From Selaginella moellendorffii (taxonomy: Eukaryota > Plantae > Lycopodiophyta): 64,000 bases of DNA. The position numbers were made by a program, and so were the translations under genes. Under the pieces are notes generated by a model, which did not search any database, had not been told where the DNA came from, and saw only the letters and a list, made by a program, of their open reading frames with translations. Where the stretch lies: positions 434,130-498,129 of the forward strand of contig NW_003314279.1 in the NCBI RefSeq assembly GCF_000143415.4. Direction: 5' to 3'. This document shows positions 1 through 64,000 of the stretch, piece by piece (position 1 is the stretch's first letter; each line of letters begins with the position of its first letter).

Positions 1-416
1 TGAGATTATCCCACTTGTAAAATAAGTTTTCCAAACCTTTATATAGTATATAAATATAACAAAATTCAACTGCATTGAGGCACATGCCATTTTATTTTAA
101 ACAAGGAAATGTCTACTCAATCACTTCTCCTCCCCCTGCCACTGCTTCACCTCTCTCTTCTCCTTGTCATCGTCGTCCAATTTCTTTTCATCCTTTTAAT
201 ATTGGCTCAGTTGCTCCGAGTCTAGGTGGAGCCCAAGTCCCCATTCAATCTTTACTTTCCCCTTATTAATAAAACAACTTCGTAGACTTCCAATAACATG
301 CTGTAACACTTCTAGTATAATGCAAATCCTCTCAAAGAATTGTCTTTTAATATTAATACAATGGCATGGAACCCCATGCCATAATAAGTTACATTTTTAA
401 ATAAATACATGCCATC

Positions 417-3400
417 TCAGACTGTTATTTTTTGCCTCCAACGCCTATACAATAATCTTGGAATTTCATCACTCTCCACAGTATCAGGATTTAAACCCAA
501 TAGTAATGCCATCTCTTCTCTAATACGTCCACGCTCATGTTCAGTGGTCGAAGAACCCATCCGGTTGAGCAGATTATGGAGATGCGGATAGTGCTTGGCT
601 AGACAATATACATGCCATAAATGATGACTGGTGTCTGTCCGATCAAATGGCTTCTGATATACCATTCCATCTGCCATTTGGTTGATTTCTGCAGCCACCT
701 CCTGGACTGGCCGGTTCTCTATCACCATCGCTTCAAGCCGTTTTGCAAGGTCCCCCAGAACATACGGTTTCTTCTCCCTAGTTTCCATACTGCAAGAGAT
801 GGGGTGCACTGCATATGTGTGCGTGTTCGCTGCAGTTTTAATCGGCGAGTCATCGATGATGAGGATTTCACTTGACCTAGCAGTCCGGTTCATCACTACA
901 GCCTCTGCCTTGACGAAGATGGGCTTGCTACCCCTCACATGGACCATAGTCAAGCAATCCTCCTGCGTTAGGAGAAAGTCAAATGGTAATATTACTCGCG
1001 TCTGATCGTGCATCATCTGTAGCAACGTTAATGCATTGTGGCGCATCATGGATGTCCAAACTCCCAATTGCAAATTGAACCCGGCCCTCTGTTTTAAGTG
1101 TCGCATGGTCATTATTAGATCCCATAGTTTCTCCCGTGTGATTAATGTGAATCTGTCTCTTTTGACCAACTTGCGACCGCAGGTTTTGGAGGGTGCAGTG
1201 ACATTCGAGGACGAGCCACGCTCATGGGAGAAAAGGACACCGTTCAGATCAAAAACGATACAGTACTTTCGCTGTGACTCTGAAATGAAATGCGTCAGCA
1301 TAAAAAATGGTACAAGTCAATTTTACCATCTACAATATTAGCGAATGGTGCTCCCGATGGTCGTTGAGAGGGTTTTGGTCGAGGAAACGTGAAGGGCGGA
1401 AATACTCTCCTCTGCAATGTGGGGTCAATCGCATCCGATGGCGTGTGGGCACATGCCATTTCAGCTGTAGACTCTGGTACAACTGGCTCAACAGTGGCAT
1501 GGGGTGGTTCCAATGGCGTGTGATCACACGCCATTTCAGCTGGTGCCTCCGTTGGCAAAGTGGACATGACCGAACAGGCAGCAGGGGCGGTGTAGGGAGG
1601 TTCCAACGGCGCGTAGTCAGACGATTGGGCACACGTTGAGTCCATTGGAAATGAGGATACGACCGGCTCGGCGGCTGGGGCGGCCTCATGCGGGTCCAAT
1701 GGCGCCTGGTCACCGTCAGTTGGATACGTGGACAAGATTGACTCAGTGGTATGGGCAGCATCAAGTGGAGCGTGGTCAGCTTGCTTGGCGTTGATATGGA
1801 TAGTAGCCTCCACCAGCTCTGATGACTCTTGCAGGCAAGTAGAGTCCACTGGCGGATCCATATGCATGTCCAAATATCTCCCTTCAATTGAGATGGTATC
1901 CTCCCGTGCTACTAAAAACAAACTCATTAGCACATTGAATCGACTATACTGTATTTACCATCAACTGCTATTGAGGAACTAGGACCGATATCACTTGGGC
2001 GCATTGCTGATTCTGAAGGATTGGACATACGTTTCGACCCTTGCTTGGCACTATCCTTCCTCGACACTAAAGGCTAGAGTTTGTATCTTAATTCAACTGA
2101 ATAATCTCTACTTACCATTTCTTCTGCGACCTACATGGACAATGTTAGAAATGGTAAAAGGTTAGGAATGGATGTACTATTATTTACCTGATGGTTTGTC
2201 TTGTATGACCTTCCTCCGCTGCTCTTTGGCCACCTCAGGCTGGCCATCGTCGTCATCATCGTCATTGTCGTTATTGTGATCGTCACCATTGTGAGGACCA
2301 TCTAAGTCCTCTTCGTCCTCCTCTTCTTCGTCCTCCTCTTCTTTGTCCTCCTCTTCGTCCTTCTGCTCTTCGTGCTCATTATCTTTCTCTGGCTCCTCAT
2401 CCCCCTCTTGCATTTCTTCCATAGGCTGCTCAGGCTGGATGGCTTGTTTTTCCAGGACCATCTTGGGAAAATCATCTGGCCGAGTCTCCATCTCAAAATA
2501 CAAGACATCCATAGCCTGTTTTAGTGCTTGACCTAGGACTATATCCTCACCCGACTGTCTTAACATGGTTTTTGCACGTTCTTGCACCCTTCGAAGACGA
2601 CGAGATGAGAAAAATGTGGCCCTGACTTGAAAAGCATCCCTCATCCATTGTACCTCTCCATTGAGATTGGGGAAGGGGAGTCCGCCATAGGAATCTGAGT
2701 CAGAAGGTGGTGACTGGCTCCTTTCACTCAGCCCTTGATCTGCAATGAATGGCATGAGCACACACGCCATAACCGCGAGGCATTACCTATCATCTTTTCG
2801 TTGCCCTTCTTCCTTTTCGAATCAAACGCCTCTGATCCCGACGACTGTCCAACGTGCTTTCGCTTTTTATGACCACTGTCAGTTTGAGCTTGGCTGGTGC
2901 TTGCCTGTTTTGCCTTTGAAGAAGTGTCTCCTGCAAGGAATGGCATGAGACCACACGCCATTGCAAATATAATTTGTACCTCCTTTTTTCCTATTGCTTG
3001 TCTGTTTGTCCTTCTTCGACGCGCCACCAGTGTGCTTTTCAGTCCTCGTGTCTGAATATTCACAACGATCTATAATCAAAATGGCGTGAGGCCTCACGTG
3101 ACCTTACCTTGTGCAGGTTGTGAGCTCGGCCTAACATCAGTAGCTGTTAACGCCGTTTCAACATTTGGGGGTGGCCACGCTCCTGCATACAGAGCTTGTG
3201 AGATAACATTTAAACTTAAAGTGCGTACTCACCAGGTTCGTAGAGAAGATACTGTTTTTCTTTGGCAACTGTAATTATATGCTCCATTGAAGTCACCTCT
3301 TCAATGGAGTTTGTCACCGCAACACACGGGACACCCTTGAGTAGTGCGGCTCGAAAGAATAGTCTGCCGCAGTTGTACTCGACAACGCATTTGCCCTTGG

Positions 3401-6016
3401 AGTCACCCGCTATTGCGTTGAAGACCCAGCTGAGCATTTCCCATGCTGCACCTGGAGCTTTCTTTGGATTCGAAAGCTCCATAGCCGTCTTCAGTTCCTC
3501 AGGCACGGGTAAATTGACCTCCGTCAGATCAATTCGATCGGCTTTGTTGAACGAAGCTGGGAAGTCACTCCAGTCCCACTCTGCTGCAGGACCAATAACA
3601 AGGGCGAGTGTGAAGATGCGGACATTCGTCGGTATCTTCTTCTTAGCCATTATCCCATGGATCTCCCGCATCTCCTTGCCTTTCAACCGAGCCTTCACCT
3701 CGTTCAAGGCCTTCCAGAACTTGTGATAGGATTTGGAGTCGTAGATCATATAGTGGACTGAAGATTCCACCTCCGCAAGTCCCACCATTAAGTCAATGAT
3801 GGAGCTGACTTCGTCTGCATGAGTGATCTCCTCGTTTGTGAAGTCCATCACACAAAAGATGTTCTTGACCTGCTCATCTCCGCGGGAAACGATGCTCCTC
3901 CACCTTTGTTCCTCATCCGAATTCACGTATACCCGGTAAGGTTCTCGATAGGCCTCTGCTGCGGGGTCGAGCTGTTTCTGAAGCCGGCGGTCGACATCCC
4001 TCTTAATGAAATTTGGATACTGATCCAACTTCTCAGCTTTACTTTTTGTGGCATCCCGCAGCAGATCGATGAACTTGGGGGCCCCCTTCACGTAGTCGTC
4101 GATGTCTTCATTTGACAACTCCAGCTCTTCCATCATCTCTTGCGTGGTGTCGATGCTCACCCTCTCCACGGCCACTTGCTCGAAGATCCAATCCTTCAAT
4201 AGTGCACGAGCTCTCAGAGTCGTGCACAAGTCCTCGTATGTCACAATATGGCCGGGAGTCATTTTGGTCTTGTTGAAGACTACCTCACCACGTAGAAGAG
4301 CATTAGCCACTGTCAGAAGGTCGTCGTCATCTAGAGACCGCGAGAAACGCAAGGCGTTGAGCTTCAAATCATTGGGCTTCCGGCCGTCCTCCACACCCAT
4401 TGAGTTTAGCAACTCCCCGTCATGGTACCTCCTCAGCACATCTACCCATTTGTCAAAAACAACTTTTGTTGCGAGTAGAATGTTATGGATGCTGAGTGTG
4501 TCATTGACCCCCAGTGTTTTCGAGAGAAGACTCGAGAATTCCTGCAATGGAAATGGCGTGAGGCCACATGCTATGCCACATGCAACGAGGCTTACCTGCC
4601 AGGCGCTAGTTGCTAGTGCACGTCCTTGTCCTGGTTTTTGTGGCTTCTTCAGTTGAACCCAAAGCTTCCGTGTTCGTGCCAATGTCTCGTGCAGACCCGA
4701 TTTGTAGCACGTTTCTTGCTTGACATTCTGCGCGTGGGAGATGTATATGATAGATCGGAGGGGCGAGTTGCCTTTTATCAGGCGGACAACTCTTGTCTTG
4801 AAGACTTTCTTCACCTCCTCGCCCACCATAATATCCACAACTATCTATTGCATCGCCAAGCTAGAATGCTGCCCGGAGACGGCATAGAACCGGATGTTCT
4901 GATCGTCCAACACCTTCCTATTGATCAAGTCTGGAAACCTTGTCTCGCCCTTCATTGTTCGGTAGTAGGGGATCACGTCTGCGATGTCGGGTGTTACTGG
5001 ACTTGCCAGCATCTTCTGCTTCAGTTTCTCCACCCACTCATCAGATACTAGCCTGTGGTTGTATTTGCTTTGGATCTCGATACGGCTCACGTCGATTGTA
5101 TATACTTTGTTGGAATAGTAACAAGTACTATTATCTGCGACGATTTTTGCTGCCTCTTCTTGCTCTTTCTGCTCTTTGCGGCTCTTCTTTTTGGTGGGTG
5201 TAGTGTTCGAACCTGAGGCAATGGCATCACCGAGTAGCTTCTTTTTTGGAGCAGCAGAGTCGGACGTCGGCTTGAGCTTGACCACCCTTTTCTGCTTCGG
5301 GGTAGTTTCCAGATCGACCCCCTTCCCCTTCGCTTCGCAAACTAGAGGCACTTTCAACGGCTCAATGTTGGAATATAGTTTTTGAACATCGCCGTAGGTG
5401 AGGTCCGTTAATTCCATGTGATCTTCATAGACCCGCAGCGTCTTTGAAATTGTGGGCCTCCTGGACAACCTCTCCCTAGCTCCCTCTAGGAATTCCTCAT
5501 AGCCGCTGCCCCCCTCCGGGAAGCCGCTAGGATGTGCAATGTGGATCTTGAAGGCGGACGCTGTCTCTACCACAAGTGCCAGTCCATATTCTTGCATGGA
5601 ACTGCATGGAGTGTCTGTCACTTGGATGAGGATCCCCATGCATTCTTTTCTCCCACCATCTGTGTTGTACAGCATCAGATCCTAGCCTTCCATCCCGAAA
5701 GTCCAACTGGTGAGCTCCTCCCCCTTCTCTGCATCCACATTGACAGTGGCTGGAAGAAGAACGCAATTCCTCGCCTGTTCAGAAATGCACAACAATTAGA
5801 GCTGACAGATGAAAAGCTAGCAGCTAGAAATAACGTGAGGCCACACGCCATTCACCACTGCATCAGATGTCTTGAGGCTGCATCCTAAGATGGCGTGAGG
5901 CTACATGCCATCTGTAACCGGACTGCACTCGAGAGCCCAATCGGTGCATGCCAATGTTGCTACTGAATGGCATGTGGCCTCATGCCATTTTCTACTTGGC
6001 CTAAAAGACTTACCAT
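417..6016 (-). pseudogene. Multi-exon ~1,630-aa fusion protein: ParB/Srx-like domain, degenerate beta-class N4C/N6A methyltransferase-like region, acidic and Pro-rich linkers, FCP1/HAD phosphatase; two in-frame TAG stops (5682-5684, 4845-4847)
   Basis: Hand-checked frame-consistent GT-AG model. Exons: 6016-6014, 5774-4596, 4541-3233, 3182-3108, 3051-2980, 2930-2787, 2739-2188, 2130-2116, 2066-1959, 1911-1327, 1279-417. Motifs: IDVSRIEI..RLVSDEWVEKLKQKM..FYAVSGQHSSLA..ISHAQNVKQE (ParB-like); NPKKAP..CVVEYNCGRLFFRAALLKGVPCVAV (MTase motif I-like); VFDLNGVL / GVWTS / KPIFVK / IIDDSPIK (HAD motifs I-IV). Confidence 0.75.
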
Positions 6017-8934
6017 TTGAAGCCGAATGGAGGCCGTTACAATCGAGGCCGGACTCGCTAGCGAATGTGCACTGTGTGTGCAGCGGATCGTAGCAGCAAT
6101 GCTACTCTGCCACTTACAGTTGGAGAGTGGCACTGAAATCTCCCGGGACGCCAAGTGGGCTGCGTGTGGGTGGCGGAGTGGGCGGCGGAGTTGGCGGCGA
6201 AGTTACAAACTGGGTGTGGACGCCGATGCACACGAGCGCGATGCGAGCGCGAGTGTGATGCAAGCGCGAGTGGACGCCGATGCACACGAGAAACCTGTAG
6301 AGAAGGTAGATGAGCGCGAATGTGAGCGTGATCGCGAGTGGGAGCGCGATGCGAGCGCGAGTACGAAGCAAAATGCAAAACCTAACCTCACACGCGCGAA
6401 ATGTCACAACGGTTGGTAATCCCGTCACGTCATCATTCCTCGGACTTGGGCGCCACCATTAATTTCTGGATTGCCGCGCGCATGCAAGCACGCAAAATCC
6501 AAAAGAAATCCACAACGTCATCATTCCTCGGACTGCATGCACGCGAAATCCAAAAGAAAGATCATGATTGGGATATCATTTAATACCCTCGCTATATTTA
6601 TACCATGCATGATTGGATATTCCAAAGCATCTTGTATTTCCAAAAATGGCAGATGTTCAGCTAAATAAAGAAATTCTATCTGTTTCTATTTTTCTCTCAA
6701 ATCAATATTATAGCGTGTGGGCTCATGCAATTTTGAACCAAAAAACCCAAAAAACGTTGGACCTAAAATATTTTGAAAAAACCCAAAAAACCCTAAACAT
6801 TTTAAACCCAAAAATCCAGGCGTCCTGTGGCGTTATTCCTTGAATGGCGTGTGGGCGCATGCCATTTTCAGGGCCAAATGCTGAATGGAGAAAAATTCCC
6901 TTTCAGTGCAAATGCTGCAAGAGGCAGATGCCGAGCACAAAGGACTGTAACTACCTCACATGACACAGATAAACTTTTCTCTATTTGGCAAAGATAAACT
7001 TTATAGCGTGTGGGCTCATGCAATTTTGAACCCAAAAAATGCACCAAAAAATTCTCGGCGTCATCTGGCGTTATCTTTTGAATGGCGTGGGGCCGCATGC
7101 CATTTTCAGGGGCACATAGGAGTATATTCCTAGAATATTCTGACACGCGCGAGATTTTTTTGAGTTTTCTGGAGATCTAACTGTTAGATCGCAACTAGAT
7201 TTTACAAAATGGTATACAATGTCTTTCTTGATGACCCTGCAAAGAAGCATCTCAATCAGACACCACATGAGACCACACGAGCCTTACAATGTTTCAGGGG
7301 TATTTGCCATAGATCCGACCGTTATTTTGCTCCAAGATTTTACAGTTTGGTGTGCATTGACCTTTCCATCGACACTGCAAAGGGACATCACAATCAGATG
7401 CGGGATCACAAGAAACTAACTTCACTAACTCTGGTTTCACCAAGATCTACGTAAGGAGTTATGAAATGAAAGGACCCTCTCTATTGACATGTGTTTATGG
7501 TCCTAGGGGCATTGTGACATATCAAAGGATTTTGCATCAAGTTCTGTATTTGCATGTTTATCAAGCTACTGAATTGCTAAACCCTAAACCCTAAACCCTA
7601 AATATGTGGCAAATGCTGCGTGAAGAAAGATGCCCTTTCTGGGCAAATGCTGTAAGAGGCAGATACCGAGCAGATGTATCTCAGGCTAGCGAAGGGGACA
7701 AACGAAAGCTAGCTATAAACATGACGGGATGCAAATAGATTACTAGGCTGGTCCTACGAAAATCAAAAACCATAATTGAAAACATTGAAAATGCAAAAAA
7801 AAAGGTTTATAATATTTTTGAATTTTAAGCAACCAAAGGAATGTAAGTAGGGCATATGTTTGTAAGTTTAAAAATGCCTCAACCACTTAAATTCCCAAGT
7901 AAATAAAGTTGTTTCTATTTTTGGTACAGGTAAACTTTATAGCGTGTGGGCTCATGCAATTTTGAACCAAAAAATGCACCAAAAAATGCTCGACTAGCAT
8001 TATTCTTTGAATGGCGTGTGGCCTTATGTCGAGCATTATTCTTTGAATGGCGTGTCTTTTTTATATTGCCATAAATGGACGTACACACACAGCATAATTA
8101 TTCCTTTACACGGCGAATAATCTTGGCGCGGATCGCTGACATGGCATGGCAAAGTTCGAATCACTGACATGGCACAGCTGGATCGAGGCAAGGACATGAT
8201 GTGACAAAGTTCAACCTCCGACAGCAAAGTCTAGAAGCTACTCAGTTTGAAATTTGTCAGAGGAATCATAAGATCTGGTTTGTCAGAGGATTTGATGTGA
8301 CGTTTAAACGTGTGTTATTTTTGAATTCTCGAACTCATTCCTAGGTCTATCATTTTTGTGCGCCGTGTTCTTGGTTCCGCTGAGCGCAGTGAGTGCTGCT
8401 TGTGTAAGCGGCGTTGTGGGCTGTGGTTTATGCGTCTACGAGCGGTTGCGGCATTGCGAGCGCCATTGCGAGCGGCAGTTTATGCGAGTGGCAGTTTGTG
8501 CGAGCGGCACTACGAGCAGTTGCGGTGTTGCGAGCGGCGCTACGAGTAGTTGCGGTGTTGCGAGCGGCACTGTCTTTGGTGTGGCTACCGCTTCCTCTTG
8601 ATATTCGGCACTTGTGCTTCCTGGTATGTTCACCATGGAATGGCTTAGGACCACATTTAGAAATGGCATGAGGCCACATGCCATCTTGGGCCCTTGCAAT
8701 TTCATGGCTAGCGTATTGTCATGTATGTTTTTACTTGCCTACAGCTGTGTGTATATCAAGATGGCATGAGGCCTCATGCCAATTTTGTGAATGCGAAATT
8801 TCACGTGGGTGTCAATAGCATGTTTGAATAATGGCATGTGGCCTCATGCTATTGAGGTTGTTTGGTATGTTATGATTTAGGCCATTCTCCAATCATTTTT
8901 TGTATGGTCTTAACTTCTTTTCTGCACTTTCAGA
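6017..8934. promoter_or_regulatory. Divergent control region between the two element genes, including a probable 5'-UTR intron of the transposase gene
   Basis: GC-rich repeated segments next to each gene (GTGGACGCCGATGCACACGAG at ~6216 and ~6270; 30-bp tandem unit at 8501-8570). A triplicated block TTATAGCGTGTGGGCTCATGCAATTTTGAACC occurs at ~6708, ~7000 and ~7937. A TTTCAG acceptor lies just before the ATG at 8935. Confidence 0.5.
7577..7602 (+). repeat. Interstitial plant telomere-type repeat (CCCTAAA)n, ~3.7 units / telo-box cluster
   Basis: CTAAACCCTAAACCCTAAACCCTAAA read directly from the sequence. Confidence 0.85.
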
Positions 8935-11900
8935 ATGGCCTTCAGGGTTGGGGAAAAGGTTTACATTTTGAATGGTGGGAAGAGAGTTGCAAAAGGGACC
9001 CTTGTGTCTATGGATCGGAACTTTGTTATACACTGTCAAAGGCTTGGGGAAGGCAATGCTGCTGTATCAATAGAGACTGTCTTCGATGGGAATGTGGTCG
9101 CTATTGAACGAGGAGAGATGGTCGTCGGGGTAAATGTTGTTGTTGCCTTGAAAAATCTTCAGAAGAAAGCAGATGTTGGGGACAGCGCAAGTGCGACGCA
9201 TGTTCCCTCCGTGGATCTTAAGAACCGTGCTACATGGATTCAGGCAAAGGTGTTTCTAAACAACCCCGAGGGGGAGGTGGTAGCTGAGGGCTTAGCCACA
9301 GTTGTCGATCCAAGAGATGCGGTTGCTAATCAAGAATTGGGCTGGGATGATATTGGAGTTGCGATTTTAGAGGTTGTTGACACAGAAGAAAACAGTCTGA
9401 CTATTGGAAGCATTGTGCGGTGGAAATTGAGGCACTTAGTGTTTGAGAATGTAAAGGATTCACAATCAAACACCACTACAACTGATGACAGAACATCTCT
9501 TCATGGGAAAAGAAAGTACACCTTCCTAAAGCGCAGCCAAAGGGATCTGAGCAACGAACCGAAAAGGCAGAAAATGGCGATGGAGGTTCGAATGGTCTCG
9601 ACAGTTGCTTGTTGCAAGAGGAGGTGCTGTCAACATGCTGATTGGGATGCTATTGAAGAGGAGAGAGCAAGATACAAGACATTGTCCTGGAAGGCAACTC
9701 GCAATTTTGTGTATGAGGCATTACGGTCATCTGTTGATGCTTCAGAACATCAGGTGGGGGGCATGGTCTTCCAGAGGGGTTTGGTCTGCATGAAGGCATG
9801 GAGAATCATTTATGGAGTCCCTCGAACCACATTCTACAGAATCAAAACTGAGTTCGAGGAACAAAGGGTTCAACAGGCAGTCCATGGGAACGACGGTACG
9901 CACAAAACCAGGGGTCATGTTGTATATGGAGAGGCAATCTTCAAGAGGTTTGTCGAGACATGTAGCGAGCAGCAACCACATAAAACCCGCCTCTTGGAAG
10001 ATGGAACACGAGACACCCAACGAGTTCTCCCTTCCATGTATACCAAGGGGGCCATATTGGAAGATGTGAATCGGGAACTCCAGAGTAATGGCTACAGGAA
10101 GTTGAGCCAATCTAGATTTAGTAGATTGTGGAGCAACAGGTTCAGGGATGTGAGTATAGGAAAGTACTCCAGCTTTTCAAAGTGTGACGAGTGCACTGCT
10201 ATCAAAATGGCTTTGTCGAAGAATTCTTGCAGCGCTCAAGAGCGAGAGACGTTGGTTAGAAGGCGGCTCGACCACAACATCGAGTAGAGAAGCTGCAGGA
10301 CTGCATATTATCATAACAGGATTCTCTCCATGGAGAGACCTGACTCTTACCTCTGCATCATCCACGACAAAATGGACCAGAAAAAGACGTGCTTACCTCG
10401 ACTCAATCCTGCCCCCAAGGCAATATCTTCATCCATGCAGCTGCCTGTGTCTCTGTTTGGCATAATCGCTCATGGGCATGGTGCCCAGAACTATGGGAAC
10501 TTCTTTGTACCTCTATGGGGTGGCGGGGGTGCAAACATGATGATTGCGTCCCTAGCAAAACACTTAAGGTCTCTGCAAAGTGCGCAGACTGAGCTGAACG
10601 GCCAACCCTTGCATAAGGCCCTTGTCGATCGAACCCCATACAGGGTTCAGCTGGAGGAGGAGCAAAGGCTTGCAATATCGTGTGGGGCCCCATGCCATCC
10701 CAGTGAATATGTTGGCCGTCAGATTGTAGGGTTATCACGTGAGGCCTCATGCCATTCCGACGAGGCTTGTCGCCCGGTGAATGCACAGCCTCATCCAAAC
10801 GAAGCAAAATCTCAAGGAAGTTCTTGCGGCCGATGTGGCCTTCCACCCCATCTTCTGCTCCAAACAGACAATGCTGGCAGTGAGAACAAAAACATGTACG
10901 TCTTCGCGTACTTGGCGATGCTTGTTGCCAAAGGCATATTTGAAACGGTTACACTTGGCTTTCTCATGGTTGGGCACACTCATGAAGACGTCGATGCCAT
11001 GTTCAGTCACCTGGCAGAGTCCCTCCGGCGATCCAATGTCCTCACCCTCCCACAACTCTACGATGAATTCCAAAATTGCATCAAAGGCACTGTTGAAGCT
11101 GCACTTCTGACAGAGGTTCCAGACTTTAAGGGGTTTGTAAGAGGCTACATCAGGGACGGATCCGAAACGCTGATTGGCCACTCCAAGCCTCTTCAGTTTC
11201 ATTTCAGCATGTGTGACAGTGCTCCAGTGATGAGGTACAAGATGAGAGAATGGGACACAGTGTGGTTGCCAGTGGACGGCATTGAACTCTTCAAGAGAGA
11301 TCCCATAACTGGGGAACCTATGATTCCTCAGGGTTCCCCACAGCCGATGCACCCGGATGGACTCAAAGACCAGGAAAGTATAGTGGCCGGGATTAGACAG
11401 CATATTGCCTTCTAGAAGAGGGGGTTGGTGTTTGGTGGAGAATCCTATTTTCAGAGGTGCAAGCCTTTGCTCGAATACTGGGAGAAGATTATATCTGCTA
11501 TCCAAAATGGGCCGGTTGTATATGAAGAATTGGAAGAGTCCTTTTGGCCAGAACCCAGAGCACCAGATAGTAGCGGAACAATGTCCTCTGGAAATGCAGT
11601 GACAGATAACGATGTTGAGGATCACTATTGTGGGCCGAGGAACAAGAAGCCGGATTCAGCATTCAATCCAGTACAGGTCTGCAAAGGAATGGTCGTGCTT
11701 GTCAGACCCAGTAATAAAAAACAAATGATATGGGTGGGGCGCTGCATCACTGATGCAGAGGAGGACGCGGAAACTAACTCCTTCAATGTAACTGTGGAGT
11801 GGTTCAAGCCAAGTTCCGGATATACGAAGGATTGCCTAGAAAAGAGATGGGTGCTGAATCCAAGGGATCCCAGCATGAGCATATCGGTGGATAATGTTGT

Positions 11901-12076
11901 GCATGGTTGGATGCGGAAGCAGAGTGCCACCATCACCTTGCCAGACCATGCAAGAGATGCAGCAAGAGCATTCATAACCCGGGTTCAAGGTGAGATTCAT
12001 TAATATTCCTTTACTAAGTTTCTAATGTATTTTATTTCAAGGTGAACAATCCGAATCTGAATCAGAGGAGGCATGA
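8935..12076 (+). pseudogene. DDD/E-type transposase-like protein (Sola1/DUF7869-like core) with two N-terminal Tnp1/En/Spm-like repeats and a C-terminal SH3/BAH-like region; two in-frame TAG stops (10285, 11413)
   Basis: ORFs 8935-10287, 10330-11415 and 11425-12003 share one frame. Motifs: CCKRRCCQH, VCMKAWRIIYG, FSKCDEC, IIHDKMDQKKT, LQTDNAGSENKN, FLMVGHTHEDVDAMFS. Probable last intron 11990-12041 with a short terminal exon ending at TGA 12074-12076. Confidence 0.75.
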
Positions 12077-12716
12077 TGGCATGTGGCCTTACGCCATTCC
12101 TAGGTGAGATGATACAAATAACAACTATAAATTCTTAGTTGTTCTAGCAAATCTTACTTAAAGTTCAAGGTGAACAAGCCAAATATGAATTCATCGGATT
12201 GTTATAACAAATTGCGAGGTGATGGCATGAGGCGATACGCCATTTGAGAGTGGTAGCCATTCCTATATGAGGTGAGTGAAATGTTTATTAGAAATACCTC
12301 ATTCAATTGTGCACTTTTAAGTCTTGGTCCACTCAGTACTGTTTGCATGTTTCTATTTTAATTCTTTCTCTAAAATGTTATTTAGCATGTGGCTTCATGC
12401 CATTGCTCTCCACAATCATGCATTGAATTTTTCTATCCTTGCATAATACTTCTCCATATATATAACATGTGCGCACATGTGATATGGTTCATTAGGCCTG
12501 ATATAATGTGTGAGGTAAAACAAAGATGATGTGACATATGCATTTACCAATCACACGTGCATAAATCTAATAATATGGCGTGTGGCCCATATTAATGGCA
12601 CATAAACCCATATTGTGGGCTTACGTGCTTTATGTACCATCATTCCCTTGCAGCGTGTGTGTTGGTTTCCTTTTATAACACAACGAACTCCATATTTTAG
12701 GGTGAAGAGCGTTCAC

Positions 12717-12974
12717 ATGGCAAGCACAAAATCTGTAAGTGAGGCAGAAAAGGAGACGGAGAAGGAGATAGGTGAAGATGTAGAATATATAAGTCTTCCA
12801 AACTCCCCGTACTATACTCCAAGTGATCATTTTTCTGAACAAACGGCAACATTAACAACTATCGAGAACGCCCCAGTAACGTCAGAGACAACAATCCAAA
12901 GCAAAACAACTGACCCGGAGAAGGATGATAGTACCGCTGAGAGTACCAAAAAGGAGGTGTCCACTAGCGCTTAG
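12717..12974 (+). CDS. Small acidic Ser/Thr-rich ORF or exon inside the element, function unknown
   Basis: Open frame MASTKSVSEAEKETEKEIG...; preceded by a TTTTAG acceptor near 12700 and flanked by palindrome copies at 12575 and 12982. No recognisable domain. Confidence 0.3.
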   Translation: MASTKSVSEAEKETEKEIGEDVEYISLPNSPYYTPSDHFSEQTATLTTIENAPVTSETTIQSKTTDPEKDDSTAESTKKEVSTSA

Positions 12975-13632
12975 GCTTATAATGGCGTGTGCCCTCATGC
13001 CATTTACTTGATCACCAAATACCTTTTTCCCTTTGCACTAGTATATCTTAATACCGGTCTGAGAAATAGAATGGCATGTGCCCTCAGGCCTTTTACTAAA
13101 TCACCTTTGAAAGAAATGCAAGCCTCTATGTCGCAAAAAAAAGGTACTAGAGAAATTCCTTAATAATATGAATGTTATTTAGTTTCATGAAAATACACTA
13201 AGGGTCAAATGAGTTAAATGACTTCTCCAGACTAGCAATGCCTCTTGCTACACCTTCACAATTAGATTCGTTAGAAAAAGATAACATTGAATAATATCTA
13301 AATGTTCTCACCATTAAGTTGTATGTCTGGCTAATAGGAATGACGTTCATCTTGGAAAGCTCACCACACGCTCAATGAACAAACAAATAGTGTGTGCGCG
13401 CATGCCATCGCTCTTCTTTAGCTTCAGATTCGGCTTGTTCACCTTGACAATGAGATTTATTATACAACCAGATGGACTCAGTCTGGACATAAAGTCACCG
13501 CGCTAGTCACCATGCCCCAGATATGTCTAGCCCCTGGACAAAAAACATATAATTTCACGTCATTTTCAAATACTTGAAAATTTGTACCTAGTCCCATTTT
13601 ACTGAATAAATCCCACTTTAACGAAATAGAGC

Positions 13633-16600
13633 ATGGGAGTGGAACTCCCAACCGAGTGCTCAAGGAACGAGCATGAAGCGAGCAATAAGCGAGGCTAAAA
13701 AAAGGGACCCAAAAGGACTAACACATGACACGTGGGAGTGTCCGAGATGGAGTCTGAGTTGGAGTCCAAGATGGAGTCCGAGATGGACCCGAGTTGGAGT
13801 CTGAGGTGGAGTCCGAGATGGAGTCCGAGATGGACCCAAGATGGAGTCCAAGATGGAGTCCGAGATGGAGTCTGAGATGGACCCGAGATGGAGTCCGAGA
13901 TGGATCGAGACGGAGTCCGAGATGGAGTCCGAGATGAACCCGAGATGGAGTCCGAGATGGACCAAGACGGAGTCCGAGATGGAGTCCGAGATGGAGTCTG
14001 AGATGGAGTCCGAGATAGAGTCCGAGATGGACCCGATATGGAGTCTAAGATGGAGTCCGAGATGGACCGAGACGGAGTCCGAGATGGAGTCCGAGATGGA
14101 CCAAGACGGAGTCCGAGATGGACCCGAGATGGAATCCGAGATGGAGTCCGAGAAGGACCCAAGATGGAGTCCAAGGTCAAGACCGAGACCGGGACTGAGA
14201 CCGAGACTGGGACCGAGACCGAGACCGAGACCGGGACCAGGACCGGGACCGAGACCGAGGCCGAGGCCGAGACCGAGCCCGAGTCTGAGTCCGAGTCAGA
14301 ATCCGAGTCCGAGTCCGAGTCTGAGTCCGAGTTCGAGTTCGAGTCTGAGAGGGTGAAAGCCCAAAGCGTTCGTCTCCTAGACCCTAGGGGGTTTGGTGAG
14401 CTCCAAAAGTATAGTAAGGGGGAGGATTGCAGTGGAGTCAGTTTGGCCAGGGAAGGCCAGACCCAGTGTTGGGTGAGGAACTGACCACTGGGAAGTCCAA
14501 GACTAGAGTGAATACGGACCGATAAGCAGGGTAGCTTGGTGAAGTGTTCAAGAGCCGGCTCTAGTTCCCCCGGGAGATCGACTGGCCGATGCTCCCAGTT
14601 CATGAGTGGGTGGCACTACCTACTTGGATACCTAGCATGGCTCAACGGAACCTCGCTCTAAGCCCATGGCTAGAGCACCTAAAGGCGGAAGGTGGGGAGA
14701 GTACCCACGGGGCTCGTGTAGGGCCATGGTGTTCCGAAATGTTGTCCCAAAGTCCCAAACTGGGGAAAGGAGAAGGAGCAGTCTTCTAGTGTAGTGACTA
14801 AGGATATGGTCACATGGTGAGGAAGTCCCCGAGGACAATGGGACTTAGTGGCCGGGCCTATGGGCCTTGATCTAGTTGCAGTATTGGCAAATATAGCCAT
14901 GGACAGAAAAAGGACTTGGTAGGAACTGAAAAAGGGATATTAGGGAAGGGTATTCCCCATGTCTGTGGGCATCCTAAGGATGCTAAGGAGTGGATCTAGG
15001 ATGACCACTCGTGGACGGATGGCCTAGTCTTGGAGAGACGGGACTGTGATGCAAGTGGTATTGAACCACCAGTGTGGCAAAGGTGAATGGGCATGGCCTT
15101 AGTGTAACAGGCCGATATGTTAATGGTACCTTTGGTTGTCAGTCATGGGACCGGACACGTGGAGCACTTGGACCAAGTGCAACGGTTGAGTGGCACGGAT
15201 GCCATTCTTGGGGCTAGCAAGTCCCCAAGTCCGGAATAAAACTTATAGAGGTTGTGAGTGAGACTCCTCCAAGTGGTCGGAGGTGTGGTTAAGTGACTAA
15301 AGTAGAATGGAAAAATTAGTCGCTTACAACTTGGTATCGGAGCTGTTCCTTACTCCGACTCTTATTAGTAGCCAAGTATATCACCACTTGTATTGGAATT
15401 GGAAGGTCCTAGATATGGACCTATCCTCAAGGAGTAGCATGTCGAGAGGACATGGCTCTCCGCTTAAGTTCATGTGTGAACTTGTGCGCGATGTGGTGGA
15501 TGGAAAAGGGCCAGTAAGGGAACGACTTTGGGATCTTGGGAACGGTATAAGGTTTCCCTCAAAGAGTTAAGGATGTGATCCGGATGAGCGTTTGACTCAG
15601 CTAACTAGCTAAGGTAGTTATGGTAAACAACTATAGTTGGGATCACAGGAAAGATGCAAACTCCAAAACAATAAAGGAGTCACAAGATAATCCGCACATA
15701 GTTGAGGCTGGTGCTCATGAATTTGAGACCGGAATTGATGATCATGAGAGGTCAAGTACGGATGAGGGCAAGAGCCCTCGAAATGGTAGCTAGGGCTACC
15801 TTTTATAAATGCTGGAACAAACCCAAGGAGTTGGGGGTATGCTCAAAGGATGAGTCGGCATTCTCATCATAGGGACGGATAGTCCTAAGGGGCAAAGGCA
15901 GCCCACAGAGAACGGGAAATAATGAAGTGTTGGAATAACACTTGCAAGATGGTCCTTATGAGTAGGACATGAATACATGAAGTTGTATTCAAGTGAGCTG
16001 GCACCTCAAAAATAGGACCTTATGGGTTGTTGGTTTAGCGAAGTCCAAAAATGTTGGATGACTCAAGTGGGGTCAGGGAATGGTCCTAAGGGATTAGTTA
16101 AAGCATTTAGACTGAGGTGTATAATGCCCCATGAGTATTGGGAGGATTATAAGATCCAAGTATGAGAACAGGAGATATCTCATTGATGGCAGAATGTGCC
16201 ATACTAAAGTTGTGGGAAAGATGTTCCCAGAAGAAAGCAACTTTAGCCCAGAGTTGGGGACAAACATTATGGTGCAGTGCTAATGGATAGTTAGCAGGAG
16301 GCACAACTATATTGGTCTTGGCAAAGACCTAGACACTAATAAGTAGTGTTATAAGGATAGGCTCATAGGGCGAATGGTGTGGAGACACCAAATGTGCCAA
16401 GGTGTGATACCTTGAAGTTATGTTGATGGGTTCATAAGAACCCCTTGCCAAGAGAATCCCAACGGAAATGGGAATGGCATAATCTAAGCTGGAAGGCATG
16501 TGGTAGAGTGTGGTGACCAAAACAATGATGGAGGTGTGGAAGCACCAACAATGAGTTGTAGGACTTGATAACTATGAGGCAACTAAGCAAAAGGTGCAAG

Positions 16601-19432
16601 ATAATTGGTTAAACTGGTAGAAGGTAACTACCCAAGACTTCTTAATGGCATAAGGAAGTTAGATATACCCTTACGAGGGATAAATTGCTTATGTTGCGAT
16701 ATAGTAAGTCAATGTCATAAAAGGGAATGCTCATTGTCAAACAGGCCATCATTTGGGACACCAAAACACTCTAGAACACCAGGAAGTGGTGTTTGATGTT
16801 GCGAGGGCAATAGATAAGGCCCAAGGGACTAAATCCCTAGTGAATGATGGATAGAAGGTGCTATCCAAATGTCCAATGTTGCGAAGACGGGAGAAGACTG
16901 TCTACCCAAATTGGATAAAACCAAAAATGGAATTTTGGAAAGGCTAGTGATAGGCATGTAAAGGCCCATAAGCAACAACTTTAATCCCAGTGTGTGGGAT
17001 TACAAGGTGAGCATACATGGATTGAAGAACCACTCCCTAGGCTATCGGGTAGGTTCATCCTAAGAATACTTGTTAAGGCATGATAGAAAGTGCAAAACTA
17101 TCCTCCTAGTCTGGAGGAGAATGACTGAAAGAAAGGTGTGAAGCCAAAAGCAAGTAGTAAGGGGATAGAACCAAACTATAGAAATCAAAGGGCATAACCA
17201 AGGGTGGTTATGCTAGTTGGGAGTGGAGAATCAAGTGGGGGCTCGAGGGTGTTGTTGCTAGCAACCGTGATGCCATGGAGAGTCTAAAATATGGAATTGT
17301 CCATACTAGACTATATGGCAACTAGAAAGCTTGCGAAAAGGGAGGTCTTAGCAAGCTAAGGGACAGAGTTCCTTTAAGGTTCCCAAAGACGATTCTAAGT
17401 AGCTTAGTACCTAGAAAGGCCAAGTGTAAATGGTTCATAGAACGCATGAAACTAGAGTGGCGCAGCAGAAGCATGGTCTTGAAGCTTGCCATGAGGCAAG
17501 GCTATCAAGGTTAGGGAAGCAATTCCCAAGTGTTCAAAGAGAGGGCTTTGAACGAAAGTCGATGGTCAAGGACTTTCACACTTATGCAGGAACCATGTTA
17601 CGGTGGTCAGAGGACTTGCCAAGCGGGATTGGCAAGTCGGGGGAACAAATACCCTAGTTGAAGGTGATAATTTTAAAAGGGTGGGCCATAGGGCCAAGCA
17701 TGGAGGAGTCCATGCATGATCACAGATGTGTCAAGTGAGAGGACTTAGTAGTGTGGAGGAACTAGGTTCCTAAGCTGTGATCTATAGCACGCTTTAAGTA
17801 TAAATTGGTGCACCGGCGTGGGGAGTCACGCCAGGCATCTAGGATGATGCCTTCTGTAGATGCATATACGGAGGTTGGGTTCGAGTCCCGACCCCCTAGT
17901 GCTTGGGTTCGAGTCCCAAATCACTAGGGCGTGGTGATGGTTTGGAATATGAGGACACCCATATTTCGGTGGTCATGGACTCTTAATGAGGAGATTGGCT
18001 TGGGCACACTGCCAAACGGGGGATGCCCCAGAGTCGTGATGCACGGTTAGATTGCTTAGAGTGAGAGTTCGGCATATCTAACTTGAACACTTTGGTGCAA
18101 AGGGCACCAAGGACGTGGTGAATGAGATGGGGACACCCAGTCTCAATTGCTATGGATCCTTGGCCGGAAGGGCTGGCTTGGGCGCACTGCCAAGTGTGGG
18201 GGATGCCCCCGGGGTCATAGTCAACAACTTAAAAGGGTTTGGAAGACCTGGTTCCTACTGGTAGACCTATTGAGGGGTCAAGATGAGATCACTAAGTGAT
18301 CTTGTGGCTAAACAAGGACAAGGTCTTTGTTTGGGTTAAGGGATATGATTCCTAGTTCAAAGTGTTGATTTGAACTATTGATAATGGTGTGGCTTGGTCA
18401 AGGTGACCAAGTAGGAAGAGCACCTATGGGAAATGAGCTATGTCACTGCTATGGCATAGTAAATCCGAGGAAAGTAGTCTCTATAAGAGATCCAAGGGAG
18501 GGTCTCAAAAGTTGGGCCATGGATAGAGCCCACAGCAGGAAATGTTAAAGAGACGTACTAGGGGTGAACACCCTCTAGACTTGGCAAAAGCAAAGTGTTT
18601 GCTATGGAACTGAAAGGAAACCTCGAAAATGGAGGTAGCAATCCTATGTTGCTGGGTGCAACAATCAAGGATAGGAGCAAAAGATTAGTGGCTAAGAAAA
18701 GAGCCATGGGAATCATGGGAAAAAATCCAAATGGCAAAGTTAGGCCGAGAACACTAATGTGTTGGGTCTTAAAGGATTGTGGGAAAGGCAATGTTTCCCC
18801 AAAGATGGATTCCCAATCGCTCCGATTTGGCGAAAGTGGATGCTCCAAAGGGGGCAGTGGTAAGGTAGCCAAATAATAGGGCCGTGGGCAGCCCTAGCAC
18901 CAATTATGATAACTGGAACTTAGTGCCAAAAGTGGCACGATATCGAAGAGAGGATGATGGTACCCTCAAGTAAAGAACTTCCTAGGATAGGGAAGTGGAG
19001 TTACACCATATGCAACGTAAGGTGTCGGAGACACCTAGGAAATTGATTCTGAGAAGTCAAAATTAAAAGTTCCAAAGTGCAAAGGTTATGTTAATGGAAT
19101 CTGAGACAACTCAAGAATGAGTAGTGGAATTGAGTTAGAGAGGGTGTCTCTTACGGGTTTAGCGAGAACTAAACCAATAAAAGGGAGCAAACCACCCCAG
19201 GTGGCCGAATGAGTCTCTATGTTGGAGAGACTATGCCCCTTAGAGGATAGACAAAGCATGGTGAGCCTTCGAGGTCAAACCATAGACAAATATTAGCTAT
19301 GTGCCAAGGATGGAAATGGTAATACCTGCGAGTGATACTTTATAAAAGAGTTTACAGTTCGATGAGGACATCGAACTTCGTCTATGGGTGGTGGAGTTGT
19401 GAGACACAAATCCCTAAGCCCCAAAGTGGAGA
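13633..19432 (+). mobile_element. Non-autonomous LTR retrotransposon (LARD-like), copy A; 5' LTR lacks its first ~125 bp and the 3' LTR is truncated after ~35 bp
   Basis: 5' LTR ends ...CGCTTACA at 15328, followed by PBS TGGTATCGGAGC (15332-15343, tRNA-Met type). ~4.1 kb internal region collinear with copy B. Purine-rich PPT ATGGGTGGTGGAGT precedes the 3' LTR start TGTGAGACAC at 19398. Confidence 0.85.
13735..14350. repeat. GAGTCC/GAGATG/GAGACC 6-12-bp minisatellite inside the LTR (also at ~20035-20470, ~40398-40715, ~46076-46610)
   Basis: Direct tandem units visible; it generates the spurious (ES)n, (RP)n and (SRTP)n ORFs in the track. Confidence 0.95.
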
Positions 19433-19807
19433 CACAAAGTTGTGAGACACAAATCCTTTGAAGACATATGGGAAACTCACTCAAATTTCGAGCATCATCC
19501 CAGGAATGATATATGGGAATCACCATAAAGTCAAATCAATGGTACACATCATCCCCAAGATTTCTACAGAAGAACTCCGGCCGGATGCGAGGATTAGTAG
19601 CAAGAGTAGGAAGAGTTGTACCACACACTGTAAATACTACTATCAATTAAGTTTAATTGTTCAATTACAACTACATAACATCGAACATTGCACCAATTAT
19701 TGCTCTAAAGTCAAAGAAGGAAGAGGCTACTACTTTGCGATGAAGATGAACAAAAAGGAAAGAGCAAAAAAGAAGAAATTGAGAAAAATAATAAGAAAAG
19801 AGATATC

Positions 19808-21471
19808 TGTGAGACACAAATCCCTAAGTCCCAAAGTGGAGCCGAAAGAGTGCCACGTGGTAGTGGCCGAAGCAAAAGCCAAACGAGTGTAACACGTTTG
19901 GACTAAAAGGCTCCAACTTGAAAGGTTGAGAGCGGGAGTGGAACTCCCAACCGAGTGCTCAAGGAACGAGCATGAAGCGAGCAATAAGCGAGGCTAAAAA
20001 AAGGGACCCAAAAGGACTAACACATGACACGTGGGAGTGTCTGAGATGGAGTCCGAGTTGGAGTCCAAGATGGAGTCCGAGATGGACCCGAGTTGGAGTC
20101 TGAGGTGGAGTCCGAGATGGAGTCCGAGATGGACCCAAGATGGAGTCCAAGATGGAGTCCGAGATGGACCCGAGATGGAGTCCGAGATGGACCGAGATGG
20201 AGTCCGAGATGGACCCGAGATGGAGTCCGAGATGGAGTCCGAGATGGACCGAGACGGAGTCCGAGATGGACCCGAGATGGAATCCGAGATGGAGTCCGAG
20301 AAGGACCCGAGATGGAGTCCGAGGTCAAGACCGAGACCGGGACTGAGACCGAGACCGGGACCAAGACCGAGACCGAGACCGAGACCGAGACTGGGACCGA
20401 GACCGAGACCGAGACCAAGTCCGAGTCCGAGTCCGAGTCCGAGTCTGAGTCCAAGTCCCAGTTCGAGTCTAAGAGGGTGAAAGCCCAAAGCGTTCATCTC
20501 CCAGACCCTTGGGGGTTTGGTGAGCTCCAAAAGTATAGTAAGGGGGAGGACTGCAATGGAGCCAGTTTGGCCAGGGAAGGCCAATTTGGCCCAAGAAGGC
20601 CAAACCTAGTGTTGGGTGAGGAACTGACCACTGGGAAGTCCAAGACTAGAGTGAATATGGACCGACAAGCAGGGTAGCTTGGTGAAGTGTTCAAGAGCCG
20701 GCTCTAGTTCCCCCTGGAGATCGACTGGCTGATGCTCCCAATTCAAGTGTGGGTGGCACTACCTACTTGGATACCTGGCGTGGCTCAACGGAACCTCGCT
20801 CTAAGCTCATGGTTAGAGCACCTAAAGGCGGAAGGTGGGGAGAGTACCCACGGGGCTCGTGTAGGGCCATGGTGTTCCGAAATGTTGTCCCAAAGTCCTA
20901 AACTGGGGAAAGTAGAAGGAGCAGTCCTCTAGTGTAGTGACTAAGGATATGGTCACATGGTGAGGAAGTCCCCGAGGACAATGGGACTTAGTGGCCAGGC
21001 CTACGGGCCTTGATCTAGTGGCAGTGTTGGCGAACATGGCCATGGACAGAAAAGGGACTTGGTAGGAACTGAAAAAGGGATATTAGGGAAGGGTATTCCC
21101 CATGTCTGTGGGCATCCTAAGGATGCTAAGGAGTGGATCTAGGATGACCACTCATGGACGGATGGCCCAGTCTTGGAGAGATGGGATTGTGATGCAAGTG
21201 GTATTGAACCACCAGTGTGGCAAAAGTGAATGGGCATGGCCTTAACGTAACAGGCCGATATGTTAATGGTACCTTTGGTTGTCGGTCATGGGACCAGACA
21301 CGTGGAGCACTTGGACCAAGTGCAACGGTTGAGTGGCACGGATGCCATTCTTGGGGCTAGCAAGTCCCCGAGTCTGGAATAAAACTTATAGAGGTTGTGA
21401 GTGAGACTCTTCCAAGTGGTCGGAGGTGTGGTTATGTGACTAAAGTAGAATGGAAAAATTAGTCGCTTATA
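19808..21471 (+). mobile_element. Solo LTR (~1.66 kb) of the same family with 5-bp TSD ATATC
   Basis: Starts TGTGAGACAC and ends AGTCGCTTATA (C>T variant of ..TTACA). ATATC at 19803-19807 and 21472-21476. No PBS follows. Confidence 0.92.
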
Positions 21472-22967
21472 ATATCTAGATAATGCAAAAGCTAGATTTA
21501 AACCAAAATCCCAAATTCTAGAACTCTTCAAGGACAATCAAATATGCCCTTCATTTCCACTAATATGAATGTATGGAATATGGAAAGAGAATTAAGAAAT
21601 GTGCATATCAATTAACCCAAAAACTGTAGTTTATATATGGGAGCAAATGGTTCGGATTAAAACCAATCTGATGCTACCAAAATCCCACTATGCTAATATT
21701 AGTATACGATATAATAATTATATGCTTGGACCTCACATATTTAAATTAGGACATCACACTTAAACAAGAAACAAGAGGCACTTGTGAGAGCAATCGAAAT
21801 ACCATGCTTACATTAATGCTGCAATTAAATAAATCTTTGAGTTGTGAGAAAACATTAAATGAGAGGCAAATGGAGTGCCACAAAGGAGTAGAGAAATAGT
21901 CATAATCAAGAGATCATAAATTTAAGCTCAATGATACAAGAATGGAAAAAAAAACCTTTGAATTATTATTTAAGATGATGTGGCATTAGTCTTGGGTGGC
22001 AAAGTGAAGTGTGTCATGCCCATGCATATATGCATATCAAATATTATCTACACAATGACATTTCAATTGCTTATATAACAATCAAAAAGTGATTATATGC
22101 ATAATATTTCTGCATACCAACTCCCCATGCACAATCATATTTGTTGCTATAGTTGGTCTAATTATAAGAAACTTTTACATGAAAAAGGACAAGAAGCTTA
22201 GTTTTATTTAAGAGAAAACAAATTCCACAAAAAGTTATTCTTTACAGCTATTTTATCTAGGGCACTTTTAAATGATCCAGCTCTGTCGACCTAGTATGAC
22301 CAATCATGTCTCTACAAGTACAACATGATCTCTGTGGCCCGAGGACAAACAGGATTGAGGATGCTCAAGACCAGCTTGAGGGCAGCCTAGGGAAACGCTG
22401 CTCCTTGTTGTATATGCCAATTGATCCTCTATCCTTGGATCTCCACTTATCAGTGTGCCTCATTTAAAACCACAAGATCAATCTAAATACAATTATGCTA
22501 GTATATACTTTGAGTGATTAAGAAATATTTATAGTTTAAACACAAGCCTTAATAAAAAGGCAAACATGTATACAAAATTTAGCAATTAGGACATCAAACT
22601 TGTGCCAGTCACTTTGAAGAAGAGCATACTTTTTAGTCTCTGGCTTGAAAGAAAATCCTGCTTGTAGTTGGTGACTTGGTAAAGCAATCCTCACTATGGA
22701 CTAATCACAATGATGTGTTTTAGCAGTGTAAACTGTAAGCTCAGTTTTGCTGTAGAAGTGCCATTCATTACGTGCGAACAAGAGTAAATGGTCTGCATAT
22801 AAGAGATGTAAAGAAATAGAGTGAGGAAATACTAATCCCAAATTTTAAACCTGCAAACAACTTTTACCCAATCATAACGGCCGCCATTGGCCAGATCCGG
22901 GGGCAAGAAGATAAATAGATACCAATCTGTTACATAATACAAGTATATCTTGACAAGAGAGGGCAAT

Positions 22968-24873
22968 TTACACTACGGCCGTTGTACTCTTGGGAACTCG
23001 AATGGTAAGCAAACCGTTCCGGAAAGACGCTCTAGCCTGCTTCATGTCAGCACGCAAGGGAAACCTAAACTTCCTTTGCTGGAAGACGTTGTCGCTGGTC
23101 TTAATGATGAGTTCCGGCCCTATATTATCCACAATAACTTCCTCTCGCGACATGCCTGCACAGTCGCAAAGCCAAAAGCTATTGAGAAAGCGTGAAAGTT
23201 TTCATACCTGGAATTTCGACACGAAGGATGTGGTGATGCTCATCATCTACCGAAGTTGCCTTTATGGGTTTGTTCTTGGCTACAGCAGAAAAGTAAAACA
23301 GGAAATGAGTAGAGGCAACAAAAAAAAAAGAAAAAAAAAAGAGAGAAAAACACGATACTCTTGTCCAACTTGGTCTCGTCAAGGTCCTCAATTGGTAATG
23401 TCAGAGCTGTCCCTTCGAGCTCACCGTCCCCCTGAGGCTTAACGCTGGCTGAGTCCACAATCACTTCCTCTCGCAACAGGGCTGCACGGTCGCAAAGCCA
23501 AGAACTATTAAGAAAGTGTGAAAGTTTTCAGGGACATACCTGGAACTTCGTGGTGATGCTCGTCATCTACTTTATTCTTGGCTACAGAAGAAAAGAAACA
23601 GGAAATTAGAGGCAAAAAGAACAAAAAAAGATCCATACTCTTGTCTAGCTTGGTCTCGTCAAAGTCCTCAACTGGCAATGCCGGCACTGTCCCTTCGAGT
23701 ACAGCGTCCCCCTTGGGAAGGCGAATGGTGAGAATCTCATCCTGGAGATTAACTATTGCACCGTCGACATTAGCGTAAGGAGGAACGGCAAGCCTCTCGG
23801 GGCGGAACACGTCCTTCTCCGTGGTAACAAGCACACCCGGTCCATCTTTTGCAACATTCACTTGCACTTGATTCAGCGACGTGAGACCTGCGCAAGAAAA
23901 AAAAGAGATGACAACGTCTCCATCCAAATGACTTACCAGGTACTTGCACATCGACAGTATAGAACTGCTGGTTCTCAAACGATGACCACAATAGCTTCCG
24001 CTCGTCATATCCTGCAAGACACAGAAAAAAGAATACAAAACTCCAGGCAGGATCAACCATACCTTTATCAATGCTCTTGAGGCAGTTTAACAGCAGCTGG
24101 TAAGCGTGTTTCTTCTCAAAGTTGTAGAGAGCGACGAGTCCCCCGTGACGAGGGAACTGCGGCAGGCCCCCGGCATCAGCCACCTTCTGCGCCAACTCGA
24201 GGCTCCTGGCACACCTCGTCAAGTACTCCCTCCAGAAGATCTTTCTTGGAACAACCGGTGTAGCATATGATTCAGAGTGCTCCTGGATCAGAACGGAGAG
24301 GTTCGTGGACTGCAGACCAAAGAACTTGGGATAACACTCAGCGCCAAACAGACGCGCCTGCTCCTGCAGCTCGTGCACGTTTGGCTCCCCAGAGAAGACT
24401 TCCTTCTCGGCTCGGCAGGCAACAGTCCGGCAAAAGTCATGCACGAGGCGAGTTTCTTCCTTTGTGCGTTGATGGATGGGGGGCTCTCCATGCAAGCGGC
24501 ACCTTGCATCCTCCGAGGCATTTTTCACAAGCTTGATCATGTGTGTATATGGGATGGGGTAGTCGCCTATGTCGTCAAGCCCGAGTGGTTTTTCAGCGGG
24601 TGGGGGGAATTCGCCGCTCACAATTTCGGTGTACTTGAGCATGTGGTCCAGGAGATGGCCCTCGAAGCAGACGGTGGTACTATCACAGTCGCCCACCGCC
24701 TTAAAGACTTGGCCGAGGACACGGTTGTTTAGGCGGAGCATCACCATCCACAGAAACTCTCCAAACTCTCTGTAGGCATCCTCCGTCAGTGGTTTGCTCA
24801 CCTGAGAGAGCGTCTTTGCGCTTGCCGTGCGGATGCCGCTCCTACTACTCGCGCTTATCAACCGCCTGAACAT
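22968..24873 (-). CDS. Putative mitochondrial-targeted protein with an unknown N-terminal domain and C-terminal HSP20/alpha-crystallin-like domains (multi-exon, internal partial duplication)
   Basis: Arg/Ser-rich N-terminus MFRRLISASSRSGIRTASAK. ACD-like motifs FYTVDVQVPG, ANVDGAIVNLQDEILTIRLPK, ILRVEIPGMK and ADMKQARASFRNGLLTIRVPK. Short GT-AG introns; exact 3' exon structure is uncertain. Confidence 0.6.
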
Positions 24874-25262
24874 TCTCTAGGGCCCTAGGGTTTTCTACAA
24901 GAATCGCCGAACATTTTGAGGTCGCAGGATCTGGCCAATGACAGCCGTCGGATGAGGGTTTTGAAATGTTAAGATCGAACAATAGACGGCACTGGGAGCT
25001 GCATTGATCGACAGCAAGTGAGAGCTCTTCTCCTCTCATATCTGGGGATCCGATTGGCAGAGGAGGATAATGTGGACATTCCTCTAGATCGCCTCGTGCT
25101 CAGTGTTTTTTGGAAAAAGTTTGTGTCCCTCTGGAAACTCAGGGTTCTCAGAGCTGGATGCTTTCCTTCTTGTGCATGGCAGCACAAACCTCTAAATATA
25201 CCGCTTAATTCTTCTCTTAAGGCCTTGCCTACAAAACGAGCACGAATGGCGGAAAACTTTCT

Positions 25263-27136
25263 TCACTCCTGCGAACTTTGGTTTTGATTTTGCTGCTGCT
25301 GTTGCTGCGAAGAATTTTGATTCCGCTGGGCCTGACTCGCTGGGATTCCCAGGTTTTGGATCGCCGACTGGAGCGTCTCAGCGAAATCGAACGTAGCAGT
25401 GGCCCCTGACGCAAAGTTCTCGGCTGGAAATCCTCGGACCATGTTTGCAACTTCTGGAACCAAGTTCTCCAGTCCGGCACCGCCCTGCTGGATGCCTTGC
25501 ATTACGCACTGTAGCAAGCCCGAGAGACCGTCCGGTTGGAACTCGGGAGGATTTGTCCTGGCCTCACTGCTGCCGTCTCTCCGGGCCTCTCTTTCGTGAT
25601 CTTGTGGATGTTGTTCTTGTGTCTGTTCTTCGGCCGTGGCGCCACTGGCCGCCTGTGCGTCCGAGTTTCTTGCTGGCGACGAGTTTTCGCTATCACTTGT
25701 CTCGAATTGTGCAGTCACATTTACAACACATGCACCGGGCTGAAGAAGAAAAAATACGATTTGTTAGGCCACGATTAACAAGAACAGAGGTTCTCTCCCT
25801 TACCTCTTGATATTGGCTGCTTCCACGAAGCGCTTCAACAAGCTTTTGTCTCGCACTCTGAGATCAAATAATTTACACGAGATCGACCATCGTAGCAACG
25901 TACCTGAAGGTTATCACTTGCAGACGTGTTTGAGGGATCCACTTCTAAAGCTGGAGGAAACGAAAACAAGTTAGCACGATATGTAATCGGTTCTGTCGAG
26001 CTACCTTTAGTGAACCACTCAACTGCGTCAAGGTATCGTCCTTGAGAGTAATGGACAAGACCCAAGCGACTGTAAGCCTTGCTATATCGAGGATTTATCT
26101 CTATGGCCTTGTGGCAATCCGTAATAGCAGCGCCATGGTTTCCAGCTTGCGTGTGAGCAGCTGCTCTATAAAAACGAATAGAAAGGCTATACAAAAGTTG
26201 ATCACGACTTGATACCTGTTCGCAAAATATATCGCATTGTTGCTGGATAGTGAAATCGCTAGAGTATACAGTTCAATAGCCTCAACATAACGATGACTGG
26301 CCATTGATCCGTTGCCTGTATCATGAGCAAAACTCGGTTGTTCGGTCACACGTAAGTTATTTCTTTACCTTGAGCTTTGAAAGCTTCAGCAAGCAGCTCA
26401 GACTCATCCTTACCCTTGTATGCCTGCAAAGAAACAAACAAGAACTTTCGAATTATCACCTCACACAGAAAAAGTAAAAGCATAGATACATTTATAGACT
26501 TTGAGATGGAAAGAAAAGCAACAAGAACCGCGGCAAACCTTGACAATAAATATTAGAGGTGCATGCCTTTAAAGTCTCTTGGAATGTAGATTCAGCTTGA
26601 GGTACACGGTTCTCGCTGGTGCCAGAGGAAAAAAATCCGGCACTCTCAAGACCTTCGACAAATTGCCGGTACACATTTTGAGAATCAAGCTCTGCATTAT
26701 AGTAGAAAAGAAAAAAAAGAGATAAATGAAGATCGAAAGTTTGCACTCACCAGGAGTACTCGATTTCTTCAAGTCCGATTTCTGCCAAAGAGAGAGACTT
26801 TCAGCAACAAAAATGGAAAAAAGAAACTAGTAGCTTACTTCATGAGAGTGTGTCGACTGCGTAATAACGTCAACAAGCGAGACCTTCGATAATTTCTCAC
26901 TGCCGCTGCGCAGGTCGAAAATCTCCGTCAAGCACTGCGCAGCAACCTCCAGCCCTTCGGAATCCACGCCATCGACAACTTCCACTGCAAGAGCCAAGAA
27001 TTTCGAACAGATCGATCGATCGCGCTTGATCACAGCTCCCTCGCCGCTCACCTGAGCGCAAGAAATCGAGGAAGGATGCCACAATCCGCCTGGCTGCGAC
27101 CGAATCACTCCGGAGACGCACCTGATCCTCCGCCAT
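25263..27136 (-). CDS. SGT: Small glutamine-rich TPR co-chaperone (SGT/SGTA-like), multi-exon
   Basis: N-terminal dimerisation motif RRIVASFLDFL..SEGLEVAAQCLTEIF; three TPRs (AEAFKAQGN..YVEAIELYTLAI..IYFANRAAA..AITDCHKAIEINPRYSKAYSRLG); Gln-rich C-terminus. Confidence 0.85.
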
Positions 27137-27313
27137 AACCCACAAACCTAAACGACAATGAGCGGGATCGACGGCGAGGATACTGCCAGGTGGGCGCCAT
27201 CGCACCGTCGGAATCGTAGTGCCAAAGGTTTAGGGTCCGGACACTTTGTTATCGAATGGATCATTGTGGAGGAATTTCCCTGGGAAAATGTGCGTCGCAT
27301 TAATCCCTAATCC

Positions 27314-30300
27314 ATGGCTTCCAGCAAGAGGAGGAGCAGCCATCGCGATCGCGCATTGGAAGAGGCGACGGGTACGCTCATCGCTCTCGACTTCCGGCCG
27401 CTCACATCGGAGGAGATTGTAAGTTTGATGGATTGATGGATCGATTAGTCGTAGCAGAACAGCCTTCACTGCATAGGACCCGATCGACGAGCTGGAAATA
27501 TTTCTTCCGGTCGCTAACGGCGACCGCGGTCGCTTTCGTTTCTTGATGTGTGTGCGCAGATCCGTGCCTCCGTGTACGAGGTCAAGACGGTCCGAGCCTT
27601 GCAAAACAATCGATTCGGGCTTCCAAACTTGAGCGATTGCTGTACTTCTTGCGGTGCCAAGCGAACGGATGCGTCCAATAGCGCTTGCCCCGGTAAGAAC
27701 TCCACGGACAAAATCTCAGGGGAGTGAATGTGGATTGTTGTTTGAAACTTTTGCAGGCCATTCTGGTCACATTGAGCTGCCGGTGCTTGTTTATCACTGG
27801 GATCGCATCTCCGCTCTGGAAGCGATTTTAAATCGGGTTTGCCTCCATTGCTACAGCTTCAAGCACAAGGGCCGCAAAAAGGTCGCAAGAGAAAGCTCTT
27901 TTTTTTCTTATGCTTGTAAAGTGCCACTGATGGTTTTGCAGGAGCTTAGGACGTTAAGCAGCTTAGAGCAAGTGGCTTCTGGTGTTGATGCGCATCAAGC
28001 AGACATTGGAGCGGTCCCAAATGGCGCTCGGGTACGTTTTGTTTTTGTCTTGTTTTCTTACGAGGTCGCTTTCGATGCTGTTGCAGGCTCCTGAGGCCGA
28101 GGAAAATCCTGGAAAATGCACCGTATGCAGTGTGCGTGCTTTAGTGTTTTCTAATGCTCTTACTTTGTGAGTCACTCATGTTGCTTTGCCAGGGGCCAGC
28201 AGCGGCCGTGAAGAAAATTTTCAAGAAAGTGGGAACTGCTAATGTCCCAGCCCTCTTGCTGGAAATAGACGGCAAAGTTCGCCGCGAGGACATACCTCCG
28301 GGCTTTCAAAGTCTGATACTGAAAGACGAGATGACACCACAATGGAGGTCGAAGATGCTCGACCCGAATCAGGTAATCATTTACAAAAAATCAGCTTCAA
28401 CGTAGCTAATGACTGATTGATAGGTCCTAAGAATTTTGAAATGCCTACCGCAAGAGACCATTGACAAACTTCGAGATGAAAAGTTACCTTCGATACCAGC
28501 AGAAGATTATTTTATAAAATCCTTGCCCGTGCCTCCAAACTGGATGCGCTACAGTACGAATGAGTTCTATTTCCAGGTAACTCTTCTTATGAATTTAAAA
28601 TGACTGATTCTGATATTTCCGTGCAGGACAAGACAACAAAAAACCTGAAGCACCTGCTTACGAAAATCAAGTCCATTGTGTACACCCGTGATGAGGACAA
28701 AATATCTCTATTAACTGAACAAAAAGTCATGGAGATTCAAGCTGCTGCAACACAGTGCATTCGTGCAAATCCAGTAAGCTTCTCTTTTCTCCCAAGCTAA
28801 TCTTACCTTTTCTGCATGAATTAGCTGTACGGCAACGTTTCAGACGAGGATCCCCGGTATGGCAACGTGTCAGATGAAAGCAAGCCTTTGTCCGGGTTGC
28901 ATTTTCTTCGAAGTCTAACAGGCAAATACTGTGGGTCTTCTGCTCGAGCCGTGGTGATTGGTGATCCTGCTCTTAAGCTCGAGGAAATTGGAATTTCTGC
29001 TAGAATTGCCGCTGGTTTGGTTGTTCTGGAGACGGTCACAAGTTCCAACATAATCTTTCTGCAAAGCTACGCTTACAACAATCCCGGCCTTAAAGTAGTC
29101 AGAGGTGGTGAAGTATGCACAGCTAGAAGCTGCAAAAAGTTACAGGTAGGAGACGTTATACACAGGAGCTTGAAAGACGGGGATCAAGTTTTTGTTAACA
29201 GGCCACCGACGTTTCACAAGCATGCTTTGATAGGCCTCAAGTCGAAAGTCATCCGCAACAATGTTTTTGCTGTGAACCCGCTCATCTGTCCTCCTCTGTT
29301 TGCCGACTTCGATGGAGATACGTTGGCTTTATACTTGCCACAATCACTCCAAGTGAGAGCGGAGGTCGCAGAGTTGGTGGCACTTCCAAAACAATTGGTT
29401 TCGTCTCAAGGTGGGCAATCTATTATCGGGCTGACACAGGATGCACTTCTAGGGGCACACCTTATGACACGCAAGAATGTCTTTTTAGATAAACTTGACA
29501 TGGACCAGCTGCGGATGTGGTGTCCCTCAGCAGAAGTTCCTGTTCCGGCAATTGTTAAATCACCGAGAAAGAGTCCATTGTGGACCGGCCAACAACTCTT
29601 TCAGATGACATTGCCAACGACTTTCGATTGGGAAAGCGACGATGGCGGGCTCATTATTCGACAGGGTGAGATTTTGAGAACGTCTGATAAGTCTTCGGCA
29701 TGGCTTGGCAAGGATGGCCTGATGACTACCATTTGCAGAAGATATGGCCCCGATAGAGCTTTGGAGCACCTAGATATAGCTCAGGGAATTGCCGTGGACT
29801 GGATATCGGAAAGAGGATTCAGTGTTGGTTTATGTGACTTCTACATGGCTGCTGACGCGGTATCTAGAAGGAAGCTCGAGGAAGAAACTTTGTGTGCCGT
29901 GGAGGAAGCAAAGATCTCGTCTTTGGCACATCAGATTGTCTCCGACCCGCGCTTTCAAGTTAACAGTGTCAGCAGACCACGGTGCAACAGCTGGAACGAG
30001 CGCGTGCAGCCAGTTACGTCCGTTAACGAAGCGACACAGCAAGCTGCGATCTCTGCTTTCCAGTCCACCATGAAAGCTTTTGAGAGGACTATAGAGGAGC
30101 ATGTCCGCGAGAACAGCAGGGAGAATTCGCTGCTCAGGATGGTCGAAGCAAACAGCAAGGGTTCTTTTTCGAAAATGATGCAACAAGGGGGTTGCCTGGG
30201 GCTGCAGCTACGTCAAGGCGAGTTTGTATACCACCGTGTCAAGTCACTATTCCCTCGAGCTGTTGAGAACGAGTCAAGGGGCTACCTCACTTCTTCCGAG

Positions 30301-32990
30301 CTATGGAAATCAATGGGCCTGGTGGAAAGCTCCTTTCTTGACGGCCTGGACCCGCGCGAGTTTTTCATCCATTCTCTTTCTTCGAGGAAAGGAAATGATG
30401 GCAGCCAGCAGCGGTGCGCGTCGTTCTTCAGATTTCTTATGAGCTATATGAAGGACATTCGCGTCGAGTATGACAACACTATCAGGTCCACGCACGGGGG
30501 TCATATTTTTCAGTTTTCTTATGGAGCTACTGCTGAACCAGGAGAACCAGTGGGACTTTTAGCTGGGACTGCGGTCATAGAACCTGTTTACGATCAGGTG
30601 ATGAGTTCGTCACCACAGGCTTCTACGATGCTGAAAACACTGCAGGTTAGCTTCTGTTGCTTTTCTCCTTGGTGTGTGCGTGACTTCTATTTTCCAAACT
30701 TTCCAGAACATACTGTTCTCAAATTCGTTCAAAGACATCGATCGGTGTGTCACTCTTAAACTTCAGAAGCTTCCGGTTCAACCGGAGTGGATAGCATTGC
30801 AAGTGCAAGATTTTCTAAAGCCGGTCACTATTGGGATGCTGGCTTCCAAGATTTGGATTGAGTAAGCTAGCTTCTGTAAATTATTGTTCTTACTGTCACG
30901 CTTTTGCAGATACAGTCCCTGCAGCGAAGTTGGCGGGCAGAAGAAAAGAGTGCCATGGATTGGGTGCTTCCAGTTGCGAGCGGTTAATTTCCTCATATCT
31001 ATTATTCTTTTCCTTAACAATGTGTTACATTTTCAGGAAGCAATGGAAAGGTGCAGTTTGAACATTGACACAATTGTGTGTCACCTTCGCAAGCTGCTCC
31101 CAACTAGCTTAGATGATCCGGATGCTTTTATTCAAGGGCTACATTTCTTTTCGAGGTAAGGATTTTCTTACGAGATATAGTTTACTTATAGATAAGTTTA
31201 GGGATGTTGAAGTGTTATGCTTCTTCCCAATCACTTCTTCTGTGAGCAACTATGATAGCAAGCAGATACACAAGCACATGATAGGAACAATGTTTGGAAA
31301 TTTGCTTCAAGTTGTCGTGAAAGGTAGATTAGTGTTATAACGTCTTCTAAGTTGAGATGGTATTGGTTTCAGGATGTCCACGAGGAATAGAGTTTGTAAA
31401 TGTAAAATGGGAAGACGAGCTATGCATCGAAGTTGCTTTCTTGTCAAGAACCCGAGGCGTTCCATGGACTCATGCATTAGAGGCGTGCGGTTCGATTTCA
31501 CATTTGGTGGACTGGCAAAAGTCTACCCCACTCAGCATACAAGAAGTGCACGTCGCTTTTGGAATTGAGGCAGCATACCAGTACTTATTGGAGGTAATGA
31601 GCTCAAAAGTTTGGATATAGCATTGATTATTTTGGCTTTGTGCAGAAACTAAAAGAATTTACGAAAGGTTGTGAGCGGATTATAAACATAGAGCATCTGA
31701 TACTCATAGCAGATGTCGCTTGCCATTCAGGTTCTGTGAATGGTTTTATAGCTGGTGTGCTAAGAAAACCGTGGAAGAATATCGATGCTAATGAAAGCGG
31801 ATATGAGGCATTTGTAAAGAATTTGTCCGGCTGTTCACCCTTGGCTTTTGCAATGGGAAAAGTAAGTAGTTCTCCTGAAAAGAATTTTTTATGTCTTGTT
31901 ATCAAAACCTTTCTTGATCTAGTCCCCAGGAGGTGTGTTTGAAGCTGCTGCGATGAATCGAGAGGTGGATTATTTGGCTGGTGCAAATGAATTGGCATTT
32001 TGTGGCAAGAGTCCCAGTCTTGGAACAGGAGCCAACATTGAGCTTTTCTTCAAAGAGGTGACTGGCATTGACAAAATCTCAATATTAACATGCATTTACA
32101 GGATAAGGGACCTGTTTCACGGTTTCCAGACTTCGAATCACTAGTTTTTTCGAGAAGAGTTGTTGACGACACTGTGTCGGCCACGCTCAGCGCAAAGGAC
32201 AGAGAAATTGTCTGGGCAAGGATAGATCAACGCTCTCAAAAGCTGCATGACATATTAAGAAAAAGGTGTGTGGTTGTGTTTTGGACTAAGGAGACGATGA
32301 CTAGAATGCATGTGCTTTTAGTTTGACAGGAACTCCGGTTTCAGCAGCAAATGAAGCTGTAATCTTAGATACTTTGAAGTATCACCCAATGATGGACAGT
32401 AAAGTGGGGTGTGGTGTCAGGCATATAAGAGTAAGTTCCCGAAGTTTCCTTTTTATTTATTGGTTTTCTTGCCAGGTTGATAATCATCACAGCTTTGGCG
32501 GTCGATGCTTTCATATTGTTCGACTGGATGGAAGTGTAGAGGACTTTTCTTATCACAAGTGCCTGCTAGAAAGAATCAAGGGCAATACGGTCTTGGTTCA
32601 AAGGTACAAGAAGAAGTTTATGGGAGGAAAGAATGGACGCAAGGAGGAGGTTCCAGTCGAGATTTTCTCACAGAAAAACGACACAGGTCTCAAGTCTTTT
32701 TTACAACCAAAAGTGAATGAAGAGGAGGGGTTTATGGATGTTATTGGCAAGCTCTGTTCTTTAAAAATATCTTGAAGGTAGAATGTATGACAAGAAAACC
32801 CATGGGTTTTTACTGGTAAGTCTTGCAGGAAGTCCTGCCTTTCGTCTGTGTTTTATACTTTCAGTGGAGAGACTAAGCTCCACTTAACACCACCTTTATA
32901 TTTTGATTCTAACTTTATTACATTTTAGTCCTACATTGCTTCCAGGTTGAGAATCATTTCGTCCCAGTAAAAACACTCAAAAAAACTTGA
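27314..32990 (+). CDS. NRPD1: RNA polymerase IV/V largest subunit, NRPD1-like (multi-exon) with C-terminal DeCL domain
   Basis: Zn-binding CTSCG..CPGHSGHIELP; VFVNRPPTFHKHAL; metal-A site PLFADFDGD; QDALLGAHL; EPGEPVGLLA; C-terminal DeCL motif LKYHP..KVGCGV..RCFHIVRLDGSVEDFSYHKCL. No WG/GW-rich CTD is seen, which favours NRPD1 over NRPE1. Confidence 0.8.
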
Positions 32991-33899
32991 GAAATTTGTG
33001 AAAAGAGAAAAGTACAACCACAATTGATCACTTAGCAAATGTAATCAATAGAAAGTATTTTTAGTCTCTTTCTTACAAAAGTGTGTGATAATGGGACAAT
33101 TACACTTTATCTAGCACTTTAGAACCCCCATCTTGCCAATTCTAGGGTGGGTTGTGGTTGGCCAATAGAAATATAATGGCCCCAAGCTATCCCCTCCTCT
33201 CTAAGCAGACTTCATCATCTTCTCTTGTGTGGGATTCCTCTTGAGAAGCATAAGAAGCTCAACTTGATCAGTTGGTCTTCCGGCTAATAAATGAATTGGG
33301 TAGCCTTGGATTTGATTGGCCTCCTTTGCTGTAGCCACTTCTACACTTCTTCTTGTCAAAGCGGGCCACTTGGCAGATTTAGGATACTCTGGACACATGG
33401 GCAAATGTGGTGAGTTTAATTGTTCGACACACCTGGGTGGGATATGCTTTACATGCAACAAGCACCTACTGGTTAGAGATGACGCCATGGCATGCAAGAG
33501 TGGAAGAGGTAGTTTCTTGGGTGTGTGTGCTTGGTGTTGGCACTTTTGATACATCAACTGGGAGCTACATTTGTGAGCAGCAAAGCTGAGGAAGGAAGGC
33601 CAGACTTCAATAGCAGAGCAGTAGCTCGTGTATGTGTAGCTATAAACTATAGCAGGAACAGGCAAAAAAAGCCCTCAAAGATTTTCTTAAGAGGGAGAAA
33701 AGAGAAAAAGAAAAAAAAGATAAAGTAGATGAATTCATTCATTATACAAACTCTAGTTCAAAGGTAATACCATCAAAATCAGTTGAAGAGATAGAGAGAC
33801 TTATCAAAGGGTGGGGACTTTTCTAAAGCTTGCCATCATCTTTATAGCAACAACAACCACCATTACAGTCATGACCAATGGCATAACAAGCTTCAGCAA

Positions 33900-36038
33900 C
33901 AACAAGTCAGATGAAGTACCCCAGTTATATAACAGTTAATGACTCGGATAAGCATGTGATGATTTTTGAGAATATGAGTATAACAAAAAATGAGCAAACT
34001 TTGCGCCAAAGATTTTTCTTAGCAATGTTGAAAGATGTTGCTGTTGAGTAGTATGCTGTAGAAGTGGCATGAGCAGCTTTTGCAAACTGGGATGCCTTGA
34101 AGAAAGCATTTTTAAATGCTTTCAAACCTATAAGATTTCATTAAAGAGTAAGTGACGAGTTCAACACAATCACCTTACAGCCAGGAGAAACTATACAAAC
34201 GTGCATAATGAGGTTCTAAAGGTTGTTATCAAAGAAGGATCTAACTCCTATAATAGACGATAAGTGAGATATTTTTGGCAAAGCTTAAGAATGCTTCTTT
34301 TATGTGTGGTGTCATGAACTGGCGAATTTGAATGTAACTGTAACTTTGGCTTCACATTTTGAGCAAACAAGGCTACTAACTTGGCAAAGACAACGTCAAA
34401 CATCTATTGTTGGTGGAGGAGCTATACAGTTAGTGGGATTAGATTATTTATACTTGAGAGTAGTACCTAGACCTATGAATCTAGTAGCAACAGCTCAAAC
34501 TTTGATTCTAGCAATAATAGTATCCAGCCTCAAGTTGTATTTAGTAGAAGTGTTGACAAAGAAGATGGGAGATATGCAACTTAACTAAATACAAGGTGCT
34601 CAAAATCAGCCATAACTAGTGAAAAAACATCAAAATGTTTGGTGTGTGAAGTGTAAGAATTATAGTCACTATCCCAATAAGTATCATGTGCAACAAAGAA
34701 GACCAGCTTGCTAGTACTATAGATGACACACTCATGCATCAGAAAATTATTTTTATCAACTAAGAAGGCAAGTAGTGGTAACACCTTCTTTCCAACAGCA
34801 ATAGTTTTATATGCAGCATGTACCACCATTTGTAGGCTTCTAACAGACACAAGTATCTATGGTCCTAAGTTATCACTTTTAGATGCAAGCTCCTGTTCAA
34901 TATTGGCCACAAAATCCTTATGATCAAAGAGATATGTTGCAACAATATGCCATGCAGCAATCAAGCATTCCAGTATATGCTATGACAATTATGCCGCAGC
35001 AGTAGTTTCAAGGGATGGGCATTGGATGAGATCAAGGATGTGGAAGAGGGCCACAATGCTATCGTTGCAAAGAATTTGGCTATATCAAGCAAATTGCCCG
35101 AATGTGAAGAAACCAAAAAATTATTAGCTGATGTGTAGAATTTGTGATACTCAAGGTTTTCATCCTCAAGAGCAGTATCCTCACAAGCTACAGCAAGACT
35201 GTGACAAACAAGTGGTGGACTTGCAAGCTGTATTTGTTCAATCTATGGACTTGGATAGGATTTTCTACAAGCTGCCCATTTGGATAGTTCAGACTCAGAG
35301 CTAGGTGCATGACTAGGACAAAGATATTTACACAGATCCAGATGATGAAATTGATCCTGAAAGAATTGCAAATGCCAAGTTGCGAGAGAAAAACAAAAGG
35401 AAGAATTCAAAGTTAGCTCTTCTCAATGATTTGAAGGGATTGGAAGTAGTAGAAACTCTATTATATCCAACCATGGTTCTTCAAAAGGTGGGCATTTCTT
35501 CCCTTGAGCAGGTGGGCAAGGCATTTGAGCTATAGGGTGAAGCCATTAAAGTTTGATAAAAGGCAAAATGCTAATACAAGTGCTAAATTTGGAAGTTGCT
35601 CCTTACAACATTCTCAAGGACCTTGATAATCAAAACCCAACAATCATCTTTGTGTAACTCCTTCAGTTAGCTCCTAGGCTTAGAAAAGTGGCAATAAGAG
35701 CTCGTAAAAACGTTGTAGTTAATTCAGCTTGGCTAATGACCACAGATATGTTAGCTTTAGTGATAGATTTGGACTTGGCTAGGCAGCAGATCAAGAATTG
35801 TGCACTAGATGGAGGTAGTGGGGTGAATATTATTCTTGACAAGATGGCGTATCAACTCAACTTAGGAGTGCTAGTTCCAGTTCCTTTTCATGTTCATATA
35901 GTAGATCAGAGGAGAGTCAAGCCACTAGATGTGCTCATAGGAATTTAGGTGGTGAGAGCAGACATTTGGTTTGTGTGGATTTTGTGGTTCTCTAGATAAG
36001 TATGAGCAAGTTAATTTACCCACTTCTTCTAAGTTGAC
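33900..36038 (+). mobile_element. Degenerate Ty3/gypsy-type gag-protease relic
   Basis: Gag-like WDALKKAFLNAF and LQPGETI near 34090-34195; zinc-knuckle-like CYRCKEFG..NCP at ~35057-35100; aspartic protease motif CALDGGSGVNII at ~35800. Many stops and frameshifts. Confidence 0.7.
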
Positions 36039-36747
36039 TATAGTGCATGTGATCATGGGATGAGATTTAGATATATTGTCACCGTGGATCCTTGGAACTT
36101 TGGGGGATAAATGGGGATAAAATAGCCACTAAGGGCTGTCTCATCAAACAATTGCCCCTTTTCCAATTGGTTTAAGGGGAGCGAGATAACGTGTGTTACA
36201 TGTGGTATTGGAGCAAATGGCACGGGTTCGATTAGTGGCTATTTAAAAATATAATATACCCTTGAACAAGGTATATTCCTACCCCTAAATTTGAAATCGT
36301 ACGTATTAAACATCCATGCATACATCCTTCCTCTTGTGTGGAGTATCCATGGACAAAGGTATCCACCGTGGAATTGTGGTATGGGTGGATGATTAGTTGC
36401 CTCACATGGAATAGCTGGTCTATACAATGGAAGGATTGTGTGGAGTATCCACGGACGAAGATATCCACCGTAGAACTGTGGTACAAGTGGATGATTAGTT
36501 GCCTCACATGGAATAGTTGGTCTACACAATGGAAGGATAAAAAGGTTCCCCTTGGCTCAATAAAGGTTGTTAGTCAATAGCAAATGAAGACATTGACATC
36601 TTTGAAGGGGGGGTGAGTGTAGTGCATGTGATCATGGGATAAAATTTGGATATATTGTCACTATGGATCCTTGGAACTTTGGGGGATAAATGGGGATAAA
36701 ATAGCCACTAATGGCTCTCTCATTAAGCAATTGCCTCTTTTCCAATT
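36039..36747 (+). mobile_element. TRIM (miniature LTR retrotransposon): ~162-bp LTR, PBS, ~420-bp internal region, PPT, truncated 3' LTR
   Basis: LTR 36039-36200 ends ..TGTTACA; PBS TGGTATTGGAGC at 36203-36214; internal ~100-bp tandem duplication; PPT GAAGGGGGGGTGAG; second LTR starts TGTAGTGCATG at 36618. Confidence 0.85.
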
Positions 36748-37999
36748 AATACAAGCTGACACTATGAGTTATTGGTGAAGGGGATTGATGTGGATAACTA
36801 ATGGAAATGTCAAGAGGAAAGTCCGAGTGAGTATTCGTGCGGGAGTTCCAAAATCAACTTGACCTGAGGATATAGTGGATCTTGCCCTAGTGCCATGTGA
36901 ATTAGACATGCCTTCAATTGTTTCTAGGGTTTAGATGGTATAAGCATAGTTGTGTACATGGTTGTCAAAGAGCTAGAAGTGACTAAAGATCCATGATTAA
37001 TTAGTTGATGACTAGCAATAATCCTACTAGCATTTATGGAAAAGAGGAAAAAAGAGGATGCTTTTTGGGAAGAGTGTGATGGAGTTCAACAAAGAGTGCT
37101 AATGCTACTAATGAGGCTAGTGTCACAAAGGTAGATAGCTGTGACAACAATTAGAATTGGAGTGAGGAGGCTCTAGCCCTAGACTGTAGTGGTTCTTCCA
37201 TGCTAAATTGTGTGAGTTTTACTCCACAATGGCAAATCCACTCATATGCTGCAGCCTTACACCCCTCAAAATGTAATTCCCCTCCATAAAACCAAAAACT
37301 AAGGGGGAGCAATTCAACTCTTGCTTTTCTTCATTCTACAACAAGGGATTAAACAGCTTTGACACCTCACTTCCCATTGATTTGATTGCTTGCATAATAT
37401 GTTTATTGGATGTTTGATACTTTGTGAGTGGAGAGGAGAACACTTAGAGCATGTCATAAGGCAACAAGGGAGAAGGAACCAATGGGACAAAATAGGTCTA
37501 ACAAAGAAACATATAGATTTTTATAAGCACTTTTCCAAACCATAAACATAAATTAACTCAAATTAATAATAAAATTTTATATAAAGCATATTTTAAGTAA
37601 ATCTTATACCATATTTACTTAGCCAACCAAAAACTTATGATTTATTATTCTATAGTTCAAATGTGTACTTTAAATCTACAATACTAAGACATAGTTTTGA
37701 TTAGTAGTAGTAATAGTATTACATGCATAAACAAGTGGTATTTTAATTTTGACTATATTTTCCACAGCTTTTATGGACTATTGACCAATGGAATATTAAG
37801 TCTAATAGACCTACTCATTTTTCAATAGTCCACTCAAAATATTCATTAACAAATTATTAAGTTAAAAATTCAACATCAATCATTTATGAAGTATTCAACT
37901 AATAAGGCCAAGAGAAGTTTTCAAGGTTATATAGGAAAGAGGCTTTATAGCATTTTCCCTTTATATATAAACTACACAAAAACAAATTCAAAATTAATA

Positions 38000-38464
38000 A
38001 TGATGAAACTAAAGGCAATTTTATATTATTCAATCATGTTGATATCAATTTTCATCCAACAAGTAAAAGCCTATTCAGCATCAACAATCCAAGATTGTGT
38101 TGACACTTTTAGTGTAGCAACTGATGCGGGAGATTATTGTAATTGTGCATCAGTGGTTTGGATTCAATTTGCTCAGAATGGTTTCCAACCTGGAACTTAT
38201 ACTGCTACTATTGGTACTTTAGGTATCTTTTTAACAATTAACCATCTTCATGAGGGAACACATGATGACTTTTTAAAAGCAATAGAAGATATATGGGAAA
38301 TATGTTTAGCTTACCATGATGCTGGAGGAGTGCTTGTTCTTAGGAATGGATCTTTAATGCTAAGGGTGATGCATGCTCGAGATGAGTTAGAAGAATTAAA
38401 AACTACTAAAGTAGAAGATACATTAATAATGGATTTTCCTAATAAATGCAAGTATTTGTCATGA
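38000..38464 (+). CDS. Small secreted Cys-containing protein (~154 aa), intronless, unknown family
   Basis: Signal-peptide-like MMKLKAILYYSIMLISIFIQQVKA; TATATATAAA ~30-40 nt upstream; uninterrupted ORF in very AT-rich DNA. Confidence 0.6.
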   Translation: MMKLKAILYYSIMLISIFIQQVKAYSASTIQDCVDTFSVATDAGDYCNCASVVWIQFAQNGFQPGTYTATIGTLGIFLTINHLHEGTHDDFLKAIEDIWEICLAYHDAGGVLVLRNGSLMLRVMHARDELEELKTTKVEDTLIMDFPNKCKYLS

Positions 38465-40169
38465 ATATACATATATATACAAAGAAAAAATTCTTCTATA
38501 AACTTTATGTGTATTTAAAATAATCCATCATTATAAATTTCAGATTTTTCTTTTTCATTTCCTTGTTAATCTTAATATAATTATGGTAAGAAGTTATCCT
38601 TATGAAAAGAATATAGAAAAGTGTTTCAAACATATGGAACAATTTTCATAAAGTTTATTTAAACAAAATTCAATAAATATATATAAAAAAAAATTATATA
38701 TATATATATGATAATATTAGTAGTATTTTAAATATCTTATATTCTTTTTTTAAAGCATATTAAATATATTTTTATTTTATTTGTTATTTATATTAAATAA
38801 ATTTATATAATTAGTTTAATATATAAAATAAAATTGTATAATCAAGTACAATAAATTCAAGATAATTATTAATGACTATCAGCTTATCCTACCTAAGCTA
38901 TTTTTGTGTAGGTCAAATATGAAATAGAAAAGAACTAAGAAAAATATTATCTCAATTTATATTTGTTGTTTGTGCTTAATCATGAAGTCAGACTATATAT
39001 ATAAACATGCTTTTTTTTTCATTCTGTTATACATGTAATAATAATCTAAAGAAAAAATGAAGTGAGCTAGTCATGCCTTGGATGTCACTTTTTCCCATTT
39101 GCCTATGATCTGCTCAACAAGCTAGTTTCCCAGCTATGTATATCCACTCTCATCTTGATCCATATAGATATATCACTTTTAGAGCATGACTCTCTCAATA
39201 TTTTTGTAGTGCTTGAAGAGAAGTTCAATTGGCTTGGATTGGATTCACCAGTGGTTTAATGTGTCCAGCTGGAAACCCAATGACCCTGAAAATAGCTCAT
39301 GGACATATGTCCATGATCTGCTTGGGTGTGCATTCAAACTAATCTTTCTTGATAAGAAAACGGTACAGAAATAGATACATTGTAATAACCATGTGAGTCA
39401 TGGGGAGCAAGGCCACTGCTGTAAAGGCATGATAAACCAGAAGGCCTATATGCCATATCTCTATATTATTGGTTTTACTCCCTCTCCTTACCAAGTTTTG
39501 CTGTCATGAGAGCAAATTTCTATTTCTTTACTCAATTTCCATGGCAATTGCTTATGCAATGCCAGATTACTTCCCCTTCCCCCCTCCTACAGATGATCCA
39601 TCATTCTCATTCTAGGATGATTGCAGTGATGGTGATTTTATTTTGTTAGTGTAGAAGCAAAACTAGAAAAAGTCTTGTATCTCTTTTTTTTTTTTTTTTG
39701 TATATTGGGTTGATGGATCCATTCTTTTGGATGAGACACTGGAGCTCCAAAGTGCTTGCAACTCTTGGGGATTCAAGGTCACTGACATGATCAAAAGCAG
39801 GAATCTTTCTTGGTCTTTAACAAGTAGTGTCTCATCTGTTAAGGTGATCCAGCCATCAAATTGAGATTTATTATTTACAAGAATATTATAGTAAATATTC
39901 TTTAGAAAATGTATAACCCACCCAAGTGGCAATTATGTTCTCGAGAACATGTACTACCCATCCTTTGTGGTAGTCATATTCTCGACAACATTTTTTTTGC
40001 TATTAGCTGGCTAGCACAAGTTTAAACAACTCTATCTCCCCCTGCCCATATCTAGATCAAATATCCATCCAAGGTCTTAAAACTAGAAATAATACCACTG
40101 TAGCATTCTAGCAATAATTCACTAAATTTCAATTGCAACTATGCAAATATCACTTGATGGGAAGACCTA

Positions 40170-43100
40170 TGTGAGACACAAATCCCTAAGCCCCAAAGTG
40201 GAGCCGAAAGGGTGCCACGTGGTAGTGGCCGAAGCAAAAGCCAAACGAGCGTAACACGTTTGGACTAAAAGGCTCCGACTTGAGAGGTTGAGAGCAGGAG
40301 TGGAACTCCCAACGAAGTGCTCAAGGAATGAGCATGAAGCGAACAATAAGCGAGGCTCCAAAAAGGGACCTAAAAGGACCAACACATGACACGTGCAAGT
40401 GTCCGAGATGGACCTGAAGTGGAGTCCGAAGTGGAGCCCGAGATGGAGTCCGAGATGGAGTCCGAGGTGGACCGAGACGGAGTCCGAGATGGAGTCCGAG
40501 ATGGAGTTCGAGATGGACCTGAGATGGAATCCGAGATGGAGTCCGAGAAGGACACGAGATGGAGTCCGAGGTCGAGACCGAGATTGAGACTGAGACCGAG
40601 ACCGAGACCGAGATCAGGACCGGGACCGAGACTGAGGCTGAGGCCGAGTCCGAGTCCGAGTCCGAGTCCGAGTCTGAGTCCGAGTCCGAGTCCGAGTCCA
40701 AGTTCGAGTCTGAGAGGGTGAAAGCCCAAAGCGTTCGTCTCCCAGACCCTGGGGGGTTTGGTGAGCTCCAAAAGTATAGTAAGGGGGAGGACTGCAGTGG
40801 AGCCAGTTTGGCCCGGAAAGGCCAGTTTGGCCCAGAGAGGCTGCACCCAGTGTTGGGTGATGAGCTGACCATTGGGAAGTCCAAGACTAGAGTGAACACG
40901 GACCGACAAGCGGGGTAGCTTGGTGAAGTGTTCAAGAGCCGGCTCTAGTTCCCCCGGGAGATCATCTGGCCGATGCTCCCAGTCCAAGTGTGGGTGGCAC
41001 TACCTACTTGGATACCTGGTGTGGCTTAATGGAACCTTGCTCTAAGCCCATGGCTAGAGCACCTAAAGGTGAAAGGCAGGGAGAGTACCTACGAGGCCCG
41101 CGTAGGGCCACGGTGTTCCGAACTGTCATCCCACAGTCCCAGACTGTGGAAAGGAAGAGGAGTAGTCCTCTAGTGTGGTGACCAAGGACACAATCACACA
41201 GGGAGGAAGTCCTAGAGGACAGTGGGACTTAGTGGTCGGGCCCGTGGGCCTTGATCTAGTGGCAGTGTGGGCGAGCACGGCCAAGAACGAAAAGGGACTT
41301 GGTGAGGACTGGAACGGAGATATTGGGGAAGGCTAATCCCCATGTCTGTGGGCATCCTAAGGATGCTAAGGAGTAGATCTGGGATGATCACTCGTGGATG
41401 GATGGCCTAGTCTTTGAGTGACGGGACTGGGATGCAGGTGGTGTCAGACCATCGTTGTGACCAAGGTGAATGGATATGGCCTTACTGTAACAGGCTGATA
41501 TGTTGGTGGTACCTTGGGGTGTCGGTCATGGGATCGGACACGTGGAGCACTTGGACCAAGTGCATAGGTTGAGTGGCGGGGATGCCATTCTCGGGGCTAG
41601 TAAGCCCAAGTCCAAAATAGGACTTACGGAGGTTGTGAGTGAGACTCCTCCAAGTGGTCGGAGGTGCAGTTAAGTGACTAAAGTAAAATGGAAAAATTAG
41701 TCGCTTACAATTTGGTATTGGAGCTGTTCCTTAGTCCGATTTTTATTGGTGCTGAAGTATATCACCACTAGTGTTGGCATCGGAAGGTCCGAGGAATGGG
41801 CCTATCTTTGAGGAGTAGCAGGTCGGGAAGACATGGCTCTCCATTACAGTTCATGTGTGAACTTGTAGGTGAGGTGGTGGATAGAAAAGAGCCAATAATG
41901 GAACGACTTTGGGATCTTGGGAACAGTGCAAGACTTGTAGGTGAGGTGGTGGATAGAAAAGGGCCAATAATGAAATGACTTTGGGATCTTGGGAATAGTG
42001 CAAGGTTTTCCTCATTGAGTTGAGGATGTGATCCAGATGAGCGTTTGACTCAACAAACTGGTTAATGTAGTTGTGGTAAACAACTATAGTTGGGATCACA
42101 GGGAAGATAGAGACTCAAAAACGATAAAGGAGTCACAAGATTACCCTCATGAAGTTGAAGCTGGTGCTCATGAATTTGAGACTAGAAGTAATGACCGCGG
42201 GAGATCAAATACAGAAAAGGACACAAGTTCTTGAAATGGTAGCCGAAGCTACCTCTAATAAATGCTGGAACAACCCAAGGAGTTGGGGGTGTATTTAGAG
42301 GATGAGTTGGTATTCTTATCACATGGACAAGTGGTCCTGGGAAAGGTTGCCCCTAGAGAACAAATCAAGTGTCGGAGTAACACTTGCAAAAGATGGTCCT
42401 TGTGAGTAGGACATGAATACAAGGAGTGGTATTTTAGTGAGTTAGCACCTTAAAAGTAGGACCTCATAAGTCGTCGAATTAACAAAGTCCAAAAGGTTGA
42501 ATGACTCTAATAGAGTCAAGGAATAATCCTAAGGGCTTGAGGAAAGCATTTGGACTGAGGTGTGTGGTGCCCCACGAAGGATGGGGAGGATCTTGAGATC
42601 CAAGCATAAGAGCAGTATGTATCTCATTGATGGCAGAAGATGCCATGCTAAAGTCGTGGGAAAGAGTTTCTCGGAAGAAAACAACTTTGACACAAAGTTG
42701 TGCATGAACTCTATGGTGCAGTGGTAATGGATAATTGGCCTAAGAGACAACCATAATGGTCTTGGCAAAATAAAAGACCTAGACACTAATAAGTAGTGTC
42801 ATAAAGGTAGGCTCGTGGGGCCGATGGTGTAGAGACACCAAATGTGCCAAAATGTGATACCTTGAGGTTATGATGGTGGGTTCATAAGAACCCCTTACCA
42901 AGGGAATCCCAACGGAAGCGGGAATGGCATGGCCTAAGCTAGAAGGCATGCGGTTGGAGTGTGGTGACCCAGATAATGATGGAGGTGTGGAAGCACCAAG
43001 CAATGAGTTGTAGGACTTGACAACTATGGGGCAACTAAGCAAGAGGTGCAAGATAATTGGTTAAATGGGTAAAAGGTAGCTACCCAAGACTTCTTAATGG

Positions 43101-46100
43101 CATAAGGAAGTTAGAGATACCCTTACGAGGGATAAATTGCTTATGTTGCGATATAGCAAGTCAATGTTGTAAACGGGAATGCTCATTATCAAAAAGCATC
43201 ATTAGGACACCCAAACACTCTAGAACACCAAGAGGTGGTGTTTCATGTCGCAAGGGCAAAAGATAAAGCCCAAGGGACTAAGTCCCTAGCGAATGATGGA
43301 TAGTAAGTGCTATCCAAATGTCCAAGGTTGTGGAGACAGGAGAAGATTGTCTACCCGAATTGGACAAAGCCAAAAATGGAATTTTGGCAAAGCTAGTGAT
43401 GGGCATGTAAAGGCCCATAAGCAACAACATTAATCCCAATGTGTGGGATTATAAGGTGAGCATGCCCAAGATTGAGGGACCACTCCCTAGGCTATCGGGT
43501 AGATTCATCCCTAAGAATACTTGCTAAGGCATAGTAAAATGTGCAAAGCTATCCTCTTAGTCTGGAGGAGAATAACCAAAGGAAACATATGGGGCCAAAA
43601 GGCAAGTAGTATTGGGTTGGAACTAAACCATGGAAATCGAAGGGCATATCTAACAGTGGTTATGCAAGTTGGGAGTGGAGAATCAAGAGGGTGCTCGAGG
43701 ATGTTGTTGCTAACAATCGTGATGCCATGGAGAGTCTAAAATATGGAATTGTTCATGTTAGACTATATAGCAACTACAAAGCTTGTGAAAAGGGAGGCCT
43801 TAGCAAGCTAAGGGACAGAGTTCCTTCAAGGTTCCCAAAGACGATTCTAGGTAGCTTAGTACCTAGAAAGGCCAAGTGTAAATGGTTCATGGAATGCGCG
43901 AAATCAGAGTGGCGCAGCAAAAGCGTGGTCTTGAAGCTTGCCATGAGGCAAGGCTATCAAGGTTAGGGAAGTAGTCCCAAGTGTTCAAAGAGAGGGCTTT
44001 GAACGAAAGTCGATGGTTAAGGACTTTCACGCTTATGCAGGAACCATGTTATAGTGGTCGGAGGACTTGCCAAGCGAGATTGGCAAGTCGGGGGAACAAA
44101 TACCCTAGTTGAAGGTGATAACTTAAAAAAGGGTGGGCCGTGGGGCCAAGCATGGAGGAGTCTATGCATGATCACAGACTTGTCAAGTGAGAGGACTTGG
44201 CAGTGTGGAGGAACTAGGTTCCTAAGCTGTGATCTGTAGCGCGCTTTAAGTATAAGTTGGTGCACCGGTGTGATGAGTCACGCTAGGCATCTTGGGTGAT
44301 GCCGTCCGTAGATGCATATACGGAGGTTGGGTTCAAGTCCCGACCCTCTAGGGCTTGGGTTCGAGTCCCAAATCACTAGGGCGTGGTGATGGTTTAGAAT
44401 ATGAGGACACTCATTTTTCGGTGGTCATGGACTCTCAGTGAGGAGACTGGTTTGGGCACACTGCCAAGCGAGGGATGCCTCGGAGTCGTGATGCACGGTT
44501 AGATTGCTTAGAGTGAAAGCTTGGCATATCTAACTTGAACACTTTGGTGCAAAGGGCACCAAGGACGTGGTGAATGAGATGGGGACACCCAGTCTCAGTT
44601 GCTATAGATCCTTGGCTGGAAGGGCTGGCTTGGGCGCACCACCAAGTGTGGGGGATGCCCCCGGGGTCATAGTCAACAACATGGAGGGGTCTAGAAGACC
44701 TAGTTCCTATGGGTAGACCTATTAAGGGGTCAAGATGAGATCACCAGGTGATCTTGTGGCTAAACAAGGATAAGGTCTTTTTTTGGGTTAAGGAATATGA
44801 TTCTTAGTTCAAAGTGTTGATTTGAACTATTGATAATGGTGTGGCTTGGTCAAGGTGACCAAGTGGGAAGAACACCTAAGGGAAATGAGCTATGTCAATG
44901 CTGTGGCATAGTAAGTCCGAGGAAGGTAGTCTCTATGAGAGATCCAAGAAAGAATCTCAAAAATTGGGCCATGGATAGAGCCCACAGCAGAAAATGTTAA
45001 AGAGACGTACTAGGGGTGAACACCCTCTGGACTTGGCAAAGCAAAGTGTTTGCTATGGAACTGAAAAGAAACCTCGAAAATGGAGGTAGTGATCCTATGT
45101 TGTTGGGTGCAACAATCAAGGATAGGAGCAAAAGACTAATGGCTAAGAAAAGAGCCATGGGAATCCTGAGAAAGAATCCAAATGGCAAAGTTAGGCCGAG
45201 AACACTAATGTGTTGGGTGCTAACGGATTGTGGGAAAGGCAAAGTTTCCCTAAGGGTGGATTCCCAACCGCTCCAATTTGGCAAAGTGGATGCTCCAAAG
45301 GGGGGAACGGTAAGGTAGCCAAATAATAGGGCTGTGGGCAGCCCTAGCACCAATTATGATAACTGAAACTTAGTGTCAAAAGTGGCACGATATCGGAGAG
45401 AGGATGATAGTATCCTCAAGTAAAGAACTTCCTAGGATAGGGAAGTGGAGTTGCACCATGTGCAATGTAAGGTGCCGGAGACACCTAGGAAATTGACTCT
45501 GAGAAGTCAAAACTAAAAGTTCCAAAGTAAAACGTTATGGCAATGGAATCTGAGACTACTCGAGAATGAGTAGTGGAATTGAGTTAGAGAGGGAGTCTCT
45601 AACGGGTTTAGCGAGAACTGAACCAATAAAAGGGAGCAAACCACCCCAGGTGGTCGAATGAATCTCTATATTGGAGAGACTATTTTCCTTAGAGGATGGA
45701 CAAGGCATGGTGCGCCTTTGGTGTCAAACCATAGACAAATATTGGCCGGGGGCCAAGGATGGAAACGGTAATACATGTGGGTGTTACTTTATAAAAGGGT
45801 TTACTGTTCGATGAGGACATTGAACTTCGTCTATGGGTGGTGGAGTTGTGAGACACAAATCCCTAAGCCCCAAAGTGGAGCCGAAAGGGTGCCACGTGGT
45901 AGTGGCCGAAGCAAAAGCCAAACGAGCGTAACACGTTTGGACTAAAAGGCTCCGACTTGAGAGGTTGAGAGCGGGAGTGGAACTCCCAACGGAGTGCTCA
46001 AGGAACGAGCATGAAGTGAACAATAAGCGAGGCTCCAAAAAGGGACCTAAAAGGACCAACACATGACATGTGGAAGTGTCCGAGATGGACCTGAAGTGGA

Positions 46101-46455
46101 GTCCGAAGTGGAGCCCGAGATGGAGTCCGAGGTGGACCGAGACGAAGTCCGAGATGGAGTCCGAGATGGAGTCCGAGGTGGACCAAGATGGAGTCCGAGA
46201 TGGAGTCCGAGATGAAGTCCGAGATGAAGTCCGAGGTGGACCGAGACGGAGTCCGAGATGGAGTCCGAAATGGAGTCCGAGATGGACCGAGACGGAGTCC
46301 GAGATGGGGTCCGAGACGAAGTCCGAGGTGGACCGAGACGGAGTCCGAGATGGAGTCCGAGATGGACCGAGATGGAGTCCGAGATGGAGTCCGAGATGGA
46401 CCCGAGATGGAATCCGAGATGGAGTTCGAGAAGGACCCAAGATGGAGTCCGAGGT

Positions 46456-46487
<32 letters not shown>

Positions 46488-46783
46488 GGACTGGGACCGA
46501 GACTGAGGCCGAGGCCGAGTCCGAGTCCGAGTCTGAGTCCGAGTCCGAGTCCGAGTCTGAGTTCGAGTCCGAGTCCAAGTCCAAGTCCGAGTCCGAGTTC
46601 GAGTCTGAGAAGGTGAAAGCCCAAAGCGTTCGTCTCCCAAACCCTGGGGGGTTTGGTGAGCTCCAAAAGTATAGTAAGGGGGAGGACTGCAGTGGAGCCA
46701 GTTTGGCCCAGAAAGGCCAGTTTGGCCTAGAGAGGCTGCACCCAGTGTTGGGTGATGAGCTGACCACTGGGAAGTCCAAGACT
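40170..46783 (+). mobile_element. Non-autonomous LTR retrotransposon (LARD-like), copy B; complete 5' LTR 40170-41709, 3' LTR from 45847 truncated at ~46783
   Basis: TG..CA termini; PBS TGGTATTGGAGC at 41713-41724; PPT before 45847; internal region collinear with copy A plus a ~72-bp tandem duplication at ~41862-42005. Confidence 0.88.
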
Positions 46784-48280
46784 GATGTTTTGAGCCAATG
46801 TACTCAAGTACATGCCCAGGCTGCACATCAGAAAGTGACTTCCAAGGACTAGAGATAAGGAGCGTGCTCAACCTGATCCTATCTGTTGACTCATGGATCT
46901 AGCCGTCTGGACCAGTCGCTGTCATCCCGTCTTTTTTCTAAGTGGATGATTAGAAACTGGAATAGTCAATATCACAAGCACTATTTGGGTAGAGTTAGTG
47001 AAAGTCCCCCTACGTCACCATGGCGTTTAGTTTCGGCATTCTGGCTGAGAGAAGTTCCTACAGGCCAGGGGTAAAGAGACATAGAAACCAAATCGTTTGT
47101 ACCTGTTTTTGCATGGCTAGGAATGCGGTAGTGAGATTTCTTGCGACCTTAGTGGTGGGTGTAAGCTCGTTTTGAGCTATCCCCAAACAAACACTTCATT
47201 GGCATTGCTCATTCTTGCGGTGCGCAACAAAACGGCTGTTGATCCTGGAGTGGGCAGGAAGTGTGCGTGGTTGTGCTAGCACACAGCCTTGCAGCAGCCC
47301 AAGCTTGCTCTGCTTGTGCATGCACTCCTGGAGAATGCGGCGGCAGTAGATGCAAGCAAGAAACCCTAACATTAGGGTTTTTCCCGTCGCTTCATCATAC
47401 CTTTTGGTGTGAAAAAATCTAGTGCCCACAGCCATGAAGTCAAATAGCTATAGCTTGTAATTAGGTTTGCCTATCCGTACAGCGTGTTTCTTTGCACGAG
47501 ATTTTGTGACGAATCCAAGGTTTTGTTTTTTACCATGCCACGTCTACTCATATGTCCCATTAGTTTATCCATGGGAAAATAGAGTTTTCTCTAAACAAGA
47601 TTTTCTTTAAAAATTCTTTTTTAAGAAGACCTTTTTGTGAGTTAAGCATGGGATCTGTCTTGGAATGAGAGAGTAGGACTTGTGTTGTATTTTCATTTAC
47701 TAATCAAAACACAATTGTAGTCAATGGTATGCCTACACATTTTAGTTTAGAGCGTAACCAAGGACTACATGGTAAGTTTGGGGGAACTAGTTCTTTTGTT
47801 GTTCATAGTCCAAAAAAGCATAAATATCGAATTTATTATGTTTCGATATGATGCTAAAGTGATGGATAGTATTGTCTAGAAGACAAAATCCTTGGTGCTC
47901 AGCTTGAGTTTGCTGAGTTGTCGAGCTGTGGTGGGTGATTGGCCGACTCTCTCCAGACATCAAAGAGAATATCAAGCACTGCTTGCACTGGTGTTAATGG
48001 GCTGGTCATTTGGCAGAACTGGCAATGCAGGATGAATTGAAAGCCATCCCATTAGAACACACTCACCAGAATAATGTCTAACTTATTTATTCTAGGTAGA
48101 AACATGCTTATCTTACCTATAAACCAATCTTAACAAGTAGTGACTTACTTATTAAAGTGATTCTGTTATTGACAACTATTGAGGAAGTATGATTGAAAAA
48201 ACCTTAGCAAGAGCTGCCACCATTGTAATCCAAAGATGCTCCAAGTGCGATACTACCTTGTGCCAAGTTGCTATGCTAAA

Positions 48281-49620
48281 TGTAAAATATAAATCTCTTT
48301 AAGTCTGAAATTGAATTCAAAGTTATGCTATATGATAGTGGCTAAAGCAAAATTTTAATGAAAATAACACATTTGGACCAAAAACTCCAACTCAAAAAGT
48401 TAAGAGTAGGAGTGGAACTCTCAAAGAAGCATTTGAAAAGCAATTGATAAGTGAGTCTCTAGAAAAGATTAATATGTAATAAGTGTTGTAACATGTGAAA
48501 GTGTCAAAATTAAAATCCTAAAACATAAGGACTAGAAGTGGAATAATGTCGAAACCAACTTGTCCCACCGAGAAACCAAGTGTTCAAAATGTTAAATATA
48601 TCTAAAACCATACATATTTAGAATCTAATATGTTCATGGTTAAACATTTCCAAAGATGGGGCAAAAACCCAAAGTAATCATCTCCTAGACCTTAGGGGGT
48701 TTACTAAATTCTTATAGGATAGTAGAGGGAAGATTATAAAGAAATTAGTATGACTAAAAAATATTATACCCATGTGGTGGTAAATGGATAAATAGGGTGA
48801 CTTGGTGAAGTGTTCAAAAGTTGATTTTAGCTTCTCTAGAAGATCAAATGGTCAATACTCCTAATCCAAGTATGAATGACACTTGGGTACTTTATATAAC
48901 TCATTGAAACTTTGTTCAAACCATGTGGCTGGAGTACCTTCATAGTAAAGGTGGTGGGAATACCAAGCTTGTATTAGGTTGCAATATTGTAGTATACGTG
49001 ATCATGGGATAAAATTCAAATATACTGTCACTATAAATCTTTAAAACCTTAGGGGATAAATGAGGATAAAATAGTCATTAAGGGCTTTCTTATCAAGTAA
49101 TTGCACCTTTTTCCAATTGGCTTAAGAGAAGAGAGATAGGGTGCACTACAAATATTTTGAAATATCACCTATTTTGGAAGGAAGAGGAGTGGTATTTTTG
49201 CTCAATAATCAAGGGTATAGTTATATATCTAGGTTAATGAGACTTAATGGGCATGCTTTTAAGCCCAATGGTAGTATTTATGAATACTACTAAAATTGAA
49301 AAGAGACTTTGTAAGAATTGAAGAATATTGGAGTATAGTGTGGAATTGTGGTATAGATGGTCTTAGACTATTAATAAGACAATGAGAATGGATATAGCTT
49401 TAGCATAAAAGGCTAATATATCAATATCAAAAGTGAGATTTTAGACATGTTGAACACTTAGACCAAGTGTGAAATTGAAATGGATTTAAGGCCACTTTTA
49501 GGGTTTTAATAGATACCCCAAGTTGGGAACAGGACCTATAGAAGTTATGAGTGATATTTTTTCAAGTGGTTAAAAGTGTGGTTAAATGACTAAAGTAAAA
49601 TAGAAATTTAATTCCTTACA
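48281..49620 (+). mobile_element. Old, AT-decayed solo LTR of the 1.6-kb LTR family
   Basis: Recognisable blocks (CATTTGGACCAAAA..GGAGTGGAACTC; TTGGTGAAGTGTTCAA; GACTAAAGTAAAA..CCTTACA); flanks CTAAA/CTAGA look like a degenerate TSD. Confidence 0.7.
48988..49150 (+). mobile_element. Solo LTR of the TRIM family nested in the old solo LTR, TSD AATAT
   Basis: TGTAGT..ACTACA termini, similar to 36039-36200; AATAT at 48983-48987 and 49151-49155. Confidence 0.88.
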
Positions 49621-52295
49621 CTAGATTGATGAGAAGGAAAACAACATTGCCAAACATAAAACCCTAAAATAAGTGTTATGGATTTTTTTAACTTAGTACA
49701 TATAATGATGTTTAATTTAACTAATATTAAAAAATTCAGAGGTGCCACATATAGCTTGCCATGTGCCTATTGAGGCAGTTCATAGGTACAGGCTCGCTTG
49801 TTCCACCAAAACACACTCACTAAACTAACACCCAACTCGCATGTTTTAAGTGGGAACATATTTATCACCCATGAACTAGTTTTAAAAAGTAGTGACTTGT
49901 ATATTAAGGTGATATAGTTGTTAATAGTCGTTAGTGTTGCAAATATAACTTCAAGTATCGAAAGATACTTATCAATTAATCCTTTCAAACATTCTTTTTT
50001 TACTACCACAACAACACAAATGTATGGTAGGGATAATGGTTGGAAGCATGATCGACTATCTAAAATATTAATTTAGTTTTTGTTAGATTATGTCACTCTT
50101 TATTCTATGTCCTACTTGGGTTTAAGCCCAAATTCCATGGTGGGGTACCCACCTCCATACATTAATACTAAAATTGTGCAAAACTCCATTTGACACTATG
50201 TTGTATCTAGGGTTAAATATAAAGAGTTGGTGCTCATAAGGGATTTAAGAGTGTTCTAATTCCTTGTTTTGTAGTGCAATGAGCTTGGATTTTAGTTCCA
50301 AATTCATATGTGCAATTAGAATTATTTGTAAGAACTTTATTATGGTCCTCATAATTAAGTTAATCAGACTGTCTATGGTTGTTGGATAGAAAATGTTATA
50401 GCTAATGTAGCACATGTGATTTTCATTGTATACCCTATGGTAAATTATTATAGGATCACCATGGAGTAAAATCTAACTTTTAGATACGTGTGCTAAAGTC
50501 AATGGAGTGGGACTTGAGTTTTAGGGCTTTAGGCCATTAAATAAAGGGATAAAGCTAAATTCTTGAATGTATAGCCAAGAAGCAAAAGAACAGGAGCATG
50601 GAGTAACAATAAAACAATCCTAGAGTATTTAGAATCTAAATGCTAAGATTAACATACAAAACAGAGTTAAGCAAAGTCTAGTGTTATTTCAATATAGTAG
50701 TAGCATAACGTAATGATAAAGGTACTCCACCAAGTAGCATAGTATGGAATCTGGATATAGACCCAAATCGGATACAAAACAACGATAAATATGCCCAGTA
50801 GAGAGCCAAATAATATTTTAGATTGGTTAGCTTATAAGGAATAACACTATATTATGAATTTAGAAGTGGGAACAACACCATCTATTTAGGATATTCTCTA
50901 CATTTTATATATATGCTTTACCAATAGATATAGAAACTTTTTATAAATAGCTAATGGGACTAAAATAAAATTAATATATAAGAAATAATAGCAAGAGTGT
51001 CTTGGCGGATATGATAAACTATTGCCTAGTGAATATGAAGGGACTAAACTCAATATTGTAGACATTCCCAACATTAGCAAGTAGAAGCTAATAATATAAA
51101 TTTATCATTATTATGTCAAGTATATTTGACTAAATGACAATTTAGGATTTCTTTCTTTAATGCCCTTTCTGTCTAAGTGCACATATGTTAACCAATTTGT
51201 CAACTGGTTTGGGTGGGGACTAATAAAGAGTACAACAATACCAATCTCTTACTATTATGACATTAAACGAAGACTATTTGAAAAAACTTGCTAATAGGTA
51301 ACTTTTGATATCTTGCAATCACATTTGCAACATACTTCTCCCTTTGAAAAAAACATTTTTGTTAATACATACTCTAGCTTAAACCCCTGCTAAAGAAATA
51401 ACTTTTGAAAAAGTTTATGGTGTTTATGCTTTATGAAAAATGCACCAATTTAAATAAGTTATAGAACTATTTCTTTGTCTAATGCAAAATGCACTTACAC
51501 TTGAATACCATTCAGCCATCATCGTTAAGGAAATAACCATTAGAGTCAACTTGGATCAATTAACTTACAAAAGATAATATGCCTTTATTTACAAATGATA
51601 TAGAGAGAGAAGTCAAAGTCTTTAACCCTTATAAGCAAATAAATCAAACCTCTCAATACTCAGTAAGGGTGGTTAAAATTGTTTATATAGTCATGCCCAT
51701 TTTAACAAAAATTAAGAACATTAAAAGAAAGATGGGTTATATGATTAATTGATAGTTATCTTAGGACTATAGATTTCACCATATCCATAAGTCTATCTAT
51801 AATGGCCCAAACATTAAGATTAATATAATGGACAAAATCAAAGTCGTAAACAAAGATATCCTAGAGTCATTGAGTATATAGTAAAAGAGATTAAAAAAAT
51901 CAAAGAGCTGAACTTGCTAGTAAATAAAATTCAATTTGGCATTGTTTTCTTCTAAATATTCTTATAACCCAACCATAACTAAATATTATCTGAAAAATAA
52001 AAACAGTAAAACAAAAACTCAACACCTAAGTTGTACTGCCAGATCGTGGCTGTGATCACCCTAGAACTCGAGGCAACTCAGCAGAAAAATACCGTATTGG
52101 AAAGATAATGATTCATCTGGTAAGGAAGATAATGTAGGGGACAACTACAGTAAACATCTCTCCAACACATTCAGGTTCTAGAGATGGGAATTATTGGGAG
52201 GGTCGCCCCTGTTACGCATGAAATTCTCATTACATTGTAGCTAGAAATGTAGGAGAGATCCAGTCTAGTGACCGAAAGAAAAGAAAGCCGTGTGA

Positions 52296-53954
52296 ATGAT
52301 CCAGCGAAGGCTAGCAGCGAGAGCTCGCACGGCGCCCCACGATGACAGCGATTTGATGCGCCTGGATCACCCGGGCCTCGTTTCTTTCCTGCAGTCCTGC
52401 GGTGCCAAAAGAGACTTGGAAGAGGGAAGGCGAGCCCACGCGTTCTTAGAGAGAAGCAATCGCGAGCCCAAGTTCATGAATCTCCTCGTCAAAATGTATG
52501 GTCGGTGCGGTAGAGTCGAGGAAGCCAGGTGCGTCTTTGCCAAGATCCCGGCGCCAAATCTTTACTCGTGGACCATGATTGTCACAGCATATGCCCAGAA
52601 TGGGCATCCACACGAGGCGCTAGGGCTCTTGAGGAGAATGGATCTGGATGGGACGCCGCCGGACAAGGTCGTGCTCAGCATCGCGGTCACTGCCTGCGCC
52701 AGCATTTGCGCGCTCTCCCTCGGCAAGCAGATCCACCATCGCGTGGCGACCCTGGGCGTCATCGACGATTTCTTGCGCTCTTCCCTCATCAATCTCTATG
52801 GCACCTGTGGCGAGATCTCTCTGGCCAAGAGTGTGTTTGATTCCATGGCGGCAGGGGCCACAAATCTCGTGTGCTGGGCCACGATGATCAAGGCATTCGC
52901 TCGCTGCGGGCAATTCCTGGCAGGGATCGAGCTCTTCTGGGAGTGGATTTCCAGAGGGGTAGAGCCGGACGCGGTGACACTCGTGAGCGCGGTGGATTGC
53001 TGCGCGGGATTGGGCGATCTGCAGCAATCCCAGGCAATCCACGCTCGCGTCCTCGCGGCGGCGGGGATGGAATCCAACGAGTTCCTGGGCAGCGCGCTGC
53101 TGACTATGTTCGTCCGGTGCAAGGCCCTGGATAGAGCGCGCGCTACCTTCGAGGCCATGGAGGCCAAGAGCGTGGTGCCATGGACGGCCATGATCTCCGC
53201 GTACGCGCAGATCGCACGGCCCAGGGAGGCCTTCCGGCTGTTCCAGAGGATGGCCATGGAGGGCGTTCGTCCCAACGAGGTGACATTCCTTGGGATCCTC
53301 GAGGGATTCGCGACGCGCGCATCGTTCCACCACGGGCGATTGATCCACGCCTGCTTCGACGATGGCAGCGCGCCCATGGCCTTGGAATTCGCTCCACCAT
53401 CCAGGATCAAGGTGAGCAACGCGATCCTCGACATGTACGCGCGATGCGGCAGCGTGGACGACGCCAGGGCCTTGTTTGATCGCATGGCATCCAGGACGAA
53501 CATCTCGTGGACGTCAATGGTGGCGGCGTATGCCCAGAACGGGCATCCCAGCTTGGCGTTGGAGATCTCCCGGGAGATGGACCAGGTGGGTATGAGCAAG
53601 AACGCCATCACCTTCATCACAATTCTCTCGGCGTGCAACCACGGGGGATTGCTGGAGGAGGGGATTCGCTTCCTTGCGGGCATGAGGCGCGATCACGGCG
53701 TGTTGCCCAGCAACGCTCACTACAGCTGCGTGATCGATCTGCTGGGCAAGGCTGGGAGACTGGAAGAGGCCGAGAGCATGATCGCTGGGCTGGTTGAGAG
53801 GCCAGATGCTGGTTTGTGGAGGTCACTCCTTGGGAGTTGCAGGATTCATGGAGATGAAGAGAGAGCCGGGCGAGCTGGGGAGGAGCTCAAGAAGCTGGAG
53901 CCATCTGATGCTGCCCCATACGTTGTGAAAAAACTGTTTCTTCTTGAGACATAG
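52296..53954 (+). CDS. PLS-class pentatricopeptide repeat protein ending in a truncated E domain, no DYW
   Basis: Intronless 552-aa ORF with repeated NLLVKMYGRCG / SWTMIVTAYAQNG / ITFITILSACNHGG / HYSCVIDLLGKAGRL motifs and E-domain start WRSLLGSCRIHGD..APYV. Confidence 0.9.
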   Translation: MIQRRLAARARTAPHDDSDLMRLDHPGLVSFLQSCGAKRDLEEGRRAHAFLERSNREPKFMNLLVKMYGRCGRVEEARCVFAKIPAPNLYSWTMIVTAYAQNGHPHEALGLLRRMDLDGTPPDKVVLSIAVTACASICALSLGKQIHHRVATLGVIDDFLRSSLINLYGTCGEISLAKSVFDSMAAGATNLVCWATMIKAFARCGQFLAGIELFWEWISRGVEPDAVTLVSAVDCCAGLGDLQQSQAIHARVLAAAGMESNEFLGSALLTMFVRCKALDRARATFEAMEAKSVVPWTAMISAYAQIARPREAFRLFQRMAMEGVRPNEVTFLGILEGFATRASFHHGRLIHACFDDGSAPMALEFAPPSRIKVSNAILDMYARCGSVDDARALFDRMASRTNISWTSMVAAYAQNGHPSLALEISREMDQVGMSKNAITFITILSACNHGGLLEEGIRFLAGMRRDHGVLPSNAHYSCVIDLLGKAGRLEEAESMIAGLVERPDAGLWRSLLGSCRIHGDEERAGRAGEELKKLEPSDAAPYVVKKLFLLET

Positions 53955-56084
53955 TAACCCAATTTCTTCTTCCTTTGCAGTTACCGAGTTTAAGAGATGC
54001 GAGGAGCCCACCCTTCAAATGCCAGAATACACCTTTTGAGAGATCAACTTCTTGTTTCCACATCATTGAATATTTCAGGGGATGAGCGACTCATCCCAAA
54101 CGCAATAAAGGAGGACACATAGGGATACTGTGTTTTAATGTACTAATACATTTGTGAATGGGATATGCAACATTTTGGAGAGTTTGACTAACCTCAATAT
54201 TCACTAAAGTCTGCCAAGACACTTTTGTTATTATGCCTTATGTGTTAATTTTGTTCAGTTCTATTGATTATTTATGAAAGTGTTTAAATTTGTTAATTGG
54301 GTATATCTACAAAATGTAGAGATTATAATCGCGTTCGTCCTGCATCTAAATTCATAATTTAGCAATATTCCATATTTAATAAATTTTCATGATTGTCCTA
54401 ACTCCTAAGACTGAAAACTGGATGAAAAAGCCTTTCAATTGTACACATTTCAAGTTGGGATGTCTATTTTAAACATATACCACCACCATCATTGTTCAAG
54501 AGATCTTTGTCCTGGATGGCATGCAATTTGGCCTTGGTGTTGTCCATGCTACTGCATTGCATGTACATGTTAAGGATCACATTGTTCACATTGATCCTGG
54601 ATGATGGAGCAAATTGGGTGTGCTACCATTGTTAAAGCAGGTGTTTATCAATCACCCATGGTGGAATGATACACATGTTACGAATCACCTCATTCCTCTG
54701 GAACTGCTGAAGGTATCCTAGGCCTTGTGATCAGTGCATAGGCAAAGATCATGGTTTTCCATGGCACACCGTGCCTTGAGTTGAGAGGCAATTCAATGGC
54801 ATGAATTTCTCAAAAATAATATGTCAATTTATTGGTGACTAGCAATTGCTAGTCAAGGTTATCAAGGATTAGACAACAAAAGATTCCAAACGCTGGGCTC
54901 CTAGTGGCTTTGGGCCTCACACTACTCCTCATTGCTGCAGTCCTTAGCAACAGGATGACTCACTTCCCTTAGTTTGGGGATGCAGGTGCTCCAACAGTGA
55001 AATTGGCTATACAGTTAGTCATATGCTTTGCAACTTGGTATATTGCGTACTTTATTGCATAGAGGTATTTAAGAAATTATTTAAAGAGTCTTTACTACTG
55101 AATTATTCATGCATTGTACCTTGGCTTTTGAAGAACAATTACGCAGTTTGCACTTGTCTCATTTAGCACAGTGTCCTAGCAATTAAATCGTTCAGCAGCT
55201 CATAATACCCATTATTGTCATATTGCAGGTAACATTAATTTAAGGTCTTCACAATCATAGGAAGTGGAATTGTTTTGATGTTGCACAGGAATTCAATGAT
55301 CCCAAACAGACCCTCCTCCAAGCCAAAACTAAGTGTACTCCTCTATAATTTATTTTTTCAACTGTGGAATTAACACAGAGACACACAAAAGGCAAATTGT
55401 ACCTATATGCCATGCCATGCCAACATTACCATATTCTGTGGCTGCCAAATTAGAGGTCCCATATGGCATTAAGCTAAGAGGCAACAAACATTGACTAAAT
55501 CCAAATATTGATATATACCTGCAGGATGAGTGACCCATTTCATGGTTTGAATCACTAGCTTTAAACTAGATTTATTTAGAGGACCCTATAAATTAGGAGG
55601 GTATTAACTAAAAGCTTTGTTTCTATTTTAATTGGTTTTACTTGGCATCATCATCAATGGAAGAGTAAAGGTAAAGGAAATTTTGTAGCATTAAAATATT
55701 AGCAAGGATATGTATGTGAATCCCATTTTGGTATAATTATTGTGTCTAGAAAATAGTTTTTGATGAGATTCATAAAGAATTAAATTACAATCATCTTGAA
55801 GTGAAATAAATCTTATAAAATAGTTTTTTGAATTTTTATAATTAATTTTTGGGGACAAAATTATAACTTGTTTTTCCAGAATACAAAATTATTTGTCCAT
55901 CTTCCTGTAGGATGAACTCACAATTATGATAATTATGAAATTCTCTAAACCATTTTAGGATATTATGTATATATAATGCTTGTCAAGGGTATAATTGACC
56001 ATAAATATGTATATTTGTATCCTTGATATTTAAAATTTTATCCATTATTAATTTAAATTTACTTTACCAATACACAATTCTTTA

Positions 56085-56540
56085 GGTACATGCCAGCAAT
56101 GCTCACTACAGCTGTGTGATCAATTTGCTAGGGGGTAAATTTGATGCAATGCACCATACTAATTATTGTGTTATATGATGTTCATTTGTCCTTCTTTTCC
56201 CACTTGATAACAAAGGAAAAACTCTTTCCACAAAAAAGAAGCATGCTTCTTCCCCCCAAAATGACCAGCCTTTAAATGATCATGATAATAAAATAAAACT
56301 GGAGCAATTAATGCATCCACCCATGGCAAATATAGATGGCCAAAACAAATAATGACAAAAAAAGTTAAATAGGTATTTTAATCTTAAGCTTTATGGGGAC
56401 TGAAACAAAAGTAAAAAAAAATACTAAGAATAGCATGGCTAGAGGTAGAGAGTATGATTGCTGGGCTGATTGAGAGGCTTGAGAATGTGGAGGTCACTCT
56501 TTTGGGAGCTGGAGGATTCATTGAGATGAAGAAGAAAAAG
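56085..56540 (+). pseudogene. Fragmented relic copy of the 3' part of the neighbouring PPR gene
   Basis: ~56090-56133 matches 53704-53747; ~56440-56535 matches ~53762-53860; the two pieces are separated by AT-rich sequence. Confidence 0.65.
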
Positions 56541-56544
56541 GTCT

Positions 56545-59500
56545 TCATGCTTTGGGAAACATACACTCCTCATACAAAGCCACGACTTCCTTCTTGGGCG
56601 TGTTGGAGCGCAGCTGCATCACCTTTGCGCCATACCCGGCCTCGGTCATCTCGTGTTTCATCTGCGCAACCGTGAGCTTGCGATAGTCACGCTGCTGGCT
56701 TTGTTGATTTTGGTTTTGCTGCTGCTGCTGCTGTTGCTGCTCGGTGCTGGCATGATCGTCCATACTCTCCCCCGGAGTGAACCCCAGGCTACTGCCATTG
56801 TCAAAGTTGAGGTCCAGGCGAGGCCTCTTGTTCCGCCCCAGGCTCTCGCTCGGCGGCGGCGTCATCTCCGGCTCCTTGTCATCCGACCCGCGCTTCCTCC
56901 TCCCCGACGACTCCGCCTGTGTTCGCAGCTTCGTCTCCAGCGCCGTCTCGTTCAGCCGGGACGTGGCCAGCTCGTGCTGGAACGAGTCGAGCTTCGCCTG
57001 GACGCCCTGGAGCTGGATTGACAGTGCCTCGGCCCTGCCGCTGGCTTCCGCGTGTGCTGCTCGCTCCGATGTCAGTAGCCCCTCGAGGACGTGCACTGTG
57101 CTGATCCTCTGCTCGTGAGCCTCCTGGAGCAGGACCTCCATCTCATGTTCCCGCTCTTCCAGCCGCCTCTCCAGGGACTGGCACTTGGTCGACGCATCCT
57201 GCTCCGCCACCTTTGCGGTTTCTAGCTCTTGCAACAAGCCCTCCTTCTCCCTGGCCAGGGCCTCGGCATGCCGCTCCGCCTTCTCTATGCCGGCCAGTCT
57301 CTCCATCGCCATCATTTGGTAGTGTTTCGACTCTTCGCGTAGAGCAACGAGCTCCTCTTCTTCCGCAAGCGCCTTGGCCTCGTGAGCCTGAAAGAACAGT
57401 TGCCGAGTTTAAGAAAAGTAAAAGAAACACGAAGAGCCCAACCTGCATGCGGGCCTTCAAATCAGCAACAAGGCGTTCGCTCTGCTCCAGCTTCGCGTTC
57501 GTCTCATTTAGTACAGTGTCCTGGCAGATGAAAATCAGAAAGATGGGAAAATACGCACATCCAGAAACAAACCTTCTGCGACAACTTAGAGGCAAACTCG
57601 GTTCGCAGCGCATCTTCTCTCATTTGTTGTTGTTTGTTTCCACGTTCCCGAAGCGCATTGAACCGTTCAGCGGATGAGCGGGACTCATTGGTCACAGAGT
57701 CATGTTTCCTCCGCCATTCGGCGGCCTCCTCCTTTGCCGAATCGGCCTGCTCACGCGCAGCCGCCAGTCGTGCTTCCGCAGCACTACACCTGCTTTGAAG
57801 TGCCGAAAGCTCGGATCTTTGCCTCTCCTCCACTAAGCGTCGGTCCCCAGACGCATGCTCAAACTTTTTTTGCCACTCCAGGGCTTCCTTCAGCGCTACT
57901 TCCAGCTGCTGTGCAAGGCTAACCCGCTTCTCTTCTGACTTGCCAAGTTTACTCTGGAGACTTGCGTACTGGCCAGCCGAGAGCTCACTAGAAGATTTGT
58001 AGTCCGCTATGGCTGCTTCATACCTTCTCTTCCAGTCCATGGATTCTCTTTGCGCAGCTTCTATCTGTCGTCCGGTCAGTGCAAGCTTATCTTCCAGCGA
58101 ACGGCATTTCAAATCAAGACTTGAAGCTTGTGATGCTGCATGATGACTAATTTTCTTAAATAGATCGCTGATTGATCCTTCCAAGCTGCAACAGACCAGA
58201 AGTTTTGTAAGGCCAAGTTCTAAGAAACATGTTACTCACCTCTGTTGAATAAATTTTACAAGTTTTTGCCATTTGGCAGGTCCAAAAACCGATTTCTCGT
58301 ATTGTACAATTAGCTCGTTTAATAACTGTAAAGCGCTTATAGTTATATTGCAAAAAAAAAAAAAAAAAGTTACCTGCAATATCTGATCCAGGGAAGCATT
58401 TGGCGAGTGGCATGCCATTCTTAATTTATCATCCATGCCTTCAATCACTTTCACGCATTTCAGCTCTGCTTCCATTGAAGACCTTTGCTTGTAGTCCTAA
58501 AAAGAAAGCTGATACGATGCATAAATGGAAAACAAATGTAAATACCTCGAAATGCTTTCTTAGAGCCGTTTGCAACTGTCTTTCATACTTTGACCTGATA
58601 GGACCCGCTCCGACAGCCTCAGCATTATACACAGAGAGAGAAGCTTGGAATGCTTTGTCGTATGCTTCTTGCAAAGCATTCTGTAAGACAAAATCGTAAA
58701 CGATCTGACTTGAGTTCTAGTAATGGTTACCAGGTCTGGAGGTGTCGATTTATCAAAGGACCTCATGTAAGTCTCCAACGCCACATCGTACGCACGGCGG
58801 CACTCATTCTCCTCAACATTCTGTACAGTAGAGAGAAAATAATCAAAGAGAACAAAATGGGGCAAGCATTACCTGCCACGATGTAGCAATTGTGGGGACA
58901 GCACCTGCGTTTATAGCGTCCAGAAAAGACTGTGTTAGACCTGCAAGCATGGGACCTGTCATCACAGTGGACCCAAGCTGTTTCGGCCTAGTTCTCTCGA
59001 TAACGAATTTTGTGAGATGATCCAATCCAAGACGAAATTCAGATCGCATCTTCTCCATCTGTAGGCAAGGCTGTATGAGGAACGAACGACCGAAATAGCG
59101 ACAACGTACTGGTAAAAGATCAAGTCTCTGGAGGTCATGCTCCTCATTCACGGGCCGCACAAGAGTGAAGCAATGCCTGTCTGGAAACAAAGCACGGATG
59201 GACTCTCGAATCTGGAAAAAGAAAATGGCACTAGCTTTGGACATAGTCAATCATAAGAAAACCTCGTTCTTGGCATAAATTGCTTTGCCACTTCCAGGCA
59301 TTGGCTGCAGAGCGGACTCGAGGTATTCCCTGGGTGTAATCCTCCGTCCGTCTTCATTAAGATCGAGATAGAAGTCCTACACATTACATATTAGAAGCTA
59401 TAAGAAAATAAGGTGAAATACTTACCCTGAGCAACCAGAGAAAAACTGGAGAGAACTGTCCAAGCTCGTCTGCAGTCGTAGTCTTTTGCGAAGCCCTGAC

Positions 59501-60308
59501 GCGAATGTGCTTTGTCATTTCCGTTACCAGAGACAAACGATCCAAGGCAGCCTCGTCAATTCCTCCCATCTAGAAATTCCATGGATAAGTTATCAGTAGT
59601 CGTTCTTTTTTCTTGGTTTCGCAAGAAGACGACACGTACTTGGTTGTAGACGAACATACTGGACAACAGCACCGCGAGTGAGAAGATCTGCGTGCTGTAC
59701 GTTCCCTACATTGAAGAACAGGACGACGAGTTTAAAAAGAAAAGACCGCAAGAAAAACCCAAAGAAACCAACATACCGTCTGATCATAAGAATCGATTCC
59801 TTCACTGTCGAGTAAGAGAAGATTATACTCCGTTCCATCCGGAGCAAACCTCTTGATCGGAGCGCTCCACATCCAGAGTCCTTTGGTGCATGGTCGGTGA
59901 GTCGGACCCACTTGAAATCCGCTACTCCGGCCTAGCAGCTATGCGCTGGACGTATTAAAAACAAGCACGATGGCAAAAGGAAAAGAAAAACACTAGACAG
60001 AGTTACACAAGCAAAAGTACCTGGTTTAAGATGAAGCTCTTCCCCTGCCGGGCTCGCCCACACACCGACACCACGCCAATCGGCCCCTTGACCAGCTGCA
60101 ATGCCGCCACGGCCTCAGCATCCATCCGAAATCTCCCCTTGTCATCGCAATAGACGAGCCGGATCGCCTTTGCCGGACCTGTGCCATTGGAAGCATTGGA
60201 CGCTGGAGCCGCGGGCGGCGCTGCCGCGGCGGTGGCCGGATCGAGCTCCACAATCCTCTTGGGTGTCCCTGGTGGAGCGCCGCCGCCGAAACCCAGCCTG
60301 CTAAACAT
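56545..60308 (-). CDS. GBPL3: Guanylate-binding protein-like GTPase (GBP/atlastin family), GBPL3-like, multi-exon
   Basis: P-loop VCGRARQGKSFILNQ; THRPCTKGLWMWS; LLDSEGID; MGGIDEAALDRLSLVTEMTKHIRVRA; WLLRDF; long coiled coil; C-terminal DYRKLTVAQMKHEMT..KEVVALYE helical motif. Orthology is inferred from architecture. Confidence 0.88.
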
Positions 60309-63114
60309 CTCTAGCCCTGCAAACCTTTCTAGGTCAGCTCAGCTGCCGGGATGCCCAGTCGCATTCTTTCTTGCCGGAAGCTTGTACCCGCGCGCCTTTG
60401 CTGCCCTAGAAACCACACCAATGGAAAGTTTAAACGGATAAAAACGTTTAGGGTGAGAATTTATAAATTTAAGACTCATCTAAATTGTATTTGTAAAGTT
60501 TGTAAATACATGTATGTATATACATGTATTATACTGGTTATTAATAGCATATAAACTGTCCATCTGAGACTGAATCCATTCTTGTAAGCAAGGAATTAAT
60601 ATCCTGAACACTTACATTAGTGGAATATAGGCAAAATAATTTATCCCTAAAGGGCAAAACTTTTTGGTAGTGTTTTGCTCTAGCATTTGGGAGTATATTT
60701 TTTATTTTTATTTTTTTATTCTCTTTTAGATTTAGATTTATATTAGTTTTTTGCAAGATTTAGATTTTAGCTATCATTGTGTTTAGATTTATTCTTATTT
60801 CTAATTTCATTGCATTCTTTTCTTATACCATGCTATGCCATCATCGATTAAGGAATATATCACTTGAGGCTATTAATGCTATTCCATTAGATTGAACTTT
60901 TGGTGCTGTAGGGTGTAATTATATTAGTGTTGCATTTATCTTTGGTGTGTTGCTATCTCCAACTTCAGTGGAAAGTGATTATATAATTTATTCTATTCTC
61001 AGTGTTCTACTATCTCCCATTGATGTGAAACATGATTATGATATTGATTAACAAATTATGGATGTTGCAGTTTAGTTCTTGGAGAATATTTGAGGATCAA
61101 GTTTTTAGGAAAACAATGTTTACGAGCTCAAATGGCTTTTAGACTATGATGAGGAACTTAATAATTACAGAGATAGATTTGGAAATGAGTTGGAGATTTT
61201 GCAGAGTAAGTGTCAATGCTTTAATCTATTATTTGATCTTTTTTCTATACCTTTTACTCATTTCTAACCTTTTTTATTTCTCAGCTTGAGCTATTTTCTC
61301 ATGTTTTTAGTGTTTCTTCTTTATCTATAGTGTTTTCTTTTCCTAACACGTTAAATATTTATGACTTTTATGATTCTCATTCTTAATTAAGTGTTTAATT
61401 AAGTGTTTTCTATCCTCCTTATACTAATTTAAATGTTAAATATATGTATGAAGTTGAGAATCTTACTTTTTTTTTTTTTGTTAACAGAGTCTTTGATCAA
61501 TTCTAGTGTTGAGTATTCCTATGTTCCAAAAGTTGAATCACTTTGCCTAGAGTTTCAAGTTGAATGCATATCCTCACTTCTAAAAGCTTTTATTTTACCT
61601 TTGTTACTAAGGAGTTTATGCATTTCCTTGAGAGTGAATGTTATTATTGATTTTCCCATCTTAATGTTGAATTATATGTTGAGGAAGTTAAACAGTATGA
61701 ATTTTTTGTTTATATTGTGGTGATTGAAGTATTTTATGATAGGAAATCCTCTATTTTCCAAGTTTTGAACACATAATTTTTTTTTATTTCCCCATTTCTA
61801 CATTATTAACTACTCTAAATTCCTCTTTTAATACTTCTTTATCCACTTTTTCTTCTTCAACAATTGATTTTTCTCAATTTTTCTCATTTTCTCATTTTTG
61901 CTCTGACATTTCAAACTTTTTTTTTCCTTAGAGGAGGGGGTTGAGTGGACAAATGGGAGTTTGGCTATAATGATGGAGTAAAGATGAGCAAATACAGTAA
62001 TGGAATGAAGATAAATAACATGGATTATGGAATGAGGATGAACATAACAAGTCCAAATAGAACATTTAACGCCAACATAGTAAGGCTAAATGAATGCAAT
62101 AGTGAAATGATGCCAAAGTGAGAACAAGCATAAAGAGTCTGAACAAAGTTAGTGCTTCAAAACTTTTTATTCTTCGAGAAGAGGATAAAAAAGAGTGAAA
62201 GACAAATGAAGTGAGTCCAATCTCTCATATGCTATGCTAAATAAAGACGAAGAAGTAAGCTTTATTTATGGTTATGAGTCTAAATTAACAGTGGTTTCAA
62301 AATATTATCGGCAGGCAAATTTAAACATGGAATGTATCGTTTTATGGACCACATTGATTCTCAAAGTTCCTTGCTTTGGTTCAAAATTATGATTTCGAAG
62401 TTAGTTTAAGCATTTAGCAACTACACATAAAGTTGCAATTAATTTATTTGAATTCTATAGTCAATTAATGTTTATGCCATGGCATTGGGTTTTGTTTCAA
62501 TCATGGTTTTTATCAACTTTATTGGTAGTTTTATAGGAGCTTTAGATTTTTGTAGTAGTTTATAATTGCCTAGTAGAAGCTCTAGATGTTTCACTTGACT
62601 TATTGCCATCACCTTTTTCATCTTTCGGAAAGGAAGATAGTGTAAAGTTTGTAAATATATATATATATCTGTGTGTGTGTGTCTGTGTGTCTGTGTGTAT
62701 TACCCTAGCTAGGTAATACATTAATTATAGTACTATAGTATATGGACCGTTTATTTGAGATTGAATTTAATCCATTCATTCTTATATATAAGTAAGGGTC
62801 TAAACCACAAAATATACCTATTTTTATATTTTGATAATTCACATATCTTAATAAATAACAAATTAGTGTTGCTAAAAGAAAAATCATACTTTGTACAAGA
62901 AAGATGTTTAGAATTTATAGATTTAAAATGATCTCTAATTATATTTATACATTTCTACAGTATATGAATAATAAAATATAATATTGAATTTATTTATGCT
63001 ATTTATTCTCTTATATGTACAAATGTCACAAATTAATAGAAACACTATTTCTAAGTATTTATTAAAATACAAAATAGCTTTATACATTTGTAGTTTTTCT
63101 TCTCAATATTGAGT

Positions 63115-64000
63115 ATGAATTTATTTATGTTTCTAATTTTATTATGCATAAAAACTAACAAAATTTTAAGCACTTATCAATATTATGGCCAAAATGCTAT
63201 GGAAATTGAAAGTGTTGATTTAGTTTTATATGCAATGCAGTTAATGATTAATAATATATCTTATGAACCCTTACCTAAAGGTCAAGGTATGCGATTTGAA
63301 TATCATATACAAGATAATACTCATGGTTCACTATCTATTGCAAATCAATTATGGGTTTATGATAGTAAAGGAAAAAAATATGATGCATGTGCTGCAAACC
63401 CAAGTGATTATGAACATGATCATGGAAAAAATGTTCAAAAACAGTTAAATTATATATTAGATTTATATCGTTATGATATAAAAAGATTACGTGCAAGTTA
63501 TTTTCGAGTTGTTATTGGTTTTTACTGTGTTGAATATCTTGTGAAGAACTTTAAACAAGATTTATTCTCTCAAGATGTCTATAAAATGAATAATGTGATT
63601 GATTGTGATATAAAAATAACCACATTAATTAGTAATATGCCAGCTAACTCTCTTAAACCATCCCAATTTTTAATGTCACCAAATAAAAAAGCTTTATTAT
63701 ACTTACATTTAAACTGTATTTTATCATTATATATACATAATGATTTAAAATGGTACAAAGGATTTCAGAGTTATCAAAATTGTTTATTTATTATAAAAGA
63801 AGATGGGCATATAGTATTATATTCTGAAAATAAAAATATAATTTGGTCCCCGAAAATTAATTTTGATAGATCACATAATTATTTTATAAGATTTATTTCA
63901 CTTCAGGATGATTGTAATTTAGTTCTTTATGAATCTCACCAGAAAGTTTTTTCAAAACATCCAATAGTTGAACCAAAATGGGCTTCACAAACATATTGCT
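63115..64000 (+). CDS. Secreted protein with an unknown N-terminal domain and a bulb-type (GNA/B-type) mannose-binding lectin domain; 3' end beyond the window
   Basis: Hand-translated open frame from ATG 63115 to the window end (>=295 codons; missing from the ORF track because it has no stop). Hydrophobic N-terminus MNLFMFLILLCI; lectin motifs NSLKPSQFLMSPN, KEDGHIVLY..IIWS and LQDDCNLVLY..KWAS. Confidence 0.75.
   Translation, partial: MNLFMFLILLCIKTNKILSTYQYYGQNAMEIESVDLVLYAMQLMINNISYEPLPKGQGMRFEYHIQDNTHGSLSIANQLWVYDSKGKKYDACAANPSDYEHDHGKNVQKQLNYILDLYRYDIKRLRASYFRVVIGFYCVEYLVKNFKQDLFSQDVYKMNNVIDCDIKITTLISNMPANSLKPSQFLMSPNKKALLYLHLNCILSLYIHNDLKWYKGFQSYQNCLFIIKEDGHIVLYSENKNIIWSPKINFDRSHNYFIRFISLQDDCNLVLYESHQKVFSKHPIVEPKWASQTYC

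Follow-up and report, generated by a model that had tools for sequence, protein, structure and literature searches.

The first 13,632 bases of the window (the whole 64,000-nucleotide stretch of Selaginella moellendorffii DNA analysed here) are filled by a multi-copy DNA transposon, most of which lies inside the window. Its right end is placed approximately at 13632, where it abuts an LTR lacking its first ~120 bases. Its left end lies outside, since contigs of other copies continue past the window's left edge. The element likely belongs to the DUF7869, Sola-type class of DNA transposons, Sola being the name that we take to apply to the DUF7869 family. A short motif, TCCCAYTT, which is distinct from the 22-bp palindrome described below, occurs at 9, 13592, and 13611 and could be a terminal site of the element. 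The element carries a transposase gene and, divergent from it, an intron-rich accessory gene:

1 to 13632, no strand: multi-copy DNA transposon (contigs of runs X1, X3, and X4 cover the whole span; an other-copy contig diverges past 13632; LTR junction)
417 to 6016, minus strand: accessory gene with 11 predicted exons, encoding a predicted 1634 aa (splice model)
417 to 1279, minus strand: NIF/FCP1-type HAD phosphatase-like domain (PF03031, E 1.9e-5; DLNG motif near 1256)
3234 to 3881, minus strand: putative degenerate methyltransferase-like Rossmann domain with no (D/S)PPY motif (Atlas, HH-align)
4212 to 4541, minus strand: helical domain C-terminal to the ParB domain, a candidate for binding DNA (structural alignments)
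4713 to 5111, minus strand: predicted ParB/sulfiredoxin-fold domain (AlphaFold model, Foldseek, Atlas ParB-clan leads)
8935 to 12003 (3′ end approximate), plus strand: DUF7869 transposase, ~1020 aa (Pfam DUF7869, E 4.5e-43; motifs; homologs)

The transposase retains conserved acidic motifs that are common to 28 homologs (HDKMD at 10360, QTDN at 10858, and GHTHEDVD at 10972), and a predicted GT-AG intron (8624–8933) lies immediately 5′ of its ATG. No relatives of it were found in viral contigs. The window copy is nonetheless broken by four TAG stop codons, two in the transposase (codons 451 and 827) and two in the accessory gene (codons 32 and 311). The first transposase stop is read through in P0003, which another copy encodes and which is 96% identical, and the stop at 4845–4847 is a sense codon in other copies. 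Compared with an other-copy contig from run X3, the window copy shows 128 differences, and at 93 of these it carries a C>T or G>A change, the pattern expected where an element is methylated. The first-pass annotation had expected the two genes to occur together in other copies. Contigs from runs X1, X3, and X4 do cover both genes, but no single contig spans the two.

Ten canonical GT-AG introns unite the accessory gene into a single predicted 1634-aa frame, and a homolog lacks the 18 residues corresponding to the predicted intron at 4542–4595. Run X20, which may be DNA, was left out as evidence of expression. In this model the protein would consist of an N-terminal domain, a basic linker, the ParB-type domain, the helical domain, the degenerate methyltransferase-like domain, an acidic region, and the NIF/HAD domain, the last predicted to be fused to the remainder through the splice model. 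A ParB-like domain had been proposed at the outset, and structural prediction bears this out. After a single-sequence AlphaFold model had been discarded (pLDDT 31), the model used here aligned to Caulobacter ParB (7bm8) with a Z score of 10.4 and an rmsd of 2.4 Å over 98 residues. Its best Foldseek match was Noc (7ol9, E 3.7e-4), and the best three rows of a fold search independent of Foldseek were all ParB-family chains. When the model is aligned with ParB, Noc, and KorB structures, the match continues to model residue ~313 and enters the DNA-binding domains of those proteins, but with an overall rmsd of 10–16 Å. Sequence searches of Pfam, PHROG, and PDB with the window protein and its homologs detected neither ParB nor methyltransferase. 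The ParB-type fold of the accessory protein is a prediction from structure.

ParB proteins bind CTP through an arginine patch, GxxRxxA. In the accessory protein, SGQHS (4863–4877) occupies the place of the ParB GERR motif, and the 14 aligned rows that cover this position read GQHS (13 rows) or GQHT (one row). CTP-driven sliding by this protein is doubtful. This bears on whether the element carries a true ParB/parS partition or CTP-clamp system by which its excised DNA would be segregated or tethered. A ParB fold together with palindromic sites would suit such a system, and the bacterial ParB, Noc, and KorB proteins with their parS, NBS, and OB sites (7bm8, 7bnk, 7ol9, and 8qa8) do have in common with the window element palindromic targets and an N-terminal fold that a helical domain follows. 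However, the window protein has GQHS rather than GERR and carries extra domains, its 22-bp site has another sequence, and the nine long ORFs scanned in the part of the element inside the window included nothing like ParA. Moreover, a chromosomal transposon segregates along with the host chromosome. A partition or clamp function is thus extremely improbable, and the partition-like role first suggested for this protein is not sustained.

The methyltransferase-like domain has fared less well than the ParB domain. All 10 of the Atlas rows listed for it are N6_N4_Mtase (scores 0.79–0.82), and HH-align to a methyltransferase profile scored 27.4, a weak match (probability 8%), against a best of 21.5 among 30 shuffles. 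A further search gave a methyltransferase match at an E value of 0.53, and a fold search with this part, for which the C-terminal model is of low confidence, returned generic Rossmann folds and no methyltransferase row, although one may have been missed. Support for a methyltransferase-like identity is thus weak. The (D/N/S)PP(Y/F) catalytic motif is absent from all four family C-terminal regions aligned, in which the FxGxG SAM motif is degenerate. Because the catalytic motif is missing, an active methyltransferase is not supported, and the domain is likely inactive. Of the ParB/methyltransferase/HAD fusion initially described, the ParB fold and the HAD domain are supported, their union in one frame is predicted, and the methyltransferase part is weakly supported.

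The most striking feature of the element is a 22-bp palindrome with the degenerate consensus ATGGCRTGWGGCCWCAYGCCAT. At up to six mismatches it occurs 29 times (26 at ≤4 and 27 at ≤5), from position 69 to 13408, whereas 100 Markov shuffles of positions 1–13632 gave a mean of 0.01 sites at ≤4 mismatches. The remaining 50,368 bases of the window, which hold host genes and LTR elements, contain no site at ≤5 mismatches and one at six (shuffle mean 1.0). The same palindrome family was recovered by a search to which no pattern was supplied. The original description of a transposase gene, an opposite-strand accessory gene, and ~29 palindromes confined to the element within the window is thus upheld. 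The sites are distributed as follows, none assigned to a strand:

69 to 382: palindromes 69 and 361, beyond the 3′ end of the accessory gene
1438 to 1534: palindromes 1438 and 1513, in a low-complexity coding exon
2749 to 4574: palindromes 2749, 2940, 3081, and 4553, one each in four predicted introns of 47–56 nt
5830 to 5988: palindromes 5830, 5890, and 5967, inside the accessory gene's predicted intron 1
6710 to 8032: palindromes 6710, 6844, 7003, 7082, 7939, and 8011, between the divergent genes
8663 to 8852: palindromes 8663, 8761, and 8831, in the predicted GT-AG intron before the transposase ATG
10677 to 10755: palindromes 10677 and 10734, in a variable insert of the transposase catalytic domain
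12076 to 13408: palindromes 12076, 12222, 12382, 12462, 12982, 13071, and 13387, downstream of the transposase

Coding sequence makes up 58% of the element yet holds four of the 29 sites (binomial p 9e-7); the other 25 lie outside it, 10 of them in predicted introns. Within the accessory gene body beyond intron 1, short introns account for 5% of positions and for four of the six sites (p 8.5e-5). The first intron of each gene and the stretch that separates the genes hold 12 more. The peptides that the palindromes encode are absent from more distant transposase homologs.

The palindromes could in principle work by forming RNA hairpins or DNA cruciforms, or they could be neutral products of local duplication. 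Four of them lie 9–29 nt from the 3′ splice site of a short intron, and related loci carry tandem arrays with periods of 43–56 bp. In the window, however, the palindromes are dispersed and their flanks are unrelated to one another. Their arms also vary independently: complementary pairs number 234, against 234.5 when the halves are re-paired, and position 9/14 favors mismatch (Fisher p 0.04). There are A-C mismatches on the transcribed strand. The lack of compensatory changes between the arms led us to reject RNA hairpins, and we regard this whole group of explanations as very improbable. Independent variation of the arms fits a site for a protein dimer, in agreement with the early suggestion that the dyad acts as a protein site.

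Such a protein need not be encoded by the transposon. The palindromes might be captured sites for host transcription factors that drive both transposon genes, since promoters, introns, and 3′ regions hold most of them. Some relatives also have cores that resemble plant factor sites, as with the CACGTG core of the locus L018 palindrome, a sequence that we take to be like a plant transcription factor site. On the other hand, a 22-bp site of high information content that is missing from the other 50 kb of the window is hard to reconcile with a host factor, as are outer arms that vary by family. We consider this origin improbable.

Many related loci carry palindromes of their own. Of 80 such relatives, which are not independent, several being the same insertion, 36 have their own repeated palindrome. 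The ParB alignment offered no stretch that was sufficiently conserved to scan DNA with, and the one metagenome scan, keyed to the transposase, would reach ParB-bearing loci indirectly. The window palindrome has its central G-W-GGCC-W-C core in common with palindromes B, C, and D from relatives, and the outer arms differ between families. In the D group, palindrome arrays lie directly upstream of the transposase. One locus of the 80 (L033) contains a ParB-family remnant, likely a decayed relative of the accessory protein, on the opposite strand and beside its own palindrome cluster; the frameshift-stitched remnant scores 22.0 bits, and none of 11 control places scored above 11.4.

These loci weigh on which transposon protein reads the palindromes. 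The transposase itself might bind them within the element, either to pair its ends or to activate itself, with the ParB gene as an optional passenger. Many palindrome-bearing relatives have no detectable ParB gene, among them a TIR-bounded 11.3-kb element (L013–L015) with 27 palindromes and three HAD genes. The link between ParB gene and palindrome that the first-pass annotation proposed thus finds an example in the L033 remnant but is weaker than was assumed. In L041/L043 the dyads sit within the terminal inverted repeats. Motif class follows the transposase tree (four changes versus a shuffled mean of 8.7 for 20 tips), although shared descent alone predicts as much. The transposase N terminus weakly resembles the TNP1/En/Spm Transposase_23 family (E 0.014–0.07), and the AtMu1 transposase alone binds and activates its cognate copies, according to the available text of a recent report (bioRxiv 10.64898/2026.08.24.746577). 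Against this, sites are enriched in accessory-gene introns, kilobases from the right end, whereas the binding by the AtMu1 transposase and TnpA described in that text is terminal; TCCCAYTT could be the terminal site instead of the 22-mer; and decayed relatives may have lost the ParB gene or be served in trans. Binding by the transposase is a serious rival, which we rate as somewhat unlikely. If it proved correct, transposase sites would be spread over the whole element, introns included.

Our preferred explanation, to which we give about an even chance, is that the ParB-type accessory protein of this DUF7869 transposon binds the palindromes as a dimer, marks copies of its own family, and keeps both genes transcribed against host silencing. 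Marking would resemble that by VANC proteins and could extend in trans to copies without the gene. The accessory protein would give protection by occupying the sites or by recruiting host factors, not by transferring methyl groups itself. With its four stop codons, the broken window copy would depend on intact copies. In Arabidopsis VANDAL elements, VANC21 binds intronic, intergenic, and terminal noncoding DNA, and its motifs differ among related families and arise in tandem repeats, as described in the accessible part of the source (PMC5735166). The VANC-like placement originally proposed is recovered here, in that sites lie in introns and between the two genes; by analogy, this pattern supports self-marking. 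Both systems have family-specific motifs in introns and noncoding DNA. VANDALs differ in being Mutator-like, with a 9-bp motif and no ParB fold reported in that part of the source, and VANC binding and demethylation have been shown experimentally (PMC5735166), whereas the window system is known from sequence. The window element is not a Mutator-like element with a VANC domain; it has a DUF7869 transposase and an accessory protein with a predicted ParB fold instead. Spm TnpA and the AtMu1 transposase also activate cognate copies by binding family-specific motifs; as presented in the available text (bioRxiv 10.64898/2026.08.24.746577), they bind at termini and are themselves transposases or transposase-derived.

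The first-pass annotation knew of no description of this combination, but two 2025 algal genome papers, whose available portions report no test, propose that ParB-domain transposon proteins bind and modify their own element (PMC12477816; bioRxiv 10.1101/2025.02.11.637652). In the brown alga Ectocarpus, the giant DNA transposon Sola1-1_Ec32 carries, on the strand opposite its transposase, a gene for a 1104-aa ParB-like plus N4-cytosine/N6-adenine methyltransferase protein proposed to bind and modify its own element; compared by description, it differs in that the accessible text mentions neither a palindrome nor a HAD domain, and in the window element the methyltransferase-like part has no catalytic motif (PMC12477816). 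In the red alga Bostrychia, the Plavaka protein PAG3 has a ParB-like N terminus, its gene lies beside inverted-repeat arrays, and self-binding has likewise been hypothesized for it. By its available description, that element has an EnSpm/Plavaka transposase, a putative 2OG oxygenase effector, and a separate methylase (PAG2), and its repeats are tandem and adjacent to the gene, whereas those of the window element are dispersed over 13 kb and partly intronic (bioRxiv 10.1101/2025.02.11.637652). As far as these sources extend, the idea itself is already in print, and what is new here is its occurrence in a land plant, with a defined site that lies in introns and with homologs from Selaginella and liverworts. 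Because the sharply defined 22-bp site has 29 natural variants, the ParB domain has been modelled, and relatives can be named, the self-binding hypothesis is open to direct testing. If it is true, a prokaryotic DNA-segregation fold has been turned into a plant transposon anti-silencing factor.

More tentatively, and at rather less than an even chance, we suggest that in seed-free land plants a Sola-like transposon lineage repurposed a bacterial or phage ParB-methyltransferase module as a catalytically dead, dimeric self-marker. Introns and promoters of each family would carry a long palindrome particular to that family, built on a shared GGCC core, and the marker would shield cognate copies in trans, independently of VANC and TnpA. 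A relative that lacks the ParB part may persist in Selaginella moellendorffii as a gene of its own. No phage match for the accessory protein was found. Word-indexed homolog searches with it also gave no match, a blank that reflects their low sensitivity, since a full HMMER search returned 17 hits, two of which (P0098 and P0102) were removed before alignment as repeat artefacts. The homologs come from Selaginella and liverworts; of 10 hits whose clusters were checked, three fall in named clusters, all of them from land plants.

The palindrome-bearing element is real. A repeat search of window positions 1–16000, with no pattern supplied, recovered a dispersed 23-nt repeat family, and a scan of 1–13632 with the consensus ATGGCRTGWGGCCWCAYGCCAT found 29 copies at ≤6 mismatches and 26 at ≤4 (mean for the shuffled element, 0.01 copies at ≤4). 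Across the 50,368 bases outside the element, the consensus had no copy at ≤5 mismatches; the single match at 6 is no more than chance would give. The first-pass annotation, which had put about 29 palindromes in 1–13632 and none in the remaining ~50 kb, was correct on both counts.

Coding sequence makes up 58% of the element and contains only 4 of the 29 palindromes (p = 9 × 10⁻⁷). The predicted splice model of the accessory gene (6016–417, minus strand) uses ten canonical GT-AG introns and gives a single 1634-aa frame with two TAG stops. Four of its nine short introns, of a predicted 47–57 nt, hold one palindrome apiece (p = 8.5 × 10⁻⁵). Three palindromes lie in predicted intron 1, six in the intergenic stretch leading to the transposase gene, and three in a predicted intron ahead of the transposase ATG. 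Complementary arm pairs numbered 234, versus 234.5 with re-paired halves, so the left and right arms vary independently; moreover, a mismatch is preferred at position 9/14. These two properties are those of double-stranded DNA contacted by a dimeric protein more than those of a hairpin, and they make it distinctly improbable that the palindromes are RNA or neutral structure.

The accessory protein retained 15 of 17 matches in a full HMMER search, two being discarded as repeat artefacts; among the 10 hits looked up, three clusters carry a species name (Selaginella moellendorffii, Calypogeia fissa, and Riccia sorocarpa). An AlphaFold model on a 20-row alignment had a mean pLDDT of 64, with 80–90 across most of the ParB part. 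The best PDB match by Foldseek was Noc (E = 3.7 × 10⁻⁴), the majority of top viral matches were ParB proteins, and the three top-ranked of 48,161 structure representatives were ParB-family chains. VIA-align superposed the model on Caulobacter ParB with Z = 10.4 and an rmsd of 2.4 Å over 98 residues. The ParB-like domain proposed from sequence alone is thus borne out by the model. Several structural alignments continue across the helical domain that follows and reach the DNA-binding domain of ParB, but with an rmsd of 10–16 Å, so that the helical domain is a candidate DNA-binding domain at most. In all 14 rows spanning it, the ParB arginine patch is replaced by GQHS or GQHT, a change that casts doubt on a canonical CTP clamp and leaves a true partition system hardly credible.

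The domain after the helical part resembles an N4/N6 methyltransferase that has decayed. Each of the ten rows listed by Atlas belongs to this family, with lead-level scores, and a four-sequence profile scored 27.4 against the HPTQKP-to-DPF stretch of 33 reference methyltransferases (best of 30 shuffles, 21.5), at a probability of only 8%. The catalytic motif is absent from this domain, so methyl transfer is not expected and the domain is probably dead. The terminal NIF/HAD domain is fused to the protein in the predicted gene model. Of the ParB/methyltransferase/HAD fusion first proposed, the ParB fold is supported by structure prediction, the methyltransferase-like part is a weak match lacking its catalytic motif, and the HAD fusion is a prediction only. 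Selaginella moellendorffii proteins of 379–451 aa (cluster P0088) match the helical and methyltransferase-like parts without the ParB domain, and may have arisen by domestication or truncation.

We favor, at about even odds, the proposal that the accessory protein would bind the 22-bp palindromes, would thereby mark cognate copies, and would keep those copies transcribed. The sites of VANC, an Arabidopsis anti-silencing protein, are placed like the window palindromes (PMC5735166). The main rival, that the transposase binds the palindromes, gains from relatives whose palindromes occur without a ParB gene in cis. It is nevertheless rather unlikely, since transposase and TnpA are described as binding at element termini in Arabidopsis (bioRxiv 10.64898/2026.08.24.746577) and the element has another short motif, found close to position 9 and again toward its right end. 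Binding by a host factor has a small chance.

These relatives are the best 80 among 525 matches confirmed in a metagenome scan with the transposase alignment; they are mostly decayed and apparently plant-derived, and several represent one insertion and are not independent. The window's palindrome was a repeated family in none of the 80. A repeated palindrome of their own was present in 36, a count for which motifs and thresholds were chosen following a de novo scan. Three palindrome classes have the window's central G-W-GGCC-W-C core in common and differ in their outer arms. Class changed 4 times on the transposase tree, versus a shuffled mean of 8.7 (20 tips, near-identical and unlabelled tips removed), an agreement that descent alone would explain. 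At one locus, L033, the strand opposite the transposase has what is likely a decayed gene of the ParB family, adjoining the locus's own palindrome cluster; scanning the 80 loci found no other. Nor was a ParB gene found in the L013–L015 element, which has 36-bp inverted repeats at both bounds, 27 palindromes, and three HAD genes. Since relatives have their own palindromes without the gene, the palindromes are, on this comparative evidence, a clade-wide trait independent of a ParB gene in cis. Families with their own palindromes exist, but a ParB-family gene was found at only 1 of the 80 loci, which is the chief result against the link drawn in the first-pass annotation. Relatives possibly lost the gene by decay or receive ParB in trans.

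Self-binding by ParB-domain transposon proteins was recently put forward, as a hypothesis, in algae. Ectocarpus Sola1-1_Ec32, for which it was put forward, resembles our element in its opposite-strand ParB and N4/N6 methyltransferase gene, whereas our methyltransferase-like part lacks the catalytic motif (PMC12477816). Bostrychia PAG3, for which it was likewise put forward, has a ParB domain and adjoining tandem inverted repeats, whereas our palindromes are dispersed and partly intronic (10.1101/2025.02.11.637652). One literature listing gave just these brown and red algal papers, and they supersede the earlier remark that no such description was known. Also reported are chlorophyte and chytrid methyltransferases joined to a ParB-type HTH (Iyer et al., PMC4738411), and Sola elements as rare in plants, known from Physcomitrella (PMC12973397; PMC9033089). 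A land-plant ParB-domain transposon was not found in the literature listings, which covered main texts outside subscription journals. What is new here is the land-plant case, the dispersed intronic 22-bp site, the probably dead methyltransferase-like domain, and the HAD domain.

The plus-strand gene, interrupted by two TAG stops, encodes a transposase of the DUF7869 type. It has 28 homologs, the named ones from liverwort, coral, and lancelet, and we take the transposon to be Sola-like. At least half of the sampled element words were present in 19 of 24 listed sequencing runs, even in some whose contigs total just 2–4 Mb, a sign that the family may be present in high copy number. The window copy departs from contigs of run X3 at 128 places; at 93 of these it shows a C>T or G>A change, as a methylated element would be expected to. 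Other copies have a sense codon where the window copy has one of its stops. The left end lies beyond the window edge. At the right end (~13632), another copy's contig diverges and the element abuts an LTR from which the initial ~120 bases are missing, which fits the element having inserted into the first LTR among these neighbors:

Features of the window outside the element
13635–21470 and 40170–46783, two related LTR retrotransposon copies, 84–88% alike
28825–30756, RNA polymerase largest-subunit gene, long single exon, Rpb1 domains 2–5
near 48330, LTR pieces
52296–53951, PPR protein gene

The LTRs of both retrotransposon copies contain 12-bp tandem arrays, and the polymerase gene is possibly of Pol IV/V type. 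Within the element, TCCCAYTT occurs in one orientation at 9, 13592, and 13611 (three further copies lie elsewhere in the window) and is a possible terminal transposase site. A plant telomere-like repeat of CCCTAAA units occupies 7577–7602, between the two genes; together with the PPR and polymerase genes it marks the host as a plant, and the 47–57-nt introns and the named homologs point to a seed-free lineage. Also in the element, a 122-aa acidic ORF without a Pfam match (12606–12974), 3′ of the transposase, may be a further exon.

Among the relatives, three tandem decayed NIF/HAD phosphatase-like genes lie opposite the transposase (L013:2322–5222) and another locus, L071, has a HAD fragment; HAD genes recur as cargo of this transposon clade. 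An ORF 5′ of and opposite the transposase (L032:1–648; L035:8675–9322) weakly resembles a protease (PF22102, E = 0.022) and is possibly Ulp1-like cargo. Two contigs of ~3 kb (L006:51–2936; L041:32–2790) contain the transposase alone; their dyads are strong and specific to the family, and are arranged as tandem arrays or lie within long terminal inverted repeats.

What the first reader, a model, noticed from the sequence alone, without database searches (positions are those of the whole stretch)
69..13408. Fixed-geometry 22-bp palindrome ATGGCRTG-N6-CAYGCCAT spread through the element
The 8-bp arms are conserved and the spacer stays 6 bp while its sequence drifts (AGGCCT, TGGCCT, TGATCA, AGACCA, GAACCC, AGCACA, TGCCCT). 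Conserved half-sites at constant spacing are the usual signature of a binding site for a dimeric protein rather than a MITE or simple repeat. Copies occur about every 0.1-1.8 kb across the element, not only near the ends as CACTA subterminal motifs do. The R/Y variation (CG versus CA/TG) fits CpG decay.
Basis: partly seen in the sequence, partly recalled or inferred. Interest (0 to 1): 0.85.

Follow-up and report, generated by a model that had tools for sequence, protein, structure and literature searches.

The report
Transposon barcoded by family-specific palindromes
A large plant DNA transposon carries 28 copies of one 22-base palindrome, mostly in predicted introns and between its genes, and related transposons each carry a different palindrome, so these are likely docking sites for a protein the element itself encodes, most likely a predicted ParB-like regulator that would mark the element as 'self'.

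Summary
Observation confirmed: 11 exact, 25 near-exact and 28 profile-scored copies, all in 69-13408, none in the other 50 kb. The centre is not a free spacer (consensus WGGCCW), the arms show no compensatory change, copies have no TSDs, and CA outnumbers TG 30 to 2, so simple CpG decay does not explain the variation. The element is a high-copy DNA transposon with a DUF7869 transposase (Sola-like; relatives have short TIRs, and 2 of 4 end pairs show a 4-bp TSD) and a divergent predicted ~1620-aa accessory gene: ParB-like, helical, degenerate N4/N6-methyltransferase-like and NIF-phosphatase-like parts. 24 of 28 sites are non-coding; four sit in predicted 38-54-nt introns where they supply a branch-point-like CTCAY. 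Five other lineages each have their own palindrome, with no cross-occurrence, and one clade keeps the same accessory cassette. Best reading: cognate sites for an element-encoded dimer, working like VANC or TnpA motifs. Whether the accessory protein or the transposase binds is open, and the ParB and methyltransferase calls rest on language-model leads and motifs, not on significant HMM or fold matches.

The parts
1..13632 (.). High-copy DNA transposon (left end outside the window; right boundary about 13632, followed by a 5'-truncated LTR)
   Evidence: Contigs of four runs cover 1-13.6 kb; X4 diverges after 13632, X5 aligns to 13634; X4 and X5 contigs run 177 and 81 letters past position 5; LTR family D4 starts at 13635
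417..6016 (-). Predicted accessory gene, about 1620 codons with 10 GT-AG introns and two in-frame TAG breaks: ParB-like, helical, degenerate N4/N6-methyltransferase-like, acidic linker, NIF-like
   Evidence: Splice model open from ATG 6016 to stop 417 except codons 32 and 311; no RNA support
4848..5111 (-). ParB-like region (motif SGQHS)
   Evidence: Aligns with fern protein P0096 and with L059, L078, L038; P0096 235-430 scores 0.92-0.96 with DUF3723 and ParB_N clusters; HMM against PDB found nothing
3249..3950 (-). Degenerate N4/N6 DNA-methyltransferase-like region, no PPY catalytic motif
   Evidence: All 10 listed Atlas hits for 3219-4844 are PF01555, best score 0.82, a lead only; alignment A7; no PDB or fold match
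420..1313 (-). NIF/FCP1-like phosphatase domain
   Evidence: Pfam PF03031 E 1.8e-5, above cut-off; fused to the same helical region in fern P0085/P0096
8935..12003 (+). DUF7869 transposase, 1022 codons, two in-frame TAG breaks
   Evidence: Pfam PF25273 E 7.6e-42; 76 homologues; alignment A1
69..382 (.). Palindromes 69 and 361, downstream of the accessory gene
1438..1534 (.). Palindromes 1438 and 1513, a 75-bp in-frame duplication in a low-complexity coding linker
2740..2786 (-). Predicted 47-nt intron holding palindrome 2749; CTCAT with A at -16
2931..2979 (-). Predicted 49-nt intron holding palindrome 2940; CTCAT with A at -16
3070..3107 (-). Predicted 38-nt intron (or 56 nt to acceptor 3052) holding palindrome 3081; CTCAC with A at -18 in the short form
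4542..4595 (-). Predicted 54-nt intron holding palindrome 4553; CTCAC with A at -18
   Evidence: its in-frame reading is an insertion against P0096 and P0079 in alignment A2
5775..6013 (-). Predicted first intron of the accessory gene with palindromes 5830, 5890, 5967
6710..8032 (.). Six palindromes (6710, 6844, 7003, 7082, 7939, 8011) between the divergent genes, partly local duplications
8624..8933 (+). Predicted 5' intron of the transposase gene with palindromes 8663, 8761, 8831
10677..10755 (.). Palindromes 10677 and 10734 in the variable insertion loop of the transposase
   Evidence: alignment A1 columns about 960-1040 are gapped and unconserved
12076..13408 (.). Six palindromes (12076, 12222, 12382, 12982, 13071, 13387) between the transposase stop and the right end

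Best explanation
The 28 palindromes are likely cognate binding sites for a dimeric protein encoded by the transposon, most likely its predicted ParB-like accessory protein, which would coat the element's non-coding DNA and keep it active. Shown: the sites are confined to the element, two-fold symmetric over 22-24 bp, kept by sequence identity, concentrated in non-coding DNA, and replaced by a different palindrome in each related lineage. Inferred: each lineage's protein reads its own palindrome; site and reader change together, so each family addresses only its own copies. CA and CG are both tolerated at one position; by inference a methylated CG presents the same methyl group as CA/TG, so a methylated copy could still be recognised. 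Sites survive in tiny introns because one arm doubles as a predicted branch point. Odds: any element-encoded reader about 0.8; the accessory protein in particular about 0.45.
For: Confinement and chance control. No covariation, 9 of 24 pairs kept. 24 of 28 sites non-coding where 58% of the element is coding, p 2.8e-6; 20 of 23 after collapsing local duplicates, p 1.3e-5 (on a predicted gene model). Six motif types against 21 sequences give a clean diagonal: window 23, L001 5, L006 10, L017 4, L046 8, clade-M loci 4-34, no cross-hits. The clade-M palindrome lies within -3.5/+2.5 kb of the transposase match in 31 of 42 loci; 8 of 8 copies inside the transposase span (5 of 9 loci examined had any) fall outside protein matches, in L061 and L059 behind a GTAAG donor. 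The accessory cassette recurs beside related transposases: ParB-like region in L059, L078, L038; middle region L059 against P0001 pairwise E 6.8e-6; NIF in L010 (E 5.1e-6) with tblastn relatives in L078 and L059. The two largest arrays (L010 34, L059 25) are in loci with cassette remnants. Fern P0096 carries ParB-like, helical and NIF parts in one chain. Precedents: VANC binds family-specific motifs in introns and intergenic DNA (PMC5735166, passages); red-algal Plavaka elements carry a ParB-like gene beside inverted-repeat arrays (10.1101/2025.02.11.637652, passages).
Against: No binding data. The ParB and methyltransferase calls are leads: no Pfam, PHROG, NCBIfam or PADLOC hit, no PDB match by sequence or profile, and a model with pLDDT under 50 over both regions and no clear fold match. 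A complete 5.4-kb element L061 with TIRs and TSD showed no cassette hit yet keeps 6 sites; L017 has sites and no cassette hit in 10 kb upstream; L078 has the cassette and only 5 sites. Cassette remnants were found in only 4 of the 42 clade-M-type loci, most of which are decayed or cut. Six related loci (L002-L005, L013, L042) show no recurrent palindrome, though they are short and mostly coding. The gene model has no RNA support.
Confidence: 0.45

Rival explanations
1. The transposase itself binds the palindromes through its N-terminal repeats, as TnpA binds Spm subterminal motifs, to assemble the transposition complex or to activate its own copies; the accessory gene is unrelated cargo or a helper.
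For: L061 (5.4 kb, complete, no cassette hit) keeps 6 sites; L001, L006, L017, L046 have palindromes next to the transposase with no cassette seen; the N-terminus scores weakly with Transposase_23 (TNP1/En/Spm): E 0.00066 in P0006, 0.02-0.07 in four others, all under the cut-off; AtMu1 transposase alone activates cognate copies and TnpA binds family-specific clustered motifs (10.64898/2026.08.24.746577, section 3 parts 1-2).
Against: In that paper TnpA and AtMu1 binding is at the termini, whereas here most sites are 1-7 kb inside, in introns of the accessory gene and between the genes; short elements can be deletion derivatives served in trans; contigs L001, L006 and L046 are too short to exclude a cassette.
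Confidence: 0.3
2. The sites recruit a host transcription factor (half-sites recall RY, G-box or TCP elements; recalled, not tested).
For: Sites cluster between the divergent genes and in first introns.
Against: Each lineage has an unrelated palindrome; no full site occurs in 50 kb of neighbouring DNA that holds several host genes, and only 7 lone half-sites do.
Confidence: 0.08
3. The palindromes act as DNA cruciforms or RNA hairpins (splicing signals, small-RNA decoys), not protein sites.
For: The best copies fold well as single strands (z -4.5 and -3.0 for 5967 and 6844); four lie next to predicted 3' splice sites.
Against: Pairing is not maintained: 15 of 24 sites mismatch at the variable pair; the centre that would be the loop is conserved; 3 of the 4 intron copies fold no better than z -1.7.
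Confidence: 0.07
4. Each palindrome is a tiny mobile unit or footprint (MITE- or introner-like) that inserted repeatedly and sometimes created an intron.
For: Four mini-introns are each about half palindrome at a near-fixed distance from the AG, and two share GTAA-GCCTCG at the donor.
Against: 0 of 28 have a direct repeat of 4 bp or more; flanks match at background (mean 10.8 of 40) except in local duplications; a free mobile unit would not stay inside one element.
Confidence: 0.05

Closest known systems
VANDAL/VANC anti-silencing system (Arabidopsis Mutator-like elements; PMC5735166 and PMC10398659, passages seen)
   Same: Family-specific short motifs that differ between related elements, concentrated in introns, intergenic and terminal non-coding DNA, beside an accessory gene.
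   Different: VANC motifs are 8-9-bp sites in tandem repeats ('palindrom' occurs 0 times in PMC5735166); here 18-26-bp palindromes, mostly dispersed in this copy; different transposase; no sign that the accessory protein is related to VANC; demethylation not shown.
Plavaka (EnSpm) elements of red algae with PAG2 and PAG3 (10.1101/2025.02.11.637652, passages)
   Same: Large DNA transposon with a ParB-like accessory protein, an N6-methylase-like accessory domain and inverted repeats proposed as its binding sites; also untested.
   Different: There the repeats are tandem arrays next to PAG3, ParB-like is fused to a 2OG oxygenase and the methylase to SET; here one predicted chain joins ParB-like, methylase-like and NIF-like parts, the sites run through the whole element and its introns, and the transposase is DUF7869.
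En/Spm TnpA motifs (10.64898/2026.08.24.746577, abstract and section 3 parts 1-2)
   Same: Clustered family-specific motifs read by an element protein; weak Transposase_23 similarity at the transposase N-terminus.
   Different: TnpA motifs are terminal and asymmetric (CCVTCGCAAA); relatives here end in AACAC with 4-bp TSDs, not CACTA with 3-bp TSDs.
Bacterial ParB/parS (search listing and abstract starts only)
   Same: Repeated palindromic sites and a ParB-like domain on the same element.
   Different: Sites are 22-24 bp rather than 16 bp, no ParA-like gene was seen, and the arginine motif of ParB CTPases (recalled as GxxR) reads SGQHS, SGLHS or GGQHT here.
Sola superfamily (PMC10741241 and PMC3845634, passages)
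   Same: 4-bp A/T-rich TSD, short TIRs, size up to more than 15 kb, presence in non-seed plants.
   Different: No accessory cassette or internal palindromes are mentioned in the passages seen; direct comparison with reference Sola transposases was not possible.

Membership tests
Sola superfamily | 4-bp TSD | tested here: inconclusive
   Relatives L010 (ATAT/ATAT) and L061 (TAAA/TAAA) have it; L026 and L031 end pairs do not match; the window's left end is outside the window
Sola superfamily | Terminal inverted repeats | tested here: met
   Met in relatives: AACACATATTTAATT ends on L010 (11.3 kb) and L061 (5.4 kb); not checkable for the window copy
Sola superfamily | Transposase homologous to reference Sola1-3, DDD triad | not testable with these tools
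   No reference set held; Bao 2009 not held. Conserved acidic motifs HDKMD, DN and GHTHED seen in A1; the link DUF7869 = Sola1 is recalled
Sola1 | AWWT target preference | tested here: inconclusive
   ATAT fits, TAAA does not
CACTA / En-Spm | CACTA/CACTG ends with 3-bp TSD | tested here: not met
   Relatives end AACAC...GTGTT with 4-bp TSD; definition from PMC10741241
CACTA / En-Spm | Transposase_21/24 domains | tested here: not met
   None in 14 proteins scanned; only sub-threshold Transposase_23
VANDAL/VANC-type system | Family-specific motif that differs between related elements | tested here: met
   Diagonal motif matrix
VANDAL/VANC-type system | Motifs concentrated in non-coding DNA including introns | tested here: met
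   24 of 28, p 2.8e-6 on a predicted model; 8 of 8 in relatives' transposase gaps
VANDAL/VANC-type system | Mutator transposase and VANC-family protein | tested here: not met
   Transposase is DUF7869; the accessory ORFs hit only NIF in Pfam
VANDAL/VANC-type system | Protein binds the motif and removes methylation | not testable with these tools
   Needs EMSA, ChIP and methylome
ParB/parS | ParB N-terminal fold | tested here: inconclusive
   Atlas 0.92-0.96 for the fern homologue; no HMM or fold match
ParB/parS | CTP-binding arginine motif (recalled as GxxR) | tested here: not met
   SGQHS, SGLHS, GGQHT in A6; the motif definition is recalled
N4/N6 DNA methyltransferase (PF01555) | Fold and motif order | tested here: inconclusive
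   Atlas best 0.82, all ten listed hits PF01555; HPxxK-like and DxNxG-like stretches in P0089 and P0092; no HMM hit
N4/N6 DNA methyltransferase (PF01555) | Catalytic xPPY motif (TSPPY in MpDN4MT1) | tested here: not met
   At the aligned place only the Asp is kept (DFT, DSA, DAT, DLR)
MITE / introner | TSD and shared flanks around each unit | tested here: not met
   0 of 28 with 4 bp or more; background flank identity

The most novel reading that the evidence does not exclude
Land-plant Sola-like transposons use a parS/ParB-type system: a ParB-fold dimer loads at dozens of lineage-specific palindromes and spreads along the whole element, carrying a dead methylase reader and a Pol II CTD-phosphatase-like module to keep the element transcribed or its ends together, with sites hidden in mini-introns by doubling as branch points.
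Probability: 0.2. Interest if true: 0.9.

Novelty: new variant of a known kind. Interest (0 to 1): 0.7.

Why it matters
Only a few transposon-encoded, sequence-specific self-recognition systems have been tested (VANC, TnpA, AtMu1). This one comes with six natural site variants, a candidate reader conserved between distant plant lineages, and long palindromic sites that make binding assays simple. It would extend such systems to non-seed plants and another superfamily, and would test the ParB-on-inverted-repeat idea so far only proposed for red-algal Plavaka elements. Orthogonal site-reader pairs could also serve as chromatin-targeting tools.

Tried and rejected
No whole genome is held, so genome-wide density outside the element was tested only on the other 50 kb. 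Two word-based protein searches with the accessory protein found nothing; the full HMMER scan gave 7 hits, of which P0080 and P0082 are repetitive proteins I dropped as chance. Single-sequence fold: pLDDT 31. Nine-row fold: mean pLDDT 50, confident only in the helical middle; Foldseek no E below 0.001 and VIA best Z 5.3, no verdict. Profiles A2, A6, A7 against PDB gave no relevant hit; P0089 against phages no match. Viral contigs: no relative of the accessory protein and no exact motif. Direct tblastn of window accessory ORFs against the 80 loci found nothing at E 0.01, and window NIF against L010 NIF does not align significantly; both match the Pfam family separately. No RNA holder listed. 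The X4 loose end beyond 13632 is not elsewhere in the window. Site-by-site variation among element copies and the exact right end were left open. Control ParB and methylase sequences for a profile-profile test could not be obtained. First intron coordinates were off by 2-11 bases and were corrected. Earlier scan findings: none returned. Literature: Selaginella+transposon+ParB+methyltransferase gave 0 papers; Sola+DNA transposon+accessory+palindrom+fern+moss gave 3, none on this by title and abstract start; searches listed nothing on this element. Repbase, subscription papers and bioRxiv supplements (Bostrychia Fig. S13, Table S6) were not seen and may describe it.
Full report
Observation. The pattern is real: 11 exact matches against none in 100 shuffles, 25 with up to two mismatches against 0.05 expected, and 28 sites by profile, all between 69 and 13408, with nothing above shuffle level in the remaining 50 kb. 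Spacing runs from 57 to 1846 bp, median 160. The motif is better written ATGGCRTG-WGGCCW-CAYGCCAT: the central G/C pair is kept in 51 of 56 half-sites. At the variable position CA (30) and CG (21) are common and TG (2) is rare, p 2.5e-7, and left and right arms vary independently, keeping a pair in 9 of 24 sites. No site has a flanking direct repeat of 4 bp or more, and flanks are unrelated except for local duplications 6710/7003/7939, 6844/7082, 1438/1513 and 12982/13071.

The element. Contigs from four public runs cover 1-13.6 kb, 114,689 of them from run X1, which marks a high-copy repeat; 98 of 151 differences in X1 are A>G or T>C, i.e. this copy carries C-to-T type changes against its relatives. 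The right boundary is near 13632, where a 5'-truncated LTR begins; the left end lies beyond the window. The host is a non-seed plant by inference: the named relatives of the accessory protein come from Selaginella moellendorffii and Adiantum nelumboides; the host itself was not tested. A transposase at 8935-12003 (+) has two TAG breaks, a DUF7869 domain (E 7.6e-42) and 76 homologues. On the other strand a predicted gene with ten GT-AG introns stays open for about 1620 codons from ATG 6016 to stop 417, apart from two TAG codons (four of eight splice combinations tried keep the frame; no RNA support). Its C-terminal part is NIF-like (E 1.8e-5). Its middle drew only PF01555 methyltransferase clusters in the Atlas, at a lead-level 0.82. 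A full HMMER scan gave five credible relatives among seven hits, and a cluster member, fern P0096, joins the N-terminal region, the helical region and NIF in one chain. P0096 residues 235-430 score 0.95-0.96 with unnamed and DUF3723 clusters and 0.92 with a cluster of which 35% carry ParB_N; DUF3723 is conserved cargo of fungal Starships (10.1101/2021.12.13.472469, passages). HMM and fold searches confirmed neither label, and the catalytic PPY motif is absent.

Where the sites lie. On this model 24 of 28 sites are non-coding although 58% of the element codes (p 2.8e-6; 20 of 23 after collapsing duplicates). Three lie in the first intron of each gene, six between the genes, and four each fill about half of a 38-54-nt intron, ending 9-11 bases before the AG. 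In those four the sense strand reads CTCAY from the palindrome with the A at -16, -16, -18 and -18; four of the five other short introns have a YTNAY at -15 to -17. On the minus strand 10 of all 28 sites read CTCAY, so four of four is suggestive (about 0.02 by my arithmetic), not proof. The four coding sites fall in a low-complexity linker and in the unconserved loop of the transposase.

Relatives. A scan of metagenome contigs kept the best 80 of 478 confirmed stretches, from 22 of 64 parts of the collection. None has this motif, but several have their own: TTTGGCCATATGGCCAAA (L001), CCACGGGTGnnCACCCGTGG (L006), TTTGGGTCGnnCGACCCAAA (L046), GGAAATCTA-N8-TAGATTTCC (L017), and ATYTRRTGGCCAYYARAT in one well-supported clade, here called clade M. 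Counting six motifs in 21 sequences gives no cross-occurrence; L002-L005, L013, L042, L056 and L077 had none. The clade-M motif is near the transposase in 31 of 42 loci, and 41 of the 52 distant hits are the arrays of L010 and L059. Eight of eight copies within the transposase span lie outside protein matches, in five of nine loci examined. L059, L078 and L038 carry decayed homologues of the ParB-like region, L059 and L078 of the helical region, and L010, L078 and L059 carry NIF-like frames. Clade M has a sharp common end; L010 and L061 are complete, with AACAC-starting TIRs and 4-bp TSDs, while two other end pairs did not match. This fits Sola as described in PMC10741241 (passages) and not CACTA, but membership could not be closed without reference transposases.

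Mechanism. Identity conservation, two-fold symmetry, non-coding placement and lineage-specific turnover together point to an element-encoded dimer that reads its own family's site (about 0.8). I favour the accessory protein (0.45) because sites fill its introns and promoter region, the largest arrays accompany the cassette, and ParB-type proteins bind palindromes as dimers (search listing only). The transposase (0.3) remains a strong rival because L061 and L017 keep sites without a detectable cassette and the N-terminus has weak Transposase_23 similarity. The purpose, anti-silencing or self-activation, is inferred from VANC (PMC5735166 and PMC10398659, passages) and TnpA/AtMu1 (10.64898/2026.08.24.746577, abstract and two of three parts of the main text). 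Tolerance of CA and CG as methyl mimicry is my inference from general knowledge.

Comparison and novelty. The nearest precedent is the Plavaka cassette of red algae, where a ParB-like gene lies next to inverted-repeat arrays and an N6-methylase-like gene (10.1101/2025.02.11.637652, passages). A review of eukaryotic N6A methylases lists ParB-linked forms but, in the passages seen, none in land-plant DNA transposons (PMC4738411). Marchantia DN4MT1 has the TSPPY motif that this protein lacks (10.1101/2021.02.12.428880, passages). Searches showed no description of this element family's palindromes or cassette; Repbase and closed supplements were not seen. Verdict: a real feature, a new variant of a known kind, interest 0.7.

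Noticed in passing
window 13635-21468, 40170-46900: Copies of an LTR retroelement family with GAGTCCGAGATG/GAGTCC tandem arrays in the LTR; the LTR at 13635 lacks about 126 bases at its 5' end and shares GAGC with the DNA transposon's end.
   Followed up: partly
window 28825-30759 (+): 644-aa frame that reads like the largest subunit of a plant RNA polymerase IV/V (by eye; not scanned).
   Followed up: no
window 52296-53954 (+): 552-aa PPR-like frame (by eye).
   Followed up: no
window 55743-55978 and 63725-63959: Inverted repeat arms about 7.8 kb apart, 71-84% complementary, possibly the ends of another element.
   Followed up: no
P0079 cluster: Selaginella moellendorffii genes encoding only the helical and methyltransferase-like parts of the accessory protein; could be a domesticated copy.
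   Followed up: no
L010 3487-5366 (-): Two tandem NIF-like frames inside a complete 11.3-kb element, beside a 24-bp-period palindrome array.
   Followed up: partly
window 7577-7602: Telomere-like (CTAAACC)3.7 tract inside the element's intergenic region.
   Followed up: no
window 12037-12098 and 13386-13447: 62-nt inverted duplication, 74% complementary, that includes palindromes 12076 and 13387.
   Followed up: no
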